Assembly (NCBI GenBank): GCA_047602465.1
Contig: JASGHF010000002.1
Span: 48,559 to 112,558, forward strand
Direction: 5' to 3'
DNA length: 64,000 nt
Source of the DNA: Micropepsaceae bacterium
GTDB taxonomy: Bacteria > Pseudomonadota > Alphaproteobacteria > Micropepsales > Micropepsaceae
Shown here: piece by piece, positions 1-64,000 of the stretch
Numbering within the stretch: the stretch's first letter is position 1
How the letters are laid out: each line of letters begins with the position of its first letter
Made by a program: the position numbers and the translations under genes
The notes under the pieces: generated by a model
Told to the model about the DNA's origin: nothing
The model's database searches: none
The model's input: only the letters and a program-made list of their open reading frames with translations

Positions 1-44
1 CAAAATCTACGGCCACGAATTCCAGATGCACTGACGCCGCCTTT

Positions 45-92
45 CCTCCCCCGTCATTCACGGGGGAGGTGTCGCGCAGCGACGGAGGGGGC
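45..92. repeat. Palindromic REP-like element (CCTCCCCCG...CGGGGGAGG...GGAGGGGGC family), intergenic copy
   Basis: cctcccccgtcattcacgggggaggtgtcgcgcagcgacggagggggc forms two hairpins; a close second copy lies at 4092-4138 inside ygfZ. Confidence 0.8.
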
Positions 93-105
93 ATCCAGTC
101 CGCTC

Positions 106-146
106 ATTGAACCAGAGACCTCTCCCGTGTGAAGGGAGCGCTCTCC
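106..146 (-). pseudogene. tRNA-Val(CAC) internal fragment (3' D strand, anticodon arm, variable loop, 5' half of T arm)
   Basis: Minus strand reads GGAGAGCG-CTCCC-TTCACAC-GGGAG-AGGTC-TCTGG-TTCAAT; no acceptor stem and no 3' T-stem strand. Confidence 0.7.
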
Positions 147-149
147 GGG

Positions 150-185
<36 letters not shown>

Positions 186-190
186 TACCT

Positions 191-207
191 GTCATCCTCG
201 GGGCCGC
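191..207. repeat. Truncated CGTC-type REP fragment
   Basis: gtcatcctcggggccgc is identical to the sequence at 5693-5709 in the repeat left of the GIY-YIG gene. Confidence 0.6.
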
Positions 208-315
208 GCAGCTGAACATCGCAAGACCGGGAAGGAGCCAACCAAGCCGAAAATCCTGCCTTGGCAGCACTGGTGAAATCTGGTTCTTTAAATGTTCTTG
301 TTGGAGATTCTGCTT

Positions 316-1191
316 ATGGCCGGCCGTGCGTTGTCGCCGATCTATCTGGATTCTGCGGTCGCGGATGATCTGCCTGCCGTGATTTCGCGGCGAAAACGAC
401 GGAAGTTGGTTTTCGGCTGGTATGGCGGAAAGTTCAGCCATCTCGAATGGCTGCTGCCCAAATTGCCGGAAGCCCATCACTACTGCGAGCCGTTTGCCGG
501 GTCTGCGGCCGTGTTGTTGAACCGGCCCCCTGCTCCAGTTGAAACTTATAACGATATTGACGGCGATGTTGTGAATTTCTTCCGCACGCTGCGCGATCAT
601 GGCCCCGAGCTTGAGCGGCAGATTGCGCTCACGCCATTCTCCCGTGAAGAGTACCACAAGGCGGTTACGGATTTTCCTCGCGCCGATACCAACCTCGAGC
701 GCGCGCGCCGCTTCTATATCCGCGCAAGGCAAACCCGGACTGGTTTGGCGCAGACAGCAACGCTCGGGCGCTGGGCGAATTGCAAAGACACAAGCCGGGC
801 CGGCATGTCCGGCGTTGTATCGCGTTGGCTCGGCGGCGTTGAGGCTTTGCCGGGGATCGCCGAAAGACTGATCCGCGTTCAGATAGAAAACCGCCCTGCC
901 GTCGATCTCATTCGCACATACGACAGCCCTTCGACGCTGTTTTACTGCGACCCGCCATATCTCCACGAAACGCGAGGCGATGATCGCGCTTACAGCTACG
1001 AAATGGACGAAGACCAGCATCTGGATCTGGCGGCGACGTTGCGTGCGTGCAAAGGGAAGGTCGCATTGTCGGGGTACCGCAGTCCTTTGATGGACAAGCT
1101 GTTTGCGGGCTGGAAGCGATACGACGCTCCGGTGAAGATGGCGCATTCAATCAAGAAGGCACGCCAGGAATGCCTTTGGATGAACTACTGA
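316..1191 (+). CDS. Dam-like (D12 class) N6-adenine DNA methyltransferase
   Basis: WYGGK, EPFAGSAAV (SAM binding), YNDIDGDVVNFF and DPPY catalytic motif; ATG316 preferred over ATG292 because GGAG lies just upstream. Confidence 0.92.
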   Translation: MAGRALSPIYLDSAVADDLPAVISRRKRRKLVFGWYGGKFSHLEWLLPKLPEAHHYCEPFAGSAAVLLNRPPAPVETYNDIDGDVVNFFRTLRDHGPELERQIALTPFSREEYHKAVTDFPRADTNLERARRFYIRARQTRTGLAQTATLGRWANCKDTSRAGMSGVVSRWLGGVEALPGIAERLIRVQIENRPAVDLIRTYDSPSTLFYCDPPYLHETRGDDRAYSYEMDEDQHLDLAATLRACKGKVALSGYRSPLMDKLFAGWKRYDAPVKMAHSIKKARQECLWMNY

Positions 1192-1195
1192 AAAA

Positions 1196-2281
1196 ATGAC
1201 GAGAGGCTCTCCGACAGTCCCGGATCGCGATGCCGCGCGCAAATTTCTGAACGATCTGTGGGCAAGGGTCTTGGTTGATGAAGATGCGACCGCATCGCCC
1301 GAAATCTCCGCCCTCGTTAACAGCAACCAGGTGGCCATAAGATTCTGTCTGCCTACGCAGCTGCTCGGGAAAGCGACAAATCTGAGTCTCGATGCGCTTT
1401 GCTTGCAAAAAGGCAATGGCCTCGACGGCAAATGGGACCCTCGCAGTTTCGCGAAGGCGGTGATCGTTCCATGGAACGGGAGCAATCAGAATGTTCTCGG
1501 CCCCAGCGGCGATCCCTATGTCAGCAATCCACTACGCCGCCCGCGCGTCGATTCTGGCCTGGAGCAGATGTCCGACCAGGACCAATGGGCGGCGCTTGGC
1601 GATGTTCTGACCCGCGTTCAAAGTGCAGGGACGGAGCAAGCAGCTGAAACCTGCTTGCGGCAAACGCTGGTCGCTATTCGCAACCGGCTGCGCGAGCTGA
1701 CCTTCACCTATGTCGTTCCGCCGCGTGTCAGCTTGGCGCAGGCGCTGAAACTCGTATCTGATTTCCTCAGCACAGGCAGCGGCGGAGATCGCGGCCTTTG
1801 CGTCGCAGCCGCTCTCTTTGAAACCTTCAAGACGCGGTTTCGGACATTCGCATCCATTCGCCGTGGCGTGATCAATGCGGCCGATGCCGCGACCGGCGCT
1901 GCCGGCGATCTGGAGTGCATCGCGGAAGATGGCGCGACCATCGTCCTCGCCGTGGAAGTCAAGGAGCGCAAGATCAAAGACGCTGATATCGAGGCTGCAA
2001 TCGCCAAAGCCCGGCAATACGCCGTCCGAGAACTTGTTCTGTGTACGCATGGGATCGCGCAATCCGATTCCGAAGCCGCGCATAGCCGTATCGCATCCGC
2101 TTGGGCGTCCGGGACGAACGTCTACCACCTGACGATTCAGGAACTGGTCAGCAGCGCGTTACCACTCGCTGGAGAGGCCGGGATTCATGAGTTTATTGTC
2201 GGGATCGGCGCGCAGCTCGACAGTTTCAGCACACAGCCGAAACACCGCAAGGACTGGAAGTCGCTGCTTGACGCACTCTAG
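1196..2281 (+). CDS. SacI-family type II restriction endonuclease
   Basis: 4 bp downstream of the MTase; PD-(D/E)xK-like centre AGDLEC...AVEVKER; LPTQLLGK..LDALCLQ..WDPRSF..VIVP and INAAD..AGD segments resemble recalled SacI-family sequences. Confidence 0.75.
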   Translation: MTRGSPTVPDRDAARKFLNDLWARVLVDEDATASPEISALVNSNQVAIRFCLPTQLLGKATNLSLDALCLQKGNGLDGKWDPRSFAKAVIVPWNGSNQNVLGPSGDPYVSNPLRRPRVDSGLEQMSDQDQWAALGDVLTRVQSAGTEQAAETCLRQTLVAIRNRLRELTFTYVVPPRVSLAQALKLVSDFLSTGSGGDRGLCVAAALFETFKTRFRTFASIRRGVINAADAATGAAGDLECIAEDGATIVLAVEVKERKIKDADIEAAIAKARQYAVRELVLCTHGIAQSDSEAAHSRIASAWASGTNVYHLTIQELVSSALPLAGEAGIHEFIVGIGAQLDSFSTQPKHRKDWKSLLDAL

Positions 2282-2286
2282 CCGGC

Positions 2287-3606
2287 TCAAACAAACCTGA
2301 CCGCCGCGCCCGCCGCCGGCCCCACCGCCGCGCCATCCCGCATCACCGCCCGGCCCCGCACCACCGTCATCACCGGCCAGCCGGTCGCCTCGAACCCGTC
2401 GAACTGCGTCCAGCCGCAGCGCGAGGCCATGTCCGCATTCCGGATCACCCGCTTGGCCTTCAGGTCCACCAGCGTGAAGTCCGCGTCGAAATCCGGCGCG
2501 ATCAGGCCCTTGCCCTCGATCCCATACACGAAGGCCGGCCCCGCAGACGTCAGCTGCACCATGCGCTCCAGGCTCAACCGCCCCGCCGCCACATGGCTCA
2601 GCATCATCGGCACGAAGGTCTGCACCCCCGGCATCCCCGAAGGCGTCTGCGGATAGACGCCCTCCTTCTCGCTCGGCAGGTGCGGCGCATGGTCGGTGCC
2701 GACCACGTCCACCGTCCCGTCATTCACCGCCCGCCACAGCGCATCCTGGTGCGCCTTCTCGCGGATCGGCGGGTTCATCTGCGCGAAATTCCCCAGCCGC
2801 TCGTAACAATCCGGCGCCGTCATGCTCAGGTGATTGACCGTCACCTCCACCGTCGCGATGTCCTTGTTGAAGGCATAGATCGGCATCTCGTCGGCGGTCG
2901 TCGCGTGCAGCACATGCACCTTCCGCCCCGCCGCCCGCGCCAGCTTCATCAGCCGCTCGCCCGCGATCCGCGCACAGGCCGCATCGCGCCACACCGGATG
3001 CGTCTCCACCCGGCCGGGCAGGGCCAGGGCCTTCCGCGCCTGCAACCGCTCCTCGTCCTCGGCATGAAACGCGATCCGCCGCGACCCGCTCGCCAGCGCC
3101 CGGCGCAGGCCGTCATCGTCCGCCAGCAGCAGCGAGCCGGTCGACGCCCCCATGAAGATCTTGATGCCCGCGCATCCCGGCAGCCGCTCCAGTTCCCCCA
3201 ACTGGTCCGCATTCTCCGCCGTCCCGCCGATATAGAAGGCGTAGTCGCACGCCATCCGCCCCTCGGCGCGCTTCAGCTTGTCGGCCAGCAACGCGGCGCT
3301 CACCGTGGCCGGGTTCGAGTTCGGCATCTCGAACACCGCCGTCACCCCGCCCAGAATGGCGGCGCGCGACCCGGTCTCGAAGTCTTCCTTGGCCGTCAGC
3401 CCCGGCTCGCGGAAATGCACATGCGCGTCGATCACCCCCGGCAGCACATGCAGCCCGGTGGCGTCGATCACCTCCCCGCCCTGCGCCGCCGCCAAAGTTC
3501 CAATCGCCGCGATCCGCCCGCCGCGCACGCCGATATCGGCTGACACGATCCCCTCCGGCGTCACCACCTGCCCGCCGCGGATCACGAGATCGAATGTCTT
3601 GGTCAT
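2287..3606 (-). CDS. pyrC: Dihydroorotase (amidohydrolase family)
   Basis: PGVIDAHVHFREPG, KIFMG, QMNPPIR and GTDHAPH motifs. Confidence 0.9.
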   Translation of the reverse strand: MTKTFDLVIRGGQVVTPEGIVSADIGVRGGRIAAIGTLAAAQGGEVIDATGLHVLPGVIDAHVHFREPGLTAKEDFETGSRAAILGGVTAVFEMPNSNPATVSAALLADKLKRAEGRMACDYAFYIGGTAENADQLGELERLPGCAGIKIFMGASTGSLLLADDDGLRRALASGSRRIAFHAEDEERLQARKALALPGRVETHPVWRDAACARIAGERLMKLARAAGRKVHVLHATTADEMPIYAFNKDIATVEVTVNHLSMTAPDCYERLGNFAQMNPPIREKAHQDALWRAVNDGTVDVVGTDHAPHLPSEKEGVYPQTPSGMPGVQTFVPMMLSHVAAGRLSLERMVQLTSAGPAFVYGIEGKGLIAPDFDADFTLVDLKAKRVIRNADMASRCGWTQFDGFEATGWPVMTVVRGRAVMRDGAAVGPAAGAAVRFV

Positions 3607-3665
3607 GGGCTGGTTATAGGCACCACCCCTTGCCTCTCAAAGCGCCGCGGCCCACTTAAAGACCC

Positions 3666-4571
3666 ATGCCCACCGCCCGCCTCACCGACCGCGCCGTCCT
3701 CGCCGTGATGGGCGAAACCGCCGCCGATTTCCTGCAGGGCCTCGTCACCAACGACGTGACGAAATTGAATCCCGGCTCAGGCACTTACGCGGCGTTGCTG
3801 ACTCCCCAAGGCAAGATCGTCACCGACTTCCTGGTCCACGCCGCCCCCGGCGGCTTCCACCTCGACGCCCCCGCCACACACGCCGCCGACCTCCTCAAAC
3901 GCCTGAAACTCTACCGCCTCCGCGCCCCCGTCACGCTGGAAGACCTCAGCCCCACCCACGCCGTCTTCGCCGCCTGGGGAGCTAACCCTCTTCCTCATCC
4001 TGAGGAGGGCGCGCTAGCGCCCGTCTCGAAGGACGTCCCGCCCGATCCGCGCCTCCACGCCCTCGGCGCCCGCTGGATCGCCCCAATTGATCCTCCCCCG
4101 TTCACGGGGGAGGTGCCCCCGCAGGGGGCGGAGGGGGCAGATCAGGCTCTCGCCGCCTACCACGCCCACCGCCTCGCCCTCGGCGTCCCCGACAGCGCCG
4201 ATACCGAGGGCCAATTCGCCCTCGACGCCAATCTCGAAGAACTCCACGGCCTCGACTTCAAAAAGGGCTGCTATGTGGGCCAGGAAGTCACCGCCCGCAT
4301 GAAGCACAAGGCCGCCCCCCGCCGCCGCCTCGCCCGCCTCGTCTTCGACGGCCCCGCCCCGGCTCCCGGGACACGCCTCACCGGCGCTGACGGCACGGAA
4401 GTTGGCGAACTGAAATCAGGTCATGGCCGCGAGGCGATGGCGTCCGTTCGCCTCAACCGCATCACGACAACGCCGCAACTATCCGCAGACGGCATACCCG
4501 CCACAGTCGTCCACAGCGAACTTCTGCAACCAGCGCTTGAGGCCGCTCTGTCAAAAGCGACAAACGAATAG
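3666..4571 (+). CDS. ygfZ: Folate-binding protein YgfZ (Fe-S/tRNA modification associated), carrying two in-frame repeat insertions
   Basis: FLQGLVTND, ALLTPQGK and signature KGCYVGQE. Confidence 0.92.
   Translation: MPTARLTDRAVLAVMGETAADFLQGLVTNDVTKLNPGSGTYAALLTPQGKIVTDFLVHAAPGGFHLDAPATHAADLLKRLKLYRLRAPVTLEDLSPTHAVFAAWGANPLPHPEEGALAPVSKDVPPDPRLHALGARWIAPIDPPPFTGEVPPQGAEGADQALAAYHAHRLALGVPDSADTEGQFALDANLEELHGLDFKKGCYVGQEVTARMKHKAAPRRRLARLVFDGPAPAPGTRLTGADGTEVGELKSGHGREAMASVRLNRITTTPQLSADGIPATVVHSELLQPALEAALSKATNE
3993..4033. repeat. Palindromic repeat (CTCATCCTGAGGAG...CGTCTCGAAGG type) inside ygfZ
   Basis: Hairpins cctca-tcc-tgagg and gggcgc-gcta-gcgccc; translated as PHPEEGALAPVSKD. Confidence 0.7.
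4092..4138. repeat. Palindromic REP-like element inside ygfZ
   Basis: cctcccccgttcacgggggaggtgcccccgcagggggcggagggggc matches the intergenic copy at 45-92; translated as PPPFTGEVPPQGAEG. Confidence 0.85.
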
Positions 4572-4647
4572 TCGAAAATCGACGTTCAAATCCGGGCGCC
4601 CTCAAAAAGCGACGTTCAATTCGCCTCAGCGACAAACGAATACCCGC

Positions 4648-4676
4648 TTGACAGTTCCGCTTTTGTTCCACATGCT
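4648..4676 (+). promoter_or_regulatory. Sigma70-like promoter overlapped by an alphaproteobacterial LexA (SOS) box
   Basis: TTGACA (4648-4653), 17-nt spacer, CATGCT (4671-4676); a perfect GTTC-N7-GTTC at 4654-4668 fills the spacer. Confidence 0.82.
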
Positions 4677-4700
4677 CCGCCTGCCACTGGGGAGGCTCAC

Positions 4701-5084
4701 ATGGGCTCGGTTCTGCATCACGTTTCGCTCGGCTCGAACGACATGACGAAGGCGCTCGCCTTCTATGACGCCACCATGGCGACGCTCGGCCTCAAGCGCG
4801 TTCTGGAGTTTCTCCCTCACGCCGTCGCCTATGGTGACGACCACCCGGTCTTCTGGATTCAGACGCCGCACGATGCGGGCAAGGCCAGCACCGGCAACGG
4901 CATGCATATCGGCTTCGCCGCAACCTCGAAGGATCAGGTCGAGGCGTTCCACGCTGCCGCCATCGCCCATGGCGGCCGCGACGACGGCGCCCCCGGCCCC
5001 CGGCCCGATTACGGCCATTCCTATTACGGCGCCTTCGTGCGAGACCCCGACGGCAACAAGATCGAGGCCTGCCTTCACGCATGA
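4701..5084 (+). CDS. VOC/glyoxalase family protein
   Basis: HHVSLG, MHIGFAA, YYGAFVRDPDGNKIEA. Confidence 0.88.
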   Translation: MGSVLHHVSLGSNDMTKALAFYDATMATLGLKRVLEFLPHAVAYGDDHPVFWIQTPHDAGKASTGNGMHIGFAATSKDQVEAFHAAAIAHGGRDDGAPGPRPDYGHSYYGAFVRDPDGNKIEACLHA

Positions 5085-5677
5085 CGAAAAAGCTTGAGCG
5101 CGGCGGCTGCGTCTGGCCCGGCTCCGACGCGCTCTATCTCGATTATCACGACACCGAATGGGGCGTGCCGGAGCGTGACGGCCGCGCCCTCTGGGAAAAG
5201 CTGATCCTCGACGGCTTTCAGGCCGGCCTCTCCTGGATCACCATCCTCAGGAAGCGCGAAAATTTCCGCCGCGCCTTCAAGGGCTTCGACCCTGAGAAGG
5301 TCGCCCGCATGACGGACAAGGATGTCGAACGCCTCCTGAAGGACGAAGGCATCATCCGCCATCGCGGCAAGATCGAAGGCGCCATCAAGAACGCCAAAGC
5401 GTATCTGGAGATCGAGAAGACCCATCCGGGCGGCTTCACCGCCTATTGCTGGGCGTTCGTCGACGGCAAGCCGCAGGTCAACGGCTTCACCACCATGAAG
5501 CAGGTGCCCGCCGCCACCGATCTCTCCACCGCCTTCTCCAGGGATCTCAAGAAGCGCGGCTTCACCTTCTGCGGCCCCACCATCGTCTATGCCTGGATGC
5601 AGGCCTGCGGCCTCGTCAACGATCACATGACCGATTGCTTCCGCCACAAACAGGTCGCCAAGGCCAAGAGGCCATGA
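5081..5677 (+). CDS. tag: DNA-3-methyladenine glycosylase I
   Basis: YHDTEWG, GFQAGLSWITIL, IIRHRGKI, CGPTIVYAWMQACG..NDH; ATGA overlap with the VOC gene. Confidence 0.95.
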   Translation: MTKKLERGGCVWPGSDALYLDYHDTEWGVPERDGRALWEKLILDGFQAGLSWITILRKRENFRRAFKGFDPEKVARMTDKDVERLLKDEGIIRHRGKIEGAIKNAKAYLEIEKTHPGGFTAYCWAFVDGKPQVNGFTTMKQVPAATDLSTAFSRDLKKRGFTFCGPTIVYAWMQACGLVNDHMTDCFRHKQVAKAKRP

Positions 5678-5691
5678 GGCCTACCCCCAAC

Positions 5692-5742
5692 CGTCATCCT
5701 CGGGGCCGCCGCCGAAGGCGTCGGAACCCGAGGACCCATAGC
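5692..5742. repeat. CGTC-type REP, left copy flanking the GIY-YIG gene
   Basis: cgtcatcctcggggc...gaacccgaggacccatagc hairpin. Confidence 0.85.
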
Positions 5743-5757
5743 TCGCCGTAAACGCAG

Positions 5758-6072
5758 ATGCGGCGGCACAAACAATTCGCCTTCTACATTCTCGCCAGCC
5801 GCAAGCGCGGCACGCTCTATATCGGCGTCACCAGCGATCTGGCGGATCGCATCGCGCAACATCGCGCCCACGCACTTCCAGGTTTCACCGCGACCTACCA
5901 CGTCACGCGGCTGGTCCACTACGAATGGCTCGACAGCGCGGAAAGCGCGATCAAACGCGAGAAGCAGCTGAAACACTGGTTACGCAGCTGGAAGATCGAT
6001 CTCGTTGAACAGGCTAACCCGGCGTGGCGCGATCTTTGGCCTGCCCTGATCGGCGAACGCGAAATTGCGTAG
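5758..6072 (+). CDS. Small GIY-YIG nuclease family protein
   Basis: FYILAS..GTLYIGVTSDL..RI.QH and AIKREKQLKHW.R.WK..LVE..NP.WRDL. Confidence 0.92.
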   Translation: MRRHKQFAFYILASRKRGTLYIGVTSDLADRIAQHRAHALPGFTATYHVTRLVHYEWLDSAESAIKREKQLKHWLRSWKIDLVEQANPAWRDLWPALIGEREIA

Positions 6073-6077
6073 ATCGC

Positions 6078-6124
6078 GCTATGGCTCCTCGGGTTCGATG
6101 CTGCGCATCGCCCCGAGGATGACG
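6078..6124. repeat. CGTC-type REP, right copy in inverted orientation
   Basis: Reverse complement cgtcatcctcggggc...gaacccgaggagccatagc matches the left copy. Confidence 0.85.
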
Positions 6125-6148
6125 AATGGCAGGTGCGGCGCTTACGCC

Positions 6149-6508
6149 TCACGCATACGAGACCACCTCGAACTCGATCCCGTCGCTATCGAGGAAATAG
6201 AACCGCCTGCCGGGTTCGTAGCTGCCGTGATTGAACGCCGTCAGCCCCGCCGCCGTCACGCGCCGTTCGGCCTCATCCAGATCGTCCACCACGATCCCGA
6301 CATGGTTCAACCGCCCCTGCGGCGGCGCCCCGCCATTGGAATAGACCGCGAGATAATTGTCGTCCGCGCCCACATGCACCGTGTGCCCGCCGTTTTTCGC
6401 CGGCCCCTCCCAGCGGATTTTCCAGTCGAACAGCTTCACCAGCATCGCCGCGGTTTTCGCCGGCTCGCTGACCGTGATGTTCACATGCTCCAGCATCGCT
6501 TTTGTCAT
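6149..6508 (-). CDS. VOC family protein, probable SoxR target
   Basis: LEHVNITV, LNHVGIVV, RRFYFLDSDGIEFEV; ATG6508 preceded by AAGGAGG. Confidence 0.85.
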   Translation of the reverse strand: MTKAMLEHVNITVSEPAKTAAMLVKLFDWKIRWEGPAKNGGHTVHVGADDNYLAVYSNGGAPPQGRLNHVGIVVDDLDEAERRVTAAGLTAFNHGSYEPGRRFYFLDSDGIEFEVVSYA

Positions 6509-6562
6509 CGCCGCCTCCTTGCGCGCCCGGTGCGCGTCCTGCGTCGATTGCGATTTCTGCAA

Positions 6563-6580
6563 CCTCAACCTAACTTCAGG
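6563..6580. promoter_or_regulatory. SoxR operator (soxbox)
   Basis: CCTCAACCTAACTTCAGG resembles CCTCAAGTTAACTTGAGG; lies between divergent soxR and VOC genes, next to TTGACC on the minus strand. Confidence 0.8.
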
Positions 6581-6607
6581 TCAAGCACGATTTTTCCGGG
6601 GCGCGAC

Positions 6608-7081
6608 ATGCGCGCGACTGACCTCCTCACCATCGGCCAGCTCAGCCAGCGCACCGGGCTTTCGGTCTCCGCCATCCGGTTCTACGAAGAGAAGGGCCTC
6701 GTCAGCCCCGCGCGCAATGCCGGCGGCCAGCGCCGCTTCCCGCGCTCCGATATCCGCCGCCTCTCCTTCGTCGTCATCGCCCAGATGCTCGGCCTCTCCA
6801 TCGGCGACATCGAAGCCCAGCTCCGCACGCTCCCGCAGGGCCGCACCCCCACCCGTCAGGACTGGGCCGATATCTCCCGCCGCGTCCGCACGGCGATCGA
6901 CGATCGCATCGCCGCCCTCACCCGCATGCGCGACCGGCTCGATGGCTGCATCGGCTGCGGCTGCCTCTCGCTGAAGACCTGCGCGCTCTACAATCCGGAA
7001 GACCGCGCCGCGAAGGCCGGCAGCGGACCCCGATACGTACTCGGAGAACCGCCCAAATCCGCGCTTTCGCGCAAGAACTGA
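6608..7081 (+). CDS. soxR: Redox-sensitive transcriptional activator SoxR
   Basis: MerR HTH (LTIGQLSQRTG..SAIRFYE) and [2Fe-2S] motif CIGCGCLSLKTC. Confidence 0.95.
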   Translation: MRATDLLTIGQLSQRTGLSVSAIRFYEEKGLVSPARNAGGQRRFPRSDIRRLSFVVIAQMLGLSIGDIEAQLRTLPQGRTPTRQDWADISRRVRTAIDDRIAALTRMRDRLDGCIGCGCLSLKTCALYNPEDRAAKAGSGPRYVLGEPPKSALSRKN

Positions 7082-7151
7082 CGTTTCGTCAGCTTGCGGC
7101 CTCAGCCCCCATCTGGCACTTGTCCCGCCTTCCGTTTGCGTCAGGTCTCCC

Positions 7152-8504
7152 TTGAATTCGCTGAGCCCGTCCAAGGCCTTCACGGCCTCCATCGATCCCG
7201 CTGTGGCCGCCCGCCGCCGTGAGGCCGTGCTGCGCGGCGACGAGCCGCTGCGCATCCTCCTGCCAAGCTACCGCTCCGATCCGCATACCGGCGGTCAGGG
7301 CATCTATATGGACTACATGTCCCGGGCGATTCTGGAGCTTGGGCACGAGGTCGAAGTCATCTCCGGCCCGCCTTATCCGAACCTCGATAACCGCATCCTG
7401 CTCACCAAGCTGGAATCGCTCGATCTCTACGCCAAGCCCAAGAACTGGATGGGCATTCCCAGCTATCCCAAGGGCGCGCCGAAAACCTGGACCGATATCC
7501 AGGAATACATCACCCATATCTCGGGCGGCTTCGGCGAGCTGAAATCCTTCGGCGAGCGCCTCTACAAGCACATGCTCACCCGTCACCAGAACTACGACGT
7601 GGTGCATGACAACCAGACGCTCTGCTGGGGTCTCCTGAAAGTCCGCGATCTGGGCCTCCCCGTCGCCGGCACGATCCATCACCCCATCACCCGCGACCGC
7701 GACATCGCCATCGCGCATGCGAAGTCGCTAAAGCTCAAGCTGCTGATCCGCCGCTGGCACTCCTTCGTGAACATGCAGAAGAAGGTCGCCCGCCAGCTCG
7801 ATCCGGTCATCGTCGTTTCGGAATCCACCAAGCGCGACGTCGTCACCGAATTCGGCGTGAACCCCAAAAACATGCGCGTCGTGCTTCACGGCATCAACGC
7901 GCGCGACTTCCACCCGGAACCGGGCGTCGTCCGCAAGACCAACCGCATCATGTGCGTCACCAGCGCCGACGTCGCGCTTAAAGGTCTGATGTACCTGATC
8001 CACGCCTATGCGGATCTGCTGAAGACCCGCCCGGATCTCGAACTCCTCGTCGTCTCCAAGCTCCGCGAAGGCAACACCTCGCGCGCTCTGGATGAACTCG
8101 GCATCCGCGACCGCGTGAAGTTCGTCCACGGCCTCACGATTGAGGAAATGCGCCGCTACTACGCGGAAGCCACCGTCGCCGTGTCGCCGTCCGTCTATGA
8201 AGGCTTCGGCTTCCCGGCGGGCGAAGCGATGGCCTGCGGCGTCCCCGTCGTCGTCACCGAAGGCGGCTCGCTGCCCGAAGTCGCCGGCGATGCCGGTGTC
8301 ATCGTGCCGGTGCGCGACAGCGCCGCTCTCGCCCGCGCCATCGGCGATCTGCTGGATAATCCCGGCAAGCGCGTCGAGCTTGGCGCCGCCGGCTATCGCC
8401 GCATCCAGGAGAACTTCCTCTGGACCCGCGCGGCGGCTGACGCCGTCGCGGTCTACAAGGAAGCCATCGCCAAGCACTACGGCTTGCAGCACGTGCTGGG
8501 CTGA
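7152..8504 (+). CDS. GT4 glycosyltransferase, ManT-like (methylmannose polysaccharide mannosyltransferase homolog)
   Basis: SYRSDPHTGGQG, DVVHDNQ, TIHHPITRD, PSVYEGFGFPAGEAMACG (GT-B EX7E); TTG start uncertain. Confidence 0.85.
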   Translation: MNSLSPSKAFTASIDPAVAARRREAVLRGDEPLRILLPSYRSDPHTGGQGIYMDYMSRAILELGHEVEVISGPPYPNLDNRILLTKLESLDLYAKPKNWMGIPSYPKGAPKTWTDIQEYITHISGGFGELKSFGERLYKHMLTRHQNYDVVHDNQTLCWGLLKVRDLGLPVAGTIHHPITRDRDIAIAHAKSLKLKLLIRRWHSFVNMQKKVARQLDPVIVVSESTKRDVVTEFGVNPKNMRVVLHGINARDFHPEPGVVRKTNRIMCVTSADVALKGLMYLIHAYADLLKTRPDLELLVVSKLREGNTSRALDELGIRDRVKFVHGLTIEEMRRYYAEATVAVSPSVYEGFGFPAGEAMACGVPVVVTEGGSLPEVAGDAGVIVPVRDSAALARAIGDLLDNPGKRVELGAAGYRRIQENFLWTRAAADAVAVYKEAIAKHYGLQHVLG

Positions 8505-8507
8505 TCC

Positions 8508-9239
8508 GTGCAGACCATCAACCTCAAAATTCTCGATCTTCAGGACGGGATGCGCACGCTGGATCTCGGCTGCGGCCGCGGCCGCCACGTGCATCAGGCC
8601 TATTATCACGCCGTCGGTCACGTCGTCGGCGTCGATCTCGGCTTCGAAGACGTCGTCTCCACGCGCGAGGGCTTCAAGCAGGCCCCCGACATGGACCCGA
8701 ACTCAAAACGCGCCTACTCGCTCTCCCTGGCGGATGCGCTGAAGCTTCCCTTTCCGGACGCCTCGTTCGACCGCGTGATCTGCTCCGAGGTGATGGAGCA
8801 CATTCCCGACTACAAATCGGCGCTCAAGGAAATCGCCCGCATCCTGAAACCCGACGGCAAGTTCGGCGTCTCGGTGCCGCGCGCCTTCCCGGAATGGGTC
8901 TGCTGGAAGCTTGAAGAGCGCTACCACAACAATCCCGGCGGACACGTCCGCATCTTCCGCACCTCGGGCCTCAAGCGCGACGTGACCGAAGCGGGTTTCA
9001 AGTTCCGCCGCCGTCACTGGGCGCACGGTCTCCACTCGCCCTATTGGTGGCTTCAATGCGCGATGTGGGACAAGCGCGACACCAGCCGCATGGTCCGCGC
9101 CTACCGCAAGTTCCTTGAGTGGGACATCCTCAAGCGCCCCCTTCTGACACGCGCCCTGGAGAAGATCGCTGACCCGCTGATGGGCAAGTCGATCGTGCTC
9201 TATTTCGACAAGGTGCCAGCTCCTGCGGGCGCGGCATGA
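8508..9239 (+). CDS. Class I SAM-dependent methyltransferase, OmT-like
   Basis: LDLGCGRGRH, ICSEVMEHI, YHNNPGGHVRIF, HGLHSPYWWL, PLMGKSIVLYF. Confidence 0.85.
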   Translation: MQTINLKILDLQDGMRTLDLGCGRGRHVHQAYYHAVGHVVGVDLGFEDVVSTREGFKQAPDMDPNSKRAYSLSLADALKLPFPDASFDRVICSEVMEHIPDYKSALKEIARILKPDGKFGVSVPRAFPEWVCWKLEERYHNNPGGHVRIFRTSGLKRDVTEAGFKFRRRHWAHGLHSPYWWLQCAMWDKRDTSRMVRAYRKFLEWDILKRPLLTRALEKIADPLMGKSIVLYFDKVPAPAGAA

Positions 9240-10312
9240 AGCTGCCCGCCGGCTTCTTTGACGGCGCGCTCAAGCGCATCCTCAGCCTGCAAAGGCCGGA
9301 TGGCGCGATTCCGTGGTTCTCCAAAGGCGTCTTCGACCCCTGGAACCACACCGAGGCGGCCATGGGCCTCGCCATCCTCGGGCACGTCACCGAAGCCCGG
9401 CACGCCTACGACTATCTCGCTTCATCACAGGAAGCCGACGGCTCCTGGTGGGCCCATTACGGCAGCTCCGTGAACCTGGAAACCGGCCGTTACGAGGGCA
9501 CGGGCGACGAACCCAAGAAGCGCGACACCAATTTCTGCGCCTACCCCGCCACCGGCGTCTGGCATCTCTATCTCGTCACCAATGACCGCGCCGTCCTCAC
9601 CCGCTATTGGCCGATGGTGAAGAAGGCGATCGATTTCGTCCTCGCTCTTCAGTCGCCCCACGGCGATATCCGCTGGGCCGCCCCCGGACCGGAAGCCGAA
9701 CCGGACGACGCGCTCATCACCGGCTGCGCCTCGATCTTCCACAGCCTCGGCTGCGCCATCGCCATCGCCGGCACACTCGGCCACGACACCACCCGCTGGA
9801 CCAAATCGCGCGTCGCGCTCCGCGATTGCCTGCTGACGAAGCCCGAGCGTTTCGACCGCACCTGGCCGAGCAAATCCAACTTCTCGATGGACTGGTATTA
9901 TCCCGTCCTCTGCGGCGTCCTCACAGGCGACGCCGCCCGCGCCCGCCTTGCCTCGCGCTGGGACGAATTCGTCGTCGATGGCCGCGGCTGCCGCTGCGTG
10001 CTTGGCGAACCCTGGGTCACCATCGCCGAAGGCTGTGAACTCGCCATCACCCTCATGGCCACCGGCGACACCGCGGCTGCGCGCGAGATGTTCCACCTCC
10101 AGGACCAATGGCGCGACGACAGCCGCGCCTACTGGATGGGATTCCAATACGCCGAGAATGTTCCCTGGCCGGTCGAAAAACCTGCCTGGACCGCTGGCGC
10201 CGCGATCCTCGCCGCTGACGCGATCTACGGCCTCAGCCCGGCATCCAGCCTCTTCACCCGGCCGCTACCCGGCCAGTCGTACGAGCAGCCGCAGCGACTT
10301 GATCTGCTCTAG
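9236..10312 (+). CDS. (alpha/alpha)6-barrel protein (prenyltransferase-like repeats), MmpH-like hydrolase
   Basis: QRPDGAIPW..DPWNH.EAAM, DTNFCAY.ATGVWH, FSMDWYYPVL, PWVT.AE.CEL, WTAGAAILAADA; ATGA overlap. Confidence 0.78.
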   Translation: MKLPAGFFDGALKRILSLQRPDGAIPWFSKGVFDPWNHTEAAMGLAILGHVTEARHAYDYLASSQEADGSWWAHYGSSVNLETGRYEGTGDEPKKRDTNFCAYPATGVWHLYLVTNDRAVLTRYWPMVKKAIDFVLALQSPHGDIRWAAPGPEAEPDDALITGCASIFHSLGCAIAIAGTLGHDTTRWTKSRVALRDCLLTKPERFDRTWPSKSNFSMDWYYPVLCGVLTGDAARARLASRWDEFVVDGRGCRCVLGEPWVTIAEGCELAITLMATGDTAAAREMFHLQDQWRDDSRAYWMGFQYAENVPWPVEKPAWTAGAAILAADAIYGLSPASSLFTRPLPGQSYEQPQRLDLL

Positions 10313-10882
10313 TTCACGGAACTGCCGGCTCGCCAGCGCCGCCTTGTATATCTCGAACGGCGACCGCCCCCCGTCCTCCGGATTGGGAAAGACGTCGTGG
10401 ATGGCGAGATAGCCGCCCGGCATGATGTGCGGCGCCCAGCCACGATAATCCGCCAGCGCCAGTTCCATCGAATGGCCGCCATCGATGAACAGGAACGCCA
10501 GCGGCGTATGCCAGTGCCGCGCCACCGTCGCCGACCGGCCGACGATGGAGATCACATTATCCTCCAGATGCGCACGACGCAGCGTGTCGCGCAGGAACGG
10601 CAGCGTTTCCATCGACCCGGCCTTGGCATCCCACGTTTCAGGGTCGTGATGCTCCCAGCCCGGCTGCATCTCCTCCGATCCACGATGGTGATCCACCGTG
10701 AACAGCATCCCGCCACGCGCCTTGCAGGCCGCCCCGAGATAGAGCGCCGACTTGCCGCAATAGCTTCCGACCTCCAGACAAGGCCCCCACGCCACCGCAT
10801 CCTGCGCCCAGCGATACAGCGCCGCGCCTTCTTCGGGGTCCAGAAACCCCTTCACGCTCTCAGGATCGATCGGAAGTCTCAC
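10265..10882 (-). CDS. Class I SAM-dependent methyltransferase (Methyltransf_24), MeT1-like 1-O-methyltransferase
   Basis: KGFLDPEEG, EVGSYCGKS, TVDHHRGSEEMQPGWEHHDP, FIDGGH, HDVFPNPEDGG; GTG start overlaps the SDR stop (GTGA). Confidence 0.88.
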   Translation of the reverse strand: MRLPIDPESVKGFLDPEEGAALYRWAQDAVAWGPCLEVGSYCGKSALYLGAACKARGGMLFTVDHHRGSEEMQPGWEHHDPETWDAKAGSMETLPFLRDTLRRAHLEDNVISIVGRSATVARHWHTPLAFLFIDGGHSMELALADYRGWAPHIMPGGYLAIHDVFPNPEDGGRSPFEIYKAALASRQFRELEQIKSLRLLVRLAG

Positions 10883-11730
10883 GGCATGATGCCTGTCAGC
10901 CGCTCGCTCACGGCCCAAAGCTGTTTGCCCGCCGCCGCGTCCTGCGCCTGGCGCGAAGGCGTCGCCAACTTCGACTTCACAAAATACCCGCCCGTCACAT
11001 CGGCGACCTCATCCGACGAACACAGATAGATCGAGGTTTTCGCGCCCTTCTCCACGCTGATGGCGAAGAAGTTCTTCGCGATGCCGATCGCCCAGGCGAT
11101 GCCGCCCTTCTCGGAACCGGCGAAGCTCGACGCGACGAATCCCGGATGCAGGCAGTTCACCATCACCTGCCTCGGGTCGACCCGCGTGGCCAGCTCCCGC
11201 GTGAACAGGATGTTCGCCAGCTTCGAGCGCTGATAGGCGCGCCACGCGCTGTATCGCCGCTCGCCCTGCAGATCGTCGAAATCCAGCGACACGCCCGCGT
11301 GGGCGTCCGACGCCACATTCACCACCCGCCCCCGCGGCGCCGCATGCAGCGCATCAAGCAGCAGGTGCGTCAGGAGAAAATAGCTGAGGTGGTTGAATCC
11401 GAAATTCATCTCGATCCCGTCCGCAGTCAGCCGCCGCTCGGAAAAGTATCCGCCGGCATTATTCAGCAGGACGTCCAGCTTCGGCGCATTGGCGGCCACC
11501 TGCGCCGCCAGCCGCCGGATAGCCGCTTGTGATGACAGATCGGCCAGATAGGTCGCCGGCGGCTTGCCACCCGCCGCTTCGGCCACCTTGGCGGCTGCGA
11601 GCGACAGCTTTTCCGGGTTGCGCCCGACCAGATGGAGACTTGCCCCCAATCGAGCCAATTCAATCGCCGCCTGGAGGCCGATCCCATCGGTCGCCCCGGT
11701 CACAAGAATGCGCTTGCCCTCAACACTCAT
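10879..11730 (-). CDS. Short-chain dehydrogenase/reductase (retinol dehydrogenase-like)
   Basis: TGATDGIG, NNAG, VVNVASDAH, YQRSK, HPGFV. Confidence 0.9.
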   Translation of the reverse strand: MSVEGKRILVTGATDGIGLQAAIELARLGASLHLVGRNPEKLSLAAAKVAEAAGGKPPATYLADLSSQAAIRRLAAQVAANAPKLDVLLNNAGGYFSERRLTADGIEMNFGFNHLSYFLLTHLLLDALHAAPRGRVVNVASDAHAGVSLDFDDLQGERRYSAWRAYQRSKLANILFTRELATRVDPRQVMVNCLHPGFVASSFAGSEKGGIAWAIGIAKNFFAISVEKGAKTSIYLCSSDEVADVTGGYFVKSKLATPSRQAQDAAAGKQLWAVSERLTGIMP

Positions 11731-11908
11731 GGCGATGTCCCGATGGTCCCGGCCGACCCGAATTGTGACGCTGACGACTATCTAGCGCGCCCGGAGGGCA
11801 GGAAGCGAGCGTCAAGCCATTCTTATTGTTCAGCCTTCGGGAAAACCCCTGTAATCGGGTATTCTTGCGCAACTGATTTGCTGCGACGCGCGGCCGCCCT
11901 GCCGCCTT

Positions 11909-12766
11909 GTGGACAACCGCCTCCGCATGACTGCCCCGGCGACCATGGAAATGTTCACCTACGCCTCGCCGGAGGATTCTGCGGCGCGTCGGGCGGTGAT
12001 CCGCAGCATCGAGCGCGCCACCGGCCAACCGCACCTCAAGCGTCTCTACGAGCAATTCCAGAACGATCTTGCCGCCGGGCGCAGCACCGACGACTTCTTC
12101 ACGGCCGGCGTCAAGAAGCTGGAGCTGGACCTCGTCTATGACCGGGCCAGGCTCCTTGCCGCGCCGAAAACCGGCCCGCTGGTCGTCATCGCCAATCATC
12201 CGTTCGGGGTGCTGGACGGCATTGTCATCTGCCACCTGATGCTTCAGCTGCGCCGGGATTTCCGTATCCTGTCCAACAGCGCGCTCTACCGGGTTCCGGA
12301 AATCTACGACTGGCTGCTGCCGGTCGATTTCAACGAGACCCGTGAGGCGTTGGCGACCAACCTCAGGAGCCGCGCCGAAGCCCGGAAATTCCTGGAAGGC
12401 GGCGGCGCGCTCATCGTGTTTCCGGCGGGCGGCGTGGCCACCACCCCAAGCGCTTTCGCACGTCATGCCGTCGATGCCGAATGGAAGCCGTTGACCGCCA
12501 AACTGATTCTTCAGGGCCGCGCCCCGGTCCTCCCGATCTTCTTTCACGGTCAGAACAGCCGCCTCTTCCAGATCGCCAGTCAGATCAGCCTGACGATGCG
12601 GCTAGCCCTGATTTTCCGTGAAGTTCATCGCCGGATTGGAACTAAACTTCCTGTTAGCATTGGCGAGACAATTCCCTTCGAACGAATCGCGGAAATAGGC
12701 GACAAGCGGCAGGTCATGACCTTCCTCAGGGATTCGGTTCACAAGCTCGCGGGCACGGCAGGATGA
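11909..12766 (+). CDS. Lysophospholipid acyltransferase family protein
   Basis: ANHPFGVLDG (HX4D) and VFPAG; the start may be ATG11927. Confidence 0.85.
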   Translation: MDNRLRMTAPATMEMFTYASPEDSAARRAVIRSIERATGQPHLKRLYEQFQNDLAAGRSTDDFFTAGVKKLELDLVYDRARLLAAPKTGPLVVIANHPFGVLDGIVICHLMLQLRRDFRILSNSALYRVPEIYDWLLPVDFNETREALATNLRSRAEARKFLEGGGALIVFPAGGVATTPSAFARHAVDAEWKPLTAKLILQGRAPVLPIFFHGQNSRLFQIASQISLTMRLALIFREVHRRIGTKLPVSIGETIPFERIAEIGDKRQVMTFLRDSVHKLAGTAG

Positions 12767-13542
12767 TCGATATCTCGGTCATCACCGTGTCGCTGAATGC
12801 GGCGTCGACCATCGCGCGGACGATCGATTCGGTGCGTGCGCAGACCGGCGTGCTGATCGAGCACATCGTCGTCGACGGCGGCTCGACCGATGGCACGATG
12901 GATATCGTCCGGGACCGCCGGCAAGGCTTCGCGCAGGTCGTCAGCGAACCTGACCACGGCCTCTACGACGCCATGAATAAAGGTCTCGCGCTCGCCCGAG
13001 GAAAACTCACCGGCTATCTCAACGCCGATGACGCCTTTGCCAGCCCGGATTCTCTGTCGCGGCTTGTTGACGCCTGGCGCCGAACCGGCTCCGACGCCGT
13101 TTACGGAGACGTTCTGCAGGTAGATGCCCAGGATCGCCCTGTCAGAATGATTTCCGGCGGCGCGTTCTCGCCCGAGCGCCTGCGTCGTGGACTGATGCCG
13201 CCGCACCCCAGCTTCTACGCCCGCACAGCTGCTCTGCGAGAAGCAGGCGGGTTCAACACCGCCTATACCATCGCTGCCGACTTCGACCTCGTCGCGCGCA
13301 CCTTCGCGCAACCCGGCTTCGAGGCTGCTTATGTCCCTGCAATCGTCGCCAATATGCGTATTGGCGGCGTCAGCACGCGCAACCTCAAGGCGACCCGCGT
13401 CGCTACGGCGGAAATTCTCAGATCGTGCCGCGCCAACGGCATCGATGCGACACCCTGGAGTGTCCTGTCGCGCTACCCTCTCAAGGCGCGGGAGGTCATT
13501 GACGGGCGCTGGATGCGGCTCAGGGGCTATCAGGCCGGCTAG
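12763..13542 (+). CDS. GT2 family glycosyltransferase
   Basis: VVDGGSTDGT, SEPDHGLYDAMNKG, YLNADD, PPHPSFY. Confidence 0.9.
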   Translation: MIDISVITVSLNAASTIARTIDSVRAQTGVLIEHIVVDGGSTDGTMDIVRDRRQGFAQVVSEPDHGLYDAMNKGLALARGKLTGYLNADDAFASPDSLSRLVDAWRRTGSDAVYGDVLQVDAQDRPVRMISGGAFSPERLRRGLMPPHPSFYARTAALREAGGFNTAYTIAADFDLVARTFAQPGFEAAYVPAIVANMRIGGVSTRNLKATRVATAEILRSCRANGIDATPWSVLSRYPLKAREVIDGRWMRLRGYQAG

Positions 13543-13585
13543 GCCGGCCTGACAATCAAGAAGCCGCGTGTAGGGGGCACTTTTT

Positions 13586-14620
13586 TTGGAGCTGGTTGAG
13601 ACGATAGCGCTGCCAGGCGTGGTCGGGGCCTTTTCGGCGCTTGTGCTCTGCCTTGCGCGCATGCCCATCGCCCGCACGATGGCGCTCGTCGACCGGGCGG
13701 ACCATCCGCGCAAGGCGCATATCGGCGCAGTCCCTCTGGTCGGCGGCATCGCCCTGTTTCCCGCCATCGCCATCGCCTGCATTCAGGCCGTGGCGCTGGG
13801 CGCTTCGGATGACGCCCTGGGTATGATGGTCGGCGTTGTCTTCAGCTTCTTCATGATCGGCTATGCCGACGACCGCATGCAGATCAGGCCGTCGCGCCGG
13901 CTGCTGCTGACCCTCGTTCTCTTTGCGGCCCTGGTGCTGATGACGCCGGCCTTTATGCCATCTGTGTTCACGATCGGCGGCCTGGAGCTGCATATCGGAC
14001 CCGGCACGATCGCCCTGCTCGCCATTATCGGCGCCAGCGGCGCCCTGAACGCGATCAATATGGCCGACGGACAGGATGGTCTCTGCGTCGGGCTGCTTCT
14101 TATCTGGCTGATGTTTCTCGCCGCGAAGTCGACGCTTCCCGTGCAGAGCGCTGCTCTGCTCGCGGCACTCGCACTCGGCGTCGTGCTCGTCTTCAATCTC
14201 GCGGGTCTCGTCTTTCTCGGCGACATAGGCGCCTATGGCGTCGGCGCGTTCGTCCTGTCGCTGATGCTCTACGGCGCCGGCGATGGCTCCATTGATCACG
14301 GTCAGATCGTCGCTCTGCTTGCAGTCCCCGTCACCGATTGCATCCTGCTGATGATCGAAAGGGTGCGGGGCGGCCATTCGCCTTACGACCCTGACCGGCA
14401 GCATCTGCATCACATATTGCAGGCGACATTCGGCAAGTGGCCGAGCCTTGCCGTTTATCTCAGTTTCGTCGCCCTCTGCGCCTTCGGAGCATATATGAGC
14501 GGCCCGGCAACGATTGTCGCCATAGGCGGCGCGATCGCCTTTGTCGTGATCGCCCGCCGGTTTGGACGGCGTGAGACTGAAGACGGGCCGCCATTGGCCG
14601 GCGACGATCTTCTCACCTAG
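13586..14620 (+). CDS. MraY/WecA-like undecaprenyl-phosphate sugar-1-phosphate transferase
   Basis: PRKAH...PLVGG, GYADD, NAINMADGQDG, FLGDIG, DRQHLHH; multiple TM segments. Confidence 0.88.
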   Translation: MELVETIALPGVVGAFSALVLCLARMPIARTMALVDRADHPRKAHIGAVPLVGGIALFPAIAIACIQAVALGASDDALGMMVGVVFSFFMIGYADDRMQIRPSRRLLLTLVLFAALVLMTPAFMPSVFTIGGLELHIGPGTIALLAIIGASGALNAINMADGQDGLCVGLLLIWLMFLAAKSTLPVQSAALLAALALGVVLVFNLAGLVFLGDIGAYGVGAFVLSLMLYGAGDGSIDHGQIVALLAVPVTDCILLMIERVRGGHSPYDPDRQHLHHILQATFGKWPSLAVYLSFVALCAFGAYMSGPATIVAIGGAIAFVVIARRFGRRETEDGPPLAGDDLLT

Positions 14621-15261
14621 CGCCCGAAATCGGCCTGCTGATCGGGGGCCGCGGCCGCGAAGGCGGGAAGAGCAGTGGCGGCCGCGTTGGCGCGCACGAT
14701 GCGGGGGTAGGCGCCGAGCGGAATATCAAAGCGCCGCGCATTGGCGACCTGCGGCACCAGCACGACATCAGCCAGTGTCGGCACGCTGCCGCAGGCATAG
14801 GGACCGGCTGCATCGAGCATCGTCTCGACCGCCTTGAAGCCAATATCGATCCAGTGCCGGTACCAGATCTTCGACGCCTCGGCATCGACCTTCAGGGTGT
14901 CGCTCAGATACTGCCGAACCCTCAGATTGTTCACGGGGTGAATGTCGCAGGCGATGGACAGCGCGATCTGGCGCACACGCGCCCGGGCGACAGCGCCTTT
15001 CGGCAGCAACGGCGGCTCCGGATAGACTTCATCCAGATACTCGATGATCGCCAGAGACTGCGTGATCGTCGCATCCCCGTCGATCAGCGTCGGGATCAGC
15101 TCCAGCGGATTCAGCGCCGCATACTCCGCACCGTGTTGCTGCCCGCCATCCTTCAGCAGGTGGACGAAGCGCTCTTCCGGCTTCAACCCCTTCAGATTCA
15201 GCGCGATGCGTGTGCGATAAGCGGCCGACGAATGCGCGTAGGTATAGTGGACAAGTGTCAC
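14617..15261 (-). CDS. maiA: Maleylacetoacetate isomerase (GST zeta class)
   Basis: SSAAYRTRIALNLKG, ITQSLAIIEYL, ACDIHPVNNLRV. Confidence 0.9.
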   Translation of the reverse strand: MTLVHYTYAHSSAAYRTRIALNLKGLKPEERFVHLLKDGGQQHGAEYAALNPLELIPTLIDGDATITQSLAIIEYLDEVYPEPPLLPKGAVARARVRQIALSIACDIHPVNNLRVRQYLSDTLKVDAEASKIWYRHWIDIGFKAVETMLDAAGPYACGSVPTLADVVLVPQVANARRFDIPLGAYPRIVRANAAATALPAFAAAAPDQQADFGR

Positions 15262-16328
15262 GCGTCGGCCGGGGCGCTGATGACACCGCGACGGATCTGG
15301 TCAAGTTCGATCGACTCGAACAGGGCCTTGAAATTCCCCTCGCCGAAGCCCTCATTGCCCTTGCGCTGGATCAGCTCGAAGAAAATCGGCCCGATCGCGT
15401 TCTGGGTGAATATCTGCAGCAGCAGCCCCTGATCCTCCGCCCCGTCGATCAGAATGCGGTCGGCGCGCAGGCGCTGTACATTCTCGCCGTGGCCCGGCAG
15501 GCGCTGGTCGATCAGGTCGAAATAGGTATCGATCGTGTCCTGGAACGCGACGCCCTTCTTCACGAGCACCTCGACCGTCTCGTAGATGTCTTTCACGCCC
15601 AGCGCGATGTGCTGGATGCCCTCGCCCTTGTAGAGATCGAGATACTCGGCGATCTGCGACTTGTCGTCGGAGCTTTCGTTGATCGGGATGCGGATCTTTC
15701 CGTCCGGGCTGGTCATAGCGCGGCTTTTCAGACCCGTCACCTTGCCCTCGATGTCGAAGTAGCGGATCTCGCGGAAGTTGAAGAGCGTCTCATAGAAGCC
15801 CGCCCACTTGTCCATGTTGCCGCGATAGACGTTGTGCGTAACATGATCGAGATAGGTCATGCCGGCACCGGCATGCTCGAAACCCAGCTTCTCGTCCGTC
15901 GGCACGAAATCGACATCATAGATCGAGCGGTCCCCGTAGCGGTCGACCAGATAGATCACACTGCCGCCGATCCCCTTGATCGCCGGTATGTTCAGTTCCA
16001 TCGGGCCTACTGCCGCCTCATGCGGCTCGGCGCCCAGATCCAGCGCCCGCTTGAACGCCTTGGCGGAATCGCGCACGCGGAAGCCCATGGCGCAGGCGGA
16101 CGGGCCATGCGCCTTGGCGAAGGTCGCGCCATGACTGCCCGGCTCGGCATTCACGATGAAGTTCACATCGCCCTGGCGATAGAGAGTCACATCCTTGGAG
16201 CGGTGCTTGCCAACGGCGCGGAAGCCCATTTGCTCGAACAGCCGGCCGAGTTCGGCGGTGTCGGGGGCGGTGTACTCAACGAACTCGAAGCCGTCGGTGC
16301 CCATGGGATTTTCAAAAAGATCGGCCAT
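15258..16328 (-). CDS. hppD: 4-hydroxyphenylpyruvate dioxygenase
   Basis: ENPMGTDGFEFVEY, LDHVTHNV, GEGIQHIAL, FFELIQRKG..GFGEGNFKALFE. Confidence 0.96.
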   Translation of the reverse strand: MADLFENPMGTDGFEFVEYTAPDTAELGRLFEQMGFRAVGKHRSKDVTLYRQGDVNFIVNAEPGSHGATFAKAHGPSACAMGFRVRDSAKAFKRALDLGAEPHEAAVGPMELNIPAIKGIGGSVIYLVDRYGDRSIYDVDFVPTDEKLGFEHAGAGMTYLDHVTHNVYRGNMDKWAGFYETLFNFREIRYFDIEGKVTGLKSRAMTSPDGKIRIPINESSDDKSQIAEYLDLYKGEGIQHIALGVKDIYETVEVLVKKGVAFQDTIDTYFDLIDQRLPGHGENVQRLRADRILIDGAEDQGLLLQIFTQNAIGPIFFELIQRKGNEGFGEGNFKALFESIELDQIRRGVISAPADA

Positions 16329-16470
16329 TTTCGGATGTCTCCTCCTGGCGTGGTTTGCAACATGATAAGCGGCCCACCCCGCGCCGCCAACGGCGGGACG
16401 AAAGGCCTGCTTGAGGTTTTGCGCAACGCTGTTTCAATGCGCGTCGGTACAGGCAAGAAAGTTGTCCAAC

Positions 16471-17268
16471 ATGCCCAAAAAGCCGGAATCGCTGCCCGAC
16501 GGCGACAAGCTCAGCGACGACGAGTATGAGACCGCGCTCTACGACCTCCAGGTCGAACTGGTGAAGTTCCAGCGGGACATTATCGCCAATGGCGAGAAAG
16601 TCCTTGTCATCATGGAAGGGCGCGACGGGGCCGGAAAAGACGGGACGATCAAACGGATTATCGAGCACCTCTCGCCGCGCGAAACCCGGGTCGTCGCGAT
16701 GCCCAAGCCGTCGGATCGCGAAGCCTCGCAATGGTATTTCCAGCGCTTCGTGCCACATCTGCCGTCAGGCGGCGAGTTCGTCCTCTTCAACCGCTCCTGG
16801 TACAACCGGGCGGGCGTCGAACCGGTCATGGGCTTCTGCACGCCGCAGCAGACCGAGCATTTCCTCGACGAGGTGCCGGCCTTTGAGACCATGCTGGTCA
16901 AATCCGGCATCCAGCTCTTCAAATACTATCTGGACATCGACAAGGCCGAGCAGACGGAGCGGCTGGAAGCGCGCCATGAAGACCCTCTGAAACAGTGGAA
17001 AATTTCGCCGATCGACGCCAAGGCGATCGAGAAGTGGAAGCCCTATACCAAGGCGCGCGATGTGATGCTTGCGCGTACCAGCCACAAGCATGGCCCCTGG
17101 ACTGCCGTGCAGGCCAACTCGAAGAAGCAGGCGCGCATCAACATCATCCGCGATTTGCTGGCCCGGTCCGACTACAAAGGAAAACGGTCGGCCCTTCTCA
17201 GGACCGACCGCCGCATCATTCTTCCGGTCAACGCCGCTCTGCTGAAATCGGGGCGGCTGTCGAGATAG
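16471..17268 (+). CDS. ppk2: Polyphosphate kinase 2
   Basis: MEGRDGAGKDG, WYFQR, FNRSWYNRAGVE, LKQWKISPID. Confidence 0.95.
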   Translation: MPKKPESLPDGDKLSDDEYETALYDLQVELVKFQRDIIANGEKVLVIMEGRDGAGKDGTIKRIIEHLSPRETRVVAMPKPSDREASQWYFQRFVPHLPSGGEFVLFNRSWYNRAGVEPVMGFCTPQQTEHFLDEVPAFETMLVKSGIQLFKYYLDIDKAEQTERLEARHEDPLKQWKISPIDAKAIEKWKPYTKARDVMLARTSHKHGPWTAVQANSKKQARINIIRDLLARSDYKGKRSALLRTDRRIILPVNAALLKSGRLSR

Positions 17269-17272
17269 CCGC

Positions 17273-17536
17273 CTAGGCAGCCCGCCTTATCAGCGACAGG
17301 ACCAGCAGGATGATCACGCCGCCGATCGTGGCGTGAATGATGCTGATCAAAATCGCATTGTCCGTGCCGAGGGCAACGCCAAGACGCGGGAACAGCCAGG
17401 ACGCAACGAACGCGCCCAGGATACCGATGATGATATTGCCGACGATGCCGAACCCGGCGCCTTTGACGATAACGCCGGCAAGCCAGCCCGCGATGCCGCC
17501 GATAATCAACGCGATGATAATGGCTTCCGCACTCAT
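17273..17536 (-). CDS. GlsB/YeaQ/YmgE family stress-response membrane protein
   Basis: LIIGGIAGWLAG..G.GIVGNIIIGILGAFV pattern; three hydrophobic helices. Confidence 0.9.
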   Translation of the reverse strand: MSAEAIIIALIIGGIAGWLAGVIVKGAGFGIVGNIIIGILGAFVASWLFPRLGVALGTDNAILISIIHATIGGVIILLVLSLIRRAA

Positions 17537-17575
17537 ATCCGTCCCTCCTGCCGGCCCTGCCGGCCGTACTAGCCT

Positions 17576-17600
17576 AACGGACAGAGGGAACTTGAGTTCC
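17576..17600 (-). promoter_or_regulatory. SigmaEcfG (general stress response) promoter
   Basis: Minus strand GGAAC-N16-CGTT about 40 bp upstream of the GlsB/YeaQ/YmgE gene. Confidence 0.75.
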
Positions 17601-17715
17601 GTGACGGGCGGTCATCGTTCAAATTAAGCGGAATTTATCGGCACCCGCCGCGATTCTGCGTTAATTCCCGTCCGCTAGACTATCCGGCGTTCGAGTTGCC
17701 GGCCGTCGGGGGTCC

Positions 17716-18591
17716 ATGATCAAGTTGCTGCTTATGCTGGGCTTTTTGGCGGCGGCGCAACCTGCGCCGACTTTGTTGCTGCCCGCTCAACCGCTGGGTG
17801 AGCCGATCGACTGCAACGGCCCGGTCTTCAAGGCGCAGATCTTCAATGACGATCTGGAATGCCGCGAAGTCTCCCGGACCAGGCTCACCATCAACGATCA
17901 AACGATCACCCTCCGCCTGCTGCACGACGAGGATGTGGACGCCACCCTCCCGCCCGGCTATGCGGAAGCGGCCTACCAGGCCATCGCCCGCTCCTTTGAA
18001 GTCGTCGCCAAGGAACGCGGCCTCAAATTCCACAATGTCTCGATCCTTCCGGTCGAGGCCTACGGCCAGCGCCGGGAAGCGCGAATGTCGGGCGTCACCT
18101 ACTGGCGCGGAAAGTCGGAATGCATCATCGCGCTCGAAGTGATCACGGCCTCGCGCCTGACGGCAGAAGAGAACCTGCATATGTTCAGGTTCATCGTGAC
18201 GCACGAGGCCTTTCACTGCGTCCAGTCCTGGAACTGGTCGCACCAGATGGCGCTGGAGACGTCCACCTGGTGGCGCGAAGGATCGGCGGACCTCATCGGC
18301 ATGCTCGCCTATCCCGGCGCTTCGGCGCAGAAGAAGGTCAACCAGGGATTCGCCGAAATCGCCGACGCCAAGTCCGTGCTAGAGATGGACTATGGCAATG
18401 TCGTCTTCTTCCATTGGCTATGGTCGCAGTCGCCGTCCCAGGTATTCGATCTGATTGCGGCGATGCCGACGGACAAGGCCTACGATTCGATGGCCTCCCA
18501 GGAGGCTGCCCTGCATGCCTTCCTGCCAAAGGAAGCCCCCGGCAAATATGCCGCCGCCTATCGCGGTGCGCGGATCTACGCCCAGCAGTAA
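17716..18591 (+). CDS. Secreted putative zinc metallopeptidase (HExxH-x20-E), catalytic domain only
   Basis: Signal-peptide-like N-terminus; THEAFHCVQ...WWREGSA; paralog of 61007-62710. Confidence 0.65.
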   Translation: MIKLLLMLGFLAAAQPAPTLLLPAQPLGEPIDCNGPVFKAQIFNDDLECREVSRTRLTINDQTITLRLLHDEDVDATLPPGYAEAAYQAIARSFEVVAKERGLKFHNVSILPVEAYGQRREARMSGVTYWRGKSECIIALEVITASRLTAEENLHMFRFIVTHEAFHCVQSWNWSHQMALETSTWWREGSADLIGMLAYPGASAQKKVNQGFAEIADAKSVLEMDYGNVVFFHWLWSQSPSQVFDLIAAMPTDKAYDSMASQEAALHAFLPKEAPGKYAAAYRGARIYAQQ

Positions 18592-18593
18592 CC

Positions 18594-18611
18594 GGCGGCC
18601 CGAAGGCCGCC
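18594..18611. terminator. Hairpin between the convergent peptidase gene and tRNA-Lys
   Basis: ggcggcc-cgaa-ggccgcc, 7-bp stem. Confidence 0.45.
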
Positions 18612-18634
18612 GAAATCCGCGAAAAAGAAGGAAA

Positions 18635-18710
<76 letters not shown>

Positions 18711-18765
18711 CCGGGAGGGCGGCGTATAGAGCACCCGCTCCGCCCTGTCCAGCGCCCTTGCACGC

Positions 18766-19917
18766 CTAAATCAGCAGGCCTGTCTGGCGCGGAATTTCCC
18801 GCTCCTTGTGGACATAAACGCTCATCAGGATGCCGAAACCCATCATCACGGTCAGCATCGCCGTACCGCCATACGAGACGAGCGGAAGTGGAATGCCAAC
18901 GACGGGAATCAGGCCCATCACCATCGCCATGTTGATCAGGATATAGGCCAGAACGTTCATGGTCAGACCGAGCGCTACGACCCGGGAGAAATGCGCTCTC
19001 GCCCCCAAACCGATCGAAAGCCCGATTCCCAGCACGATGACGTAGAGCCCCATCAGGAACAGGCAGCCGACCAGCCCGAACTCCTCCCCGAGCATGACGA
19101 AAATGAAGTCGGTATGCTTCTCCGGCAGAAAGTCGAGTTGGCTCTGGGTGCCGTTCATGAAGCCTTTGCCGAACAGCCCGCCTGAACCCATGGCGATATT
19201 CGCCTGGGTGATATTGTAGCCGGCGCCAAGCGGATCACGGCTCGGGTCTAGGAAGGTGTCGATGCGCTCCCGCTGGTAGGGGTGCAGCATCTCGTAGGCG
19301 ACCGGAATGGCGGCGCCCACGGCCGTAACGGCCACGATGATGATCCACCACCGCAGACCCGAGACGAACAACACGCACGCCCCGATGAAGCAGAGAATGG
19401 TCGCCGTTCCCAGATTGGGCTGCATCAGCACCAGCATCACCGGCACACCGATCAGCGCGAGCGGCACGATCAGACTGCGAAGCTTGATCGCCTCGTCATA
19501 AGTGCGTCCGTGGAAATAGCGCGCCAGAGCCAGCACAAGCGCCAGCTTCATGAGCTCGGACGGCTGGATCTGGATGATGCCAAGATTGATCCATCGCTCG
19601 GCGCCTTTGCCGACATGGCCCATGAACTGCACCAGCAGCAGCAGACCGATACACGCGACGTAGAACGGATAGGCAATCGACATCCATACGCGAATATCGA
19701 TCATTGCGAAGGCGACCAGGATCACCAGCCCCACCAGGAAACGGATGATCTGCTGCTTCGCCCAGGGGTCAAGCGACCCGCCCGCGACCGAATACAGCAT
19801 CAGGAAACCGATCGAGGCGATCGTCGTCACCGCCAGCAGAAGCGGCCAATGAAGATCGAGAATTTTACGGAGCCTGGAGGGCTGCGGCCGATCAAAGCCT
19901 AAAGTACGGGTCGCCAT
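18766..19917 (-). CDS. rodA: Rod shape-determining protein RodA (SEDS)
   Basis: GAERWI, IQPSELMK, QPNLGT, FLPEKHTDFIF, PLPLVSYGG. Confidence 0.96.
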   Translation of the reverse strand: MATRTLGFDRPQPSRLRKILDLHWPLLLAVTTIASIGFLMLYSVAGGSLDPWAKQQIIRFLVGLVILVAFAMIDIRVWMSIAYPFYVACIGLLLLVQFMGHVGKGAERWINLGIIQIQPSELMKLALVLALARYFHGRTYDEAIKLRSLIVPLALIGVPVMLVLMQPNLGTATILCFIGACVLFVSGLRWWIIIVAVTAVGAAIPVAYEMLHPYQRERIDTFLDPSRDPLGAGYNITQANIAMGSGGLFGKGFMNGTQSQLDFLPEKHTDFIFVMLGEEFGLVGCLFLMGLYVIVLGIGLSIGLGARAHFSRVVALGLTMNVLAYILINMAMVMGLIPVVGIPLPLVSYGGTAMLTVMMGFGILMSVYVHKEREIPRQTGLLI

Positions 19918-19918
19918 G

Positions 19919-21787
19919 TCAAGCAGGCACGACGCTTGCGACCGGCGCGCCGGCGGGGTCGTGATATTTTTCAAGCGTCCGCTGCATGATGTCCTTGGCG
20001 ATCGGCGCGGCCGCCTTGCTGCCGCCCTGCCCGTGCTCCACGACGACCGCCATCGCGAAACGCGGCGCTTCGACGGGCGCAAAGCAGATGAACAGCGCGT
20101 GGTTGCGGAGATGCCAGGGCACGGCGTTGCCTTTGAGCGTACCGCCGACGCTCTTCGCGCCTCGCACCTGCGCCGTTCCCGTCTTGCCTGCCATCTTGAA
20201 ATCCCCGGCCAGCCGCGACCGGCCGGCGGTGCCGCCTGCGGCGTTCACCACCGCGTCCATTCCGTGGTGTATCAGCGCCAGATGCTCCGGAGGTATGCCA
20301 AGGTCGGCCGCAATCGGCTGCGGCTCCGGCACGCCGCCCACCGCCCGGACGATCCGCGGCATGACAGCCTTTCCGCCATTCGCCACGCGCGCCGTCATGA
20401 CCGCGAGTTGCAACGGCGTAGCCGTGACATAGCCCTGCCCGATCGCCGCGTTCAGCGCATCGCCCGGCCGCACCTCCTCGCCAAACCGCTCCATCTTCCA
20501 GGCCGTCGACGGGATCGATCCGCGTCGCTCACCCGGGACCTGGAATCCGAACTTCTCGCCGAGGCCCAGCCGGTGCGCCATGCCCGCAATGGCATCCAGC
20601 CCAACGCGGCGTCCTACTTCGTAGAAGAAAACATTGCACGAGACCTTCAAGGCGTCCGAAACATTTACGGCGCCGTGGCCGCCGCCGCGATGGCAGTGGA
20701 ACGTATGGCTGCCGAGCCGCAGATAACCCGGACAACGGATACGCGTGCCGCCGTCGATCACCCCCGCGGCCATGCCCGCCAGGCCCGTGCAAACCTTGAA
20801 GGTCGATCCCGGCGCGTATTCACCGGCCAGCGCCTTGTTCAGCAGCGGCTTGTAGGGGTCTTCGTTCATCTCCTCCCAGCGCTTCTGACTGAAGCCGGTG
20901 ATGAACTCGTTAGGGTCGAATCCGGGGCTCGACACAAACGCGAGAATGTCGCCGGAGTGGACATCCAGCAGCACAGCGCTGGCGCTTTCGCCCAGCATAC
21001 GCTCCTGCGCGAACCGCTGAAGCTCCATATCGAGCGTCAGTTCGACATCCGAGCCCGGACGCCCCTCCTGCCGGTCCAGTTCGCGGATGACCCGGCCGTG
21101 GGCATTGACCTCCACCTGACGAACGCCGCCCGTGCCACGCAGGTCGCGGTCCACCGCACGCTCGACGCCATTCTTGCCGATTGGAAAGCCGGGCAGCCGC
21201 AACAACGGATCGCCGTCGTCGCGCGTCTTGAGATCGTTCTCTGACACAGCAGCAACATAGCCAAGCACGTGGCTCAGCTCGGTGCCGAAGGGATAGGTCC
21301 GCACCTGCCCGACATCGGCGACGATCCCCGGCAGTTCAGGCGCCGCGAGATTGATCCGCGAGAATGTCTCCCAGTCGAGACCGTCCGCCGCGGTGACTGC
21401 AGCAAGTCCGGCTTTGGTGCGGGATTCTCTCTTGATCTTCTCGCGTTGCTTTGGCGTGACGGTCACGAAGCGCTCAAGCAGATCGAGCGAGTTGTCGATC
21501 GAGGCCGTCTGATCGGGCACCAGAAGCGCGCGGTAGTTGGGCCGGTTGCCCGCCAACTCCACCATGTTCCGGTCCGTGATCCGCCCACGCGGAGGCGCCA
21601 GAAGCTGAAGATTGATGCGGTTGTCTTCCGCCAGCGTCCGGTACTTGTCGGATTCAAGTATCTGCAGCTGGTACATACGCGCCACGAGACCGCTCAGCAG
21701 CGCCGTAGCGCCCACACCCAGCAGCAGCGTGCGCCGCGTGAAGGATGCGGATCGCTCGTGCTCGTCGCGCTCGCTGTAGAGGCCCAT
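19919..21787 (-). CDS. mrdA: Penicillin-binding protein 2
   Basis: PPRGRITDR, PGSTFK (SxxK), SCN (SxN), KTGTAQ. Confidence 0.96.
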   Translation of the reverse strand: MGLYSERDEHERSASFTRRTLLLGVGATALLSGLVARMYQLQILESDKYRTLAEDNRINLQLLAPPRGRITDRNMVELAGNRPNYRALLVPDQTASIDNSLDLLERFVTVTPKQREKIKRESRTKAGLAAVTAADGLDWETFSRINLAAPELPGIVADVGQVRTYPFGTELSHVLGYVAAVSENDLKTRDDGDPLLRLPGFPIGKNGVERAVDRDLRGTGGVRQVEVNAHGRVIRELDRQEGRPGSDVELTLDMELQRFAQERMLGESASAVLLDVHSGDILAFVSSPGFDPNEFITGFSQKRWEEMNEDPYKPLLNKALAGEYAPGSTFKVCTGLAGMAAGVIDGGTRIRCPGYLRLGSHTFHCHRGGGHGAVNVSDALKVSCNVFFYEVGRRVGLDAIAGMAHRLGLGEKFGFQVPGERRGSIPSTAWKMERFGEEVRPGDALNAAIGQGYVTATPLQLAVMTARVANGGKAVMPRIVRAVGGVPEPQPIAADLGIPPEHLALIHHGMDAVVNAAGGTAGRSRLAGDFKMAGKTGTAQVRGAKSVGGTLKGNAVPWHLRNHALFICFAPVEAPRFAMAVVVEHGQGGSKAAAPIAKDIMQRTLEKYHDPAGAPVASVVPA

Positions 21788-21790
21788 CGA

Positions 21791-22315
21791 TCAGGCCCTC
21801 ATCGGCGCGATGACGCGCCGCTCGATGAAGGCGAAGGCGAAGCCGAAGAACGGGTAAAGGCCAATGGAAACCAGCCCCTGCACCACGAATTTCAGCGGCT
21901 CCTGCACCTCCCACGCATAAAGCGACCACAGCCCCCAGGCGAGGAAGCAGGCCGTCGCGCAGGTCAACGCGAACAACGCCCACGCCGTGTAGATCACACG
22001 CCCGAACGTGTCGCGCAGCACCAACGCCATGGCGTGACAGACGAGGAATGTCAGCGCCCACAGACCGAGCGGCGCGCCGCTCAGCAGGTCATAGGCGAGA
22101 CCCGTGAAGAAAATCGGGGCGGGGGTCATCAGATCACCCCGATGCGTGCCGAAGAAGAACACCACCATCAGCGGATAGAGCGGCGTCATCTCCAGATCGC
22201 CCGGCATTCTCAGCGGCAGGATGGCGATGATGACGGCCAGGATCGCCAGCAGGAACGGCATCCGCCGTCCGATCCATTTGATGAAGCGCGAGAAGATCGA
22301 AATGACCATCGTCAA
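21791..22315 (-). CDS. mreD: Rod shape-determining protein MreD
   Basis: Hydrophobic, GLAYDLLSGAPLG motif, located between mreC and mrdA. Confidence 0.9.
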   Translation of the reverse strand: MTMVISIFSRFIKWIGRRMPFLLAILAVIIAILPLRMPGDLEMTPLYPLMVVFFFGTHRGDLMTPAPIFFTGLAYDLLSGAPLGLWALTFLVCHAMALVLRDTFGRVIYTAWALFALTCATACFLAWGLWSLYAWEVQEPLKFVVQGLVSIGLYPFFGFAFAFIERRVIAPMRA

Positions 22316-23247
22316 CGCCCGCCCGGCTGCGGGTTGGCGGCGACCGTCTCATCGCGCGTTGTCGCCGGCGCCTCGGCCACCGGCGGCGGGACATCGACAT
22401 CGTTGACGACGTTGAACCTCTTGATCGCGACGACCTCGATACGCCCGGCGTCGGCATACAGCGTCGCGGCCGGCGGCTCTGCGCCCCGCAGATGCACCAC
22501 CCCCACCGGCAAGCCGGGAGGCAGGACGCCGCCATCGCCGGATGTGACGATCTGCTCCCCTTCGCGAAGTGTCACACCGGGCGGAATGAACCGGATTTCC
22601 GGCAAACCGTCGCTGTCGCCGGAAAGAATGGCCCGCACGCCGGCATCGCCGATCACCACGGGGATATGGCTGGTTGAATCCGTCAACAGCAGGATGCGGG
22701 CCGACCTGGCCCCAACCTTCACGACGCGCCCGACCAGACCAAACCTGTCGAGCGCCGCGTCGCCCTCGCGGACGTCCTTGTTGGCGCCAGCATTCACGAT
22801 CAGCGCGCGAGAAAAGGGACCGGCCGTATCTGCGATGACGCTTGCCGCCGTGACACCCTCGATGGGCGTGTAGAGAATCTCCATCACGCTCTCGAAGGCG
22901 GCGATCTGTCGCTCCTGTTCCAGCGCCTTCTCGCGCCAGGTCAGCAGTTCGGCGTTCTCACGGCGCAGCCGCTCGTTCTCGCCATGGAGGTCTGCGGCAT
23001 TCGAGACATAGTCGATCGCCCCGGACACCGCGTCGGTGACTGCTGCGCCGGCGCCCAGAACATCGCTCGCCAGGTCCGCGGCCGTCATCCGGACCTTGTC
23101 CATGAAAGGCAGTTCCGCCCGTCCCACCAGAAGCAGGGCGAGCGCCAACACGCCAAACGTTACAAGCCCGCCGCGATGAGCTCTCAGCTCGATCGGGGTC
23201 TTCCAGCCCTGGCGTTTGTAAGTTGCGTGCGGCATCCCGCGACGCAC
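22312..23247 (-). CDS. mreC: Rod shape-determining protein MreC
   Basis: TM plus coiled coil (LHGENERLRRENAEL), GLVGRV, TSGDGGVLPPGLPVG; the start may be ATG23235. Confidence 0.93.
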   Translation of the reverse strand: MRRGMPHATYKRQGWKTPIELRAHRGGLVTFGVLALALLLVGRAELPFMDKVRMTAADLASDVLGAGAAVTDAVSGAIDYVSNAADLHGENERLRRENAELLTWREKALEQERQIAAFESVMEILYTPIEGVTAASVIADTAGPFSRALIVNAGANKDVREGDAALDRFGLVGRVVKVGARSARILLLTDSTSHIPVVIGDAGVRAILSGDSDGLPEIRFIPPGVTLREGEQIVTSGDGGVLPPGLPVGVVHLRGAEPPAATLYADAGRIEVVAIKRFNVVNDVDVPPPVAEAPATTRDETVAANPQPGGR

Positions 23248-23254
23248 CTCCCAC

Positions 23255-24304
<1,050 letters not shown>

Positions 24305-24322
24305 CTACGCATCCATTTGTTG

Positions 24323-24358
24323 GAGAGGGCCGGACGGTTTCCGTCGTCCGGCCCTCTC
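24323..24358. terminator. Hairpin downstream of leuA
   Basis: gagagggccggacg / cgtccggccctctc, 14-bp perfect stem. Confidence 0.7.
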
Positions 24359-24363
24359 TGAGA

Positions 24364-25923
24364 TCAGTTAGCCGCCGACATGGCTTCCGGCGCGGTCTTC
24401 TGCCGCTTCACCAGGAGCTTGTTCAGCGCGTTGAGATAAGCCTTGGCGGAGGCGACCAGCGTGTCGGTATCCGCGCCGCGGCCGGTGACGGACTTGCCCG
24501 CCTCCTCCAGCCTGACGCTGACCTCGGCCTGCGCGTCCGTTCCTTCCGTGACCGCATGCACCTGGTAGAGTTGCAGCGCGGCCTCGTGCGGGAACAGGCC
24601 CTTGATCGCATTGAATATGGCATCGACCGGGCCGTCGCCGCGCGCAAGGCCGACACGGGCCTCGCCGTCCACCGACAGCTCCAGCTCGGCGCTCTGCGGC
24701 CCGAAGGTACCGGCGACGACGCGCAGGCTCTCGAACCGCAGGCGGTCATGGCCACGCGCCATTTCGTCGTCGACCAGCGCGATGATGTCCTCGTCGAACA
24801 CATGCCGCTTCTTGTCAGCCAGCGACTTGAAGCGCTCGAACGCGTCCTGCAACGCGTTCTGGCCCAGCTCATAGCCCATCGCGCTCAGCTTCTCGCGAAA
24901 CGCATGACGGCCCGACAGCTTGCCCAGAACCAGCGAAGATTTGGCAACGCCCACATCTTCGGGCCGCATGATCTCATAGGTCTCCGCGTTCTTCAGCATC
25001 CCGTCCTGATGGATGCCGCTCTCATGCGCGAAGGCGTTCTTGCCGACGATGGCTTTGTTGAACTGCACCGGGAAGGCGATCGTCGAAGAGACCAGCTTCG
25101 AAATGCGGGCGATCTGGCTGGTGTCGATATGCGTCTCGAACGGCATGGCGTCCTTGCGGACTTTCATCGCCATGACGATCTCTTCCAGCGCCGCATTGCC
25201 GGCACGTTCGCCGATGCCGTTGATCGAGCATTCGATCTGCCGCGCGCCGCCGATGACGCCAGCCAGCGAGTTGGCGACCGCGAGGCCCAGATCGTTGTGG
25301 CAATGGGTCGAGAACCGTACCGTATCGGCTCCCGGCACGCGCGCGATCACCCGCCGGAACAGGTCTTCGTATTCCTGCGGCGTCGCATAGCCCACGGTAT
25401 CGGGCAGGTTGATGGTCGATGCACCCGCACGGATCGCCGCTTCGATGCAGCGGCACAGGAAATCGAATTCCGTACGCGTCGCGTCCTCGCCTGACCATTC
25501 CACATCGTCGATCAGGTTGCGCGCATGGGCGACACTGCCCGACACCGCCTCCAGTACCTGCTCCGGCGACATGTTCAGCTTGTGCTTCATGTGGACGGGG
25601 CTGGTGGAGAGGAAGGTGTGAATGCGCCCGCGGGCCGCGTGCTTCACCGCATCGCCTGCCCGGTCGATGTCCTTCATGCCGGCGCGGGCGAGACCGCACA
25701 CTGTCGCCCGCTTCACCAGTTTGGAGATCTCGGTGACGGCTTCGTAGTCACCGTTGGATGAAATCGGAAAGCCGGCCTCGATCACGTCGACGCCGAACTG
25801 GTCGAGCGCTTCGGCGATACGCAGCTTTTCTTCGAGGTTCATGGCGGCGCCCGGCGATTGCTCGCCGTCGCGCAGGGTCGTGTCGAAAATGATGACGCGG
25901 TTGGGTTCGATCTGGGTGGTCAT
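24364..25923 (-). CDS. leuA: 2-isopropylmalate synthase
   Basis: FDTTLRDGEQSPG, HCHNDLGLAVAN, GIGERAGNAALEE, HESGIHQDG. Confidence 0.97.
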   Translation of the reverse strand: MTTQIEPNRVIIFDTTLRDGEQSPGAAMNLEEKLRIAEALDQFGVDVIEAGFPISSNGDYEAVTEISKLVKRATVCGLARAGMKDIDRAGDAVKHAARGRIHTFLSTSPVHMKHKLNMSPEQVLEAVSGSVAHARNLIDDVEWSGEDATRTEFDFLCRCIEAAIRAGASTINLPDTVGYATPQEYEDLFRRVIARVPGADTVRFSTHCHNDLGLAVANSLAGVIGGARQIECSINGIGERAGNAALEEIVMAMKVRKDAMPFETHIDTSQIARISKLVSSTIAFPVQFNKAIVGKNAFAHESGIHQDGMLKNAETYEIMRPEDVGVAKSSLVLGKLSGRHAFREKLSAMGYELGQNALQDAFERFKSLADKKRHVFDEDIIALVDDEMARGHDRLRFESLRVVAGTFGPQSAELELSVDGEARVGLARGDGPVDAIFNAIKGLFPHEAALQLYQVHAVTEGTDAQAEVSVRLEEAGKSVTGRGADTDTLVASAKAYLNALNKLLVKRQKTAPEAMSAAN

Positions 25924-26021
25924 GGCGCTTCAGGCCTCGGGGTTTGTCTGGTCTCTTTCAATTCGTGGCGGCAGTCCCCCCAGACGCCGGCTCATTCGAA
26001 GATGAAAGAGCATGGCGACGC

Positions 26022-26078
26022 CTAGGGGCGCCTAAGGAGCAGACCCTCGCGAAGTCGAAGCGACGCGCGCGCGCGCAT
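26022..26078 (-). promoter_or_regulatory. Putative leuA leader peptide MRARASLRLREGLLLRRP
   Basis: 18-codon ORF with five Leu including a CTG-CTC-CTT run, about 100 bp upstream of leuA. Confidence 0.6.
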
Positions 26079-26234
26079 CCCGAAGGCCCCGGCCCCGGAA
26101 TGCGAATCCCCAAATTTGACGACTTCAGCGGCCACCGCTGCTTCCCGTCTCACGCGAGCAAAATTGCCATATCCGCCAAAGGGTAAGCGCGGGTCTTTAA
26201 CGACTCGTCAAAACCTTTGGCCTTGCACGAGGCT

Positions 26235-26249
26235 TTTAGCGGCCGTTAA
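26235..26249. promoter_or_regulatory. Possible CtrA site
   Basis: TTTA-N7-TTAA, one mismatch to TTAA-N7-TTAA, upstream of the PAS-domain gene. Confidence 0.3.
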
Positions 26250-26323
26250 CGTGGGCGGCAAGTGCCGCATCGCAAAAAAGGGGTATTCCGAGGCCGACCA
26301 GGGGCGGCACCGGCAGCAGAGAA

Positions 26324-26830
26324 ATGGCGCAAAATCTGGACACATTGATGGCGGCGTTTCCCGGCCGCTGGGCGGCGGGCGACCTGCTCTCGGAGTCGAA
26401 CCCGCATATCGTGCGACTGCGCGACCTGTGGCGCGCCAGGGCAGACGGCAGGCGCTTTCCCGCTGCGGGAACCATCGGCCCGGTCGAGCTGAAAGCGGTC
26501 CTGCCCGACGTCCACATCTACACGGTCGCGCCGGACGCCCCGCGCTATCGTATCCGGCTGATCGGAACGCGCATGACGGAGCATATGGGCCGCAATCTCA
26601 CCGGCCTGCCGGTCGACAACATCCCGTCGGAAACGCTGCGCCGCGCCGTCACGGGCATCCTCGGCGCGGTCGAACTTGCGCAGACGACGCTGCATCTCAT
26701 GGCGCCGCGCGCCATCGCTTTGCCGAACGGCGATCACAAGGCGCTGGAAAGCCTCTGGATGCCATGTGCGGACGACGGCGAGACGATAGATCGCATCATC
26801 GCCGTCAGCCTTCTCAGCAACATGACCTGA
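26324..26830 (+). CDS. Stand-alone PAS (PAS_5-type) domain protein
   Basis: W..R.ADGRRFP...I.P..LK.VLP.V.I, RYRIRLIGT...MGRNLTG. Confidence 0.75.
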   Translation: MAQNLDTLMAAFPGRWAAGDLLSESNPHIVRLRDLWRARADGRRFPAAGTIGPVELKAVLPDVHIYTVAPDAPRYRIRLIGTRMTEHMGRNLTGLPVDNIPSETLRRAVTGILGAVELAQTTLHLMAPRAIALPNGDHKALESLWMPCADDGETIDRIIAVSLLSNMT

Positions 26831-26836
26831 AACGAA

Positions 26837-26864
26837 GATGGCCGGCACAAGCCGGCCATCGACG
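26837..26864. repeat. REP half-element / bidirectional terminator hairpin
   Basis: gatggccggc-acaa-gccggccatc(gacg) between the convergent PAS and ilvC genes; resembles CGTC-type REP hairpins. Confidence 0.6.
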
Positions 26865-26885
26865 CGTCAGAACCGGGCTTGACGC

Positions 26886-27906
<1,021 letters not shown>

Positions 27907-27951
27907 GATACTCTTCCTTCGTTAGTAGTCCCGGTGACACGGAGCGACGTG

Positions 27952-28488
27952 ATGACCACCGCCGCTGAAATTCTTGAATTCTGGACCGCCGCCGGCCCCG
28001 CCAAATGGTACGCCAAGGACGACGCGTTCGACGCCGCCATCGCGGCCAGGTTCAAAGCTGCCTACGAAGCCGCCGCAGCTGGCGCGTATGACGGTTGGGC
28101 CGCCACGCCCGAAGGCGCCCTGGCCCTCATCATCACGCTCGACCAGTTCCCGCGAAACATGTTCCGCGACGATGTCCGCGCCTTCGCGGCCGATGCCAAA
28201 GCCCGCGACATCGCCAACGCGGCCATCGAACAGGGGCTCGACAAGCAGATCGCCGCGCCGCTCAACCAATTCTTCTTCCTGCCGCTGATGCACTCCGAGG
28301 ATCTGGCCGATCAGGATCGCTGTGTTGCGGCCTTCGCCGGGGGCACGCCCGAAAACCGGAAATACGCCGAAATTCACCGCGACATCATCGCGCGCTTCGG
28401 CCGCTTCCCGCACCGCAACGCCGTCCTCGGCCGCACGACGACGCCCGCGGAACAGGCGTTCCTCGACAAAGGCGGCTTCGCGGGCTGA
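27952..28488 (+). CDS. DUF924 family protein
   Basis: ILEFW..W, LALIITLDQFPRNMFR, FFFLPLMHSEDL, IIARFGRFPHRNAVLGR.TT..E..FL. Confidence 0.9.
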   Translation: MTTAAEILEFWTAAGPAKWYAKDDAFDAAIAARFKAAYEAAAAGAYDGWAATPEGALALIITLDQFPRNMFRDDVRAFAADAKARDIANAAIEQGLDKQIAAPLNQFFFLPLMHSEDLADQDRCVAAFAGGTPENRKYAEIHRDIIARFGRFPHRNAVLGRTTTPAEQAFLDKGGFAG

Positions 28489-28505
28489 GAGCGGCATCAC
28501 GGGCG

Positions 28506-29060
28506 CTACATCGCCTCCGCGCCGCGCGCGATGGCGACGACGCCGGTGCGGCTGACCTCGATCAGGCCCAGCGGCTTCATCAGGTCGACAAAGGCGTCGA
28601 TCTTTGACGGCGCCCCGGTCAGCTCGAACACAAAGCTCGTATGCGTCGTGTCGATCACCCGCGCCCGGAAGGCGTCCGAAAGGCGCAGCGCCTCGACGCG
28701 CCGGTCGCCCTCACCCGCCACCTTCACCAGCGCCATCTCGCGCTCGATGCCCGGTTTGTCGATGCTGAGGTCCACGACCCGGTGAACCGGCACGAGGCGG
28801 CCGAGCTGCGCCTTGATCTGGGTGATGATCTCCTTCGTGCCCGAGGTCACGATGGTGATACGCGACGTGTGCTTCTGGTGATCGGTCTCGGCGACCGTCA
28901 GCGACTCGATGTTGTAGCCGCGGCCGGAAAAGAGGCCCACGACGCGCGCCAGGACGCCCGGCTCGTTGTCGACGATCACCGCCAGCGTGGTGGTGATGAC
29001 GGCCTGCTTGTCCTCGACGAGGAAATAGGCCGATTTCGGCGCGTTCGGATCGGTCACCAT
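28506..29060 (-). CDS. ilvN: Acetolactate synthase small subunit
   Basis: VDNEPGVLARVVGLFSGRGYNIESLTV, EVSRTGVVAI. Confidence 0.96.
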   Translation of the reverse strand: MVTDPNAPKSAYFLVEDKQAVITTTLAVIVDNEPGVLARVVGLFSGRGYNIESLTVAETDHQKHTSRITIVTSGTKEIITQIKAQLGRLVPVHRVVDLSIDKPGIEREMALVKVAGEGDRRVEALRLSDAFRARVIDTTHTSFVFELTGAPSKIDAFVDLMKPLGLIEVSRTGVVAIARGAEAM

Positions 29061-29062
29061 GA

Positions 29063-30844
29063 TTACACCATCTGCCTTCCGGCCTCAGTGACGCCGGGCT
29101 GGTCCTGCGCGTCGGCCAGGATCATTTCGTCATGCGCCGCACCCGACGGGATCATCGGGAAGCAGTTCTCTGTCTTGTCGACCACGCAGTCGAAGATCAC
29201 CGGCCGGTCCGTGTTGATCATCTCAAGGATTTTCGCATCCAGTTCCGCCGGAGTCGTCGCCCGAACGCCGACCGCGCCATAGGCCTCGGCCAGCTTCACG
29301 AAATCCGGCAACGCTTCGGAGCAGGAGTGCGAATAACGCCCGCCATGCAGCAGCTGCTGCCACTGACGCACCATCCCCATATACTCGTTGTTCAAAATGA
29401 AGATCTTCACCGGCAGCCGGTACTGGATCGCCGTCGAAATCTCCTGCAGCGTCATCTGAACGCTGGCCTCACCGGCGATATCGATCACCAGCGCGTCCGG
29501 GTGCGCGACCTGCACGCCCACGGCCGCCGGCACGCCATACCCCATCGTCCCGAGACCGCCCGAAGTCATCCAGCGATTGGGTTCCTCGAAATGGAAATGC
29601 TGGGCCGCCCACATCTGGTGCTGGCCCACCTCCGTGGTGACGAAGGTCTTGCGGTCCTTGGTGAGCTGATAGAGCCGCTCGATCGCATATTGCGGTTTGA
29701 TCACCTCGTCCGAGTGCCGGTAACTGAGACTTTTGCGCGCCCGCCACTCATCGACCTGCGCGTTCCAGGCCTTCATCGCAGCCGGGTCGTTCGCCCTTCC
29801 CAGGGCCTTCCAGGCCGCGACCATTTCAGCAAGGACTTCGACCGCATCGCCAAGGATCGGCACATCGCACTTCACCGTCTTGTTGAACGACGAGGCGTCG
29901 ATATCGACGTGGATTTTCTTGGAATTCGGCGAGAACGCATCGAGACGCCCCGTCACCCGGTCGTCGAACCGCGCCCCGATATTGATCATCAGGTCGCAGC
30001 GATTCATCGCCAGATTGGCTTCATACGTGCCGTGCATGCCGACCATGCCCAGCCATTGCGGCTCGCTCGCCGGAAAAGCGCCAAGCCCCATCAGCGTCGA
30101 GGTGACAGGAAAACCTGTGAGCTTCACCAGTTCGCGCAACAGCTTGGAGGCCTTCGGGCCGGCATTGATGACGCCGCCGCCCGTGTAGAAGACCGGCCGC
30201 TTTGCTGTCGCCATCATCTCCACCGCATGCTGGATCGCGCGCGGATCGCCCTTGGTCTGCGGGCGATAGGTGCGGTGCTCGACATTCGCCGGGCCGACAT
30301 AACGGCCCTTCTTGAACTGAACGTCCTTCGGCACGTCGATGACGACCGGCCCAGGGCGTCCGCTCTTCGCGACATAGAACGCCTCGTGAATGATCCGCGC
30401 CAGATCGTTCACATCACGCACGAGATAGTTGTGCTTGGTGCAGGGGCGCGTGATGCCGGTCGTGTCGGCTTCCTGGAAGGCGTCGCTGCCGATCAGATGC
30501 GTCGGCACCTGGCCGGTGAAGCAGACGACCGGGATCGAATCCATCAGTGCGTCGGTGAGGCCGGTCACCGCGTTGGTTGCGCCGGGACCGGACGTCACCA
30601 GCAGCACGCCCGGCTTGCCGGTCGAGCGGGCATAGCCTTCCGCCGCATGCGAGGCGCCCTGCTCGTGCCGGACCAGCACATGCTCGACAGCGTCCTGCTG
30701 GAACAGCGCGTCGTAGATCGGCAGCACCGCGCCGCCGGGATAGCCGAAAATGTGCTCGACGCCTTGATCGCGCAGCGCGCGCACGACGATCTCCGCCCCG
30801 GTCAGTTCGGCGTCGTCGGTTTCCAGTGTCTGTTCGCGGTCCAT
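29063..30844 (-). CDS. ilvB: Acetolactate synthase large subunit
   Basis: FGYPGGAVLPIYD, RHEQGA, TSGPGATN, GMVGMHG, SGGLGTMGYG, NNEYMGMVRQWQ. Confidence 0.96.
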   Translation of the reverse strand: MDREQTLETDDAELTGAEIVVRALRDQGVEHIFGYPGGAVLPIYDALFQQDAVEHVLVRHEQGASHAAEGYARSTGKPGVLLVTSGPGATNAVTGLTDALMDSIPVVCFTGQVPTHLIGSDAFQEADTTGITRPCTKHNYLVRDVNDLARIIHEAFYVAKSGRPGPVVIDVPKDVQFKKGRYVGPANVEHRTYRPQTKGDPRAIQHAVEMMATAKRPVFYTGGGVINAGPKASKLLRELVKLTGFPVTSTLMGLGAFPASEPQWLGMVGMHGTYEANLAMNRCDLMINIGARFDDRVTGRLDAFSPNSKKIHVDIDASSFNKTVKCDVPILGDAVEVLAEMVAAWKALGRANDPAAMKAWNAQVDEWRARKSLSYRHSDEVIKPQYAIERLYQLTKDRKTFVTTEVGQHQMWAAQHFHFEEPNRWMTSGGLGTMGYGVPAAVGVQVAHPDALVIDIAGEASVQMTLQEISTAIQYRLPVKIFILNNEYMGMVRQWQQLLHGGRYSHSCSEALPDFVKLAEAYGAVGVRATTPAELDAKILEMINTDRPVIFDCVVDKTENCFPMIPSGAAHDEMILADAQDQPGVTEAGRQMV

Positions 30845-30875
30845 GGTCTCGTCTCGTGGCTCGGTTCTGGGCAAC

Positions 30876-30896
30876 AAAAAACCCCCGGAGGGGGTC
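30876..30896 (-). terminator. Attenuator terminator upstream of ilvB
   Basis: Minus strand gaccccc-tccg-ggggg-tttttt, lying between the leader ORF and the ilvB start. Confidence 0.8.
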
Positions 30897-30923
30897 ACGC
30901 AGCGCCACCGTTCGGGTCAGGTC

Positions 30924-30977
30924 TTACGACCCCCGTCGGGTAGCGCCTCCAATAAGTACCTGCGTTTTGTTGCTCAT
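30924..30977 (-). promoter_or_regulatory. ilv leader peptide MSNKTQVLIGGATRRGS
   Basis: 17-codon ORF with consecutive Val-Leu-Ile (GTA CTT ATT) just upstream of a U-tailed terminator. Confidence 0.72.
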
Positions 30978-31177
30978 CGACCTAACGTCTTGAAATTTCG
31001 TGTCGCGGAACCTAGCGATCCCGAACGCCCTGTCAAGCCGAAATCCAATCCATTTGTGCTAACGGGCAACCATGAGCGACCATCACCTCGCCAACCCTGC
31101 CCGGCTTCAGGCCGCCGCGCGGCGGCCGCAACGGCAAGCCGTCCGGGACTGAACCTGCCCATGAAGGCTGCTACGCG

Positions 31178-31921
31178 ATGTCATTCCTGAAACGGCTCTT
31201 CGGCGGATCGGCACCAGCCCCTGAACCCGCACCGCGACCTGCAGAGGCCGACGCCATCGTGCAATGCCGGACGCACGTAGCCAGCTTCGACAGACGCCAT
31301 CAGCCCAGAGAATGGGCCGAGGCGATGCAGCTTCTCGGCCACAACCTGATGGCGACCGCGAGCTACGCCGAAGCGGATGAAACGCTCACCAAGGCGCTCG
31401 AGGCTGCCGGGCATGATGCCAATCCGCTCTTCCGCGCCTCCATGCTGAAAATTCTGGGAGAAACGCGCTACCGGCACGGAGAAACGCTCACAGGTGACGC
31501 GCGCGGTGTCATGCTCGCCGGCGCCGCCAACACGCTGGCCGATGCGCTTGCGCTCGTGCAGCCGCACGAAAACCGCACGCTCTGGATGGAGGCCGCGATT
31601 TTTCGCGGCGCCGCGTTGCACGAACTCGGGCGGCTTCGCTCCGGTCCGGAAGGTCTCGCCTGGATGGATGAGGCCGCCGCCTGTTTCGCCGATATAGCCG
31701 CACACGGCGCGGAAGGAGCGGTCCATCCCGTTGGCCTCTACAATCGCTACGCGGTCATGGAACAGCGCGGTCACCGCACGAGCGGCGCAGGCCGCGCGAT
31801 GTATTACAGAGAGGCGCGCGAAGCGCTCGCCGGAGCCATGGCGGCCGATACTTTCGCGAACCGCCCGGATCTCACCGTGAAGCTCGCTGAACTCGATGCC
31901 TTGATCGAGGCAGCAGACTGA
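31178..31921 (+). CDS. Hypothetical helical-repeat (TPR-like) protein
   Basis: 247-aa Ala-rich ORF with repeated WA.A...LG..L and LG..L..LG patterns; high-GC codon usage. Confidence 0.6.
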   Translation: MSFLKRLFGGSAPAPEPAPRPAEADAIVQCRTHVASFDRRHQPREWAEAMQLLGHNLMATASYAEADETLTKALEAAGHDANPLFRASMLKILGETRYRHGETLTGDARGVMLAGAANTLADALALVQPHENRTLWMEAAIFRGAALHELGRLRSGPEGLAWMDEAAACFADIAAHGAEGAVHPVGLYNRYAVMEQRGHRTSGAGRAMYYREAREALAGAMAADTFANRPDLTVKLAELDALIEAAD

Positions 31922-31932
31922 CCGCGTCCGGT

Positions 31933-32856
31933 TCAGCCGACCACCTGACAGATATTGGCAATCATCGCGTCGGTGTCACTGGCCGTCAGTTTCGCCCAGC
32001 TGGCGGTCTGGTTCCGGAACCAGGTCGACTGCCGCTTGGCGAAACGCCTCGTCTGGAGCTTCGCATCAGCAATCGCATCCGCCAGACCGATCTCGTTGGC
32101 CAAGGCCCGGCGGAATTGGGGCAGGCCAAGCGTTTTGGCCGCCGGCAGCATCGGGTCGGGATTCAACGCCCAGAACGCCCGCGCTTCCTCCAGCGCGCCG
32201 TCCGCCATCATCTGATCGAACCGCGCGTCGATCCGGGCGTTCAGCTGCGGCCGCTCCATGTCGATGACGAACCGCGCCGTCGACGCCAGATCGATGGCCG
32301 GTACGGTCGCCCCCTCCTGCCATGCGGACAATCCCCGTCCTGAACGCACCACGACCTCCCAGGCGCGTAGCGTTCGCTGCGTGTCCCCCGGCTTCAACGC
32401 GACCGAGGCCGGATCGAGCCGTACAAGCTCGGCGTGAAACGCTTCGGCGCCCAGCAGCTCACGCTGCCGGCGCGCCGCCGCACGCCCCTCTTCCGTAGAA
32501 CTTGGAGCCGCCGAAAGGCCCTGCTCCAGCGCCTTGAAGTAAAGCCCCGTTCCGCCCGTGACGATGGCGAGCCGGCCCTCAGCCTTCAGTTCGGCGAGCA
32601 CCGGGCGAACCGCGTCCAGCCACCGCGCCACCGAAAAAGGCTGTCGCACGTCGGCGATCCCGAACAGCCGGTGCGGGATTTCCGCTTCCTCGGCCGCACT
32701 CGGGCGCGCCGACAGGATGCGAAGCTGATCGTAGATCTGCATGGAATCGGCGTTGACGATGACGCCGCCGGTGGCGCGCGCCAGCGCCATCGCGACGGCC
32801 GATTTGCCGCTCGCGGTCGGGCCTGCAATAAGCACGCATTCCGTCTTCACACCCAT
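31933..32856 (-). CDS. miaA: tRNA dimethylallyltransferase
   Basis: GPTASGKS, VNADSMQIY, VTGGTGLY, TRRFAKRQSTWFRNQ. Confidence 0.96.
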   Translation of the reverse strand: MGVKTECVLIAGPTASGKSAVAMALARATGGVIVNADSMQIYDQLRILSARPSAAEEAEIPHRLFGIADVRQPFSVARWLDAVRPVLAELKAEGRLAIVTGGTGLYFKALEQGLSAAPSSTEEGRAAARRQRELLGAEAFHAELVRLDPASVALKPGDTQRTLRAWEVVVRSGRGLSAWQEGATVPAIDLASTARFVIDMERPQLNARIDARFDQMMADGALEEARAFWALNPDPMLPAAKTLGLPQFRRALANEIGLADAIADAKLQTRRFAKRQSTWFRNQTASWAKLTASDTDAMIANICQVVG

Positions 32857-32873
32857 CGCCTGATCTTTAACCC

Positions 32874-33758
32874 ATGAACTGGATCGCTGTCCTCGTCGGC
32901 GCACGCAGCACAGGCGGCCTCGACGCCGCCATAGTTTCGGACGCGCGCGCGGCCGTTGGCGGCGGAGAGCCTGTCTGGCTGGCCGATGGCCTTGCCGCAG
33001 AGTTCGCCCTGACCGCCCCCTCCTGGCGACCCGTTGACGCCCTCATCCGCCAGACCCTTGCCGGCCGCCCCATCGATATCGCCGTCCTGCCGGCCGAAGG
33101 CCGCCGCAAACGCCTGTTCGTCGCCGACATGGATTCCACCATTATCGGCTGTGAGTGCATCGACGAACTGGCCAATTTCGCCGGCGTGAAGGTTGAGGTT
33201 TCCGGCATCACGGAGCGCGCCATGAGAGGAGAGCTGGATTTCCCCTCCGCCCTGCGTCACCGCGTCGAGCTGCTGAAAGGCCTGCCGCTGCACGCCTTGC
33301 AGCAGGCCTATGACGAGCGCGTGCGTCTCAATCCCGGCGCCCGCACGCTCGTTCAGACGATGGCGGCCGCCTCCGCCGTCACCGCCCTCGTTTCCGGCGG
33401 GTTCACCTTTTTCACGGCCCGCGTCGCGGCCGCCGCAGGGTTTGCGTTCAATCGCGCCAACGTGCTGATCGACGACGGCGCAGCGTTGACCGGCGAGGTC
33501 GGCGAACCGATCCTCGGCCGCGAAGCGAAACTCGCCGCGCTGCTGGAGCTTGCCACCGCCAACAACCTGGAACCGTCCGATTGCATCGCCGTCGGCGACG
33601 GCGCGAACGATCTCGCCATGATCGAAGCCGCCGGCCTTGGCGTCGCCTATCGCGCAAAGCCTGTCGTAGCCGATGCGGCGCGCGCGCGTATCGACTACGC
33701 CGACCTGACCGCGCTTCTCTACTTCCAGGGCTATCGGGAGTCCGAGTTCGCCGCCTAG
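32874..33758 (+). CDS. serB: Phosphoserine phosphatase
   Basis: ADMDSTII, ERAMRGELDF, VSGGF, GDGANDL. Confidence 0.96.
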   Translation: MNWIAVLVGARSTGGLDAAIVSDARAAVGGGEPVWLADGLAAEFALTAPSWRPVDALIRQTLAGRPIDIAVLPAEGRRKRLFVADMDSTIIGCECIDELANFAGVKVEVSGITERAMRGELDFPSALRHRVELLKGLPLHALQQAYDERVRLNPGARTLVQTMAAASAVTALVSGGFTFFTARVAAAAGFAFNRANVLIDDGAALTGEVGEPILGREAKLAALLELATANNLEPSDCIAVGDGANDLAMIEAAGLGVAYRAKPVVADAARARIDYADLTALLYFQGYRESEFAA

Positions 33759-36613
33759 CGCGGCGGCTGGGCGATCACCAGGACCCAGTATTTGACGCCG
33801 CCGGCTTCCGCCATGCCGACGCCGATGGCGACGGCCGCCGGGTCCGTAAGCGCCGTCGCGGTGTCGCCGCGCCCGCTCCAGAACGCGACGGCTTCTCCGG
33901 CTGAATTCTGGCGGCGCGAGTGGAGCTGTGAAGCCGCAGCATTTCCATAACCCGACTGCCTCAACATCTGGAGCACGGCGCTGCCCGACGGCTGCTGGAT
34001 CTTTCCAAGCCGCGCGTTGTTCGCAGCCAGCACCTGCGCCACCTTGTCCAGCGCATCGCTCGCCGCCACATCGCGCACGCCGCTGCGCTGGCGGAAAGCG
34101 TTCACCGGCCCCAGCGCCTGCGCGCTGAAACTTCCGGAGGTGACGGGCGGCGGCTCGGCCGTCGGCGTTGGCGAAGGAGCGGGCGTCGGCGCGGCGGTGG
34201 GGGTCGGCGTCGGCTTGGGTGGCGCTTTGGACGGCCCGCCATACGCTTCCGGCGTAACATTGAACTCCGACAGCACGGCGCCGTCCGGACCGGCGCGGCC
34301 GATGAAACTGTCATCGAGGATCACGTCCAGCGCGCCGGCATCGGACGCCGACACCGACAGGTCACGGCGATCCGGCATATGATAGCTGTCGCCGCGTTTC
34401 AGATCGCGGTCGATCAGTTCGTCGCGTCCGCCACGCACCGTCAGCCTGACGCTGCGCCGCGCGACATAGACGATGCGTCCGCCTTCGCCCTGCGCGCCAT
34501 AGGCACGGCCTGTCTGGCCCTGCACTTTCGTACCACGGGGCGCCGCCTCGATTGCGCCCGTCGCACGTGGCGCCTCCGGGGTCGGAGGTGGTGTTGGTGT
34601 CGGCGACGCGGTCGGTTCGGGCGTCGCCTCGGGTGTGGGCGTGATGACCGGTGAGGGTGTCGGGGCGGTCGTAGGCGTAGGCGTCGGAACGACCGTTGGC
34701 GTAGCCGTCGGCGACGGCGCGCGAGGCGGCGGCGTTCCGGCAATTGTCGGCGTCGGTACGATCGTCGGCGCCGGCGTGACCTCCGCAACCGGCGGGCCGG
34801 ACACGGGCGGCGGCTCGTCACCCGGCAGAAGGAAGAAGACCGCCGCGGCGCCGACGACTGCCAGCGCCACGAACTGCCCCACGGCAATCAACGGCGAACG
34901 GCGCGGCGCTTCGTCCGGCCCTGCGTCGGCAGGCTCCATGTCCGGCGAAACCGGATCGCCGCTACCGCCATCTGTATCCGCCTCGAAAGCTTCATCGATG
35001 GCCGGCGTTTCCGGCGGCGCGATAGGTATGACGACTGACTTTTCGAAGACTTCCAGCGACGGCTCCGGCAGCTCCGCGTCCGGCGCTTCGACCGGCAGGG
35101 CGGCGGCCAGCGCTTCCATCTCCGGCGGCGCCTCGGGCATAGCGGCTTCGGCATCGCCCGGAACGGGCGCCGCGACCACAGGCGGCGCGTCCTCGCTCAT
35201 CGTTTCGAACAGCCGCGCGACCTCGTCCATGGTCTGCGGCCGGTCGGCAGGATCGGGCTGAAGCAGATGCGTCAGCACCCGGGCCAGCGGAAGCGGCAAC
35301 TCGTCGAGCGGCGGAACCGCCAGCCGCCTGGCCTTGGCGGCTTCGATATCGCGGCCCATGTTCAGCGGCTTGCCACGGCTGAACGCCGCCATCAGAAGCC
35401 CGAAGGCATAGATATCGATCGAGGGGCCGAGCTTTGCCCCATCGAAGGTGAACTGCTCCGGGGCGGCATAGCTGAACTTGCCGGCGAAAGCGCCGCCGAG
35501 CGAATCGACATCGCCCATGCGCGCGATACCGAAATCGATCAGCGTCGCTTCCGACAGATCGCCCTGCCAGATGATGACATTGTCCGGCGCGAGATCACGA
35601 TGGATGATACCCCGCCTGTGTGCGGCCGACAGGCCCTGCGCCAGGCGCACCGCGACGATCCGCACATCGTCCAGCGATGGCGTATTGGCCCGCCGCCAGT
35701 CGCGCAGCGTCGGCCCCGGCACGAATTCGGTGACGAGATAGAACTGGTCGGAATCCGCGATCCGGCCGAACACGCGATACTGCACCACAGCCGGATGCTT
35801 CAGCCGCAGCAGCGCGTTGGCTTCCAGCTTCAACAATTGCGCGAACCGCTCGCTCGCCGCCACGTCGGCCAGCAGCAGCTTCAGCGCGACGCGCTCGTCC
35901 TCGTTGTGGATGTTGGCGGCTTCATAGACTGCGCCGAACCCGCCGGCCCCGAGACGGCGGACGATGCGGTACTGACCGATTTCGTCCCCCGGATGCAGAT
36001 CGCCGGGGCCGCCGCCGCGCATACGCACCGACACCAGCTTTTCGCTGGTCGAAGGCGCGCCCGACGCGCCGCTCAGTCCTCCCGACAGGCCGACCGAAGG
36101 CTGTGTCGGCGCCGCGTGCGAGGCCTCGTCGGCCTGGCTCTTCATGATGATGGTGGAGCGCTCGAAATCCAGCTCCTCACCCTCGGATGGCTGTGAAGGC
36201 TCGACCGGCAGCGCTGCATCCGGCACCGCCGCGCCGACCCGCCCGCGTAGCTGCGCGATCACTTCATCCAGCCCTGCCGCGCCGGACACCCAGCCGCGCA
36301 GGTCGGCGCAGCGGAGCTGGCGGAAGCCCAGCGGCGGCTTCTCGACATCCTTCAGAACAGGCAGCAGAACCCCGCGCTCGAAGGCCTCCTGCGCGACGTC
36401 ACGGACCCAGTTGGAATTGCGCGAGGCATTCGACCAGACAGCGATGATCGCCTTGGCGACGGACAGTTCCTCGTCCACGTCGCGCTGGGTCGACTGCCCA
36501 AGCGCCGGGGCCAGATCCCACAGCACATCGAAGCCGGCATCGCTCAGCGCGCCGGCGAACACGCCGACCCAGGCCCTGTCTTCGGGCGCAAAGCTGATGA
36601 AGACGTCGGCCAC
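33755..36613 (-). CDS. TIR-domain / Ser-Thr protein kinase / TM / RodZ-C(DUF4115)-like / CAP-like multidomain protein
   Basis: TIR start ADVFISF..EDR; kinase GAGGFGAVY, VALK, HRDLAPDN, DFG, YAAPE; TM LIAVGQFVALAVVGAAAVFFLL; Pro/Thr linkers; RDLKRGDSY..SDAGALDVILD; VNAFRQRSG..WSG..IGVGMA..KYWVLV. Confidence 0.85.
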   Translation of the reverse strand: MADVFISFAPEDRAWVGVFAGALSDAGFDVLWDLAPALGQSTQRDVDEELSVAKAIIAVWSNASRNSNWVRDVAQEAFERGVLLPVLKDVEKPPLGFRQLRCADLRGWVSGAAGLDEVIAQLRGRVGAAVPDAALPVEPSQPSEGEELDFERSTIIMKSQADEASHAAPTQPSVGLSGGLSGASGAPSTSEKLVSVRMRGGGPGDLHPGDEIGQYRIVRRLGAGGFGAVYEAANIHNEDERVALKLLLADVAASERFAQLLKLEANALLRLKHPAVVQYRVFGRIADSDQFYLVTEFVPGPTLRDWRRANTPSLDDVRIVAVRLAQGLSAAHRRGIIHRDLAPDNVIIWQGDLSEATLIDFGIARMGDVDSLGGAFAGKFSYAAPEQFTFDGAKLGPSIDIYAFGLLMAAFSRGKPLNMGRDIEAAKARRLAVPPLDELPLPLARVLTHLLQPDPADRPQTMDEVARLFETMSEDAPPVVAAPVPGDAEAAMPEAPPEMEALAAALPVEAPDAELPEPSLEVFEKSVVIPIAPPETPAIDEAFEADTDGGSGDPVSPDMEPADAGPDEAPRRSPLIAVGQFVALAVVGAAAVFFLLPGDEPPPVSGPPVAEVTPAPTIVPTPTIAGTPPPRAPSPTATPTVVPTPTPTTAPTPSPVITPTPEATPEPTASPTPTPPPTPEAPRATGAIEAAPRGTKVQGQTGRAYGAQGEGGRIVYVARRSVRLTVRGGRDELIDRDLKRGDSYHMPDRRDLSVSASDAGALDVILDDSFIGRAGPDGAVLSEFNVTPEAYGGPSKAPPKPTPTPTAAPTPAPSPTPTAEPPPVTSGSFSAQALGPVNAFRQRSGVRDVAASDALDKVAQVLAANNARLGKIQQPSGSAVLQMLRQSGYGNAAASQLHSRRQNSAGEAVAFWSGRGDTATALTDPAAVAIGVGMAEAGGVKYWVLVIAQPPR

Positions 36614-36683
36614 GAAAACGACGCTCTGTTGAAACCCTGCCGAAAACTAGCAGGGTCCGCCCTAAGCGCCAGCCATCAAAAGG

Positions 36684-38183
36684 TTATTCGCCCAGGCGAA
36701 TTGCCGCAAAACTGAGATCGCCGCCCCGGTTCAGCAGGAACAGCACCACCCGGTTGTTGGCGTTGACCGCTTCGCCGACACGGTCGGACACCGCCTGAGG
36801 CGTCGTGACCTCCTGCTGCGCCACCTCGACAATGACATCCCCGACCCTCAACCGGCCCTCTCCGGCGGCCTGGCCGGCCGGCGAATCGGGGGTGATCTCG
36901 GTGATGACCACACCTTGTATTTCGGCCGCGATGCCAAAACGCTCGCGGAGCGCATCGTTGAGTTCGGCGACCGTCATGCCGAGCGCGTCGATACGGACCG
37001 CGCCCTCGGCGACCTCGGGGGTCGGCGTCGGTTCGGGCGTCGGGGTTGCGGCGCCTTCCGCCGAACGCTTCTCGAAATCCTCCAGCCGCTCCAGCGTCAC
37101 CGATACCGAGACCGGCTGCCCGTCGCGCCAGAGGGCCACGGTGGCGGTCTTGCCGATCTCGCCGTCGGCGATGGTGCGCGGCAGCGCGCGGCTGTCGCGG
37201 ATGTCCTTGCCGTCAAAGGACAGGATGATGTCCTGCGCCTTGATGCCGGCCTTTTCGGCCGGGCCGCCGGGCGTCACTTCGGCCACGAGCGCGCCCCGCG
37301 CTTTGTCGAGGCCAAGGCTCTCGGCAAGCTCCGGCGTGACGGCCTGGATACGCACGCCGATCCACCCGCGCCGCGTCTCGCCGAACTGGATCAGCTGGTC
37401 GACCGTGTGCTTCACGATCGAGGCCGGAATGGCGAAGCCGATGCCGATCGACCCGCCGGAGGGCGAAATGATCGCCGAGTTCACGCCGATCACGTTGCCG
37501 TCCATGTCGAACAGCGGGCCGCCCGAATTGCCGCGATTGATGGCGGCGTCGGTCTGGATGAAGTCGTCATAGGGGCCGGAAGCGATGTCGCGGTTGCGGG
37601 CCGACACGATGCCGGCCGTCACCGTACCGCCGAGGCCGAACGGATTGCCGATCGCCATCACCCAGTCGCCGACCAGCAGCGCATCGCTGTTGCCGAACGA
37701 GACCGACGGCAGCGGCCCCTTGTGCTTCACGCGCAGCACGGCGAGGTCGGTCTTCTCGTCCTTGCCCACCAGTTCGGCGACGAGGCTGAGGCCGTCAGGG
37801 AAGTTGACCGTGATCTCGTCGGCGCCCTCGATCACGTGGTTGTTGGTGACGATGAGGCCCGACGGGTCGATGACGAAACCTGAACCCAGCGAGGTGACCG
37901 CGCTGTCCCGCTGCTGGTCGTAATAGTCCTTGAACATCTCCTCATAGGGCGATCCCGGAGGAAACTGCGGCATCTCGTTGAGATCCTGCCGCTCGATCTT
38001 CTGGCTGGTCGAGATGTTCACGACGGCGGGCGACAGGCGCGTGGCGAGGCCCGAGAAGCTGTCGGGCGCGGGGCGGGCCGCTGCGGGAGCCGCCGCAAGC
38101 ACCAGCGCCAGGCCGAAGCCGCGCAGAAGAGCGAAGGGGTTCAAGGGGCTAGCTCCTCCAGAGGGCCGCGCGGCGCGCCGCAT
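36684..38183 (-). CDS. degP: DegP/DegQ (Do family) serine protease
   Basis: SLGSGFVID, TNNHVI, QTDAAINRGNSGGPL, two PDZ domains; start uncertain. Confidence 0.93.
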   Translation of the reverse strand: MRRAARPSGGASPLNPFALLRGFGLALVLAAAPAAARPAPDSFSGLATRLSPAVVNISTSQKIERQDLNEMPQFPPGSPYEEMFKDYYDQQRDSAVTSLGSGFVIDPSGLIVTNNHVIEGADEITVNFPDGLSLVAELVGKDEKTDLAVLRVKHKGPLPSVSFGNSDALLVGDWVMAIGNPFGLGGTVTAGIVSARNRDIASGPYDDFIQTDAAINRGNSGGPLFDMDGNVIGVNSAIISPSGGSIGIGFAIPASIVKHTVDQLIQFGETRRGWIGVRIQAVTPELAESLGLDKARGALVAEVTPGGPAEKAGIKAQDIILSFDGKDIRDSRALPRTIADGEIGKTATVALWRDGQPVSVSVTLERLEDFEKRSAEGAATPTPEPTPTPEVAEGAVRIDALGMTVAELNDALRERFGIAAEIQGVVITEITPDSPAGQAAGEGRLRVGDVIVEVAQQEVTTPQAVSDRVGEAVNANNRVVLFLLNRGGDLSFAAIRLGE

Positions 38184-38268
38184 GCCGCCATATTGCCCAA
38201 TCGACCGGATGATCTTGATAACATTGCGGCGACCGGCGGGCGTTTCAGCGCCCGCCGTACCGTAAGCC

Positions 38269-39171
38269 TCAGGGCGTTGCCGGGGCCGGCTGGGCGGGCG
38301 GGCCGCCCTTGCCTGCGCCATCCTTGAAGTAGCGGAAGAACGGCGAGTCCGGCGACAGCACCATCGTCGTGTCGTTTCCCTTCATGGACTGCGCGTAGGC
38401 CTGCATCGAGCGATAGAACTCGAAGAAGCCCGGGTCTCTGGAGAAGGCGTCGGCGTAGATCTTGTTCCGCTCCGCGTCGCCCTTGCCGCGCATGATGGCG
38501 GCGTCGCGCTCGGCATTGGCGACGATGATCGTTGCGTCCTTGTCGGCCTTGGCCCGGATCTCCAGCGCCGCCTTTTCGCCCTTCGCGCGGATTTCGGCGG
38601 CTTCCTTTTCACGCGCCGTCTTCATCCGGTTGAAGATCGCCTCGCTGTTCGCCTGGGGCAGATCGGCCCGGCGGATGCGGACATCCACCACCTCGATGCC
38701 CCATTTCTGGGCGTCGACATTGGTGCGCTCGCGGATCGTCTCCATCATCGTGGCGCGGCCCGCCGACAGGAGAACCTGGAACTTGTTCGCAGCGACGGTC
38801 GCCTTGATGTTCGAGGTCAGCTGCTGGCTGAGGCGCTGTTCCGCGACAGAGCGGTTGTTGACCGCCTGATAGAAGAGCAGCGGGTTCACGATGCGGTAGC
38901 GCGCGAAGGCCGAAACCACCACGCGCTTCTCGTCGCTGGACAGCGATTCTGCCTGCGGCGTGTCGATCTCCAGGATGCGATCATCGAAATAGACGACGTT
39001 CTGGATGAACGGGACCATCATATAGAGGCCCGGCTCCGTCACGGTCGACTGCGGATTGCCGAGCTGGACGACGATCGCCTGCTCGCGCTCTTCCACCACG
39101 AAGAAGACGAAGTTCCACAGGAAGAACAGAACGCCGAAAATGACGCCGAAGATGATGAGGGTCGTACGCAT
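38269..39171 (-). CDS. hflC: FtsH protease modulator HflC
   Basis: SPFH domain, GIEVVDVRIRRADLP, FFEFYRSMQAY. Confidence 0.95.
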   Translation of the reverse strand: MRTTLIIFGVIFGVLFFLWNFVFFVVEEREQAIVVQLGNPQSTVTEPGLYMMVPFIQNVVYFDDRILEIDTPQAESLSSDEKRVVVSAFARYRIVNPLLFYQAVNNRSVAEQRLSQQLTSNIKATVAANKFQVLLSAGRATMMETIRERTNVDAQKWGIEVVDVRIRRADLPQANSEAIFNRMKTAREKEAAEIRAKGEKAALEIRAKADKDATIIVANAERDAAIMRGKGDAERNKIYADAFSRDPGFFEFYRSMQAYAQSMKGNDTTMVLSPDSPFFRYFKDGAGKGGPPAQPAPATP

Positions 39172-40307
39172 CAGCGGCCTCCCCCCGTCGCGGGCGCTTC
39201 GGGCGCATTGGGTCTCAGCCGGTCGAGCGGCAGATACGGGACGACGCCGTTGGCGCCCGCCCCGTCGACGATGATCTTGTTCGTGCCGCTGAACACCTGC
39301 TCCATCGTCTCCAGGAAGATGCGCTCGCGCGTCACGTCCGGCGCCAGCCGGTACTGTTCGTAGATCGCCAGGAAGCGCTGGGCTTCACCGGTGGCCTCGG
39401 CGACCGTCTGCGAGGCATAGGCTTCGGCCTGCTGCGAGATGCGGGCGGCCTGGCCTTCCGCGCCCGGCACGGTCTGGTTGCGGTAGGTGTCGGCCTGGTT
39501 CCGCATCTTCTCGGCGTCGGCGACGGCGGCCTGCACGTCGCGGAACGAGGCGATGACCTCTTGAGGCGGCTCCACGCGCTGAAGCTGGACTTCGTTGATG
39601 GTGACGCCGGCGCCATAGCTGTCCAGCGTCTTCTGCATCAGCTCCTGCACTTCGTTCTGGATCTGCTCGCGCTCTTCGGTGAGGACGCGCTGCTGGTTCT
39701 TGCGCGCCACGACGTCGCGCATCGAGGATTCGGCGACCGCCTTGATGGTGTCTTCGACGTTCTCGACGTTGAACAGATATTTCTGGGCGTCGGCGATGAT
39801 CCAGATCACCGTGAAATCGACGTCGATGATGTTCTCATCGCCGGTCAGCATCAGGCTCTCGTCCGTACCGCTGCTGCGGGCGCCGTCGGCGCGCACGCCG
39901 ACGCTGACCGAGTTCTGGCGCGTCACCTGAGGCTTTTCGACCGTCTCGATCGGCCAGGGCAGCGCATAGTTGAAGCCCGGGCCGGTCTGGCGGCTGAACT
40001 TGCCGAACGTCTTCACGATGCCCTGCTCGTCCGGCTGGACCGTGTAGAAGCCGGTCGCCAGCCAGGCGCCGATCGCGACCAGGGCGATCAGCAGGATGCC
40101 GCGCGTGCTCATCGGCCCGCCCGGCATCACCTGCTTCATGCGTTCCTGCCCGCGGCGGATGAGGTCTTCCAGATTGGGGGGCTGATTTCCGCCGCCGCCA
40201 CCGCCGCCCTTGTTGCCGCCGCCGCCACCCTGGCCCCAGGGACCACGGCCGCCATCCTTGCCGCCTCCCCCGCCCCAGGGGCCTCCGGAATTATTCTGCC
40301 ACGGCAT
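39171..40307 (-). CDS. hflK: FtsH protease modulator HflK
   Basis: MPW..GGPWG..PPNLEDLIRR, MLTGDENIIDV, PPQEVIASFRDV, APDVTRERIFLETME. Confidence 0.95.
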   Translation of the reverse strand: MPWQNNSGGPWGGGGGKDGGRGPWGQGGGGGNKGGGGGGGNQPPNLEDLIRRGQERMKQVMPGGPMSTRGILLIALVAIGAWLATGFYTVQPDEQGIVKTFGKFSRQTGPGFNYALPWPIETVEKPQVTRQNSVSVGVRADGARSSGTDESLMLTGDENIIDVDFTVIWIIADAQKYLFNVENVEDTIKAVAESSMRDVVARKNQQRVLTEEREQIQNEVQELMQKTLDSYGAGVTINEVQLQRVEPPQEVIASFRDVQAAVADAEKMRNQADTYRNQTVPGAEGQAARISQQAEAYASQTVAEATGEAQRFLAIYEQYRLAPDVTRERIFLETMEQVFSGTNKIIVDGAGANGVVPYLPLDRLRPNAPEAPATGGGR

Positions 40308-40439
40308 AAGGGCCGGTCCTCCCAAGTGCGACGCGGACATGCGTCAGGATGGCGCAGAGCGCGCCCTGGTTCTCATATCCGACGCGGGGGGCATGAAATC
40401 AAGGTGCGCGAGCCGCAGCCGTGCTATCCAGAGGGTGTC

Positions 40440-41534
40440 ATGACAGCGCCCTCCAAAGACGAAATAGCCTCAATTCTCAATGCGATACGTGACCCGGCGA
40501 CGGGCCGCGGGCTGATCAACTCAGGCGTGCTTCAAGGTCTCGTCATCCAGGGCGGCAAGGCCGGTTTCATGCTCGATGTTCCTGCCGGGACGGCCGGGAA
40601 CTACGAGCCGGTACGTGCCGAGGCCGAGCGCGCCGTCCGCGCGATGCCGGGCATCACCGCCGTCACGGCGGTCCTGACCTCGCATGGCGCTCCCGCCGCG
40701 AAGCCTGCCCCGCGCCCTGCCCCGGCGGGCGCGCAGGGCATTCCCGGCATCAGGCACATCGTCGCCGTCGCCAGCGGCAAAGGCGGGGTCGGCAAGTCGA
40801 CCGTGGCGGCCAATCTGGCGCTGGCGCTGGCGGCGCTGGGTCAACGGGTCGGGCTGATGGACGCCGATATCTATGGCCCCTCGGTTCCGCATCTGCTCGG
40901 CATCACGGAGAAGCCGCACGCCGGACCGGACAAGCGGCTTCTGCCGGTCACCGCGCACGGCATCAAGGCGATGTCGATCGGCCTGCTGATCGACCCGAAC
41001 GCCGCCGCCGTCTGGCGCGGGCCGGTGGCGACGGGCGCGCTGAACCAGTTGCTCGCACAGGTCGCATGGGACGATCTCGACATCCTTTTGATCGACATGC
41101 CGCCCGGCACCGGCGACATCCATATCAGCCTGACCCAGCGCGTGGCGCTGGCCGGCGCGGTGGTGGTCTCCACGCCGCAGGATGTCGCCCTGCTCGACGC
41201 CCGCAAGGGCATCACCATGTTCCAGAAGGTCTCGGTGCCTGTGCTGGGCATCGTGGAGAACATGAGCACCCATATCTGCTCCAATTGCGGCCACGAGGAG
41301 CATCTGTTCGGGCATGGCGGCGCGAGGCTGACGGCGGACGAACTGGGCGTGCCGTTCCTTGGCGAGATCCCGCTTCATCTGGCGATCCGCACCGGCTCGG
41401 ACGATGGCGCGCCGGTCGTCGCGGCCGATCCGGGCGGGCCTCAGGCCAGGCCCTTTTTCGACATCGCGGCGCGCGTGCTGGAGGGGCTGGACAAGGGTGC
41501 GGTCAAGCCGCCGCCGCGTATCGTCTTCGTCTGA
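40440..41534 (+). CDS. apbC: Mrp/NBP35 (ApbC) iron-sulfur cluster carrier ATPase
   Basis: SGKGGVGKST, DADIYGPS, DMPPGTGD, STPQDVAL, ENMSTHICSNC. Confidence 0.95.
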   Translation: MTAPSKDEIASILNAIRDPATGRGLINSGVLQGLVIQGGKAGFMLDVPAGTAGNYEPVRAEAERAVRAMPGITAVTAVLTSHGAPAAKPAPRPAPAGAQGIPGIRHIVAVASGKGGVGKSTVAANLALALAALGQRVGLMDADIYGPSVPHLLGITEKPHAGPDKRLLPVTAHGIKAMSIGLLIDPNAAAVWRGPVATGALNQLLAQVAWDDLDILLIDMPPGTGDIHISLTQRVALAGAVVVSTPQDVALLDARKGITMFQKVSVPVLGIVENMSTHICSNCGHEEHLFGHGGARLTADELGVPFLGEIPLHLAIRTGSDDGAPVVAADPGGPQARPFFDIAARVLEGLDKGAVKPPPRIVFV

Positions 41535-41562
41535 CAACAAGAAGCATCAGGGAGAGAAGCCA

Positions 41563-42117
41563 ATGTCGTATCCGGGTTTTGAAGAGGCCATCCGCCGGGT
41601 GATCACCGGCGACGACAAGGACGGGAAGTCCGTCATCATCATCGACGGTGCGCCGGGTGCGAGCATGGCGGAAGCCGGTCTCGGCGGCCTGCTGGATATC
41701 TGGGCCGACACGCATGGCCCGCTGGACCCCAAGGATCACACGCCCGCCAATCTGGAGCCGGTGAACCTGCATCCGCCCAAGGGCGGCGTGAAGGTGCGCT
41801 GGTTCGTGATCGAGCCTGCCCCCGCCGGCGTCCCCGCCGAGATTATGAACAAGGCGACCAAGGACGCTTTCGCCCGCTTCCACGCCGCCGACGCGATCAT
41901 CGACCAGACCCGCGCGCCCGGCATGCACGAGACGCACTCGATCGACGTGATCTGCCTGATCAAGGGCGACGCCTCGCTGATCCTGGAAGGCGACGAGACC
42001 CGGCTGAAGCCCGGCAATATCGTGATCCAGCGCGGCACCAACCACGCCTGGATCGCCCATGGCGGCCCGGCGCTGTTCCTGGCCGTGCTGATGGACCGGG
42101 AGCTGGTTAGGACTTAG
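41563..42117 (+). CDS. Cupin domain protein
   Basis: RRVITGDDKDGKSVI, MHETHSID, IVIQRGTNHAW. Confidence 0.85.
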   Translation: MSYPGFEEAIRRVITGDDKDGKSVIIIDGAPGASMAEAGLGGLLDIWADTHGPLDPKDHTPANLEPVNLHPPKGGVKVRWFVIEPAPAGVPAEIMNKATKDAFARFHAADAIIDQTRAPGMHETHSIDVICLIKGDASLILEGDETRLKPGNIVIQRGTNHAWIAHGGPALFLAVLMDRELVRT

Positions 42118-42141
42118 AGCCTATATCTGGTAGGCGCGGAA

Positions 42142-42250
42142 CGCCGAGCCACATCGTATCGTTTTCGCGTTTTTCGATGTTTTGCGTGAGACGCAGGATG
42201 TTGGGGTTCGAGGCTGCGCCGGACCACAACGACTCGTTTTCGCGTTTTCG
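42142..42250. repeat. Imperfect 34-35 bp direct repeat pair, 40 bp apart
   Basis: cgccgagccacatcgtatcgttttcgcgtttttcg (42142-42176) and cgccggaccacaacgactcgttttcgcgttttcg (42217-42250). Confidence 0.65.
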
Positions 42251-42330
42251 GGTCGATTGAACGCACCTCCTGTCGCGCAGTCATTTGCGCGATAGGAATA
42301 TATACTACCCCGCGCCTGCCGCAAACCGAA

Positions 42331-42363
42331 TCCTCATGGCCGCCCGTGAGGCGGCCATGAGGA
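42331..42363. terminator. Perfect 14-bp hairpin downstream of the SMP-30 gene
   Basis: tcctcatggccgcc-cgtga-ggcggccatgagga. Confidence 0.65.
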
Positions 42364-42374
42364 AATAGCGTGGC

Positions 42375-43295
42375 TCACGCGTTGAAGTTCAGCCTGAGGC
42401 CGGCATTCGCCCAGGGCATCGAGATGAGTTTGCCCGAGCCGGATAGCGTGATGTAGGCGGTCTTCATGCCCTTGCCGCCGAAGGCGATGTTCGTGACCAG
42501 AAGGTCGCCGAACTGCATCAGCGAGGTCAGCTTTACCTTGCCCTTGGGCGAAATGGTCGAGATGCCGCCCTGGAAGATGGTGGCGACGCAGACATCGCCG
42601 TTCGCCTGAACGGCGAGCGAATCGTAGAAGGCATAGCCCGGCGTCTGGCCGACATAGACGCCGCCGGGCAGGACGCCCGCACCCTTGGCGAGCTGGCCCG
42701 GCTTCTTGATCGGCGCGGCGTAGAGCCGGCCCGACAGCGTCTCGGCGTAATAGACGGTCTTCTCGTCCGGCGAGAGGCCGACGCCGTTGGGCGCCATGAT
42801 CTGGTGGATCTGGGTCGAGATGTGGCTGCCGTCGATCCTGGCGTAGTAGAGCGCGCCCCATTCGCGGTGATCGTGGGTCGACTTGGCGTGATCGGTGAAC
42901 CAGAAGCCGCCCTGCTTGTCGAAGACGAGATCGTTGGGGCCGCGCAGCGGCTGGCCGTCGACATGGGTGTAGAGCCGTTCGACCTTGCCGGTGGAGAGGT
43001 CGATGCGCTCGATGCGGCCGCCGTCATAGCTGGCGGGCTTGTGGCCGGGGATGGTGAGCTTGCCGGCCTTGTGCCACTCGAAGCCGCCATTGTTGCAGAC
43101 ATAGAGCGCGCCGTCGGGGCCGATGGCCGCGCCGTTCGGCCCGCCGCCGGGCGAGGCCAGAACCTGCTTCTTGCCGTTGGGTTTCACGCGCGTGATGTTG
43201 CCCGACTGGATCTCGACGAGGATGACCGAGCCGTCATCCATGACGACGGGGCCTTCGGGGAATTTCAGACCGGACGCAATTTCGGTGATGGCCAT
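42375..43295 (-). CDS. SMP-30/gluconolactonase/LRE family protein
   Basis: GLKFPEGP, GPNG, PNDLV, APNGVGLSPD, DSLAV, TNIAFGG beta-propeller motifs. Confidence 0.9.
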   Translation of the reverse strand: MAITEIASGLKFPEGPVVMDDGSVILVEIQSGNITRVKPNGKKQVLASPGGGPNGAAIGPDGALYVCNNGGFEWHKAGKLTIPGHKPASYDGGRIERIDLSTGKVERLYTHVDGQPLRGPNDLVFDKQGGFWFTDHAKSTHDHREWGALYYARIDGSHISTQIHQIMAPNGVGLSPDEKTVYYAETLSGRLYAAPIKKPGQLAKGAGVLPGGVYVGQTPGYAFYDSLAVQANGDVCVATIFQGGISTISPKGKVKLTSLMQFGDLLVTNIAFGGKGMKTAYITLSGSGKLISMPWANAGLRLNFNA

Positions 43296-43382
43296 GATGT
43301 GAGGCGTCTCCCTGATCTCTTATGCGATTGTCAGCGGCGGCACGTTAGGCCGATCATCGCGGCGCGCAAGCGGGAGAGCATC

Positions 43383-43853
43383 ATGGCGGACGAGTTCAAG
43401 GTCGCGGCGATCGGCCGCGTGCGGTCGGGCCGGAACGAGGCGATCGACGATGGCTGGGACGCCATTCCGGTTCGCATCGAACTCGACCCCGACCAGTTCA
43501 CGCCCGAGGCGCTGATGAGCCTCGACCAGTTCAGCCATGCCGAGATCGTCTATCTGTTCGACCGCGTGCAGGACGACCAGATCGAGCGCGGCGCGCGGCA
43601 TCCGCGCGGGCGCACGGATTGGCCAAGAGCCGGCATCTTCGCCCAGCGCGGCAAGAACCGCCCGAACCGCATCGGCGTCACCGTCGCGGAGATCGTGAAG
43701 GTCGAAGGCCTGACGCTGACCCTCAAAGGCCTCGACGCCATCGAGGGCACGCCGGTGCTGGACATCAAGCCGGTGCTGTCCGGCTTCCTGCCGCGCGGGC
43801 CGGTGCGCGAACCCGAATGGGCGCGCGAGATCATGGCCGCCTATTGGGGCTGA
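43383..43853 (+). CDS. TrmO/TsaA-like (UPF0066) SAM-binding protein
   Basis: GIFAQRGKNRPNRIGVT, GLDAIEGTPVLDIKP. Confidence 0.85.
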   Translation: MADEFKVAAIGRVRSGRNEAIDDGWDAIPVRIELDPDQFTPEALMSLDQFSHAEIVYLFDRVQDDQIERGARHPRGRTDWPRAGIFAQRGKNRPNRIGVTVAEIVKVEGLTLTLKGLDAIEGTPVLDIKPVLSGFLPRGPVREPEWAREIMAAYWG

Positions 43854-44353
43854 TCGCGCTCAAGTATCCGGAACGTGAAGCCCGGCAGCGGCCCAAGCGC
43901 GGGGTGCGGCTGGGCGAAGGTCTGTTTCCAGTCGTCGGGCGAGAATTCGGGCATGAAGACATCGCCCTCGGGCGAAAGGCCGACGCTGGTGAGATAGATG
44001 CGGCCCGCGCGCGGCAGCGCCTCGGCATAGAGCGCCGCGCCGCCGATCACCACGATCTCCGGCGAGCCGGCCGCCGCCGCGATGGCGGCATCGAAGCTGG
44101 TCGCGACGCTGGCGTCATGCGCGATGAAGCCGCTGTTATGCGTGACGACGATGTTCTCGCGCTTGGGCAGCGGTTTGGCGGGCAGCGACTCCCACGTCCT
44201 GCGGCCCATGATGACCGGCTTCCCGAGCGTGTGCATACGGAACCAGCGCATGTCTTCCGGGATGCGCCAGGGCAGCGCGCCCTTGTTGCCGATGACGCCG
44301 TTATTGGCGACGGCGACGATGAGCGAAATCAGCGGATCCTTCAGCGAGGTCAT
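43841..44353 (-). CDS. folA: Dihydrofolate reductase
   Basis: IVAVANNGVIG..LPWRIPEDM, GKPVIMGRRTWESL, VIGGAALY. Confidence 0.95.
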   Translation of the reverse strand: MTSLKDPLISLIVAVANNGVIGNKGALPWRIPEDMRWFRMHTLGKPVIMGRRTWESLPAKPLPKRENIVVTHNSGFIAHDASVATSFDAAIAAAAGSPEIVVIGGAALYAEALPRAGRIYLTSVGLSPEGDVFMPEFSPDDWKQTFAQPHPALGPLPGFTFRILERDQPQ

Positions 44354-44841
44354 GTCTGTGCCATGTGTTTCAGCGCCTCGCCCTGAAGCCGGTACTCGGT
44401 CCAGCCCGCACTCGGGGCGGCGCCCATGCCTTGATAGAATTTGATCGCCGTCTCGTTCCAGTCGAGCACGGTCCACGCGAGCCGCTGTGCGCCGTGGCTG
44501 GCCGCGACCTGAGCCAGATGCGCGAAAAACGCCTTGCCGATGCCTTTGCCGCGATACGCATCGCGCACATAGAGGTCTTCCAGATGAATGCAGGGCGCAG
44601 CGCGGAACGATGCGTATGCCTGATACCACAGGCACACGCCCGCCGGATGGCCATCGACGAATGCGAGGTCGGCGTGGACCTTCTGCGTCTCGCCGAAGAA
44701 ATCGCGCGCGACGATCGCCGGCGTCAGGTGAAAGAACTCCGGCGCGTCGAGCTTCTCGTACACCGCCAGTTCGTGCAGCAGCGTGAAAACCAGCCCGGCT
44801 TCGTCAGACGTCGAAGGCCGGATCGTCAACCCGTCGCTCAC
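44350..44841 (-). CDS. GNAT family N-acetyltransferase (SSAT-like)
   Basis: [36 protein letters not shown]. Confidence 0.9.
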
Positions 44842-45632
44842 ACCGCCACCGGCGCGGCGATGTGGGGGTGCGCCTCGTAACGCTCCAGTTTGAAGTCGTC
44901 ATAGGTGAAGCTGAAGATATCGGTGATCGCAGGGTTGATCCGCATCGCCGGCAGCGCCTTGGGGGCGCGGCTGAGCTGCAGCGCCGCCTGCTCCAGATGG
45001 TTGGAATAGAGATGCGCGTCGCCCAGCGTGTGGACGAAGTCGCCGGGCTTCAGCCCCGTGACCTGCGCGATCATCATGGTCAGCAGCGCATAGGAGGCGA
45101 TGTTGAACGGCACGCCGAGGAAGATGTCGGCCGAACGCTGATAGAGCTGGCAGGAGAGCCTGCCCTCCGCGACGTAGAACTGGAACAGGCAGTGGCAGGG
45201 CGGCAGCGCCATCTTCTCCACGTCCGAAGGGTTCCAGGCGGTGACCATGAGCCGGCGCGAGTCCGGCGTGCGCTTGATCATCTCGATCAGATTGCCGATC
45301 TGGTCGATGGTCGAGCCGTCGCGCGCCGGCCACGAGCGCCACTGATGGCCATAGACCGGGCCGAGATCGCCGCGCTCATCGGCCCACTCGTCCCAGATGC
45401 GGACGCCATTCTCCTTCAGATAGGCGATGTTGGTTTCGCCCTTCAGGAACCACAGCAATTCGTGGACGATGGATTTCAGATGCACCTTCTTGGTGGTGAC
45501 CAGCGGGAAGCCTTCGCTGAGGTCGAAACGCATCTGGTGGCCGAAGACCGAGAGCGTACCCGTGCCGGTCCGGTCGGTCTTCTTGACCCCGGTCTTCAGC
45601 ACCAGCTCCATCAGGTCGAGATATTGGCGCAT
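44838..45632 (-). CDS. thyA: Thymidylate synthase
   Basis: [40 protein letters not shown]. Confidence 0.97.
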
Positions 45633-45778
45633 CCCCGCCCCTCGTGATTCGTAAGCAGCAGAGCCTAGCACCACTCTTCCCCAGGGCGGCTGGGGATAAC
45701 CTTCAGCGCGTGGAAATGGCGGAATTCCGCCCCTGGTCAGAGGTGATGATTTTTCCTCTCCGACCCCTTATATTCATC

Positions 45779-46056
45779 GGTGCCGGGCTTGCCCGGCTAT
45801 GGCGATAAACGCGCGTGTAATAAGCGGCTCGGACCCGGGGGCGGTACCCGGCGCCTCCACCAAGTGGACCTTACGAGGTGCAGTTGATGGGGGCGAAATA
45901 GCATCGACGGACGTGTAAAGACGTGGCTTTTGCTCCGAATGGTTCCGCGGTTATCGGGCCGTTGTTTAGGTGCCAACGACAATGAAATGGCCCTCGCTGC
46001 CTAATAGGTAAGCGCAGCCCGGAGGGAGCTGGGCAACAGAATCCCTCCACCTAATT
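45779..46056 (+). ncRNA. ssrA: Permuted two-piece tmRNA, tag (A)NDNEMALAA
   Basis: Acceptor piece ends ...CCCGGCGCCTCCACCA at 45862; coding piece starts GGGGGCGAAATAGCATCGAC at 45889; tag ORF GCC AAC GAC AAT GAA ATG GCC CTC GCT GCC TAA at 45972-46004; ends approximate. Confidence 0.95.
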
Positions 46057-46127
46057 CCACGGCCGGCAGCGACCGACCGCTTGAGACAAAACGAGGGAGC
46101 TGGGCAACAGAATCCCTCCACCTAATT
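46022..46127 (+). repeat. Perfect 35-bp direct repeat of the tmRNA 3' hairpin, 36-bp spacer
   Basis: gagggagctgggcaacagaatccctccacctaatt at 46022-46056 and 46093-46127. Confidence 0.92.
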
Positions 46128-46139
46128 TTTATCCAAGGC

Positions 46140-46226
46140 TGTCATGGTCGGCGAAGGCCGACCATCCACGGCTTTGACATCGACCGCCGGAAAGGCGTGG
46201 ATGGTCCGCCTGCGCGGACCATGACA
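46140..46226. repeat. CGTC-type REP doublet (two inverted hairpins)
   Basis: tgtcatggtcggcgaaggccgaccatccacg ... cgtggatggtccgcctgcgcggaccatgaca. Confidence 0.82.
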
Positions 46227-46240
46227 ATCAGGGCGAAGAT

Positions 46241-46438
46241 GTGAGCGACGAACGCAAGATCGTGGACCTGAACAGCGCGCGCCGCGAACGCGAGCGCGCC
46301 GAGCGTGAAGCCGCGAAGGCGGCGAAGCGCGCCGCCGAGCCGCCGCGTGACGGCGTCCGCCCTGCCCTTTACTGGACCGTGGTCGTCGCGCTGATCTTCG
46401 CCCTGGCGGGCGGCTACACGCTGGTCGCCGCGATCTAG
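46241..46438 (+). CDS. Small hypothetical membrane protein
   Basis: 65 aa; KIVDLNSARRER charged helix followed by one C-terminal TM segment. Confidence 0.6.
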   Translation: MSDERKIVDLNSARRERERAEREAAKAAKRAAEPPRDGVRPALYWTVVVALIFALAGGYTLVAAI

Positions 46439-46842
46439 CGGCGAAGCTCCGGCTGCACGATGATGAGCTTGGCGCGCGGCGCATCGCCCGCCTGCGGCTC
46501 CTCGACCGCTTCTGCGGCAGATGCAGCCGCCGGTTTCGGCAGCGGCTTTTCCCAGTTGCAGAAGATGCGCTTGCCGATCTTCACGCGCCGGTCCGAGATG
46601 ACGCGCGCGATCTTGCCGTCATTGCCCGCGCCGTCGAAGCGCACCTCTCCCATGTCGAAATCGAGCCGGCCGGTGAAGGCGTCCGGCGTGTCGCCATAGC
46701 GGCCTGCGGCATCGACCGCGAAGCTGCTGCCGGTCTCGGTTCCGCCGGGCGTGCGGCATTTGTAGATGCCGGCGTCGAGCGACTCCGCAAAGGCGGGAGC
46801 GGCGAAAGCCGAGGCGGCGATGACGAGAATGATGGCGCGCAT
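46435..46842 (-). CDS. Hypothetical secreted protein
   Basis: Signal peptide MRAIILVIAASAFAAPAFA, two Cys; 4-bp convergent overlap. Confidence 0.65.
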   Translation of the reverse strand: MRAIILVIAASAFAAPAFAESLDAGIYKCRTPGGTETGSSFAVDAAGRYGDTPDAFTGRLDFDMGEVRFDGAGNDGKIARVISDRRVKIGKRIFCNWEKPLPKPAAASAAEAVEEPQAGDAPRAKLIIVQPELRR

Positions 46843-46901
46843 GGAAACGACTCCTTCCGCTGCCAGTCATAACGCCGCGCGCGGACGGGCGATCCCTGGA
46901 A

Positions 46902-48143
46902 TCAGGCGACGTCGTTAACGCGGGCGCGGCGGCGGATCTGCAGCGTGAACAGTCCGGCCATCGCGCACACGGCGCCGCCGCAGGTCAGCGTCAGCGGCAC
47001 GCCGATATAGTGCGCCAGCGCGCCGGCCGCGAGCGAACCGAAGGGCATCATGCCCAGGAAGCTCATCGTGTAGTAGGCCATCACCCGGCCGCGCATCCGG
47101 TCATCGACCGCGTTCTGCACGATGATATTCGTGGTGCTGCCCTGGAGCATCAGGCAGAACGCGGTCGGCAGCACCACCGCCAGCGCGAACCAGTAATTCG
47201 TCATCAGCGACAGCACGACCATCCACAGGCCGAAGGCGATGGCCGCAAGCTCCGGCGCCTGGCGCAGCCGGTCGCCCGAGAGGCGGCTCATCGCGAAAGC
47301 GCCGAACAGCGCCCCGCCGCCCACCGCCGTCATCAGCAGGCCGTAGCCCGCCGAGTCGGCCCCCAGCGCCTCCTGCGCGAAGACGGGCATCAGCGTCAGA
47401 TACGGCCCGCCCGCAAAGCTGGATGCCGCCAGCGCCAGCAGCGCCGCGCGTATCTCGCGATGGCCCGCGACATAGCGGAAGCCCTCGATCAGATCCTGCA
47501 GCGGACGCGAGACATCCTCCCGCCGCACCGATCTGGTCTGCATCAGCGCAAGGCTGGTGATGACCGCGACATAGCTGGCCGCATTGATCGCGAAGCACCA
47601 GGCCTCGCCGACCGCCGCGATGGTGACGCCCGCGACCGAAGGTCCGACCACGCGCGCCATGTTGAACATGATCGAGTTGAGCGCGATGGCGTTCTGCAGA
47701 TCGCCGCGCCCCACCATCTCCACCGTGAAGGACTGGCGCGTCGGCACGTCGATGGCGTTCAGCACGCCGTAGAACAGCGCCAGCGCCGCGACATGCCAGA
47801 CCTCGGCGAGATCGGTGAAGGTCAGCACCGCCAGCGCGACCGCCTGGATCAGGAACCCGGTCTGGGTGACGAGCAGCAGCGTCCGGCGGTCCATCCGGTC
47901 GGCGATGGTGCCGCCCAGCGCCGAGAGAAAGAAGACCGGCCCCTGCTGCAGGAAGCCGATGAAGCCGAGCGCCAGCGGCGATCCGGTCAGGCGATAGACC
48001 AGCCACGCCTGGCCGATGATCTGCATCCACGAGCCCATCAGCGACAGCAGCTGGCCCGAAAAGAACAGCCGGTAGTTCCGGTGACGGAAGATGCTGCTGA
48101 GGGGCGCGCGCTCGGCGGGCGCTGGCGGTGAGTTGGATGGCAT
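46902..48143 (-). CDS. MFS transporter (EntS/MFS_3-like)
   Basis: FRHRNYRLFFSGQ, GGTIADRMDRR, NAIALNS..FNMAR..GP, MRGRVMAYY; about 12 TM. Confidence 0.9.
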   Translation of the reverse strand: MPSNSPPAPAERAPLSSIFRHRNYRLFFSGQLLSLMGSWMQIIGQAWLVYRLTGSPLALGFIGFLQQGPVFFLSALGGTIADRMDRRTLLLVTQTGFLIQAVALAVLTFTDLAEVWHVAALALFYGVLNAIDVPTRQSFTVEMVGRGDLQNAIALNSIMFNMARVVGPSVAGVTIAAVGEAWCFAINAASYVAVITSLALMQTRSVRREDVSRPLQDLIEGFRYVAGHREIRAALLALAASSFAGGPYLTLMPVFAQEALGADSAGYGLLMTAVGGGALFGAFAMSRLSGDRLRQAPELAAIAFGLWMVVLSLMTNYWFALAVVLPTAFCLMLQGSTTNIIVQNAVDDRMRGRVMAYYTMSFLGMMPFGSLAAGALAHYIGVPLTLTCGGAVCAMAGLFTLQIRRRARVNDVA

Positions 48144-48268
48144 GGACGCCACCGGATAAACGCCCTCCGCCGCGCTTACGCAACGCTTCAGGGGGCCGGG
48201 GTGGACGAAATCCCCTTCACGTCGCATGTCACGGCGGCAACCAATTCAAGGGTTCCGGGGAAATCGCC

Positions 48269-49378
48269 ATGTCGTCGTTGCTCGAACCGCTCTTCACGCC
48301 CTTTCAGATCGGCAGGCTGAAGCTGCCCAACCGCTTCGCCATGGCCCCGATGACGCGCTCCAAATCGCCGGAGCAGGTGCCGGGCGCGGATGTCGCCGCC
48401 TATTATCGCCGACGCACCGAAGGCGGCGTCGGCCTTCTCATCACCGAGGGAACCTCGATCGACCACCCCGCCTCGGCCAACGATCCGGCGGTGCCGCGCT
48501 TCCATGGCGAGGATGCGCTCGGCGGATGGGCCAATGTCGTGAAAGAGGTGAAGGCCGCCGGCGGCCACATCGTGCCGCAGATCTGGCATGTCGGCACGAT
48601 GCGCCGGCCCGGACAGGGCCGAAACCCGGAGGTCTCGCCCATCGGCCCTTCGGGCCTGCTCAGGCCCGGCAAGAAGACCAGCGAACCTGCGACCGATGAA
48701 GAGGTCGCCGATCTCATCGCCAGCTATGGCCGCGCCGCCGCCGAGGCCGAACGGCTCGGCTTCGATGGCGTCGAGCTGCACGGCGCGCATGGCTATCTGA
48801 TCGACCAGTTCTTCTGGGACGGCACCAACGAACGCACCGATGCGTATGGCGGCGACGTCCTTCAGCGCACGCGCTTCGCCGCCGATGCGGTGAGAGCCGT
48901 CCGTGCGGCGGTCTCGCCCGACTTCCCGGTGATCCTGCGCTGGTCGCAGTGGAAGCAGCAGGACTTCACCGCCCGCCTCGCCCCGACGCCGGAACTTCTG
49001 GAGGCCTTCCTTGAGCCGCTGGTCGATGCCGGAGTCGATGTCTTCCACTGCTCCACCCGCCGCTTCTGGGAGCCGGAATTCGACGGCTCCGACATGAATC
49101 TCGCGGGCTGGGTGAAGAAGCTGACCGGCAAGGCGACCATCACGGTCGGCTCGGTCGGCCTCGACACCGACTTCATCACATCCTTCACGAAATCCGGCCA
49201 CGGCAATGCGGGCGCGAACCTGAAAGGTCTGGTCGAACGCTTCGAGCGCGGCGAGTTCGATCTCGTCGCGGTCGGCCGCGCGCTGATCGCCAACCCGGAC
49301 TGGGTCAACAAGGCGCGCGCCGGCCAGTTCGACCAGCTTGAGGCGTATGTCCCGGAGAAGCTGCAGACGCTGTTTTAG
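48269..49378 (+). CDS. NADH:flavin oxidoreductase (old yellow enzyme family)
   Basis: NRFAMAPMTR, QIWHVG, GFDGVELHGAHGYLIDQF, VGRALIANPDW. Confidence 0.93.
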   Translation: MSSLLEPLFTPFQIGRLKLPNRFAMAPMTRSKSPEQVPGADVAAYYRRRTEGGVGLLITEGTSIDHPASANDPAVPRFHGEDALGGWANVVKEVKAAGGHIVPQIWHVGTMRRPGQGRNPEVSPIGPSGLLRPGKKTSEPATDEEVADLIASYGRAAAEAERLGFDGVELHGAHGYLIDQFFWDGTNERTDAYGGDVLQRTRFAADAVRAVRAAVSPDFPVILRWSQWKQQDFTARLAPTPELLEAFLEPLVDAGVDVFHCSTRRFWEPEFDGSDMNLAGWVKKLTGKATITVGSVGLDTDFITSFTKSGHGNAGANLKGLVERFERGEFDLVAVGRALIANPDWVNKARAGQFDQLEAYVPEKLQTLF

Positions 49379-49398
49379 GGGGCGCGCGCCGCGCCCGC

Positions 49399-49989
49399 TC
49401 AGTCCAGCCCGCTCAGCACCGCGTCGACAAGCGCCTGCGTGTCCTTCAGGGTCCAGTCTCTGCGGCGATCGCGTATTTGCCAGGGATCGCGAACGGCGAC
49501 GGTCGCCGCTTCGATCAAGGCCGCCGTCCGCCCCGGAGGGCGGGCGGTAAAATGTCCTTCGGTAAACGCAGCTTTCACGAGATTCAGCATGGCCGCACGC
49601 AACCGCGTGACATGGCCGCGAGGCGCCTCGGGGTTCGCAGCCGCCAGATTCAGATAGGCGGCGAAAAGCGCCTCGTCGGCATCGAGCTGCGCCCGCTTGA
49701 TCGCATACTGCGCCACGATCATCGCGCGCAGCTTGACGATACCCGGACCCGGTCCATCGGCGACAACGCCGACCGCCGTCTCCACCTTTTCAAACCAGCG
49801 ATCCGCGACCGCCGCCATCAGCGCCGCCTTGCTGGGGAAAAAGCGATATGCATTGGATTGCGACATCCCGCACATCGCCGCCGCGTCCGACACGCTCGCC
49901 TTTGCGGAACCGTGCTTGAGGATCAGCGCTTCAATTGCGTCCAGCAGGCGCTTTCTCTCGGCTGCGGCATCGACGGGTCTGCGCGCCAT
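49399..49989 (-). CDS. TetR family transcriptional regulator
   Basis: HTH ASVSDAAAMCGMSQSNAYRFFPSKAAL. Confidence 0.88.
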   Translation of the reverse strand: MARRPVDAAAERKRLLDAIEALILKHGSAKASVSDAAAMCGMSQSNAYRFFPSKAALMAAVADRWFEKVETAVGVVADGPGPGIVKLRAMIVAQYAIKRAQLDADEALFAAYLNLAAANPEAPRGHVTRLRAAMLNLVKAAFTEGHFTARPPGRTAALIEAATVAVRDPWQIRDRRRDWTLKDTQALVDAVLSGLD

Positions 49990-49991
49990 GG

Positions 49992-50435
49992 CTAGATCCA
50001 GCGCCTGACGCGCCTGGCGTATGCGTCGTACGCCTCCCCAAAGGTCCGGCGCATAACGCGCTCCTCGAACGGAATGTACCAGAGCGACGCCGCGGCGAAG
50101 AACATGGCGGGTCCGGCGAACGCCGAAGCCGCATTCATCGCCACCGCCGCCCCTAGCAGAGCGATCAGAAACCCCAAATACATCGGATTGCGGGACCACG
50201 CGAACAGCCCCGTCTCCACAAGCACGTCCGGCGACCTGAACGTATGAATATTCGTGCCGCGCGCGCGAAACAGGCGCGAGCCGGACGCCGCCAGCGCCAG
50301 ACCGCCGGCGGCGACAGCAACGCCTGCGAAATTCCAGGGCGGGCTGACGACGATTGCGACCGGCGCCAGCCAGGCCAGCACCGCCATGACCGAAATTGAA
50401 ACCAGCACGAACAAAGGCGGGATCATCCACGACAT
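49992..50435 (-). CDS. Isoprenylcysteine carboxylmethyltransferase / PEMT family membrane protein
   Basis: LVETGLFAWSRNPMYLG, EER...FGEAYDAY..RVRRWI. Confidence 0.88.
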   Translation of the reverse strand: MSWMIPPLFVLVSISVMAVLAWLAPVAIVVSPPWNFAGVAVAAGGLALAASGSRLFRARGTNIHTFRSPDVLVETGLFAWSRNPMYLGFLIALLGAAVAMNAASAFAGPAMFFAAASLWYIPFEERVMRRTFGEAYDAYARRVRRWI

Positions 50436-50447
50436 GGCCGGCGCTCC

Positions 50448-50479
50448 ATAAATGATAATTTTTATCTATTATCATTTAT
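50448..50479. promoter_or_regulatory. AT-rich palindromic operator, probably for the adjacent TetR
   Basis: ATAAATGATAAT-N8-ATTATCATTTAT perfect 12-bp inverted repeat, 12 bp before the ICMT-TetR operon start. Confidence 0.7.
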
Positions 50480-50509
50480 TTCGGATGGCAACCGGCATCG
50501 TCGATGGGG

Positions 50510-51718
50510 CTAGACCGCTCCCTTCATCAGCGCCTCGGCCGCCGCGTGATAGGCCGGCAGCACGAGATGATCGGTCGCCGTGTTCGCGGCGATCGAGTGC
50601 GAGCCGAGGCGCGAGATCACCATCTCCGCCCTGGGATCGATATAGATGTTCTGCCCGTAGATGCCGCGCGCCATGTAGGCGCCGTGCGCGTTGTTCGAGA
50701 CCCACCACATATTCCGGTAGGCCCAGCCCGGCAGCGTCACGTAACCGGCCGGCTTGAACGCCTCGGCCGATCCGTTGAAGCGGATATCGTCGACGACCGC
50801 CTTCGGCACCACGCCGCCGCCATCGTTCCGCATCATCTCGCCGAAGCGTGCCAGATCGCGCAGCGTCGCGTTGAGTCCGCCGCCGCCGACTTCGGTGCCC
50901 ACCACGTCGATGTTGAAATAGGCGTCTTCCTCGGCGCCGATCCGGCTCCAGATGCGGTCGGAGAGAACGGTCGCGAGATCGCGGCCCTCGACGCGCTTGA
51001 TGATCCAGCCCAGCACCTCGGTGCTGACGGTCTTGTAGGCGAAGGCTTCGCCGTGCGGGCCTTCCTGTTCGAGATTTTTCAGGAAGTCGTAGAGCGTGTC
51101 CGGCCCGGCATAGTCCCTGCCCCGCGCCATCATCCCGCCGGCCCGGCCATAGTCCCAGACCTCGGCCTTGGGGTCGGCGTAGTTCTCCGAATATCTGACG
51201 CCGATCCGCATATCCATGACGTCGCGCACCGTCGCGGTGTCATAGGCCGTGCCCGCCATCTCGGGCAGGTAGTGCGGCACGCGCCTGGTTTCGTCGAGCC
51301 TGCCTTCATGCACCAGGATCTGCGCCAGCAGACCGACGAACGACTTCGTCACCGACATGACGAGATGCGGCTGGTGCGGCTCCGTCGCGCCCCAATAGCG
51401 CTCATAGACGACCTGCCCCTTGTGCAGCACGCACAGCCCGTCGGTATGGATCGACGCGAACGCATCGGCCCAGTCCGTCTTCTCGCCCGTCAGCGCCGTG
51501 AACGGCAGTTTGTCCAGCGCCGCCGCACGGCCCGCAGGCAGCGGTGATGGCGACGGCGCGCGCCGCACCCGCTTGGTCGGGACCAGTTCGCGATAGTGGT
51601 TCATCGCCCAGCGCAGCCTCGGGAACTGGGCCGCATTCGGGTCGTCGAAACGCACCTGCAATTCGGGAGGCGGGGGAAATCCCTGCATCCACCGCTTCGG
51701 ATCGTTGGTGTCCGGCAT
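50510..51718 (-). CDS. Serine hydrolase (NylB / class C beta-lactamase family)
   Basis: MSVTKS (SxxK), FAYKT, GGGLNATLRDLARFG, ARGIYGQ. Confidence 0.88.
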   Translation of the reverse strand: MPDTNDPKRWMQGFPPPPELQVRFDDPNAAQFPRLRWAMNHYRELVPTKRVRRAPSPSPLPAGRAAALDKLPFTALTGEKTDWADAFASIHTDGLCVLHKGQVVYERYWGATEPHQPHLVMSVTKSFVGLLAQILVHEGRLDETRRVPHYLPEMAGTAYDTATVRDVMDMRIGVRYSENYADPKAEVWDYGRAGGMMARGRDYAGPDTLYDFLKNLEQEGPHGEAFAYKTVSTEVLGWIIKRVEGRDLATVLSDRIWSRIGAEEDAYFNIDVVGTEVGGGGLNATLRDLARFGEMMRNDGGGVVPKAVVDDIRFNGSAEAFKPAGYVTLPGWAYRNMWWVSNNAHGAYMARGIYGQNIYIDPRAEMVISRLGSHSIAANTATDHLVLPAYHAAAEALMKGAV

Positions 51719-51805
51719 GTCGCTCCCCCTGTCGATATGTTTGAGACAACCGAACACGGCAGCGCCGAAGGCACAATGACGGAGGCGTGATCGCCACATC
51801 CGTTG

Positions 51806-51826
51806 ATACCTAGCGACACATAGTAT
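51806..51826. promoter_or_regulatory. Possible PadR autoregulatory operator
   Basis: ATACCTAG-N5-CATAGTAT imperfect palindrome just upstream of padR. Confidence 0.4.
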
Positions 51827-51839
51827 AGTGACGCTGTGT

Positions 51840-52178
51840 ATGGATGCGGAAATGCTCAAAGGGCACCTCGATGCCCTCGTCCTTGCGGCGCTGGAAGGCG
51901 GGCCGACGCATGGCTACGCGATCATCGAGGCGATCCGGGTCCGCAGCCGCAACATGTTCGACCTGCCGGAAGGCACGGTCTATCCGGCGCTGCACCGGCT
52001 TGAGAAAGCCGGCCTTCTGAAAAGCGCCTGGGTCACGCCCGAAGGCGGCCGCAAGCGCCGCGTCTATGAACTGACGAAGAAGGGCAAGGACGGCCTCGGC
52101 GAACGCCGCGCCGCCTGGACGCGCTTCGCCGCCGCCGTCGAAGAGAGCCTTACGGGACGTTCGCCATGGCCGGCGTGA
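51840..52178 (+). CDS. PadR family transcriptional regulator
   Basis: KGHLDALVL, HGYAI, EGTVYPALHRLE, RKRRVYELT. Confidence 0.92.
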   Translation: MDAEMLKGHLDALVLAALEGGPTHGYAIIEAIRVRSRNMFDLPEGTVYPALHRLEKAGLLKSAWVTPEGGRKRRVYELTKKGKDGLGERRAAWTRFAAAVEESLTGRSPWPA

Positions 52179-52807
52179 TCGACAGCTATCTGTGCGAGCT
52201 GGACCGCCGCCTGGCCTTCGACCGGGCGCTGGGCGCGCGTGTCTGCGCCGAGGTCGAAGACCATCTGCGCGAAGCCGCCGCTGCGCATCCCGGCCATTCC
52301 GACGACGAGGCCGAACGCCGCGCCGTCGAACGCTTCGGCCCCGCGCGCGAGATCGCCGCCCGTTTCGCGGACGACATTCTCGCCGGAACGGCGCGGTGGA
52401 CCTGGTACAGCCTGACCACAGCCGTGGCCTGCGCCCTGCTGGCGATGCGGCTGAGGCGCATGCTGCTCGACGACGCAGCCTTCAGCGCGGCCCCCCTCGC
52501 CGCCTTCCTCGACCGCTATGCCTTTATCGCCGCCATCGTCTGCGGCATTGCAGCCTGCCTTGTCTGGCGCGCGGCGCTGCGGAGCGGCGGCGCCGTCCAC
52601 GCCCGCCTGCCCGCCCGGCTGGCGCTCGGGGCGTTCGCCGGGCTGGCGCTCTCCATCGCCGGCGGCGCCTTCATCGCCGCTGCACAGCCCTCGCCGCCGA
52701 CGCTGGCCGCCTTCCTGCTTGAGATCGCCATGGCCGGATGGCTCGCGCTCCAGGCCGTCACGCTTCGACGGCGCACCGGCGCCGCGCTGAAAGCCCTCGC
52801 TCCCTAA
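52166..52807 (+). CDS. Membrane protein with N-terminal HAAS / permease-prefix-like domain
   Basis: YL.EL...L....EVEDHL.E...AVERFG..REIA..F followed by 4 TM segments; typical PadR partner. Confidence 0.75.
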   Translation: MAGVIDSYLCELDRRLAFDRALGARVCAEVEDHLREAAAAHPGHSDDEAERRAVERFGPAREIAARFADDILAGTARWTWYSLTTAVACALLAMRLRRMLLDDAAFSAAPLAAFLDRYAFIAAIVCGIAACLVWRAALRSGGAVHARLPARLALGAFAGLALSIAGGAFIAAAQPSPPTLAAFLLEIAMAGWLALQAVTLRRRTGAALKALAP

Positions 52808-52819
52808 AGGATATCTCCG

Positions 52820-53446
52820 ATGACCGATCTGACCAGCGGCCGCGCCCGCGGCTGGACCCTTGCGCTTGTCTGCATCACAGCCCTCGTTCTTGGCGCCGTC
52901 GCCATCTACGCCGCCTATGACGGCTCCATCGACGGCGTGCGGCGGGTCATCCGCGTGACGGCGCACACCTCGCTTGCCTTCTTTCTGCCCGCCTTCATGG
53001 CCTCGGCCCTGTGGCGGCTCAAACCATCGCCGGCGACCGCCTGGCTCGTGCGCCACCGCCGCGAACTGGGCGTGACCTTCGCCGCCTCGCACATCATCCA
53101 CGGCGCGGCGATCGTCACCCTCGCCGTCCGCGACCCGGCGCTGTTCTGGCAGTTAAGCTCAATCGGGAACATCGCGGCGGGCGGCAGCGCCTATGTCTTC
53201 ATTCTGGCGATGCTGGTGACCTCGTTCGACGGGCCGCGCCGCGCGATCGGCCCCAAAGCCTGGAACCGGCTTCACAAGGCCGGCGCCTGGTATATCTGGA
53301 TCAGCTTCATCGCGACCAACGGCAAGCGGATCGGTACCGGCCCCGGCTTCTATGTCACCGTCGCGATCCTGTTGATTGCAGGGGCCGTGCGCCTCGCGGC
53401 CTGGATGAAGGCCCGGCGCATTGAGCCGGAGCGCGCTGAGGCCTAA
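52820..53446 (+). CDS. Ferric-reductase-like transmembrane protein (MsrQ-like)
   Basis: RRELGV...SH..H and TS....IG..AWNRLH heme-ligand pattern. Confidence 0.72.
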   Translation: MTDLTSGRARGWTLALVCITALVLGAVAIYAAYDGSIDGVRRVIRVTAHTSLAFFLPAFMASALWRLKPSPATAWLVRHRRELGVTFAASHIIHGAAIVTLAVRDPALFWQLSSIGNIAAGGSAYVFILAMLVTSFDGPRRAIGPKAWNRLHKAGAWYIWISFIATNGKRIGTGPGFYVTVAILLIAGAVRLAAWMKARRIEPERAEA

Positions 53447-53455
53447 TATGGCCGC

Positions 53456-53989
53456 ATGGCCAAGGACTGGATGAACTACGAGCAGATGGCGCAGGACGCC
53501 CTTCGGGGCGTGGTGAGGATGGCGCTCGAGCGTGTCGCCAGGCAGGGCCTGCCCGGCGACCACCATTTCTACATCACCTTCGAAAGCCGCCATCCGGGCG
53601 TCGTGATGTCGGACTGGCTGAAGGAGCGTTACCCCGAAGAGATGACCATCGTCGTCCAGCACCAGTTCTGGGGACTGAACGTGCGGCCGGACTCGTTCGA
53701 CATCTCGCTCTCGTTCCACAAGGTCGGCGAACAGCTGACCGTCCCCTTCGAGGCCGTGAAGGCGTTCTTCGACCCCAGCGTGCAGTTCATGCTGCAGTTC
53801 AAGCCGGTGACCGGTCAAAGCCCGAAAAAGCCTGCAGGCTCCACCGAACAGAGCGTGCTTCAGCCGATGAAGGCCGCGCCGAAGACCGAGCCGGCCAGCG
53901 AGGCATCCACCGACGGCGACGGCGACAAGCCGAAAGATCCCGCTGGCGGCGGCGAAGTCGTCAGTCTCGACAAGTTCCGCAAGAAATAG
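53456..53989 (+). CDS. sspB: ClpXP adaptor SspB (alphaproteobacterial type)
   Basis: LPGDHHFYITF, YPEEMTIVVQHQFW, VPFEAVKAFFDPSVQFMLQF, C-terminal VVSLDKFRKK. Confidence 0.95.
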   Translation: MAKDWMNYEQMAQDALRGVVRMALERVARQGLPGDHHFYITFESRHPGVVMSDWLKERYPEEMTIVVQHQFWGLNVRPDSFDISLSFHKVGEQLTVPFEAVKAFFDPSVQFMLQFKPVTGQSPKKPAGSTEQSVLQPMKAAPKTEPASEASTDGDGDKPKDPAGGGEVVSLDKFRKK

Positions 53990-53998
53990 GTCCGATCC

Positions 53999-54997
53999 AT
54001 GCGTCTGCTCGCCGCTCTCGCCACGGCCACCATTCTGGCTGCCCCGGCCCATGCCGAGCCGAAGACGTTCAAGGACTGGATCGCCGGCTGCGACAACACG
54101 CTGGCCTGCACCGCGATCGGCACGACCAGGGAAGATGGCGAGCCTGTCGGCTATATCCGCCTCACCCGCGCGGCCGGCCCTGACGCTGCGCCGGCCGCGC
54201 GCGTCGTCGTCTATGCCGGCGAGACGGACGGCACGCTGAGCATAACGATCGACGGCAAGACCTTCGGCAAACCCCTGACGGCCGTGTCCGACGGCGCTTA
54301 TATCCGCGTCGATCTGGATGCGGCGCAGTCGGCGGCCTTCATCGCCGCCATCGCGAACGCCAAATCCGTGAAACTGGAAAGCACCGACAAGCTGGTCGAG
54401 ACCGCGACGGTGTCGCTCGACGGTTCGTCCGCTGCGCTGCGCTATATCGACGCCGAACAGAAACGCGATGGCGGCGTCACGGCGCTGGTGGCGAAGGGCG
54501 ACAAGCCGGCCAGCGCGGTGCCCGCCGCCCCCGCCCTGCCCGTCGTCAAGGCAAAGCCGATCAAGCCCGTCGAAACCGCGCTGGCCCCGCCCGCCGGGCT
54601 TCCCGAGGCCGACACCGATATGTGCGGCAAGGCCAGCAGCGAGCCGGTCGTCTACGATCTCGGTGACGGCGACAGCCTCTGGGGCGTCTGCGTTGCCGCA
54701 GGCGCCTATAATTACAGCTACGAGTTCTACCTCGCCGGCAAAAACGGCAAGGCGGCCAACCTGCCGGCCGGCGCCGAAGGCGGCGATACGCTGAGCCTCA
54801 CCAATCCCTATCTCGGCGAAGACCGACGCACGCTGGAGAGCTTCGGCAAGGGCCGCGGCGTCGGTGATTGCGGCATCGCGGAAAGCTTCGCCTGGGACGG
54901 CAAGACCCTTCAGCGCACCGCCTACACCTCGATGGACACATGCCGGGGCGTGTCGTCCGAAGACTGGATCGTCACCTACCGCGCCAAGGTCGAGTAG
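53999..54997 (+). CDS. DUF1176 domain-containing secreted protein
   Basis: Signal peptide; FKDWIAGCDNTLAC, SLDGSSAALRYIDAEQ, GAYN, KGRGVGDCG..WDG. Confidence 0.82.
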   Translation: MRLLAALATATILAAPAHAEPKTFKDWIAGCDNTLACTAIGTTREDGEPVGYIRLTRAAGPDAAPAARVVVYAGETDGTLSITIDGKTFGKPLTAVSDGAYIRVDLDAAQSAAFIAAIANAKSVKLESTDKLVETATVSLDGSSAALRYIDAEQKRDGGVTALVAKGDKPASAVPAAPALPVVKAKPIKPVETALAPPAGLPEADTDMCGKASSEPVVYDLGDGDSLWGVCVAAGAYNYSYEFYLAGKNGKAANLPAGAEGGDTLSLTNPYLGEDRRTLESFGKGRGVGDCGIAESFAWDGKTLQRTAYTSMDTCRGVSSEDWIVTYRAKVE

Positions 54998-55041
54998 CGG
55001 GCGCCGCCATCGGCCCGCCGGTAACCGCCGCGGCCTTGTAA

Positions 55042-55062
55042 ATAGATAGGACTGCTATATAT
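55042..55062. promoter_or_regulatory. Possible MarR operator
   Basis: ATAGATAG-N5-CTATATAT near-palindrome 7 bp upstream of the MarR start. Confidence 0.5.
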
Positions 55063-55069
55063 CTGGGCC

Positions 55070-55750
55070 ATGACCGCTTCGTCATCGCCCGATATCCACA
55101 TCGCCGCCGGCCTCGGCCGCATCGGCGCAGCCCTGCGCGCCGACGCCTGGCAGCGCGCGGAAATCGCGGGCGTCACGCCGACACAGGCGCAGATCCTCGC
55201 CCATCTCGCATCACGCGGCCCGGCCCGCATCGGCGCGCTCGCGGCGGCGTTGTCGGTGACGCAGCCGACCGCCAGCGATGCCGTGGCCGCGCTGGTGCGC
55301 AAATCGCTTGTCGAGAAACGCCCCGACCCCGCCGATGCGCGCGCGACGCGGCTTCACCTGACCGGTCAGGGACTGGCCGCCGCGACTGCCGCCGCGACAC
55401 TGCCTGAGCAGATGCGCGCGGCGATCGGCGCGCTCGACGAGGCTGAACAGGCCGGCCTGCTGAAAAGCTTGTCGAAAATGATCCGCACGCTTCAGCACGC
55501 CGGAACAATCGATCCGCAGCGCCTGTGCGTTAGCTGCGCCTACTTTCGTCCCAACCTTCATGCCGATGCGGCCAGGCCGCATCACTGCGCTTTCGTGGAC
55601 GCTGCGTTCGGCGACGCCGCCTTGCGGCTCGACTGCAGCGACCATGTCGAGGCCGGTGCGGCGGACCAGGCCGAACGCTGGTCCCGCTTCACCACCGACC
55701 CGGCCTCAAAAACGGACGCCCCGCTCGCGGCAACGAACGGGACGCCCTGA
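55070..55750 (+). CDS. MarR family regulator with a Cys/His-rich C-terminal extension
   Basis: TPTQAQIL..L, VTQPTASDAV.AL.RK.LV, DARA..L.LT..G; CVSCAYF..HHC..DC. Confidence 0.85.
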   Translation: MTASSSPDIHIAAGLGRIGAALRADAWQRAEIAGVTPTQAQILAHLASRGPARIGALAAALSVTQPTASDAVAALVRKSLVEKRPDPADARATRLHLTGQGLAAATAAATLPEQMRAAIGALDEAEQAGLLKSLSKMIRTLQHAGTIDPQRLCVSCAYFRPNLHADAARPHHCAFVDAAFGDAALRLDCSDHVEAGAADQAERWSRFTTDPASKTDAPLAATNGTP

Positions 55751-55791
55751 TGCCAACCCCTCTCCTGCACGGAAAAAGGAAGCAAGAGATC

Positions 55792-56040
55792 ATGACACAG
55801 AAAGCCATCTTCTACCACGCGGGCTGTCCGGTCTGCGTGGACGCGGAACAGAGCCTCGCCCATCTGCTCGATCCGGCGAAGGCGAGCGTCGAGATCGTCC
55901 ATCTGGGCGACCAGTCCGGCCGTATCGCGGAAGCCGAAGCCGCCGGCGTCGTGTCCGTTCCCGCTCTGGTGATCGACGGTCAGCCGTTCCACATCAATTT
56001 CGGCGCCTCGATCGCCGATCTGAAAGGCGGCGCGGCATGA
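55792..56040 (+). CDS. Small thioredoxin/glutaredoxin-fold protein
   Basis: FYHAGCPVC, GVVSVPALVIDG. Confidence 0.82.
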   Translation: MTQKAIFYHAGCPVCVDAEQSLAHLLDPAKASVEIVHLGDQSGRIAEAEAAGVVSVPALVIDGQPFHINFGASIADLKGGAA

Positions 56041-56594
56041 GCCAGACCCTCCGCGCGGCGCCGCCTATCGACGCCGTCACATGGTTCAACACGCCCGCGC
56101 CGCTGTCGCTGGAGGCGCTGCGCGGACGGGTCGTCGTCATCGAATCGTTCCAGATGCTGTGCCCCGGCTGCGTCAGCAACGGCCTGCCCCAGGCGACGCG
56201 CATTTTCGAGACGTTCCGGCGCGAGGATGTCGCGGTGATCGGGCTGCACACGGTGTTCGAACATCACGCCGCGCAGACCCCGGTTTCGCTGGAGGCGTTC
56301 CTGCACGAATACCGCATCCCCTTCCCGGTCGGCGTCGACGCGCCCGGCGAGGCGGGCGGCCCGTCCGTGACGATGACGCGGTACGGCATGCGCGGCACGC
56401 CGACGCTCACATTGATCGACCGCCAGGGCCGGTTGCGCGCGCAGCATTTCGGCCATGTCTCCGATCTGCGCCTCGGGGCCGAGATCATGGCCCTGATCGG
56501 CGAAACCGCGCCGGCCGGCCAGGGCGACGCCGCAGAGGACGGGCCTGCAGAGCCTGAAGGCGTCTGTACGGCCGAAGGCCGCGCCATCGCCTGA
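56037..56594 (+). CDS. Redoxin (TlpA/peroxiredoxin-like) protein
   Basis: [33 protein letters not shown]. Confidence 0.85.
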
Positions 56595-56656
56595 CGGATG
56601 ACTTTCGCGCGCGGCTGACCTATGCACGGCCGCGCGCGAAACCAGCCGAGGGCCAC

Positions 56657-58048
56657 ATGACCAAGACCCGCACCGAGACCGACACATTCGGCCCCATCGA
56701 GGTGGACGCCAGCCGCTATTGGGGCGCGCAGTCGCAGCGCTCGATCGGCAATTTCAGGATCGGCTGGGAGAAGCAGCCGGCCAGCGTCGTCCGCGCTCTC
56801 GGCATCATCAAGCGCGCTGCGGCGGAAACGAATTTCGCCCTCGGCAAGATGGACGGACAGATCAAGGACGCCATCGTCGCCGCCGCCAACGAGGTGATCG
56901 AGGGCAAGCTGAACGATCACTTCCCGCTGGTCGTCTGGCAGACCGGGTCCGGCACCCAGTCGAACATGAACGCGAACGAGGTGATCTCGAACCGCGCCAT
57001 CGAGATGCTGGGCGGCGAGATGGGATCGAAGAAGCCCGTCCACCCCAACGACCACGTCAATATGAGCCAGTCGTCGAACGACACCTATCCGACGGCCATG
57101 CACATCGCCGCCGCCGAACAGGTGGTCCACGACCTGCTCCCCGCGCTGAAGCATCTGCACGCCGCGCTGGATGCCAAGGCGAAGGCCTGGGGCAAGATCA
57201 TCAAGATCGGCCGCACCCATACGCAGGACGCGACGCCGCTGACCCTCGGACAGGAGTTCGGCGGCTACGCGCAGCAGATCGAGAGCGGCATCGCCCGCAT
57301 CGAGATGACCCTGCCCGCGCTGATGGAGCTGGCGCAGGGCGGCACCGCCGTCGGAACCGGCCTGAACGCGCCCAAGGGGTTCGCGGAAGGCGTGGCGAAG
57401 GCCATCGCGGGCATCACCGGCCTGCCCTTCACCACCGCGCCCAACAAGTTCGAGGCGCTCGCCGCCCATGACGCGATGGTCTTCACCCATGGCGCGATCA
57501 ACACCGTCGCCGCCAGCCTGATGAAGATCGCCAACGACATCCGCTTCTTAGGGAGCGGCCCGCGCTCGGGCCTCGGCGAACTCTCGCTGCCCGAAAACGA
57601 ACCCGGCTCGTCCATCATGCCGGGCAAGGTGAACCCGACGCAGTGCGAGGCGCTGACCATGGTGTGCGCCCAGATCATGGGCAACCAGACGACCCTCACC
57701 ATCGCGGGCGCGTCCGGCCATTTCGAACTCAACGTCTTCAATCCGGTGATGGCCTATAACTTCCTGCAATCGGTGCGCCTGATGGCCGACGCGGCGGTCA
57801 GCTTCACCGATCACTGCGTGGCGGGCATCGAGCCGCGCCTCGACAACATCAAGCGCGGCCTCGACAACTCGCTGATGCTGGTGACGGCGCTGAACGGCAA
57901 GCTGGGCTACGACCTCTGCGCCAAGATCGCCAAGACGGCGCACAAGAACGGCACCACGCTGCGCCAGGAAGCGGTCGGCGGCGGTTACCTGACCGACGCC
58001 GAGTTCGACGAAGCCGTCGATCCGGCGAAGATGATCGGCCCGGGCTGA
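56657..58048 (+). CDS. fumC: Class II fumarate hydratase
   Basis: [40 protein letters not shown]. Confidence 0.97.
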
Positions 58049-58671
58049 TGGACGGGGACGACGCGGGCGACCGTCCGGCCAGCTTCGCCGAAACCCGGCG
58101 CGAGGTGGTCGCGAAGGCCTATCGCCCGCTCGTCCTGCATGAGGGCACGCTCACGACACCCTCCGGCCCCATGACGATGCGGCGCGAGATCTTCGAGATC
58201 GGCCAGGTCTGCGCCCTCGTTCCCTACGATCCCGACCGCGAGATGCTGGTGCTGCAGCGCCAGTTCCGCATGGGCGCGCATGTCCAGGGCGAGAAGGCGC
58301 TGCTGGTCGAAATCGCGGCGGGGTTGGTGGAAGACGGCGAAGACCCTGAAGCCTGCGCCATCCGCGAGACCGAAGAAGAACTCGGCATCGCCGCCCGCGA
58401 CCTCGTGCGCGGCCCCGTTTTCATGCCCTCCACCGGCTGGCTCGGCGAGACGGCGCATCTCTTCTGCGGCCGCGTGGATGCCGGCCGCCTCCCCGCCCAT
58501 GCCGGCGCCGCAGGCGAGACGGAATACACCGAACCATTCGCGGTCAGCCCCGCCATCGCCCTGAAAGCCCTCGACGAAGGCCGCATCCGCAACGGCTTCA
58601 CCGTCCTCGGCCTTCTCTGGTTCGCCCGCGAGCGCGCGAATATCCGCAAGGCATGGGGCTATACGGTTTGA
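58048..58671 (+). CDS. NUDIX hydrolase (ADP-ribose pyrophosphatase-like)
   Basis: Nudix box GLVEDGEDPEACAIRETEEELG. Confidence 0.9.
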   Translation: MDGDDAGDRPASFAETRREVVAKAYRPLVLHEGTLTTPSGPMTMRREIFEIGQVCALVPYDPDREMLVLQRQFRMGAHVQGEKALLVEIAAGLVEDGEDPEACAIRETEEELGIAARDLVRGPVFMPSTGWLGETAHLFCGRVDAGRLPAHAGAAGETEYTEPFAVSPAIALKALDEGRIRNGFTVLGLLWFARERANIRKAWGYTV

Positions 58672-58704
58672 TCTGCCTCAAGGCGCGCAGCAACGGAGGA
58701 TGAC

Positions 58705-58953
58705 ATGACCTCGGACATGGCCGCACGCGAAGTCAAACGATCCCTCTCCATCGCCGGACACCGGACCTCGGTGTCTCTGGAGGCGCCCTTCTGGGACACG
58801 TTGAAGGAGATCGCCGCGCAGGAAGGACAGAGCGTTGCGTCCCTTGTCGCGACCATCGATCAGGGCCGCGATCCCGGCGGCCTGTCGCTCTCCGGCGCGA
58901 TCCGCGTCTATGTGCTGAACCGTCTCAAGGCCCGCCTCAGCCTCGGCCGCTGA
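58705..58953 (+). CDS. Ribbon-helix-helix domain protein (RHH_4 type)
   Basis: KRSLSIAGHRTSVSLEAPFW..L.EIA, LSGAIRVYVL. Confidence 0.88.
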   Translation: MTSDMAAREVKRSLSIAGHRTSVSLEAPFWDTLKEIAAQEGQSVASLVATIDQGRDPGGLSLSGAIRVYVLNRLKARLSLGR

Positions 58954-59005
58954 CCTGGCTTGCCAGCCCGGCATGTTCATGTAACGTTCCGGCCAGGAGG
59001 ACGCC

Positions 59006-59611
59006 ATGACCCTGACGCTCATTCACGCTCCGAACTCGCGCTCGACCTCATATATCTGGCTGCTGGAGGAGATCGGCGCGCCTTACGATATCCGGCGCGT
59101 CACGATCCGCCGGGCGGGCAGCGAGGAAGGCCTCGACCCCGCCAATCCGCACCCGCACGGCAAGGTGCCTGCCCTGCTGCACGACGGCGCGCTGATCCAC
59201 GAGCAGGTCGCCATCACGCTCTACCTGACCGATCTGTTTCCCAAGGCGAAACTCGGTCCGGCCGTGGGCGACGCGCTGCGCGGCCCATACGTCACCTGGC
59301 TCGCCTACTATGCCGGCGTCATCGAACCCGCCTTCATGTCGAAATTCATGAATATGGACGTGCCGCGCGGCACCGCTGGCTGGGTGAAGGTGGAAGAGGT
59401 GATCGGCCACATCGCGAACAGCCTGAAGGACCGCCCCTACCTGCTCGGCGACAGCTTCACGGCGGCCGATCTCGTCATCGGCGGCACCTTCGCCTTTTTC
59501 GGCCAGAGCCCGATGATGCCGAAGAACGACATCATCGCCGCCTATGGCGCACGCTGCGTCGACCGCCCGGCCTTCAGGAAATCGCGCGAGCTTGACGGCC
59601 AGCCCGACTAG
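59006..59611 (+). CDS. Glutathione S-transferase family protein
   Basis: APNSRS, NPHPHGKVPAL, EQVAITLYL, YLLGDSFTAADL. Confidence 0.9.
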   Translation: MTLTLIHAPNSRSTSYIWLLEEIGAPYDIRRVTIRRAGSEEGLDPANPHPHGKVPALLHDGALIHEQVAITLYLTDLFPKAKLGPAVGDALRGPYVTWLAYYAGVIEPAFMSKFMNMDVPRGTAGWVKVEEVIGHIANSLKDRPYLLGDSFTAADLVIGGTFAFFGQSPMMPKNDIIAAYGARCVDRPAFRKSRELDGQPD

Positions 59612-59625
59612 GGCAGATTGCCGCC

Positions 59626-59817
59626 ATGGCCGAGATCATCAACCTCAACAAGGTGAAGAAGCAGAAGGCGCGCGCGGAAAAGGAACGCGCCGCCGATGCC
59701 AATCGCGCCAAATTCGGCCGCAGCAAAGCCGAACGCACCCGCGCCGAGGCCGAACAGGACAAGCTCGACGCCGCACTCGACGGCGCGAAACTCGAAGACG
59801 AGACGCCCACCGAATGA
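59626..59817 (+). CDS. DUF4169 family protein
   Basis: MAEIINLNKVKK.KAR..K...A..NRAKFGRSKAE. Confidence 0.88.
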   Translation: MAEIINLNKVKKQKARAEKERAADANRAKFGRSKAERTRAEAEQDKLDAALDGAKLEDETPTE

Positions 59818-60950
59818 CCGGACCTCTCAGCGGCATCCGCGTGCTGGATCTCACGCGCGTCCTCGCCGGCCCGTTCTGCACCATGATGCTGGGCGAACAG
59901 GGCGCAGAGATCATCAAGATCGAAACGCCCAAGGGCGGCGACGACAGCCGCCATATCGGCCCCTTCGTCGATGGCCGCTCGGGCTATTTCATGTCGATCA
60001 ATCGCGGCAAGAAATCCATCGCGCTGAACCTGAAAGCCACCGCTGACCGCGCCCATTTCGAGCGCCTTCTGGAAACCGCCGACGTGCTGGTCGAGAACTA
60101 TCGCGGCGGCACGATGGAGAAGCTCGGCTATGGCTGGGAGGCGCTGCGCGTCCGCTATCCGCGCCTCATCTACTGCGCCATCTCGGGCTTCGGCCACACC
60201 GGCCCCTATGCCACCCGCCCCGCCTACGACATGATCGTGCAGGCGATGAGCGGCGTCATGTCGGTGACCGGCTACCCCGGCGAGCCGCCCGCCCGCGTCG
60301 GCGTTTCGGTGGGCGATCTCGTCGCCGGCATCTACGGCGCGGGCGCCATCCAGGGCGCGCTTTTCCACCGGGAGAAGACGGGCGAGACGCAGAAGCTCGA
60401 TATCTCGATGCTCGACTGCCAGGTCTCGCTGCTCGAGAACGCCATCGCGCAGGCGCATGTGAACGGCGTTCCGCCCGGCCCCTTGGGCGCGCGCCATCCC
60501 TCCATCGCGCCCTTCGGCATGTTCCAGGCGCGCGACGGCTATCTCGCCATCGCCGCCGGCAACGACACGCTGTTCCAGGAGCTTTGCGTCACGCTGGGCA
60601 TGACGGCGGAAGCCGCCGATCCGCGTTTCGCCAGCAACCCCTCGCGCATGGACCATGTCGATGCGCTGACCGCCGCCCTGAATGCCGCCCTCGCCGCCGC
60701 CGACCGCGCCCATTGGTTCGCGAAGCTGGAGGCCGCCGGCATTCCCTGCGGCCCCATCAACAATGTCGCCGACGTCATGGCCGACCCGCAGATTCTGGCC
60801 CGCAACATGATCGTCAGGATCGAAGACCCCGCCGGCCCCTTCCCGACGCCCGGAAATCCCATCAAATCCTCGATCTTCCCCGACAAATCCACGCGCCCGC
60901 CAGCGCCCGCGCTGGACGAACACCGGGCGGAAATTCTCGGCGAGCGCTGA
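59814..60950 (+). CDS. CaiB/BaiF family CoA transferase
   Basis: LSGIRVLDLTRVLAGP, NRGKKS, ISGFG, AYDMIVQA. Confidence 0.93.
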   Translation: MTGPLSGIRVLDLTRVLAGPFCTMMLGEQGAEIIKIETPKGGDDSRHIGPFVDGRSGYFMSINRGKKSIALNLKATADRAHFERLLETADVLVENYRGGTMEKLGYGWEALRVRYPRLIYCAISGFGHTGPYATRPAYDMIVQAMSGVMSVTGYPGEPPARVGVSVGDLVAGIYGAGAIQGALFHREKTGETQKLDISMLDCQVSLLENAIAQAHVNGVPPGPLGARHPSIAPFGMFQARDGYLAIAAGNDTLFQELCVTLGMTAEAADPRFASNPSRMDHVDALTAALNAALAAADRAHWFAKLEAAGIPCGPINNVADVMADPQILARNMIVRIEDPAGPFPTPGNPIKSSIFPDKSTRPPAPALDEHRAEILGER

Positions 60951-61006
60951 GGGCCTGCGACATTGGCGTCGTTGCGCCTGCGGCTCAGGCCGACGACCCT
61001 AGCGGC

Positions 61007-62710
61007 ATGAACACGCGAATCCTGTTTGCCGCCGCCGTCTTCGCCCTCACCCTGGCGGGAAGCGCCCGCGCCGAAGACCCCGGCTTCGTCGACTGCACCG
61101 CCCCCGGCTTCGCCGCAGAGGCCCGTCTCGATCCCGGCTTCCAGTGCGCCGAGGGCGCGCGCCAGACATTGAACGCCGGCGGCCGCACCATCGGCGTCCG
61201 CTCGCTCTACGACGCCCGTTCCGGCGACGTCCTCACCAGCTATGCCGTGCTGGTCATGCAGGCGACGAAGAAATCCGTCGAAACCTATGCCGGCATCCGC
61301 AACTGGGAGTTCGCCAACATCACCGTCATCGTGATGGACCCCGAGATGAAGGACGGCGGCGTGCCCGTGCCGCACAAGGAGCAGTTCGAGAAGGCCGCGG
61401 CGGATGCCGAACCGATGGCCTTCCCGACGGACTGCATCATCCGCCTGTCCGCCGCCGGTATCGAAAAGAAAACGGTCGACCAGAAATTCGCCGGCGCTCT
61501 GGATTCAGCCCAGAACACCATCGCGCATGAGGTCTTCCACTGCGTCCAGGGCTGGAACTACCGCGAGGGGATGCTGAACCCGGCTGGACTCTGGTGGGTC
61601 GAAGGCGCGGCCGCCCACTTCGCCACGCTCGTCTATGACGGCGGCTACCAGACGCAGCAATTCTACCAGAAGTTCGCCGATACGATCGCCACAGTCCCGC
61701 TCACGAGCCAGCCTTACTCCAGCGCCTATTTCTTCGCCTGGCTGTGGGGCCAGAAGCCGGACGACGTCATCAAGCTCATGGCGGCCATGCCGGCATCGGG
61801 CGGCGAGGCGGACCAGCAGGCCGCCGTCTATGCGCTTCTGCGCGACCGTCTCGACACCTTCGCGCGCGACGCCGTCGACGGGAAGGTGAAGGACGTCGCC
61901 GGGCGTGTGCTGCCCTCGCCGATCCCGACGACGACACAGCCCTTCACCGAGACCCGCAGCGTCGATCTCGGCGTCTTCCCGTTCGAGCTTTTCTATCACG
62001 AGCTGGAGTTCAAGGACGGCATCTACAATTTCGGCGCCGACGCCGCGAACAATCTCTACAACCGCAACGCAGACTCCGATGCGTGGGAGAACGCCAGCCG
62101 CTTCTGGGCGCAGGGCGGCTGCGGCAAGACGCTGCGCTATTATCTCGCCGGCATGCGCGGCGAGCCGGGCACCCAGAAGCTGAAATTCACCGCCGAACGC
62201 CTGCCGGGCGATTGCGAGCAATGCGTCGTGGTCGAGGAAAAAGACCAGTGCCTCGTGGGACAGTGGCGCATCAACAATGAATCGCTGGTCGGCGCGATCG
62301 CCGAATATCTGGGCGAGTCCGTCGAGCAGATGGTCGTCTCCGGCTTCGGCGGCATGAATGTCCGCGCCGACGGCACGCACAGCTTCGCCTTCAAGAAGCT
62401 CGTCGTCGAAGGCAAGCCCACCGCCAGCGGCCCGGCCGTCGCCTTCCTCATCGGGCTTCAGGGCGTCATCGACAGTTCCTGGGGCGCCGCCAACGGCCAT
62501 ATGGGCATGTGCTACAAGGGATCGGAAGCCGTCCTGCAGACCCGCGTGCCCGGCGGCAGCAGCGAGATGATGAGCTTCAACGATCTGATGATCGGGATGC
62601 CCAGCCGTCAGGACTACGACTATCAGTGCGTCTCGAAGACCGAGCTTCTGTTGACGCTGAAGGTCAACGGCAACCAGCCGATCACCATCCGCTTCGACCG
62701 TCTCGACTAG
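61007..62710 (+). CDS. Secreted putative zinc metallopeptidase (HExxH-x20-E) with C-terminal beta-rich domains
   Basis: Signal peptide MNTRILFAAAVFALTLAGSARA; AHEVFHCVQ...WWVEGAA; Cys-rich linker. Confidence 0.68.
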   Translation: MNTRILFAAAVFALTLAGSARAEDPGFVDCTAPGFAAEARLDPGFQCAEGARQTLNAGGRTIGVRSLYDARSGDVLTSYAVLVMQATKKSVETYAGIRNWEFANITVIVMDPEMKDGGVPVPHKEQFEKAAADAEPMAFPTDCIIRLSAAGIEKKTVDQKFAGALDSAQNTIAHEVFHCVQGWNYREGMLNPAGLWWVEGAAAHFATLVYDGGYQTQQFYQKFADTIATVPLTSQPYSSAYFFAWLWGQKPDDVIKLMAAMPASGGEADQQAAVYALLRDRLDTFARDAVDGKVKDVAGRVLPSPIPTTTQPFTETRSVDLGVFPFELFYHELEFKDGIYNFGADAANNLYNRNADSDAWENASRFWAQGGCGKTLRYYLAGMRGEPGTQKLKFTAERLPGDCEQCVVVEEKDQCLVGQWRINNESLVGAIAEYLGESVEQMVVSGFGGMNVRADGTHSFAFKKLVVEGKPTASGPAVAFLIGLQGVIDSSWGAANGHMGMCYKGSEAVLQTRVPGGSSEMMSFNDLMIGMPSRQDYDYQCVSKTELLLTLKVNGNQPITIRFDRLD

Positions 62711-62714
62711 GCTT

Positions 62715-63149
62715 CTAGGCGCGGATCGACACCAGCACGGCGCCCGTCGCGATCAGCCCGATCCCGGCCCAGTTCACGAGGCTCAGTTTCTCGCCGAGGA
62801 ACGACACGCCGAACAGCGCGACCAGCACGACGCTCATCTTGTCGATGGGCGCCACCTGCGCCGCCTGCCCGATCTGCAGCGCCCGGAAATAGCAGATCCA
62901 CGACGCGCCGGTCGCAAGACCCGAAAGGATCAGAAACACCCATGTCCGCTGGCTCACCACCCCGGGCGGCTGCCACTGTCCCGTCATCGACAGGATCACG
63001 GCGAGCGCGCCGATGATCACGATCGTGCGGATGAAGGTCGCGAAGTCCGGATTGACCCCCGCGACCCCGACCTTCGCGAACACCGCCGTCAGCGCCGCGA
63101 ACACGGCCGACAGGATCGCCCAGAATTGCCAGGATGCGGTCCACGTCAT
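62715..63149 (-). CDS. EamA/DMT family transporter (single domain)
   Basis: SAVFAALTAVFAK, LSGLATGASWICYFRAL, APIDK.SV. Confidence 0.9.
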   Translation of the reverse strand: MTWTASWQFWAILSAVFAALTAVFAKVGVAGVNPDFATFIRTIVIIGALAVILSMTGQWQPPGVVSQRTWVFLILSGLATGASWICYFRALQIGQAAQVAPIDKMSVVLVALFGVSFLGEKLSLVNWAGIGLIATGAVLVSIRA

Positions 63150-64000
63150 CGCTTTACGATCCGCATCTTCATGCCGCCGCGCGGGCGCAGCGTGATGGTG
63201 CAATACGGGTCCACCTTGTCCGGTGCCACCACCTCGAAGCGATAGCGCTGCAGCATCGTGGCGAGCAGCAGCACCGCCTCCTGCATCGCGAACGCCATGC
63301 CGATGCAGATGCGCGGCCCCGCGCCGAACGGAAAATAGGCGAAGCGGTGGATCGCCTCGCGCCTGCCGGGCGCGAACCGTTCGGGATCGAACAATGCCGG
63401 CTCGTCCCACAGCCTCTCGTGGCGGTGGACGATCCATGGCGAGACCACGACCTGCGTTCCGGCCTTCACCGGAAACCCGGCCAGCTCGTCCGGCTCCAGC
63501 GCCTCGCGCACCAGAAACGGCGCGGGCGGATACAGCCGCATCGCTTCCTCGATCACCTGCCGCGTATAGGTCAGCTTCGCGACATCCTCCGCCTCCGCCA
63601 GCCGCCCGTTCAGCACGCGCGTCAGCTCGTCCTGTATCCTCGCGTCGGCCCAGGGGAATTCCGAAAGAAGATACAGCGTCCAGCACAGCGCATTCGCCGT
63701 CGTCTCGTGGCCTGCGCCGATGAAGGTGATGACGTTGTCGATCACCTGCCGGTCATCCATCGGGCGCCCGTCTTCCGGATCGGTCGCGGTCAGCAGCATG
63801 GTCAGCAGATCGTCCGGCGCGGCCCCTGCATCGCGCGCCAGCAAGGCCCGCCGCTCGTTCACGATGCGCCCGATCTCGGCGTTGAAGTAACGCAGCACCG
63901 GACGCGCCTTCATCCGCCCCACCGTCGGAATCCATTCCGGCAGATTCAGGAACGACGCGAGGTCGAGCTTGCCCAGCGTGTCGAAATAACGCCCGAAAGC
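63146..64000 (-). CDS. Cytochrome P450, 5' part outside the window
   Basis: AGHETTA (I helix), EEAMRLYPP (ExxR), FDPERF, FPFGAGPRICIG heme motif; frame open to the window end. Confidence 0.95.
   Translation of the reverse strand, partial: AFGRYFDTLGKLDLASFLNLPEWIPTVGRMKARPVLRYFNAEIGRIVNERRALLARDAGAAPDDLLTMLLTATDPEDGRPMDDRQVIDNVITFIGAGHETTANALCWTLYLLSEFPWADARIQDELTRVLNGRLAEAEDVAKLTYTRQVIEEAMRLYPPAPFLVREALEPDELAGFPVKAGTQVVVSPWIVHRHERLWDEPALFDPERFAPGRREAIHRFAYFPFGAGPRICIGMAFAMQEAVLLLATMLQRYRFEVVAPDKVDPYCTITLRPRGGMKMRIVKR

Follow-up and report, generated by a model that had tools for sequence, protein, structure and literature searches.

A small gene for a GIY-YIG protein, enclosed by two inverted hairpins with CGTC tags, lies between tag and a convergent glyoxalase-family gene in the 64,000-nucleotide stretch of Micropepsaceae DNA analysed here (the window). 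The question raised by this locus is whether the gene and its hairpins belong together and, if so, whether the nuclease spreads the repeats or only reads them. CGTC/TGTC-tagged palindromes were described by Di Nocera, De Gregorio & Rocco 2013 (BMC Genomics 14:522, PMC3733652) as predominant in Alphaproteobacteria; no enzyme associated with the CGTC-REPs was found, and these repeats 'apparently lack a dedicated transposase'. The sequence-only reading of the window, which held that CGTC-type REPs have no dedicated transposase assigned, reflects that state of knowledge and has been overtaken by Chenal et al. 2025 (Nat Commun 16:2388, PMC11893778), where such a link was published. Ssn proteins are described there as small GIY-YIG ssDNA nucleases whose genes are flanked by cognate hairpins, termed NTS or SRM. 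Mobility of such units was raised by those authors as a hypothesis.

The host genome comprises 3.46 Mb in two contigs (66% GC), and the locus is arranged as follows, in window coordinates.

190-216, plus strand: solo hairpin of the type that flanks the gene, truncated, TGTCATCCTCGGGGCCGCGCAGCTGAAC; the congener G007 bears an ssn unit at the corresponding locus
5081-5677: tag, 3-methyladenine glycosylase gene (PF03352), upstream neighbour, with its 3' end facing the unit
5678-5691, no strand assigned: left junction, 14 nt from the tag stop codon to the left hairpin; predicted position of the top-strand cut if the nuclease is SsnA-like
5692-5742, plus strand: left SRM-type hairpin, 51 nt, with CGTCA tag, 8-bp outer stem, inner stem-loop and CCATAGC tail
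5758-6072, plus strand: ssn-type gene, a single-domain GIY-YIG nuclease predicted from PF01541, alignment and homology
6078-6124, minus strand: right SRM-type hairpin, 47 nt, inverted copy of the left one, with a different inner stem and pairing kept
6125-6148, no strand assigned: right junction, 24 nt from the right hairpin to the stop codon of the glyoxalase-family gene, compared by eye with the congener G004
6149-6568, minus strand: glyoxalase-family gene, convergent, downstream neighbour

The 315-bp ORF encodes a 104-aa protein in which GIY-YIG (Pfam PF01541) is the sole domain (residues 8-80, E=3.8e-14). The sequence-only reading had this gene bracketed by inverted hairpins, and the bracketing was borne out: the left element, CGTCATCCTCGGGGC CGCCGCCGAAGGCGTCG GAACCCGAGGA C CCATAGC, ends 15 nt before the ATG, and the right element, which reads CGTCATCCTCGGGGC GATGCGCAGCATC GAACCCGAGGA G CCATAGC on the minus strand, begins 5 nt past the stop codon. 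Common to both are the CGTCA(T) tag, the 8-bp outer stem (TCCTCGGG/CCCGAGGA) and the (C/G)CCATAGC tail, and both CGTCA tags face away from the gene, so that they form the ends of the unit. The inner stems are unlike in sequence, with pairing retained in both. Folded as ssDNA, the left hairpin reached -16.2 kcal/mol (z=-2.5) and the right hairpin -17.0 kcal/mol (z=-3.4). Across the 3.46-Mb genome only two copies of the 15-mer CGTCATCCTCGGGGC exist, both of them flanking this gene, which rules out a chance arrangement. No promoter-like site was found upstream of the ssn-type gene in a promoter/terminator scan of the unit, and an Rfam scan of the unit returned nothing relevant. Other repeats had also been linked to this pair. 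The fragment reported at 191-207 was recovered as the truncated copy at 190-216, and the hairpin near 26837 is indeed CGTC-tagged, on the minus strand, and is degenerate. Near 46140 hairpins are likewise present, as a pair, but they belong to a different type, TGTCATGGTCSGCG...CCATCCACG.

The hairpins recall those of the Ssn family. In Neisseria the NTS, CGTCATTCCCGCGMAVGCGGGAATCYRG, derives from dRS3 and is bound by SsnA, a 94-aa single-domain GIY-YIG protein (CDD cd10448) (PMC11893778). The dRS3 element was classed as CGTC-1 (PMC3733652), and the NTS/SRM hairpins correspond to CGTC-type REPs. SsnA cuts a few nucleotides 5' of the NTS, in ssDNA only and in one orientation only; cleavage requires Y6, Y17 and E64, and the three nucleotides 5' of the stem, together with the C immediately 3' of it, are critical (PMC11893778). 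Thousands of SsnA homologs are flanked by such hairpins, at least one SRM hairpin lies near 71% of ssn homolog genes with hairpins on both sides in 42%, and the Ssn homologs of other species cleave their own SRM variants (PMC11893778). Chenal et al. assign a protein to Ssn if its top CDD match is cd10448, or if it matches Nm SsnA CAX49033.1 in blastp with E<1e-10 and at least 75% coverage.

At 104 aa and with PF01541 only, the window protein lies below the 150-aa limit for a single-domain Ssn, and inverted SRM hairpins, oriented by the 5' tag, stand on both sides of its gene within the 500-bp limit. Alignment of the protein with its paralogs and homologs showed that Y10, Y21, R31, H35 and E68 are invariant, and the 11- and 47-residue spacings of Y10/Y21/E68 are those reported for Y6/Y17/E64 of SsnA. 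Among the matches listed in a scan for the exact NTS is a gammaproteobacterial MAG contig (L091) that encodes a protein 58% identical to the 104-aa protein (E=4e-39); the gene of this homolog has an exact Neisseria NTS on one flank and an NTS with 2 mismatches on the opposite flank. On the strength of the residue spacing, the fit of the hairpins to the published SRM pattern once its loop bound is relaxed, and the NTS-bracketed homolog, the gene is filed as an Ssn-type member with high but incomplete confidence. The locus very probably has the 'NTS-ssnA-NTS' architecture described by Chenal et al., in which an Ssn-type nuclease gene is accompanied by the hairpins cognate to it. Since the nuclease-hairpin partnership was published in 2025, the locus adds an example and not a concept.

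The published SRM search pattern, HGTCWYN(0-2)YYVSBRHN(0-5)WNVSBRGN(0-2)RNCYNB, which is a search heuristic and not a definition, matched neither flanking hairpin as written. When the loop bound alone was raised from 5 to 25, both hairpins matched at every fixed position. The pattern misses them because loop and inner stem together span 15-19 nt against a bound of 5; with the loop bound as its cause, the miss says little against membership. The locus further shows that the published pattern under-detects long-stem variants. No NCBIfam family was matched by the 104-aa protein, and a PDB sequence search gave a weak UPF0213 match only, so that no Ssn structure was found by sequence. The N. lactamica NS19 and N. 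mucosa genomes contain no homolog of the 104-aa protein, and the only small GIY-YIG gene in these genomes is UPF0213-like and without NTS flanks.

Compared with Ssn/NTS, the window unit is alike in its single GIY-YIG domain of about 100 aa, its Tyr/Tyr/Glu spacing, its inverted hairpins, which are tagged YGTCAT at the 5' end and rich in C in the 3' tail, and in that each homolog has its own hairpin variant. It differs in its longer hairpin (8-bp outer stem, AA bulge and inner stem, 47-51 nt), which the published pattern misses, in the rarity of that hairpin type in its own genome, in the presence of seven paralogs in one genome, and in a nuclease activity that is predicted. The repeats belong to the same class as the CGTC REPs of Di Nocera et al., but theirs are mostly head-to-head dimers (PMC3733652), whereas the tags of the window unit point outward.

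Homologs were present in 44 of the 61 genomes of the same bacterial family, usually several in each. For every gene, the upstream 220 nt were aligned to the reverse complement of the downstream 220 nt, and 300 random genome positions gave the background for this flank score (median 20, 99th percentile 30, maximum 38). The score exceeded the random maximum at 20 of about 29 evaluable loci, and nearly all such flanking repeats start with YGTCAT and finish with CCA. When only perfect stems were accepted by a stricter detector, 20 of 46 genes had hairpins to either side and 13 more had them to one side only, consistent with the published 42% and 71%. Flanking repeats are present at most homologs, the reverse of the outcome (most homologs lacking REPs) that the sequence-only reading had named as fatal to its own proposal.

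Co-variation of REP sequence with the nuclease phylogeny, which had also been proposed as a test, was observed. Mapped on a maximum-likelihood tree, the 8-mer type of the hairpin underwent 22 changes; the mean after shuffling was 25.7, and so low a value was reached in 3 of 500 shuffles. The type is uniform within every well-supported small clade. The 104-aa protein groups with three congeneric proteins (SH-aLRT 94; 57-64% identity), all flanked by YGTCATCCTC(G/C)GG hairpins. These results indicated that hairpin type tracks protein clade. The GIY-YIG nuclease proposed as a specific partner of CGTC-tagged repeats stands; the autonomous mobiliser that the same proposal made of it is a hypothesis, here as in Chenal et al.

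Besides UvrC, the genome encodes seven small GIY-YIG proteins. Inverted hairpin repeats stand on both sides of six of these genes, and the types differ between paralogs, with T5 present at two of them. Counts for each type are exact copies of its core genome-wide, and the reversed-sequence control was 0 for every type.

T1 (the window unit): core CGTCATCCTCGGGG, 5 exact copies
T2: core TGTCATGGTCSGCG, 32 exact copies
T3: core TGTCATCCCGGSC, 20 exact copies
T4: core CCTCATGGCCGGGC, 21 exact copies
T5 (at two paralogs): core CCTCATCCTGAGGAG, 25 exact copies
T6 (no flanked paralog seen): core GTCATGCCCGCG, 14 exact copies

With 5 exact core copies against 14-32 for the others, T1 is therefore among the rarest types in its own genome, and the abundant hairpins there belong to other types. 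T1 is represented by 3 full copies, and its 13-mer with at most 1 mismatch gave 18 matches, compared to 2 in the reversed-sequence control. Seven paralogs, six of them with flanking repeats, in a 3.5-Mb genome bear on the proposed Ssn toolbox of ssDNA cutters. At the seventh small GIY-YIG gene (C2:341520-341726, locus L007; Pfam E=2.7e-13) no flanking hairpins or inverted repeats were detectable, the score of 18 being at background level.

Two of the paralogs are UPF0213/YhbQ-like (C1:2655597-2655833 and C1:2632146-2632376; loci L001/L005 and L222/L237; PDB 1ZG2, E=1.6e-11). Each lies between inverted copies of a repeat of ~48 nt, CCTCATCCTGAGGAG...GTCTCGAAGGACGC, which are separated by 369-370 bp and have their tags outward. 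Of 14 homologs in the bacterial family, 10 are enclosed by inverted repeats that score above the random maximum. Because these paralogs and homologs are flanked too, the nuclease-repeat partnership may extend beyond the cd10448-type clade, or the UPF0213-like clade may already be counted within it. The window protein itself was not assigned to UPF0213/YhbQ: its match to BH0048 is weak (E=0.004), against 1.6e-11 for the genome's UPF0213-like paralog, and although both are small stand-alone GIY-YIG proteins (PDB 1ZG2 BH0048, 1YWL EF2693), the Tyr-Tyr spacing differs. Assignment as a GIY-YIG homing endonuclease was also rejected. I-TevI-type homing and Penelope-like endonucleases share with the window unit a GIY-YIG domain and a potentially mobile gene, but they carry extra DNA-binding or reverse-transcriptase domains and have dsDNA targets, whereas the window protein is a bare domain of 104 aa encoded in a chromosomal context, between tag and the glyoxalase-family gene. 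In I-TevI-like enzymes the GIY-YIG domain is fused to a distinct DNA-binding domain, and their genes reside in introns or stand free in phages.

The T2 hairpins show an arrangement of their own. At the T2-type ssn gene (C2:440998-441608, locus L004), four tandem hairpins in the same orientation, spaced 77-78 bp apart, lie on one side and a single inverted copy lies opposite. Gene-less tags-out T2 pairs with a spacer of ~20 nt are located at window 46139-46225 (C2:94699-94783), C2:135180-135258 and C2:536087-536166. Each T2 pair consistently combines two sub-variants, one reading GGTCGGCG...CCGACC and the second, in the opposite strand, GGTCCGCG...CGGACC. In appearance the pairs are miniatures, without the gene, of the hairpin-ssn-hairpin unit at C2:441230-441608.

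By homology, the 104-aa protein would act as a stand-alone GIY-YIG endonuclease. It is predicted to recognise its own hairpin motif only in ssDNA, as might be encountered at replication forks or during transformation, conjugation or repair, and recognition would be sensitive to sequence as well as to orientation, through the 5' YGTCAT tag, the stem and a C immediately 3' of it. Cleavage is expected a few nucleotides 5' of the hairpin motif. Given the inverted arrangement and outward tags of the two hairpins, cleavage is predicted just outside the unit, in the top strand on its left side and in the bottom strand on its right. Both of these cut sites, and the specificity for single strands, are assigned here by analogy. 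In this organism the protein might restrict or modulate ssDNA that enters the cell or recombines, or it might serve selfish spread.

Three further explanations of the unit were weighed. The likeliest of these is that the nuclease is a domesticated, host-serving factor for which the hairpins are genomic address labels, while the unit moves passively by horizontal transfer and inter-hairpin recombination, perhaps with the help of Ssn nicks in a homing-like gene conversion; we regard this as a serious candidate that falls a little short of being probable. It has a precedent in Neisseria, where SsnA restricts NTS-containing transforming ssDNA and the N. meningitidis Ssn system reduces the integration of NTS-bearing transforming DNA (PMC11893778). 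The patchy distribution of the gene (44 of 61 genomes) also fits a host-serving factor, but seven paralogs of separate specificity in a 3.5-Mb genome are hard to fit to one housekeeping role.

The distribution of the hairpins across the genus bears on the same point. Pattern searches for the window hairpin type, for which reversed-pattern controls were all 0, gave 3 matches in the window's genome, 3 in G007, 9 in G006, 20 in G009 (representing 18 loci) and 0 in the other five congeners. The copies in the complete G009 genome (e.g. C1:2445671-2445712 and C1:3134473-3134510) are orphans; they include exact copies of both window flanking hairpins as solo elements, and several form head-to-head pairs with an AT-rich spacer of ~15 nt. 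The outer stem is shared among the G009 copies and the inner stems are many and varied with pairing kept, which indicates that the hairpin structure is conserved. No nuclease of the window clade was found in the complete G009 genome, despite its having the most copies of the hairpin type, and its three small GIY-YIG genes are each flanked by another hairpin type. Well-conserved hairpins persist in G009, then, without the cognate gene, and exact hairpins of 42-49 nt are common to G009 and the window's species though their genes differ by ~15-20%. Both observations favour a host-serving nuclease, and the abundance of the hairpin in a genome that lacks the clade (about 18 loci, the most of any congener) argues against a mobile element.

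The second explanation is that the hairpin-ssn-hairpin unit is an autonomous mobile element, in which both the unit and its solo hairpins would be cut out or copied by a GIY-YIG single-strand nickase, as an analogue of REPtron/RAYT. This we consider unlikely, although several observations among the congeners speak for it. Empty sites downstream of tag, which the sequence-only reading had suggested looking for, were found: the unit is missing there in 8 of 8 congeners, tag and the convergent glyoxalase gene are separated by 15 nt in G004 compared to 471 nt in the window, and in five congeners tag is followed directly by the next conserved gene. Given these sites, parsimony favours insertion of the unit in the window's lineage. 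Together, the left and right junctions measure 38 nt, whereas the spacer in G004 measures 15 nt, and the inserted DNA thus probably extends ~10 nt past each hairpin. That overhang coincides with the expected SsnA-like cut position, a match that at ~20% divergence is only suggestive. Part of the right junction aligns, by eye, at 11 of 14 positions with the whole G004 intergenic spacer; because G004 is the only clean empty site and is ~20% diverged, the junction is placed only to within about 10 nt. A search for contigs encoding the exact Tag and Ssn proteins, aimed at strains of the same species in which the site is empty, yielded no entry.

The protein clade is located at four different loci in the four congeners that bear it. 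At the position of the G007 ssn locus, the window's genome has only the truncated hairpin (190-216), followed by 2.2 kb of other DNA, and at that of the G006 ssn locus it has a 140-bp hairpin-free spacer, compared to a 1.9-kb hairpin cluster containing ssn in G006. Solo hairpins in G009 are absent from the window's genome at four or five collinear intergenic sites. The polymorphism of the unit and of the solo hairpins among congeners is compatible with mobility of both. Tags-out hairpin pairs of 66-96 bp, found for three types in the window's genome, have the geometry of the 370-430-bp gene-containing units and resemble miniature derivatives of them. The insertion sequence-like architecture was also remarked upon by Chenal et al., who noted that NTS-ssnA-NTS resembles an insertion sequence and REP-RAYT, with domestication or mobility as hypothesis only (PMC11893778).

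The likeness to REPtron/RAYT systems is one of layout. Both consist of one gene flanked by inverted copies of a dispersed genomic hairpin, with several gene-repeat pairs of separate specificity per genome, and recognition of an ssDNA hairpin is common to both (predicted for the window protein). REPtrons (IS200/IS605-like, with GTAG REPs) encode an HUH Y1 enzyme whose tyrosine forms a covalent intermediate, whereas the window unit, for all its flanking inverted copies of a dispersed REP, has GIY-YIG as its sole domain and no HUH Y1 transposase; the two enzymes are related neither in fold nor in chemistry. GIY-YIG nucleases act by hydrolysis and form no covalent intermediate, and no strand-joining or strand-transfer activity is known for them, which weighs against a transposing unit. 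A further difference from IS200/IS605 counts against it: the two motifs competent for cutting are on opposite strands. The clade proteins are 57-64% identical (68-71% at the DNA level), whereas the neighbouring tag is 79-87% identical in DNA; the clade is far more diverged than tag, which argues against recent intragenomic hops. Finally, the limiting of transformation is the sole function demonstrated for SsnA (PMC11893778). That the locus is a hitherto undemonstrated kind of active element, which nicks outside its outward hairpins so that the unit and the gene-less pairs are copied or moved into new intergenic sites, is doubtful. If true, CGTC-type REPs would gain their long-missing mobiliser.

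The third explanation, that ordinary intergenic REPs or terminators stand beside an unrelated gene by coincidence, gains something from the position of the unit between convergent genes, where REPs and terminators accumulate, and is nonetheless rejected as extremely improbable, given a 15-mer confined to these two places in the genome, the recurrence of the layout with type-specific hairpins at six paralogs and most homologs, and stems that are followed by no T-run in the sequence or the terminator scan.

Read as an Ssn-type gene with its cognate hairpins, the locus belongs to a genus that offers a filled and an empty site, one protein clade at four loci and a genome of orphan hairpins, and the question of whether the nuclease spreads or reads its repeats is thereby testable in a few related genomes.

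Two further repeats were observed. A second, unrelated dispersed repeat, TTTCCTCCCCCGTCATTCACGGGGGAGGTG...GGAGGGGG, is located at window 45-92 and at many other sites in the genome (e.g. C1:1003886 and C1:612601). It often adjoins SRM-type hairpins, and at some sites it stands where a congener has an SRM (C1:999087-999325 in the window's genome, G000, compared to G009). The exact 28-nt Neisseria NTS consensus also occurs in distant phyla, including Chloroflexota/Dehalococcoidia, Planctomycetota, Nitrospirota, Desulfobacterota, Gemmatimonadota and others, at 120 loci or more (at least L009-L128).

Follow-up and report, generated by a model that had tools for sequence, protein, structure and literature searches.

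An alphaproteobacterial gene cluster resembling the mycobacterial methylmannose polysaccharide module

Four genes at positions 7152-10882 of the window, by which we mean the whole 64-kb stretch of DNA that was analysed, encode proteins that by sequence comparison are orthologues of those of the mycobacterial methylmannose polysaccharide (MMP) cluster, known from M. hassiacum (MHAS_04402-04405) and M. smegmatis (MSMEG_6481-6484) (Ripoll-Rozada 2019; Maranha 2023, PMC9883506). The two clusters agree in their four protein families, in gene order and in the convergent MeT1, as well as in the catalytic residues proven by mutagenesis, the MmpH fold and the predicted solubility of the proteins. They differ in that the window comes from a Gram-negative host, and identity to the mycobacterial enzymes is just 40-53%, with the chemistry predicted from sequence. 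We consider it likely that these genes descended vertically as an alphaproteobacterial orthologue of the module that makes and recycles MMP, and their product would most likely be a cytoplasmic, self-recycled, MMP-like methylated alpha-1,4-mannan.

Layout and orthology of the cluster

The four genes and an adjoining short-chain dehydrogenase/reductase (SDR) gene are arranged as follows:

7152..8504, plus strand: ManT-like GT4 (GT-B) glycosyltransferase, 450 aa in the longest ORF (Pfam Glyco_transf_4 and Glycos_transf_1; PDB 7QSG)
8508..9239, plus strand: pMeT3-like class I SAM-dependent methyltransferase, 243 aa (Pfam Methyltransf_11/23/25/31; pMeT3 of mycobacterial locus L079)
9236..10312, plus strand: MmpH-like (alpha/alpha)6-barrel protein, 358 aa (PDB 7QSJ; AF2 model; weak Pfam signal for an (alpha/alpha)6 glycosidase)
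10265..10882, minus strand: MeT1-like methyltransferase, 205 aa, GTG start at 10882 (Pfam Methyltransf_24; PDB 6G7D/6G80/6H40)
10879..11730, minus strand: SDR, upstream of the MeT1-like gene (Pfam adh_short)

The ManT-like and pMeT3-like genes are separated by 3 nt, the pMeT3-like stop and MmpH-like start overlap by 4 nt, and the MmpH-like and MeT1-like genes are convergent, sharing 48 nt at their 3' ends. The ORFs and Pfam matches across 7152-10882 bear out the original prediction of a tight operon of a GT4 glycosyltransferase, a class I methyltransferase and an (alpha/alpha)6-barrel protein with a convergent second methyltransferase. The motifs quoted in that prediction are all present (SYRS....GGQG, HDNQ, HHPITRD, YHNNPGGHVRI, HSPYWWL, DTNFCAYPATGVWH, SMDWYYP, GSYCGKS, DHHRGSEEMQPGWEHHDP and HDVFPNPEDGG), and each aligns to its M. 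hassiacum or mycobacterial counterpart. The module is a complete, intact four-gene set.

The longest ManT-like ORF begins with TTG at 7152, and a GTG at 7227 gives the 425-aa form found in a close relative (L083). The longest MeT1-like ORF (10265-10918, minus strand) encodes 217 aa, and the GTG at 10882 gives 205 aa, in agreement with the gene calls of relatives. Read from the sequence, this GTG overlaps the SDR stop codon as GTGA, and the two genes, predicted to be co-transcribed, are probably translationally coupled, a further difference from the mycobacterial cluster. The SDR is adjacent to MeT1 in only three of 82 loci (L001, L008 and L067); it is a lineage-restricted neighbour whose membership in the module is doubtful.

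Matches of the four proteins to mycobacterial enzymes have E-values of 1e-53 to 1e-103 and are not due to chance. For three of the four, the best PDB match by far is the characterised Mycolicibacterium hassiacum enzyme: ManT (7QSG) for the ManT-like protein (E 1.5e-103, 46% identity over 415 aa, next PDB match 3e-19), MmpH (7QSJ) for the MmpH-like protein (E 6.3e-84, next 0.008), and MeT1 (6G7D/6G80/6H40), the sole PDB match of the MeT1-like protein (E 9.5e-67, 53% identity over 198 aa). The pMeT3-like protein is 40% identical to pMeT3 of L079 (E 6e-54), a mycobacterial reference locus whose proteins are 82-88% identical to those of M. hassiacum. In the reciprocal search, each L079 protein, pMeT3 included, matched only the expected gene in the window. 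Together with gene order and fold, the PDB matches and reciprocal search support the identification of these genes as a ManT/OmT/MmpH/MeT1-like cluster.

Predicted activities of the four proteins

The MmpH-like protein is predicted to be the recycling endo-alpha-(1->4)-mannosidase. Its AF2 model (pLDDT 93.1) superposes on MmpH 7QSJ with TM-scores of 0.86/0.89 and an rmsd of 1.9 A, and Foldseek gives an E-value of 8e-33 for MmpH, with the next best fold at ~1e-9 or weaker. Among 84 MmpH sequences, which span four phylum- or class-level groups, Glu262 (the catalytic base) and Asp47 (the acid candidate) are invariant, and the sugar-subsite residues Asn101, Phe102, Thr163, Met215, Tyr219, Trp315 and Glu265 are invariant or nearly so. 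Trp49 is also conserved in the window protein. Mutagenesis has proven the catalytic residues E262 and D47 in MmpH and E313, E321 and K240 in ManT (PMC9883506), and all five are conserved in the window proteins. MmpH Asp50 is replaced by Asn37 in the window, and Asn occupies this position in 17/17 alphaproteobacterial homologues, with Asp in 40/42 from Gammaproteobacteria, 14/14 from Desulfobacterota and 5/5 from Actinobacteria. The D50A variant of M. hassiacum MmpH is nearly inactive. Alphaproteobacterial MmpH additionally carries an insertion of 11-14 residues around residues 80-95 that is absent from the mycobacterial enzyme.

Like GH15 and GH125 enzymes (clan GH-L), MmpH is an inverting (alpha/alpha)6-barrel protein whose catalytic base is a Glu, and some MmpH homologues carry a GH15/GH125-type label at JGI. 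The Arg/Asp pair of the -1 subsite of both families is missing from MmpH (PMC9883506). Membership of the window protein in these families was rejected, with profile scores below threshold (TIGR01577, 23.9 bits against a cut-off of 820; PF22422, 17.2 against 27) and Foldseek matches far weaker than that to MmpH.

The ManT-like protein is predicted to be an alpha-(1->4)-mannosyltransferase. Equivalents of ManT G15, H142, K240, E313 and E321 are invariant in 75 sequences, and Gly314 and Phe315, which with Glu313 hold the mannosyl group, are invariant as well. Of the pair assigned to guanine recognition, Leu291 is kept, but at Asp293, proposed to contact the guanine of GDP-mannose (PMC9883506), the window has Ile330 and sequences outside Actinobacteria vary, so that GDP-mannose is a predicted donor. 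Leu317 is likewise replaced, by Phe. The annotated part of the window showed no gene for GDP-mannose synthesis.

The MeT1-like protein is predicted to be a 1-O-methyltransferase that caps the reducing end, and the motifs G.YCGKS, DHH.GSEE.Q, FIDGGH and HD show conservation of 97% or more across 64 sequences. The pMeT3-like protein is predicted to be a sugar 3-O-methyltransferase, a function that is putative, without biochemical characterisation, even in mycobacteria (PMC9883506). Family-specific residues inside its YH.N.GGH.RI and HSPYWWL motifs reach at least 97% conservation across 75 sequences, and the family invariants are common to the window protein and the actinobacterial members. Among solved structures, its AF2 model (pLDDT 91.6) lies closest in fold to RebM and AtmM, both sugar O-methyltransferases. 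MeT3-MmpH fusion proteins occur in other organisms.

The same enzyme families could make a different product, a methylated glycan other than 3-O-methyl-alpha-(1->4)-mannan, with another hexose donor, methylation position or chain length and possibly another role. The limited identity to the characterised enzymes, the Ile at the guanine contact of ManT, and the Asn at MmpH Asp50 with its clade-specific loop insertion would all fit such a product. The product also appears to vary between lineages, with a hexapeptide acetyltransferase added to the module 3' of MmpH in loci of Cellvibrionales, Microbulbifer and Desulfobacterota. S. griseus, whose ManT is 53% identical to that of M. hassiacum, makes an acetylated variant (PMC9883506); it provides an MMP-type polymer outside Mycobacterium from homologues of similar divergence, although the window module has no acetyltransferase. 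Against a different product, the remaining sugar-subsite residues of MmpH and the mannosyl-holding residues of ManT are conserved across the families and the MeT1 signature motifs are kept. We regard it as unlikely, if deserving of some weight, and favour the MMP-like mannan.

Gram-negative distribution and inheritance

The order and orientation ManT (+), MeT3 (+), MmpH (+), MeT1 (-) is found in 58/58 four-gene loci, drawn from Alpha- and Gammaproteobacteria, Desulfobacterota and Mycobacteriaceae and including L079; the M. hassiacum locus tags follow the same order. A Streptomyces locus (L078) has no MeT1 within 6 kb. These four genes alone are common to the window and Parvibaculum, which indicates that they form a conserved unit. 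The module is widespread in Alphaproteobacteria (Parvibaculales and others), Gammaproteobacteria (Halieaceae, Cellvibrionales and SAR86) and Desulfobacterota (Smithella, Syntrophaceae and Desulfobacteraceae lineages), and is not a peculiarity of this organism. In the literature examined, surveys of the cluster cover only Actinobacteria, and databases give these genes generic labels.

The host is, as predicted, a Gram-negative alphaproteobacterium, with an alpha-type two-piece tmRNA at 45742-46051 of the window and Alphaproteobacteria bacterium SO-S41 as its closest relative. A phylogeny had been proposed as a check on transfer from Actinobacteria. The concatenated tree of the four proteins places the window in a clade of Alphaproteobacteria that has 100/100 bootstrap support, and the GC3 of the cluster (0.77-0.85) is typical of the genome, with native codon usage. 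This combination argues against a recent import from Actinobacteria.

The flanks of the module raise the question of a cell-envelope pathway (LPS, O-antigen or exopolysaccharide), in which the enzymes would build or trim a methyl-capped surface mannan as in E. coli O8/O9a. The cluster adjoins an acyltransferase, a GT2 and a WecA-like initiating transferase at 11909-14620, and in Halieaceae it is flanked by rmlBDAC, waaA and tolC. These neighbours are, however, lineage-specific, the GT2/WecA set being common to the window and SO-S41 only and the Parvibaculum flanks being quite different, and the conserved module includes no flippase, ABC exporter or polymerase. O-antigen assembly has no place for an intracellular endo-hydrolase, and MeT1-type 1-O-methylation of the reducing end would be incompatible with an undecaprenyl-diphosphate-linked intermediate. 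The E. coli polymer is also a methylated mannan of a Gram-negative bacterium, but it is a lipid-linked, exported alpha-1,2/1,3-mannan with a single non-reducing-end cap, made by other enzyme families (WbdA/B/C/D and Wzm/Wzt) whose homologues are absent from the window module. With the four proteins predicted to be soluble, an envelope role seems highly improbable.

Product, location and possible role

A crude Kyte-Doolittle scan found no signal-like N-terminus or membrane segment in the four proteins, the single MmpH peak being an inner barrel helix. Since the proteins are predicted to be soluble and a 1-O-methylated reducing end could not sit on a lipid carrier, a free cytoplasmic glycan is most likely. 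A catabolic cluster scavenging the methylated mannans of others (e.g., actinobacteria or fungi) would account for the hydrolase, and versatile environmental heterotrophs are found among the carriers. Yet all but one of the four genes encode anabolic enzymes (a glycosyltransferase and a pair of SAM-dependent methyltransferases), the conserved module has no transporter, secretion signal or demethylase, and in mycobacteria these four genes serve biosynthesis (PMC9883506). We give scavenging hardly any credence.

For the MMP-like pathway, we expect from the analogy with M. hassiacum that the ManT-like enzyme would extend primers, which are short methylated mannosides, by adding alpha-(1->4)-linked mannose donated by a nucleotide sugar (probably GDP-mannose), that the pMeT3-like enzyme would O-methylate the newly added residues, and that the MeT1-like enzyme would methylate the free reducing-end 1-OH. 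The MmpH-like enzyme would then make internal cuts in mature chains, and the oligomers released would act as primers for new ones, a "partially conservative" self-replication of the polymer, and the resulting free cytoplasmic oligo- or polysaccharide may be able to wrap acyl chains. MMP itself is defined as a 1-O-methyl, 3-O-methyl alpha-(1->4)-mannan of ~11-14 residues. The original prediction went as far as an MMP-like acyl-chain carrier or a related methylated glycan, which we judge the right level of claim; we infer the product itself, with its donor sugar, linkage, methylation positions, chain length, cellular location and physiological role. A functional analogue is the mycobacterial 6-O-methylglucose lipopolysaccharide (MGLP), also a cytoplasmic polymethylated alpha-(1->4)-hexan and a proposed acyl-CoA binder, but acylated, with a glucose backbone and made by unrelated genes (GpgS, GpgP, OctT and others), none of which was seen here.

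Proteobacteria are not known to possess FAS-I, which has been proposed as the physiological partner of MMP. Its expected absence sets this host apart from mycobacteria and counts against the MMP reading here. Many carriers of the module are lipid or hydrocarbon specialists, an anecdotal association that would fit a more general role.

The occurrence of the same gene set in many Gram-negative lineages suggests that the "mycobacterial" polymer is probably much wider spread than thought. Tentatively, and at somewhat less than an even chance, MMP-type polymethylated mannans may represent an ancient and widespread class of Gram-negative cytoplasmic glycans and not an actinobacterial speciality. If so, since these carriers are expected to lack the FAS-I that MMP supposedly modulates, the true role of MMP would be a general one, for example in cold adaptation or in the buffering of hydrophobic metabolites, long acyl chains among them.

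The four-gene module and its mycobacterial counterparts

Methylmannose polysaccharide (MMP) has for decades been regarded as peculiar to mycobacteria and a few actinomycetes. The window holds counterparts of all four genes of the mycobacterial MMP cluster (ManT, pMeT3, MmpH, and MeT1), with an SDR gene upstream of the MeT1-like gene.

The module and the adjoining SDR gene
7152-8504, plus strand: ManT-like GT4, 450 aa; Pfam GT4 domains
8508-9239, plus strand: pMeT3-like methyltransferase, 243 aa; Pfam generic class I methyltransferase domains
9236-10312, plus strand: MmpH-like barrel protein, 358 aa; Pfam weak (alpha/alpha)6 glycosidase or cyclase signals
10265-10918 (longest ORF), minus strand: MeT1-like methyltransferase, 217 aa; Pfam Methyltransf_24
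10879-11730, minus strand: SDR gene

The plus-strand trio is tightly spaced, with a 3-nt gap between the ManT-like and pMeT3-like genes followed by a 4-nt overlap between the pMeT3-like and MmpH-like genes. The MmpH-like and MeT1-like genes are convergent and their 3' ends share 48 nt (10265-10312); similar overlaps of about 26-41 nt, measured on aligned regions, occur in the alphaproteobacterial and gammaproteobacterial loci L001, L003, L038, L045, L059, and L067. With this arrangement there is no space for terminators, and the two transcripts could interfere with each other as antisense RNAs. A promoter and terminator scan of 6500-12100 returned 0 promoters and 2 terminator-like sites versus 3.5 expected by chance. 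The MeT1-like start is most likely the GTG at 10882, as called in relatives, which would give a 205-aa protein; the original prediction ended its cluster at exactly this nucleotide, and the motifs it quoted are all present in the window. Since this GTG overlaps the TGA stop of the SDR gene (GTGA), the two genes are probably coupled in translation and probably share one transcript in this organism. Elsewhere among the loci listed, an SDR gene adjoins MeT1 only in L001, L008, and L067, all from Alphaproteobacteria.

None of the four proteins has a dedicated NCBIfam model; MmpH and MeT1 queries gave nothing or matches far below threshold. When the window proteins were searched against all PDB sequences, three had an MMP enzyme as top match. 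The pMeT3-like methyltransferase found no close solved relative there, which is expected since the structure of pMeT3 was never solved and the protein never characterised (PMC9883506). For the reverse comparison we used L079, a locus from a Mycobacteriaceae bacterium that encodes ManT, MmpH, and MeT1 with 82-88% identity to their M. hassiacum counterparts.

Matches of the window proteins (identities to PDB entries by BLASTP)
ManT-like: PDB 7QSG, ManT (Maranha et al.; generic name in the PDB deposit), E 1.5e-103, 46% identity, runner-up 3e-19; L079 ManT, 45%, E 5e-88
pMeT3-like: L079 pMeT3, 40%, E 6e-54
MmpH-like: PDB 7QSJ, MmpH, E 6.3e-84, 44%, runner-up 0.008; L079 MmpH, 46%, E 4e-78
MeT1-like: PDB 6G7D/6G80/6H40, M. 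hassiacum MeT1, E 9.5e-67, 53%, no second match; L079 MeT1, 52%, E 3e-53

Each L079 protein recovered a single match in the window, at the expected gene, so the correspondence first proposed from motifs holds in both directions. It extends to structure for the barrel protein, whose AlphaFold2 model (pLDDT 93.1) superimposes on MmpH 7QSJ with TM 0.86/0.89 and rmsd 1.9 Å, the next-ranking folds being GH-type barrels at E ~1e-9. The model of the pMeT3-like protein (pLDDT 91.6) is nearest to the sugar O-methyltransferases RebM and AtmM, a likeness that is generic only (TM ~0.64).

Distribution, surroundings, and descent

MmpH homologues are carried by at least 597 genomic loci, confirmed from at least 600 candidate stretches in an MmpH-alignment scan of one genome per GTDB species. 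The best 80 of these loci belong to Alphaproteobacteria (Parvibaculum/Parvibaculales, Rhodobiaceae, Micropepsaceae, OCS116), Gammaproteobacteria (Halieaceae, Luminiphilus, Cellvibrionaceae, Microbulbifer, Spongiibacteraceae, SAR86, Pseudomaricurvus), Desulfobacterota (Smithella, Syntrophaceae, Desulfobacteraceae, Desulfomonilia, Desulfarculus), and Actinobacteria (Dietzia, Streptomyces, Mycobacteriaceae). When 1.84 billion cluster representatives were searched exhaustively with HMMER, 206 MmpH-family clusters were recovered at E <= 1e-30, all distinct 50%-identity clusters, and 801 at E <= 1e-10. Homologues are annotated in their sources as "prenyltransferase", "hypothetical protein", "GH15 family glucan-1,4-alpha-glucosidase", "class I SAM-dependent methyltransferase", or "UbiE".

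Gene order and strand (ManT+, MeT3+, MmpH+, MeT1-) are the same in all 58 four-gene loci among those listed. The closest relative with a complete genome among the matches listed, Alphaproteobacteria bacterium SO-S41, shares the entire neighbourhood at 78-89% amino-acid identity, Parvibaculum has the four genes alone in common with the window, and all-against-all clustering of flanking ORFs revealed no further universally linked family. This pattern of conservation argues that the four genes form a functional unit. An independent link between two of the activities comes from natural fusions, P0135 (590 aa) and P0202 (606 aa), which join a pMeT3-like N-terminus to an MmpH-like C-terminal barrel. 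Two other homologues, P0176 and P0182, are long forms with N-terminal extensions.

Some lineages depart from this plan. A gene for a 240-aa hexapeptide-repeat acetyltransferase directly follows MmpH in 15 of the loci listed, from Cellvibrionales/Microbulbifer (L031, L033, L044, L050) and Desulfobacterota (L063-L065, L068-L071, L074, L076, L077, L082). An acetylated MMP variant is known from Streptomyces griseus (PMC9883506), and by analogy this neighbour suggests that acetylated polymer variants are made. In five loci of Desulfobacteraceae and relatives (L065, L069-L072), no ManT, pMeT3, or MeT1 homologue lies within 6 kb of MmpH; the acetyltransferase adjoins MmpH in 4 of the 5, L069 has an unrelated GT4 3 kb off on the opposite strand, and the module may be reduced or split in this group. 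In the Halieaceae loci (L014-L055), rmlB, D, A, and C (dTDP-rhamnose) lie upstream of the module and waaA and tolC downstream, a layout that probably reflects synteny at the level of the family and not a functional link.

The host assignment to Alphaproteobacteria is borne out by an alpha-type two-piece tmRNA in the window and by the nearest relatives, which are Alphaproteobacteria. Elsewhere the window carries ordinary core-chromosome genes (mreBC, PBP2, leuA, ilvIH, miaA, degP, thyA, fumC), and no GDP-mannose genes are found among the approximately 45 annotated genes of the window. The genome of the window is absent from the sequence collections, whose best MmpH homologue has 88% identity; no sequencing run shares more than 8% of 31-mers, and a search for RNA runs of Microbulbifer returned none.

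Other features of the window
5081-5677: tag
5758-6072: GIY-YIG-like ORF
6149-6568, minus strand: glyoxalase-family gene
6608-7081, plus strand: MerR-family regulator with a SoxR-type CIGCGCLSLKTC cluster motif, divergent from the glyoxalase gene
11909-14620, plus strand: operon of an OlsF/GlsA-like lyso-lipid acyltransferase, a WcaE-like GT2, and a WecA-like polyprenyl-phosphate sugar-phosphate transferase, divergent from the SDR gene
33755-36613, minus strand: 952-aa protein with N-terminal TIR, Ser/Thr protein kinase, and C-terminal CAP (SCP/PR-1) domains
17716-18591, 31178-31921, and 60584-62710, plus strand, and 21791-22315, minus strand: ORFs with coding-type GC3 and no Pfam match

In L083, a close relative whose MeT3 is 98% identical, ManT directly follows tag without the 5758-7081 block, and this block is therefore a variable insertion outside the module. 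The operon at 11909-14620 is common only to the window and SO-S41 among the loci compared. Its GT2, WecA, and acyltransferase genes and the SoxR-like regulator were rejected as module members because they are conserved no further than the closest relative. The domain combination of the TIR/kinase/CAP protein is unusual, and the protein could act in defence or signalling; the ORF at 21791-22315, between mreC and PBP2, is probably mreD.

Descent was examined with a concatenated four-protein neighbour-joining tree (59 taxa, 1207 columns, 100 bootstraps), which is distance-based and midpoint-rooted, with sampling biased to query-like sequences. The window pairs with SO-S41 (100/100). One unclassified Pseudomonadota MAG joins the full set of alphaproteobacterial loci, the window included, in a single clade (100/100), and the mycobacterial locus falls with Desulfobacterota (97/100). 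Single-protein trees recover the same class-level clades. GC3 of all four module genes is genome-typical at 0.77-0.85. The original prediction had raised transfer from Actinobacteria; a recent acquisition of this kind is ruled out by the native codon usage together with the fully supported alphaproteobacterial clade.

Active-site residues and the predicted product

Residues described and mutated in PMC9883506 were followed through alignments of 75-84 homologues. In MmpH, Glu262 (catalytic base), Asp47 (acid candidate), Glu265, Trp49, Asn101, Met215, Tyr219, and Trp315 are invariant, and Thr163 and Phe102 nearly so. Asn stands in place of Asp50 both in the window and in 17 of 17 alphaproteobacterial homologues; these proteins also have an additional loop of 11-14 residues. 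Among the aligned homologues, Asp50 is kept throughout Desulfobacterota and Actinobacteria and in almost every gammaproteobacterial sequence. In ManT, Gly15, His142, Lys240, Glu313, Gly314, Phe315, and Glu321 are invariant and Leu317 is Phe in the alphaproteobacterial clade. Asp293, for which a contact to the guanine N2 of GDP-mannose has been proposed, not proven (PMC9883506), is Ile in the window, at a position that varies outside Actinobacteria. Signature motifs of MeT1 and pMeT3 are at least 97% conserved across all lineages. By every sequence-level criterion tested, bar two ligand-contact positions, the window cluster belongs to the MMP cluster family.

By analogy with the established mechanism of M. 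hassiacum and M. smegmatis (PMC9883506), the MmpH-like enzyme would cut mature chains into oligomers, which the ManT-like enzyme would extend with alpha-(1->4)-mannose; the new residues would be 3-O-methylated, presumably by the pMeT3-like enzyme, and free reducing ends would be capped with 1-O-methyl by the MeT1-like enzyme. All four window proteins lack signal-like N-termini and membrane segments, and a methylated reducing end is not lipid-linkable, from which we infer a free, cytoplasmic polymer. An envelope glycan and a catabolic role each appear very improbable. The product is likely to be an MMP-like methylated alpha-1,4-mannan. The D50N and D293I substitutions, the loop differences, and the accessory acetyltransferase of other lineages suggest that the product is not uniform; they favour a chemically distinct relative of MMP, which we consider rather unlikely for the window. 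An MMP-like mannan is the reading we prefer.

Taxonomic range and physiology of MMP

The function of MMP is debated, with FAS-I modulation, acyl-CoA buffering, and cold adaptation all proposed. Proteobacteria make fatty acids with FAS-II, so modulation of FAS-I as proposed for mycobacteria cannot be the conserved function. The published cluster survey covers Actinobacteria only (PMC9883506), and a literature search whose coverage excluded most subscription journals found neither a report of the cluster outside Actinobacteria nor a link between MMP and any Gram-negative carrier group. The cluster family itself is known; it is its taxonomic range that these sequence comparisons substantially extend. 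A complete, conserved, and natively inherited cluster is present in Alphaproteobacteria, and the family also reaches abundant marine Gammaproteobacteria and anaerobic Desulfobacterota. Natural variants such as MmpH D50N and the variable ManT position 293 are useful for enzyme structure-function work, and a specific hypothesis of function can now be attached to thousands of genes labelled "prenyltransferase", "UbiE methylase", or "hypothetical protein". The physiology of MMP can now be tested in hosts that have neither FAS-I nor a mycolic-acid envelope.

Follow-up and report, generated by a model that had tools for sequence, protein, structure and literature searches.

In the window, the whole 64,000-nucleotide stretch of DNA analyzed, an open reading frame on the minus strand (33755..36613; stop codon 33755-33757) starts with GTG (36611-36613) and encodes a protein of 952 residues. 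Upstream of it, on the same strand, lie hflK (39171-40340), hflC (38269-39171) and degP/htrA (36684-38321), the last separated from it by a 70-bp spacer (36614..36683, minus strand) in which no convincing terminator was found; in L001-L003, the three orthologous loci for which genes were called, this spacer measures 67-73 bp. Downstream, the convergent serB gene (32874..33758, plus strand) overlaps the stop codon region by 4 bp. The GTG start and an 'ADVF' N-terminus are kept in all eight orthologous loci translated (AQVF in L003), and the gene noticed in the initial annotation is confirmed as real.

The encoded protein comprises, in this order, a TIR_2 domain, a Hanks-type Ser/Thr kinase domain, a single transmembrane (TM) helix and two Pro/Thr-rich stalks, the first leading to a RodZ_C-like beta domain and the second to a CAP fold, so that the five-part architecture described in the initial annotation was recovered by Pfam, AF2, Foldseek and TM prediction. 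The TM helix (aa 578-596; 34826..34882, minus strand, as are all protein features below) is the sole segment over threshold (Kyte-Doolittle 2.39), in agreement with the one TM originally noted, and an Arg pair N-terminal to it (RR571-572), predicted on the cytoplasmic side, indicates an N-in, C-out orientation. The predicted topology is thus that of a bitopic receptor Ser/Thr kinase, for which the term 'one-component' was loose wording. A literature search did not find a paper describing the combination of TIR, kinase, RodZ_C-like and CAP domains, as expected of an architecture that had been called undescribed, and the receptor looks uncharacterized.

The TIR domain (aa 1-128; 36230..36613), predicted to be cytoplasmic, matched Pfam TIR_2 (PF13676) over aa 4-110 (E 2.9e-18; 66.9 bits against a cut-off of 28), a match shared by the 20 orthologues. 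In a PDB sequence search, the solved proteins nearest to the domain were PdTIR (3h16), BtpA/TcpB and AbTir (7uxr). AF2 confidently modelled it (pLDDT about 90) as a beta-alpha-beta-alpha-beta succession. Kinase matches swamped the Foldseek search, which therefore yielded no structural match to a TIR.

Characterized NADase TIRs generally carry a catalytic Glu at the canonical WxxxE position in helix alpha-C. In the window protein this helix reads S67-N-W69-V-R-D72-V73-A-Q-E76-A77 (36383..36415), as placed by orthologue, paralogue and PdTIR alignments, and the catalytic Glu is absent, Val73 (codon 36395-36397) occupying its position at W69+4. V73 lies opposite the Glu of 'WPQKE' in PdTIR 3h16 in a phmmer alignment and opposite the Glu of four paralogous TIR-kinases in a gap-free alignment; paralogues from the same genomes (P0023-P0029, loci L010-L012) keep the canonical residue (WVRAE). 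Position 73 is Val or Ile in 20 of 20 orthologues (Ile in two), bearing out the substitution as first reported. The remaining TIR signature is retained (F5-I-S7, E11-D12-R13 and W69), and dN/dS ranged over 0.12-0.27 in the TIR, 0.11-0.21 in the kinase and 0.23-0.78 in the linker. Despite the replacement of Glu by Val/Ile, the TIR is thus maintained, not decaying, under purifying selection as strong as that on the kinase. It resembles the NADase TIRs AbTir, PdTIR, BtpA/TcpB and Thoeris ThsB in its TIR_2 family, its box-1 'FISxxxxDR' and its alpha-C Trp, but differs from them in having Val/Ile for the catalytic Glu across the whole orthologue group, in being fused to a receptor kinase and in belonging to a core, syntenic gene with no defence or effector setting.

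The TIR could still be an enzyme in which Asp72 (or Glu76) replaces the Glu, periplasmic sensing and phosphorylation then being coupled to NAD+ cleavage or to an ADPR-derived signal. The retained signature and the strong purifying selection would agree with this, as would Asp72 (W+3), which is invariant among the 20 orthologues, is family-specific (Ala in the paralogues) and, adjoining position 73, could in principle rescue some catalysis. However, the position that holds Glu in PdTIR and in the four paralogues is hydrophobic throughout the orthologues, and residue i-1 of a helix is directed roughly 100 degrees from residue i. Glu76, also invariant, represents no compensating change: paralogues retaining the canonical Glu have Asp or Glu at W+7 as well, so that E76 is ancestral and no relocated catalytic residue, although the initial annotation had allowed for a catalytic role. 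We consider an enzymatic TIR unlikely.

A variable, disordered linker (aa 129-208; AF2 pLDDT about 30) follows the TIR and contains the motif D149-F-E-R-S-T-I-I-M-K158 (36140..36169), in which D149 and E151-I155 are invariant among 20 orthologues. A related motif, (D/E)(D/E)RT-x-hydrophobic, was found in close relatives (P0001-P0035), and in the AF2 model no contact was predicted between TIR, linker motif and kinase. The kinase domain (aa 209-470; 35204..35989) was assigned from Pfam, invariant motifs and Foldseek: Pfam Pkinase matched aa 215-462 (E 5.5e-33; 114.9 bits against a cut-off of 31.7), and the top kinase structures were M. tuberculosis PknI, PknB and PknA (TM 0.8-0.86). Its Hanks motifs, which had been read as intact, are complete and invariant in 20 orthologues (G222-G227, K245, E264, H338-R-D340...N345, D360-F-G and A384-P-E). 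Thr is absent from the activation segment, in which two acidic residues, (D/E)368 and D370, are conserved. A cytoplasmic tail that is acidic, rich in Pro and Ala and variable (aa 471-572; 34898..35203; 78-306 residues in the orthologues) lies between the kinase and the membrane.

On the periplasmic side, the first stalk (about aa 597-683; 34565..34825) is about 85 residues long (83-183 in the orthologues) and consists of about 77-78% Pro/Thr plus Ala and Ser or Glu; the second (aa 796-825; 34139..34228), assigned from composition, is also Pro/Thr-rich and has about 30. Between them lies an all-beta domain (aa 684-795, strands at aa ~714-785; 34229..34564; AF2 pLDDT 84-89), originally described as RodZ-like. 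The description held at the family level, since nine of 20 orthologues matched RodZ_C (PF13464) at E<=0.01 (best 4.1e-8), but is weak for the window protein itself, which is sub-threshold (aa 723-778; E 0.086; 13.2 bits, cut-off 23.9), and hhalign gave no profile match to the beta domain of E. coli RodZ. The domain is found in 18 of the 20 orthologues and is missing from P0020 and P0021.

The C-terminal domain (aa 826-952; 33758..34138) has a CAP/SCP/PR-1 fold, as judged from Pfam CAP (PF00188; aa 836-945; E 1.7e-7; 32.5 bits against a gathering cut-off of 21.1; matched by 20/20 orthologues), AF2 (pLDDT about 90-95) and Foldseek, which returned GAPR-1 (E 3e-5), Borrelia BB0689 (TM 0.74), PR-1 and SAV1118. 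It contains no Cys and a single, non-conserved His, and in a weak alignment the GAPR-1 tetrad H54/E65/E86/H103 corresponds to Q/Q/variable/D. In agreement with the lack of catalytic His residues noted before, the sequence thus predicts a CAP fold devoid of the His/Glu metal tetrad. This tetrad is typical of the CAP superfamily but not universal. The only envelope-specific curated NCBIfam family matched by this domain was DalA (NF052539), at 21.7 bits where the family cut-off is 200. DalA (RSP_1200) is a divisome-associated CAP-type lipoprotein of Rhodobacterales that binds peptidoglycan non-covalently (PMC10470522). Both proteins have a periplasmic CAP-like domain and an alphaproteobacterial host, but DalA is a free outer-membrane lipoprotein whereas the CAP domain described here forms the C-terminal end of a kinase in the inner membrane. 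The window protein, below the cut-off and no outer-membrane lipoprotein, was not assigned to the DalA family.

RodZ (E. coli b2516 and homologues) has the same succession of TM helix, Pro/Thr-rich periplasmic region and RodZ_C beta domain (PMC13584716). The window protein, however, lacks the N-terminal HTH/MreB-binding domain (no HTH match in Pfam), and similarity to the MreC-binding segment of RodZ was not detectable. With a TIR and a kinase at its N-terminus and a beta-domain profile match that is not significant, it was rejected as a RodZ orthologue. It might nevertheless be an elongasome-associated regulator whose RodZ_C-like domain docks on MreC, MreD or PBP2 while the kinase tunes lateral wall synthesis, a proposal that draws on the family-level RodZ_C match, the RodZ-like layout, a paralogue gene adjoining a class A PBP and the mreBCD-pbp2-rodA cluster 9.5 kb from the kinase gene. 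On the other hand, unrelated biosynthetic genes lie between that cluster and the kinase gene, two orthologues lack the RodZ_C-like domain, and E. coli RodZ contacts MreC through residues 138-155, which adjoin the membrane and lie outside the C-terminal beta domain (PMC13584716). The RodZ-elongasome link is weak for this last reason, and the annotated statement that an elongasome contact of the RodZ periplasmic domain is established was imprecise. Furthermore, the RodZ periplasmic domain was largely dispensable in earlier truncation work, as that work is cited in PMC13584716. A role in the elongasome is therefore doubtful.

Nine loci in eight other genomes share, to the extent that their contigs reach, the order hflK-hflC-degP-[kinase]><serB-miaA. 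The full thyA-folA...hflK-hflC-degP-[gene]><serB-miaA...ilvIH order occurs in L001-L003; in L004-L009, within the limits of the contigs, degP and serB directly flank the gene. The core-gene context originally described was thus upheld, the placement between degP and serB recurring in every orthologous locus examined within the reach of the contigs. Among about 185,000 species genomes, orthologues turned up in just 6, one of them that of the soil isolate SO-S41, and the group that bears them is a small lineage of soil and wastewater alphaproteobacteria. Identity to SO-S41 was 83% for the kinase, 75% for the TIR, 78% for degP, 71% for hflK, 69% for serB and 66% for miaA, and the conservation of kinase and TIR equals that of the housekeeping genes around them. 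A search for public sequencing runs found none. A patchy, word-index-limited homologue search that included a mobile-element collection listed only metagenome and genome assemblies as sources, and no defence genes were found near the kinase gene (neighbours hflKC, degP, serB and miaA). From its synteny and conservation, the gene is judged to be core, vertically inherited, single-copy and not mobile, and because its inheritance resembles that of a housekeeping gene it looks like an envelope sensor and not a phage-defence gene.

An anti-phage or abortive-infection kinase (of the PD-T4-6, Mad6 or PglW type, or a TIR-based defence) lying by chance among core genes is very unlikely. The PADLOC PD-T4-6 and mad6 models did match the kinase domain (E 1e-49), NCBIfam MAD6 scored 143 bits, and in the literature the bacterial TIR proteins studied so far mostly act in defence. 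These matches are, however, generic and confined to the kinase domain, and are far under the cut-offs (143 against 460 bits for MAD6, 49 against 990 for PglW); together with the core-gene neighbours they led us to reject assignment to PD-T4-6, MADS Mad6 or BREX PglW. The fixed synteny, the single-copy vertical descent with housekeeping-like conservation, the absence of defence genes from the vicinity, the loss of the catalytic Glu and the assemblies listed by the patchy homologue search also argue against defence.

Mean pairwise identity among the orthologues was 84% for the kinase, 76% for the TIR, 60% for RodZ_C, 51% for CAP and 29-50% for the linkers, the ectodomains being the least conserved of the globular parts. 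That would suit a generic Ser/Thr kinase in which the additional domains have no specific part in sensing or scaffolding and are evolutionary baggage, but this is highly improbable given that TIR and CAP are kept in 20/20 orthologues and the RodZ_C-like domain in 18/20, each with many invariant residues, and that the dN/dS of the TIR is near that of the kinase.

The most likely function, which we propose with some, though moderate, confidence, is that of a vertically inherited receptor Ser/Thr kinase that responds to a cue from the periplasm or cell wall and whose Glu-less TIR serves non-enzymatically, as a module for assembly or docking. The interpretation given in the initial annotation is overall partly supported; like it, we infer that the ectodomain may sense the envelope and that the TIR may act as an oligomerization scaffold. 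By parallel with the peptidoglycan-binding CAP-type DalA and with the logic of the Gram-positive PASTA kinases, the ligand bound by the ectodomain would belong to the periplasm or cell wall and be either an envelope protein or material derived from peptidoglycan. Ligand-dependent clustering would bring the cytoplasmic halves together, and the TIR would add self-association or partner docking instead of NAD+ cleavage. Since the activation segment has no Thr but has the conserved acidic pair, proximity, rather than phosphorylation of the loop, may be what switches the kinase. It would then phosphorylate substrates, among them perhaps the invariant ERSTII motif of its own linker, and this phosphorylation would adjust envelope homeostasis. 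If this proposal is true, the protein represents an uncharacterized envelope sensor, a TIR receptor kinase outside phage defence and in the core genome.

The PASTA kinases (M. tuberculosis PknB, B. subtilis PrkC and S. pneumoniae StkP) are likewise bitopic, with a cytoplasmic Hanks kinase, one TM helix and extracellular sensor modules, and a cell-wall-sensing role is proposed for both. The window protein differs from them in its RodZ_C-like and CAP ectodomain, its extra N-terminal TIR, its kinase without activation-segment Thr and its Gram-negative alphaproteobacterial host. It matched NCBIfam PknB_PASTA_kin (NF033483) in the kinase part only (130 bits against a cut-off of 450), no PASTA repeats were found with Pfam, and it was not placed in that family.

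In the animal Toll/IL-1R, MyD88 and IRAK/Pelle pathway, scaffold-type TIRs link the ectodomain of a single-pass receptor to a Ser/Thr kinase that acts downstream. The window protein similarly couples a TIR that is probably non-catalytic to a Ser/Thr kinase, with proximity-driven assembly as proposed above, but it is one polypeptide with the TIR N-terminal and the ectodomain C-terminal, and it has no death domain. The likeness is one of arrangement, by analogy, and implies no shared descent.

The paralogous TIR-kinases of the same lineage share with the window protein the TIR, the (D/E)ERT motif, the kinase subfamily ('NIHNEDERVALK') and the single TM helix, and are also core and syntenic. Their genes are placed between a class A PBP gene and gyrB-recF, the PBP being adjacent in three genomes; such adjacency, like that to degP/hflKC, may merely mark insertion-tolerant sites. 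As regards a link to the envelope, the weak DalA match, the RodZ-like TM/stalk/RodZ_C layout and the paralogue beside the class A PBP were counted in favour, and the DalA score (21.7 against 200 bits), the sub-threshold RodZ_C of the window protein and the two orthologues without this domain were counted against. The paralogues differ from the window protein in their C-terminal regions, none of which has RodZ_C or CAP; P0025 gave a MORN-repeat match (25.5 bits against a Pfam cut-off of 22.5), and P0028 a sub-threshold one (21.2 bits).

The kinase gene (window 33755-36613, minus strand) is a single open reading frame of 952 codons with a GTG start, and the public data hold 20 full-length orthologues of its product (54-85% identity). 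The GTG start and the N-terminus 'ADVF' (AQVF in locus L003) were common to all eight orthologous loci translated, and the kinase gene is a real gene. Pfam models matched TIR_2 at residues 4-110 (E = 2.9e-18; score 66.9 against a cut-off of 28), Pkinase at residues 215-462 (E = 5.5e-33; 114.9 against 31.7) and CAP at residues 836-945 (E = 1.7e-7; 32.5 against 21.1), and these three domains were found in 20 of 20 orthologues. In the window protein RodZ_C (residues 723-778) scored 13.2 against a cut-off of 23.9 (E = 0.086). Because nine of the 20 orthologues match this model at E<=0.01 (best 4.1e-8), the RodZ_C assignment appears valid at the family level, but it is too weak for the window copy alone.

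A hydropathy scan revealed a single transmembrane helix at residues 578-596 (window 34826-34882), just preceded by Arg571-Arg572, and the protein has no N-terminal signal sequence. By the positive-inside rule the TIR and kinase domains would be cytoplasmic and everything after residue 597 periplasmic. Two Pro/Thr-rich stalks vary across the family from 83 to 183 and from 25 to 41 residues. The architecture and topology are almost certainly those of a receptor kinase.

The TIR helix that should carry the WxxxE motif reads S67-N-W69-V-R-D72-V73-A-Q-E76-A77 in the window protein. When aligned by phmmer with PdTIR (3h16), W69 lies opposite the Trp and V73 opposite the Glu of 'WPQKE'. Paralogous TIR-kinases of the same lineage (P0023-P0029) read 'SHWVRAEAGDALERG' at this helix, and their alignment with the orthologues is gap-free over the first 112 columns, column 73 being E in all four aligned paralogues and V in the orthologues. 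At position 73, 18 of the 20 orthologues have V and two have I. Both alignments and this V/I pattern indicate that the catalytic Glu is genuinely lost, through a substitution fixed in this lineage and specific to it, and that the pattern does not arise from misalignment, bearing out the initial annotation, which had placed Val at the Glu position. Residues S67, N68, V70, D72, A74, E76 and A77 are invariant in the 20 orthologues. Catalysis by Glu76 would have undone that earlier reading; the acidic residue at this position (W+7) is ancestral, being Asp or Glu also in the paralogues, where it occurs together with the canonical catalytic Glu. Asp72, which is invariant in the orthologues and Ala in the paralogues, is new in the former and may contribute to catalysis. 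The Glu-less TIR is not a member of the NADase TIRs, and it is likely to be NADase-dead.

The orthologues share on average 76% pairwise identity in the TIR, 84% in the kinase, 60% in the RodZ_C-like domain, 51% in the CAP domain and 29-50% in the linkers. Against eight loci, Nei-Gojobori dN/dS came to 0.12-0.27 in the TIR, 0.11-0.21 in the kinase and 0.23-0.78 in the linker, approximate values because dS is near saturation. The TIR domain is not decaying, and its conservation is on a par with that of a kinase domain. In an AlphaFold2 model of residues 1-480 the TIR (1-128) and the kinase (about 205-470) were confidently predicted and the linker (129-203) was disordered; Foldseek with this TIR-kinase model returned kinases only, and no superposition of the TIR pocket was obtained. 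The window protein is a bitopic receptor Ser/Thr kinase with a TIR that lacks the Glu but is under selection.

All Hanks motifs of the kinase domain are present and invariant in the 20 orthologues, and its best structural matches (Foldseek) were M. tuberculosis PknI, PknB and PknA. The activation segment (window 35456-35536, minus strand; residues 360-386) reads DFGIAR(M/L)-(G/A)(D/E)xD(S/A/T)LGGAFAGKFSYAAPE. It contains no threonine, 11 of the 20 sequences have Ala at position 371, and (D/E)368 and D370 form a conserved acidic pair that may mimic phosphorylation; because of these three features, activation of the kinase is predicted to be independent of loop phosphorylation. Lys379 is invariant and stands where, judging by PknB, the P+1 loop would usually have the Thr of 'GT'. 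The variable linker between TIR and kinase carries the motif D149-F-E-R-S-T-I-I (window 36140-36169, minus strand), in which D149 and E151-I155 are invariant. A related motif, (D/E)(D/E)R(S)T-x-hydrophobic, sometimes duplicated, precedes the kinase domain throughout the 'NIHNEDERVALK' kinase subfamily, in the close relatives P0001-P0035. The distance from motif to G-loop is about 70 residues in the window protein and exactly 26 in the paralogues. A role as phospho-acceptor or as docking site is possible for this motif.

The periplasmic half gave no significant match in a sequence search against the PDB. AlphaFold2 modelled residues 684-952 from a 17-sequence alignment with a mean pLDDT of 84, as an all-beta domain (residues ~714-785) and an alpha/beta domain (residues ~825-950, pLDDT 90-95). 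Foldseek against the PDB matched the latter to the CAP fold (GAPR-1, E = 3e-5; Borrelia BB0689, TM 0.74; also plant PR-1, S. aureus SAV1118 and a B. anthracis SCP protein). In a profile alignment the GAPR-1 metal tetrad H54/E65/E86/H103 lies opposite Q/Q/variable/D, and the domain has no cysteine and a single, non-conserved histidine, so that the initial annotation was correct in describing a CAP-like domain without catalytic His. Word-indexed homologue searches yielded a single protein with the CAP profile and only short fragments with the TIR alone; in an exhaustive search of 1.84 billion representative proteins the CAP profile found only four kinase-fused clusters, followed by secreted tandem-CAP proteins.

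The RodZ-like segment fared less evenly, its Pfam support in nine orthologues standing against the sub-threshold window copy and a negative hhalign comparison of the RodZ_C-like profile with the E. coli RodZ beta domain. Neither sequence nor Foldseek searches of the PDB produced a partner for the beta domain of the window protein, whose putative identity comes from the Pfam model. The RodZ_C-like profile (window 34229-34564, minus strand; residues 684-795) gave non-significant matches to cupin beta-strands (11S globulin, E = 0.02; prunin, E = 0.044; HppE, E = 1.3), and a distant cupin-like relationship is possible. The window protein copies the order TM, Pro/Thr-rich segment, RodZ_C of RodZ (PMC13584716); orthology with RodZ was rejected, since the HTH domain is absent. 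Contact of the periplasmic domain of RodZ with the elongasome, taken as established in the initial annotation, does not carry over to RodZ_C, as the E. coli RodZ-MreC contact lies in the membrane-adjacent residues 138-155 (PMC13584716). Truncations without most of the RodZ periplasmic domain are largely functional according to earlier studies cited in PMC13584716, and two orthologues of the window protein wholly lack the RodZ_C-like domain. A link to the elongasome is possible but unsupported.

The kinase gene follows degP at a distance of 70 bp, on the strand shared with hflK-hflC-degP, and serB converges on it with a 4-bp overlap. The full order thyA-GNAT-folA...mrp / hflK-hflC-degP-[kinase]><serB-miaA...ilvIH was found in the isolate SO-S41 (L001/L009) and in loci L002 and L003, and degP and serB are the immediate flanks in five more genomes (L004-L008) as far as the contigs extend. 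The degP-kinase spacer measures 67-73 bp in L001-L003, the three loci for which genes were called. The window and SO-S41 share 78% identity in degP, 71% in hflK, 69% in serB, 66% in miaA and 88% in ilvI, compared with 83% in the kinase domain and 75% in the TIR. The receptor kinase evolves as a core gene; the recurring gene order and housekeeping-like identities uphold the earlier argument that this context favors physiology over defence.

In a scan of one genome per GTDB species (n=185,579) orthologues were found in six genomes only, namely alphaproteobacterial MAGs (one contig mis-binned) and SO-S41, which was isolated from forest soil, grows slowly, is sensitive to H2O2 and is a possible representative of a new order (PMC8297455). 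Locus L005 (CAZBPO010000076.1), with a 67%-identical orthologue flanked by degP and serB, comes from a MAG labelled 'uncultured Flavobacteriaceae'; this label is almost certainly a binning error because the gene order is alphaproteobacterial.

Three of the six orthologue-bearing genomes also have paralogues. The paralogous TIR-kinases at L010 6001-9573, L011 6001-8502 and L012 6001-9498 keep the canonical WxxxE Glu, and none carries RodZ_C or CAP; P0025 has a MORN-repeat match and P0028 a sub-threshold one. At all three loci the paralogue is divergently preceded by a class A PBP (transglycosylase and transpeptidase). In L010 and L011 gyrB follows, and recF was found in these two, the loci where it was checked (L012 ends early). 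The Glu-bearing paralogue is also a core gene. The cultured, slow-growing SO-S41 has both the Glu-less orthologue and a Glu-containing paralogue (P0028).

PADLOC and NCBIfam defence models matched only the generic kinase domain, far under their cut-offs, which places the window protein outside all catalogued defence-kinase families as judged by these models. Its reading as a defence system was rejected on context and scores, and a physiological role is probable. Membership in DalA was rejected at a tenth of the cut-off score; although weak, this is the only match of the C-terminal domain to an envelope-specific curated NCBIfam family. DalA is a CAP-type, peptidoglycan-binding, divisome-associated lipoprotein (PMC10470522). 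The window protein is not a PASTA kinase; it may work like a PASTA-type receptor kinase, but with a different sensor.

We propose that the two globular periplasmic modules would be held out in the periplasm by their Pro/Thr-rich stalks, where they would bind a ligand of the wall or envelope, that clustering would bring the kinase and TIR domains together, and that the TIR would provide self-association or partner docking instead of NAD+ chemistry. Three leads point to such a ligand: the DalA match, the RodZ-like order and the gene neighbors, an envelope quality-control operon adjoining the orthologue and a PBP the paralogue. Sensing of envelope or peptidoglycan by the ectodomain is nevertheless a tentative assignment, and a scaffold role for the TIR is conceivable at somewhat less than even chances. 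Conceptually the protein would resemble a fused Toll/IL-1R-IRAK unit. The full reading, in which a TIR free of NAD+ chemistry would be built into a receptor Ser/Thr kinase as its proximity or assembly module and serve housekeeping envelope surveillance, as a prokaryotic counterpart of Toll/IL-1R-IRAK logic, is doubtful as a whole.

To our knowledge, bacterial TIR domains have been studied almost solely as NAD+-cleaving immune or effector enzymes. If true, this proposal would give direct evidence for scaffold-type or ligand-binding TIR signalling in bacterial physiology, and would add, as a functional parallel of the Gram-positive PASTA kinases, a receptor Ser/Thr kinase from a Gram-negative lineage whose sensor module, RodZ_C-like plus CAP, is new. 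The same genomes supply the contrast, a sister TIR-kinase with the catalytic Glu beside a peptidoglycan synthase. Given the narrow clade, the impact would be conceptual, not broad. A literature search of limited reach turned up overviews of TIR architectures and of the Hanks kinases, and no description of a bacterial TIR-kinase-RodZ_C-CAP protein.

Other features of the window were recorded. The degP-kinase spacer holds a weak small hairpin, ACCCTGC-N9-GCAGGGT (window 36631-36653, minus strand), after which a promoter/terminator scan found no T-run; it can be made out in the closest loci (L006 and L007), is lost farther off and is poorly conserved. A search of public sequencing runs found none that covers the region. 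Ahead of the start codon, GAGCGTCGTTTCGTG is kept in most of the nine loci and degenerate in L001-L003. The longest degP frame (window 36684-38321, minus strand) has 545 residues, about 55 more than its orthologues (487-492), and runs into the end of hflC. Translation probably begins at a Met farther inside, so that hflC and degP would be separated by a spacer similar to that of L001-L003 (92-153 bp). At window 31178-31921 (plus strand) lies a 247-residue conserved hypothetical protein without Pfam match, and L001-L003 have a gene of 263-278 codons, also without Pfam match, at the equivalent position beside miaA. The ketol-acid reductoisomerase gene ilvC (window 26886-27906, minus strand) is split into two overlapping frames near 27539-27540 by a one-base insertion ('GATTCTCGAC' in the window against 'GATCTGGAC' in the intact L002 orthologue); the break is either an error of sequencing or assembly, or ilvC, an essential biosynthetic gene, has truly become a pseudogene. 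The elongasome genes form a complete cluster 9.5 kb from the kinase gene (window 18766-24301, minus strand), with mreB (23255-24301), mreC (22312-23247), a probable mreD without Pfam match (21791-22315), pbp2 (19919-21787) and rodA (18766-20082), all on the minus strand; in L002 too, mreB comes after ilvC.
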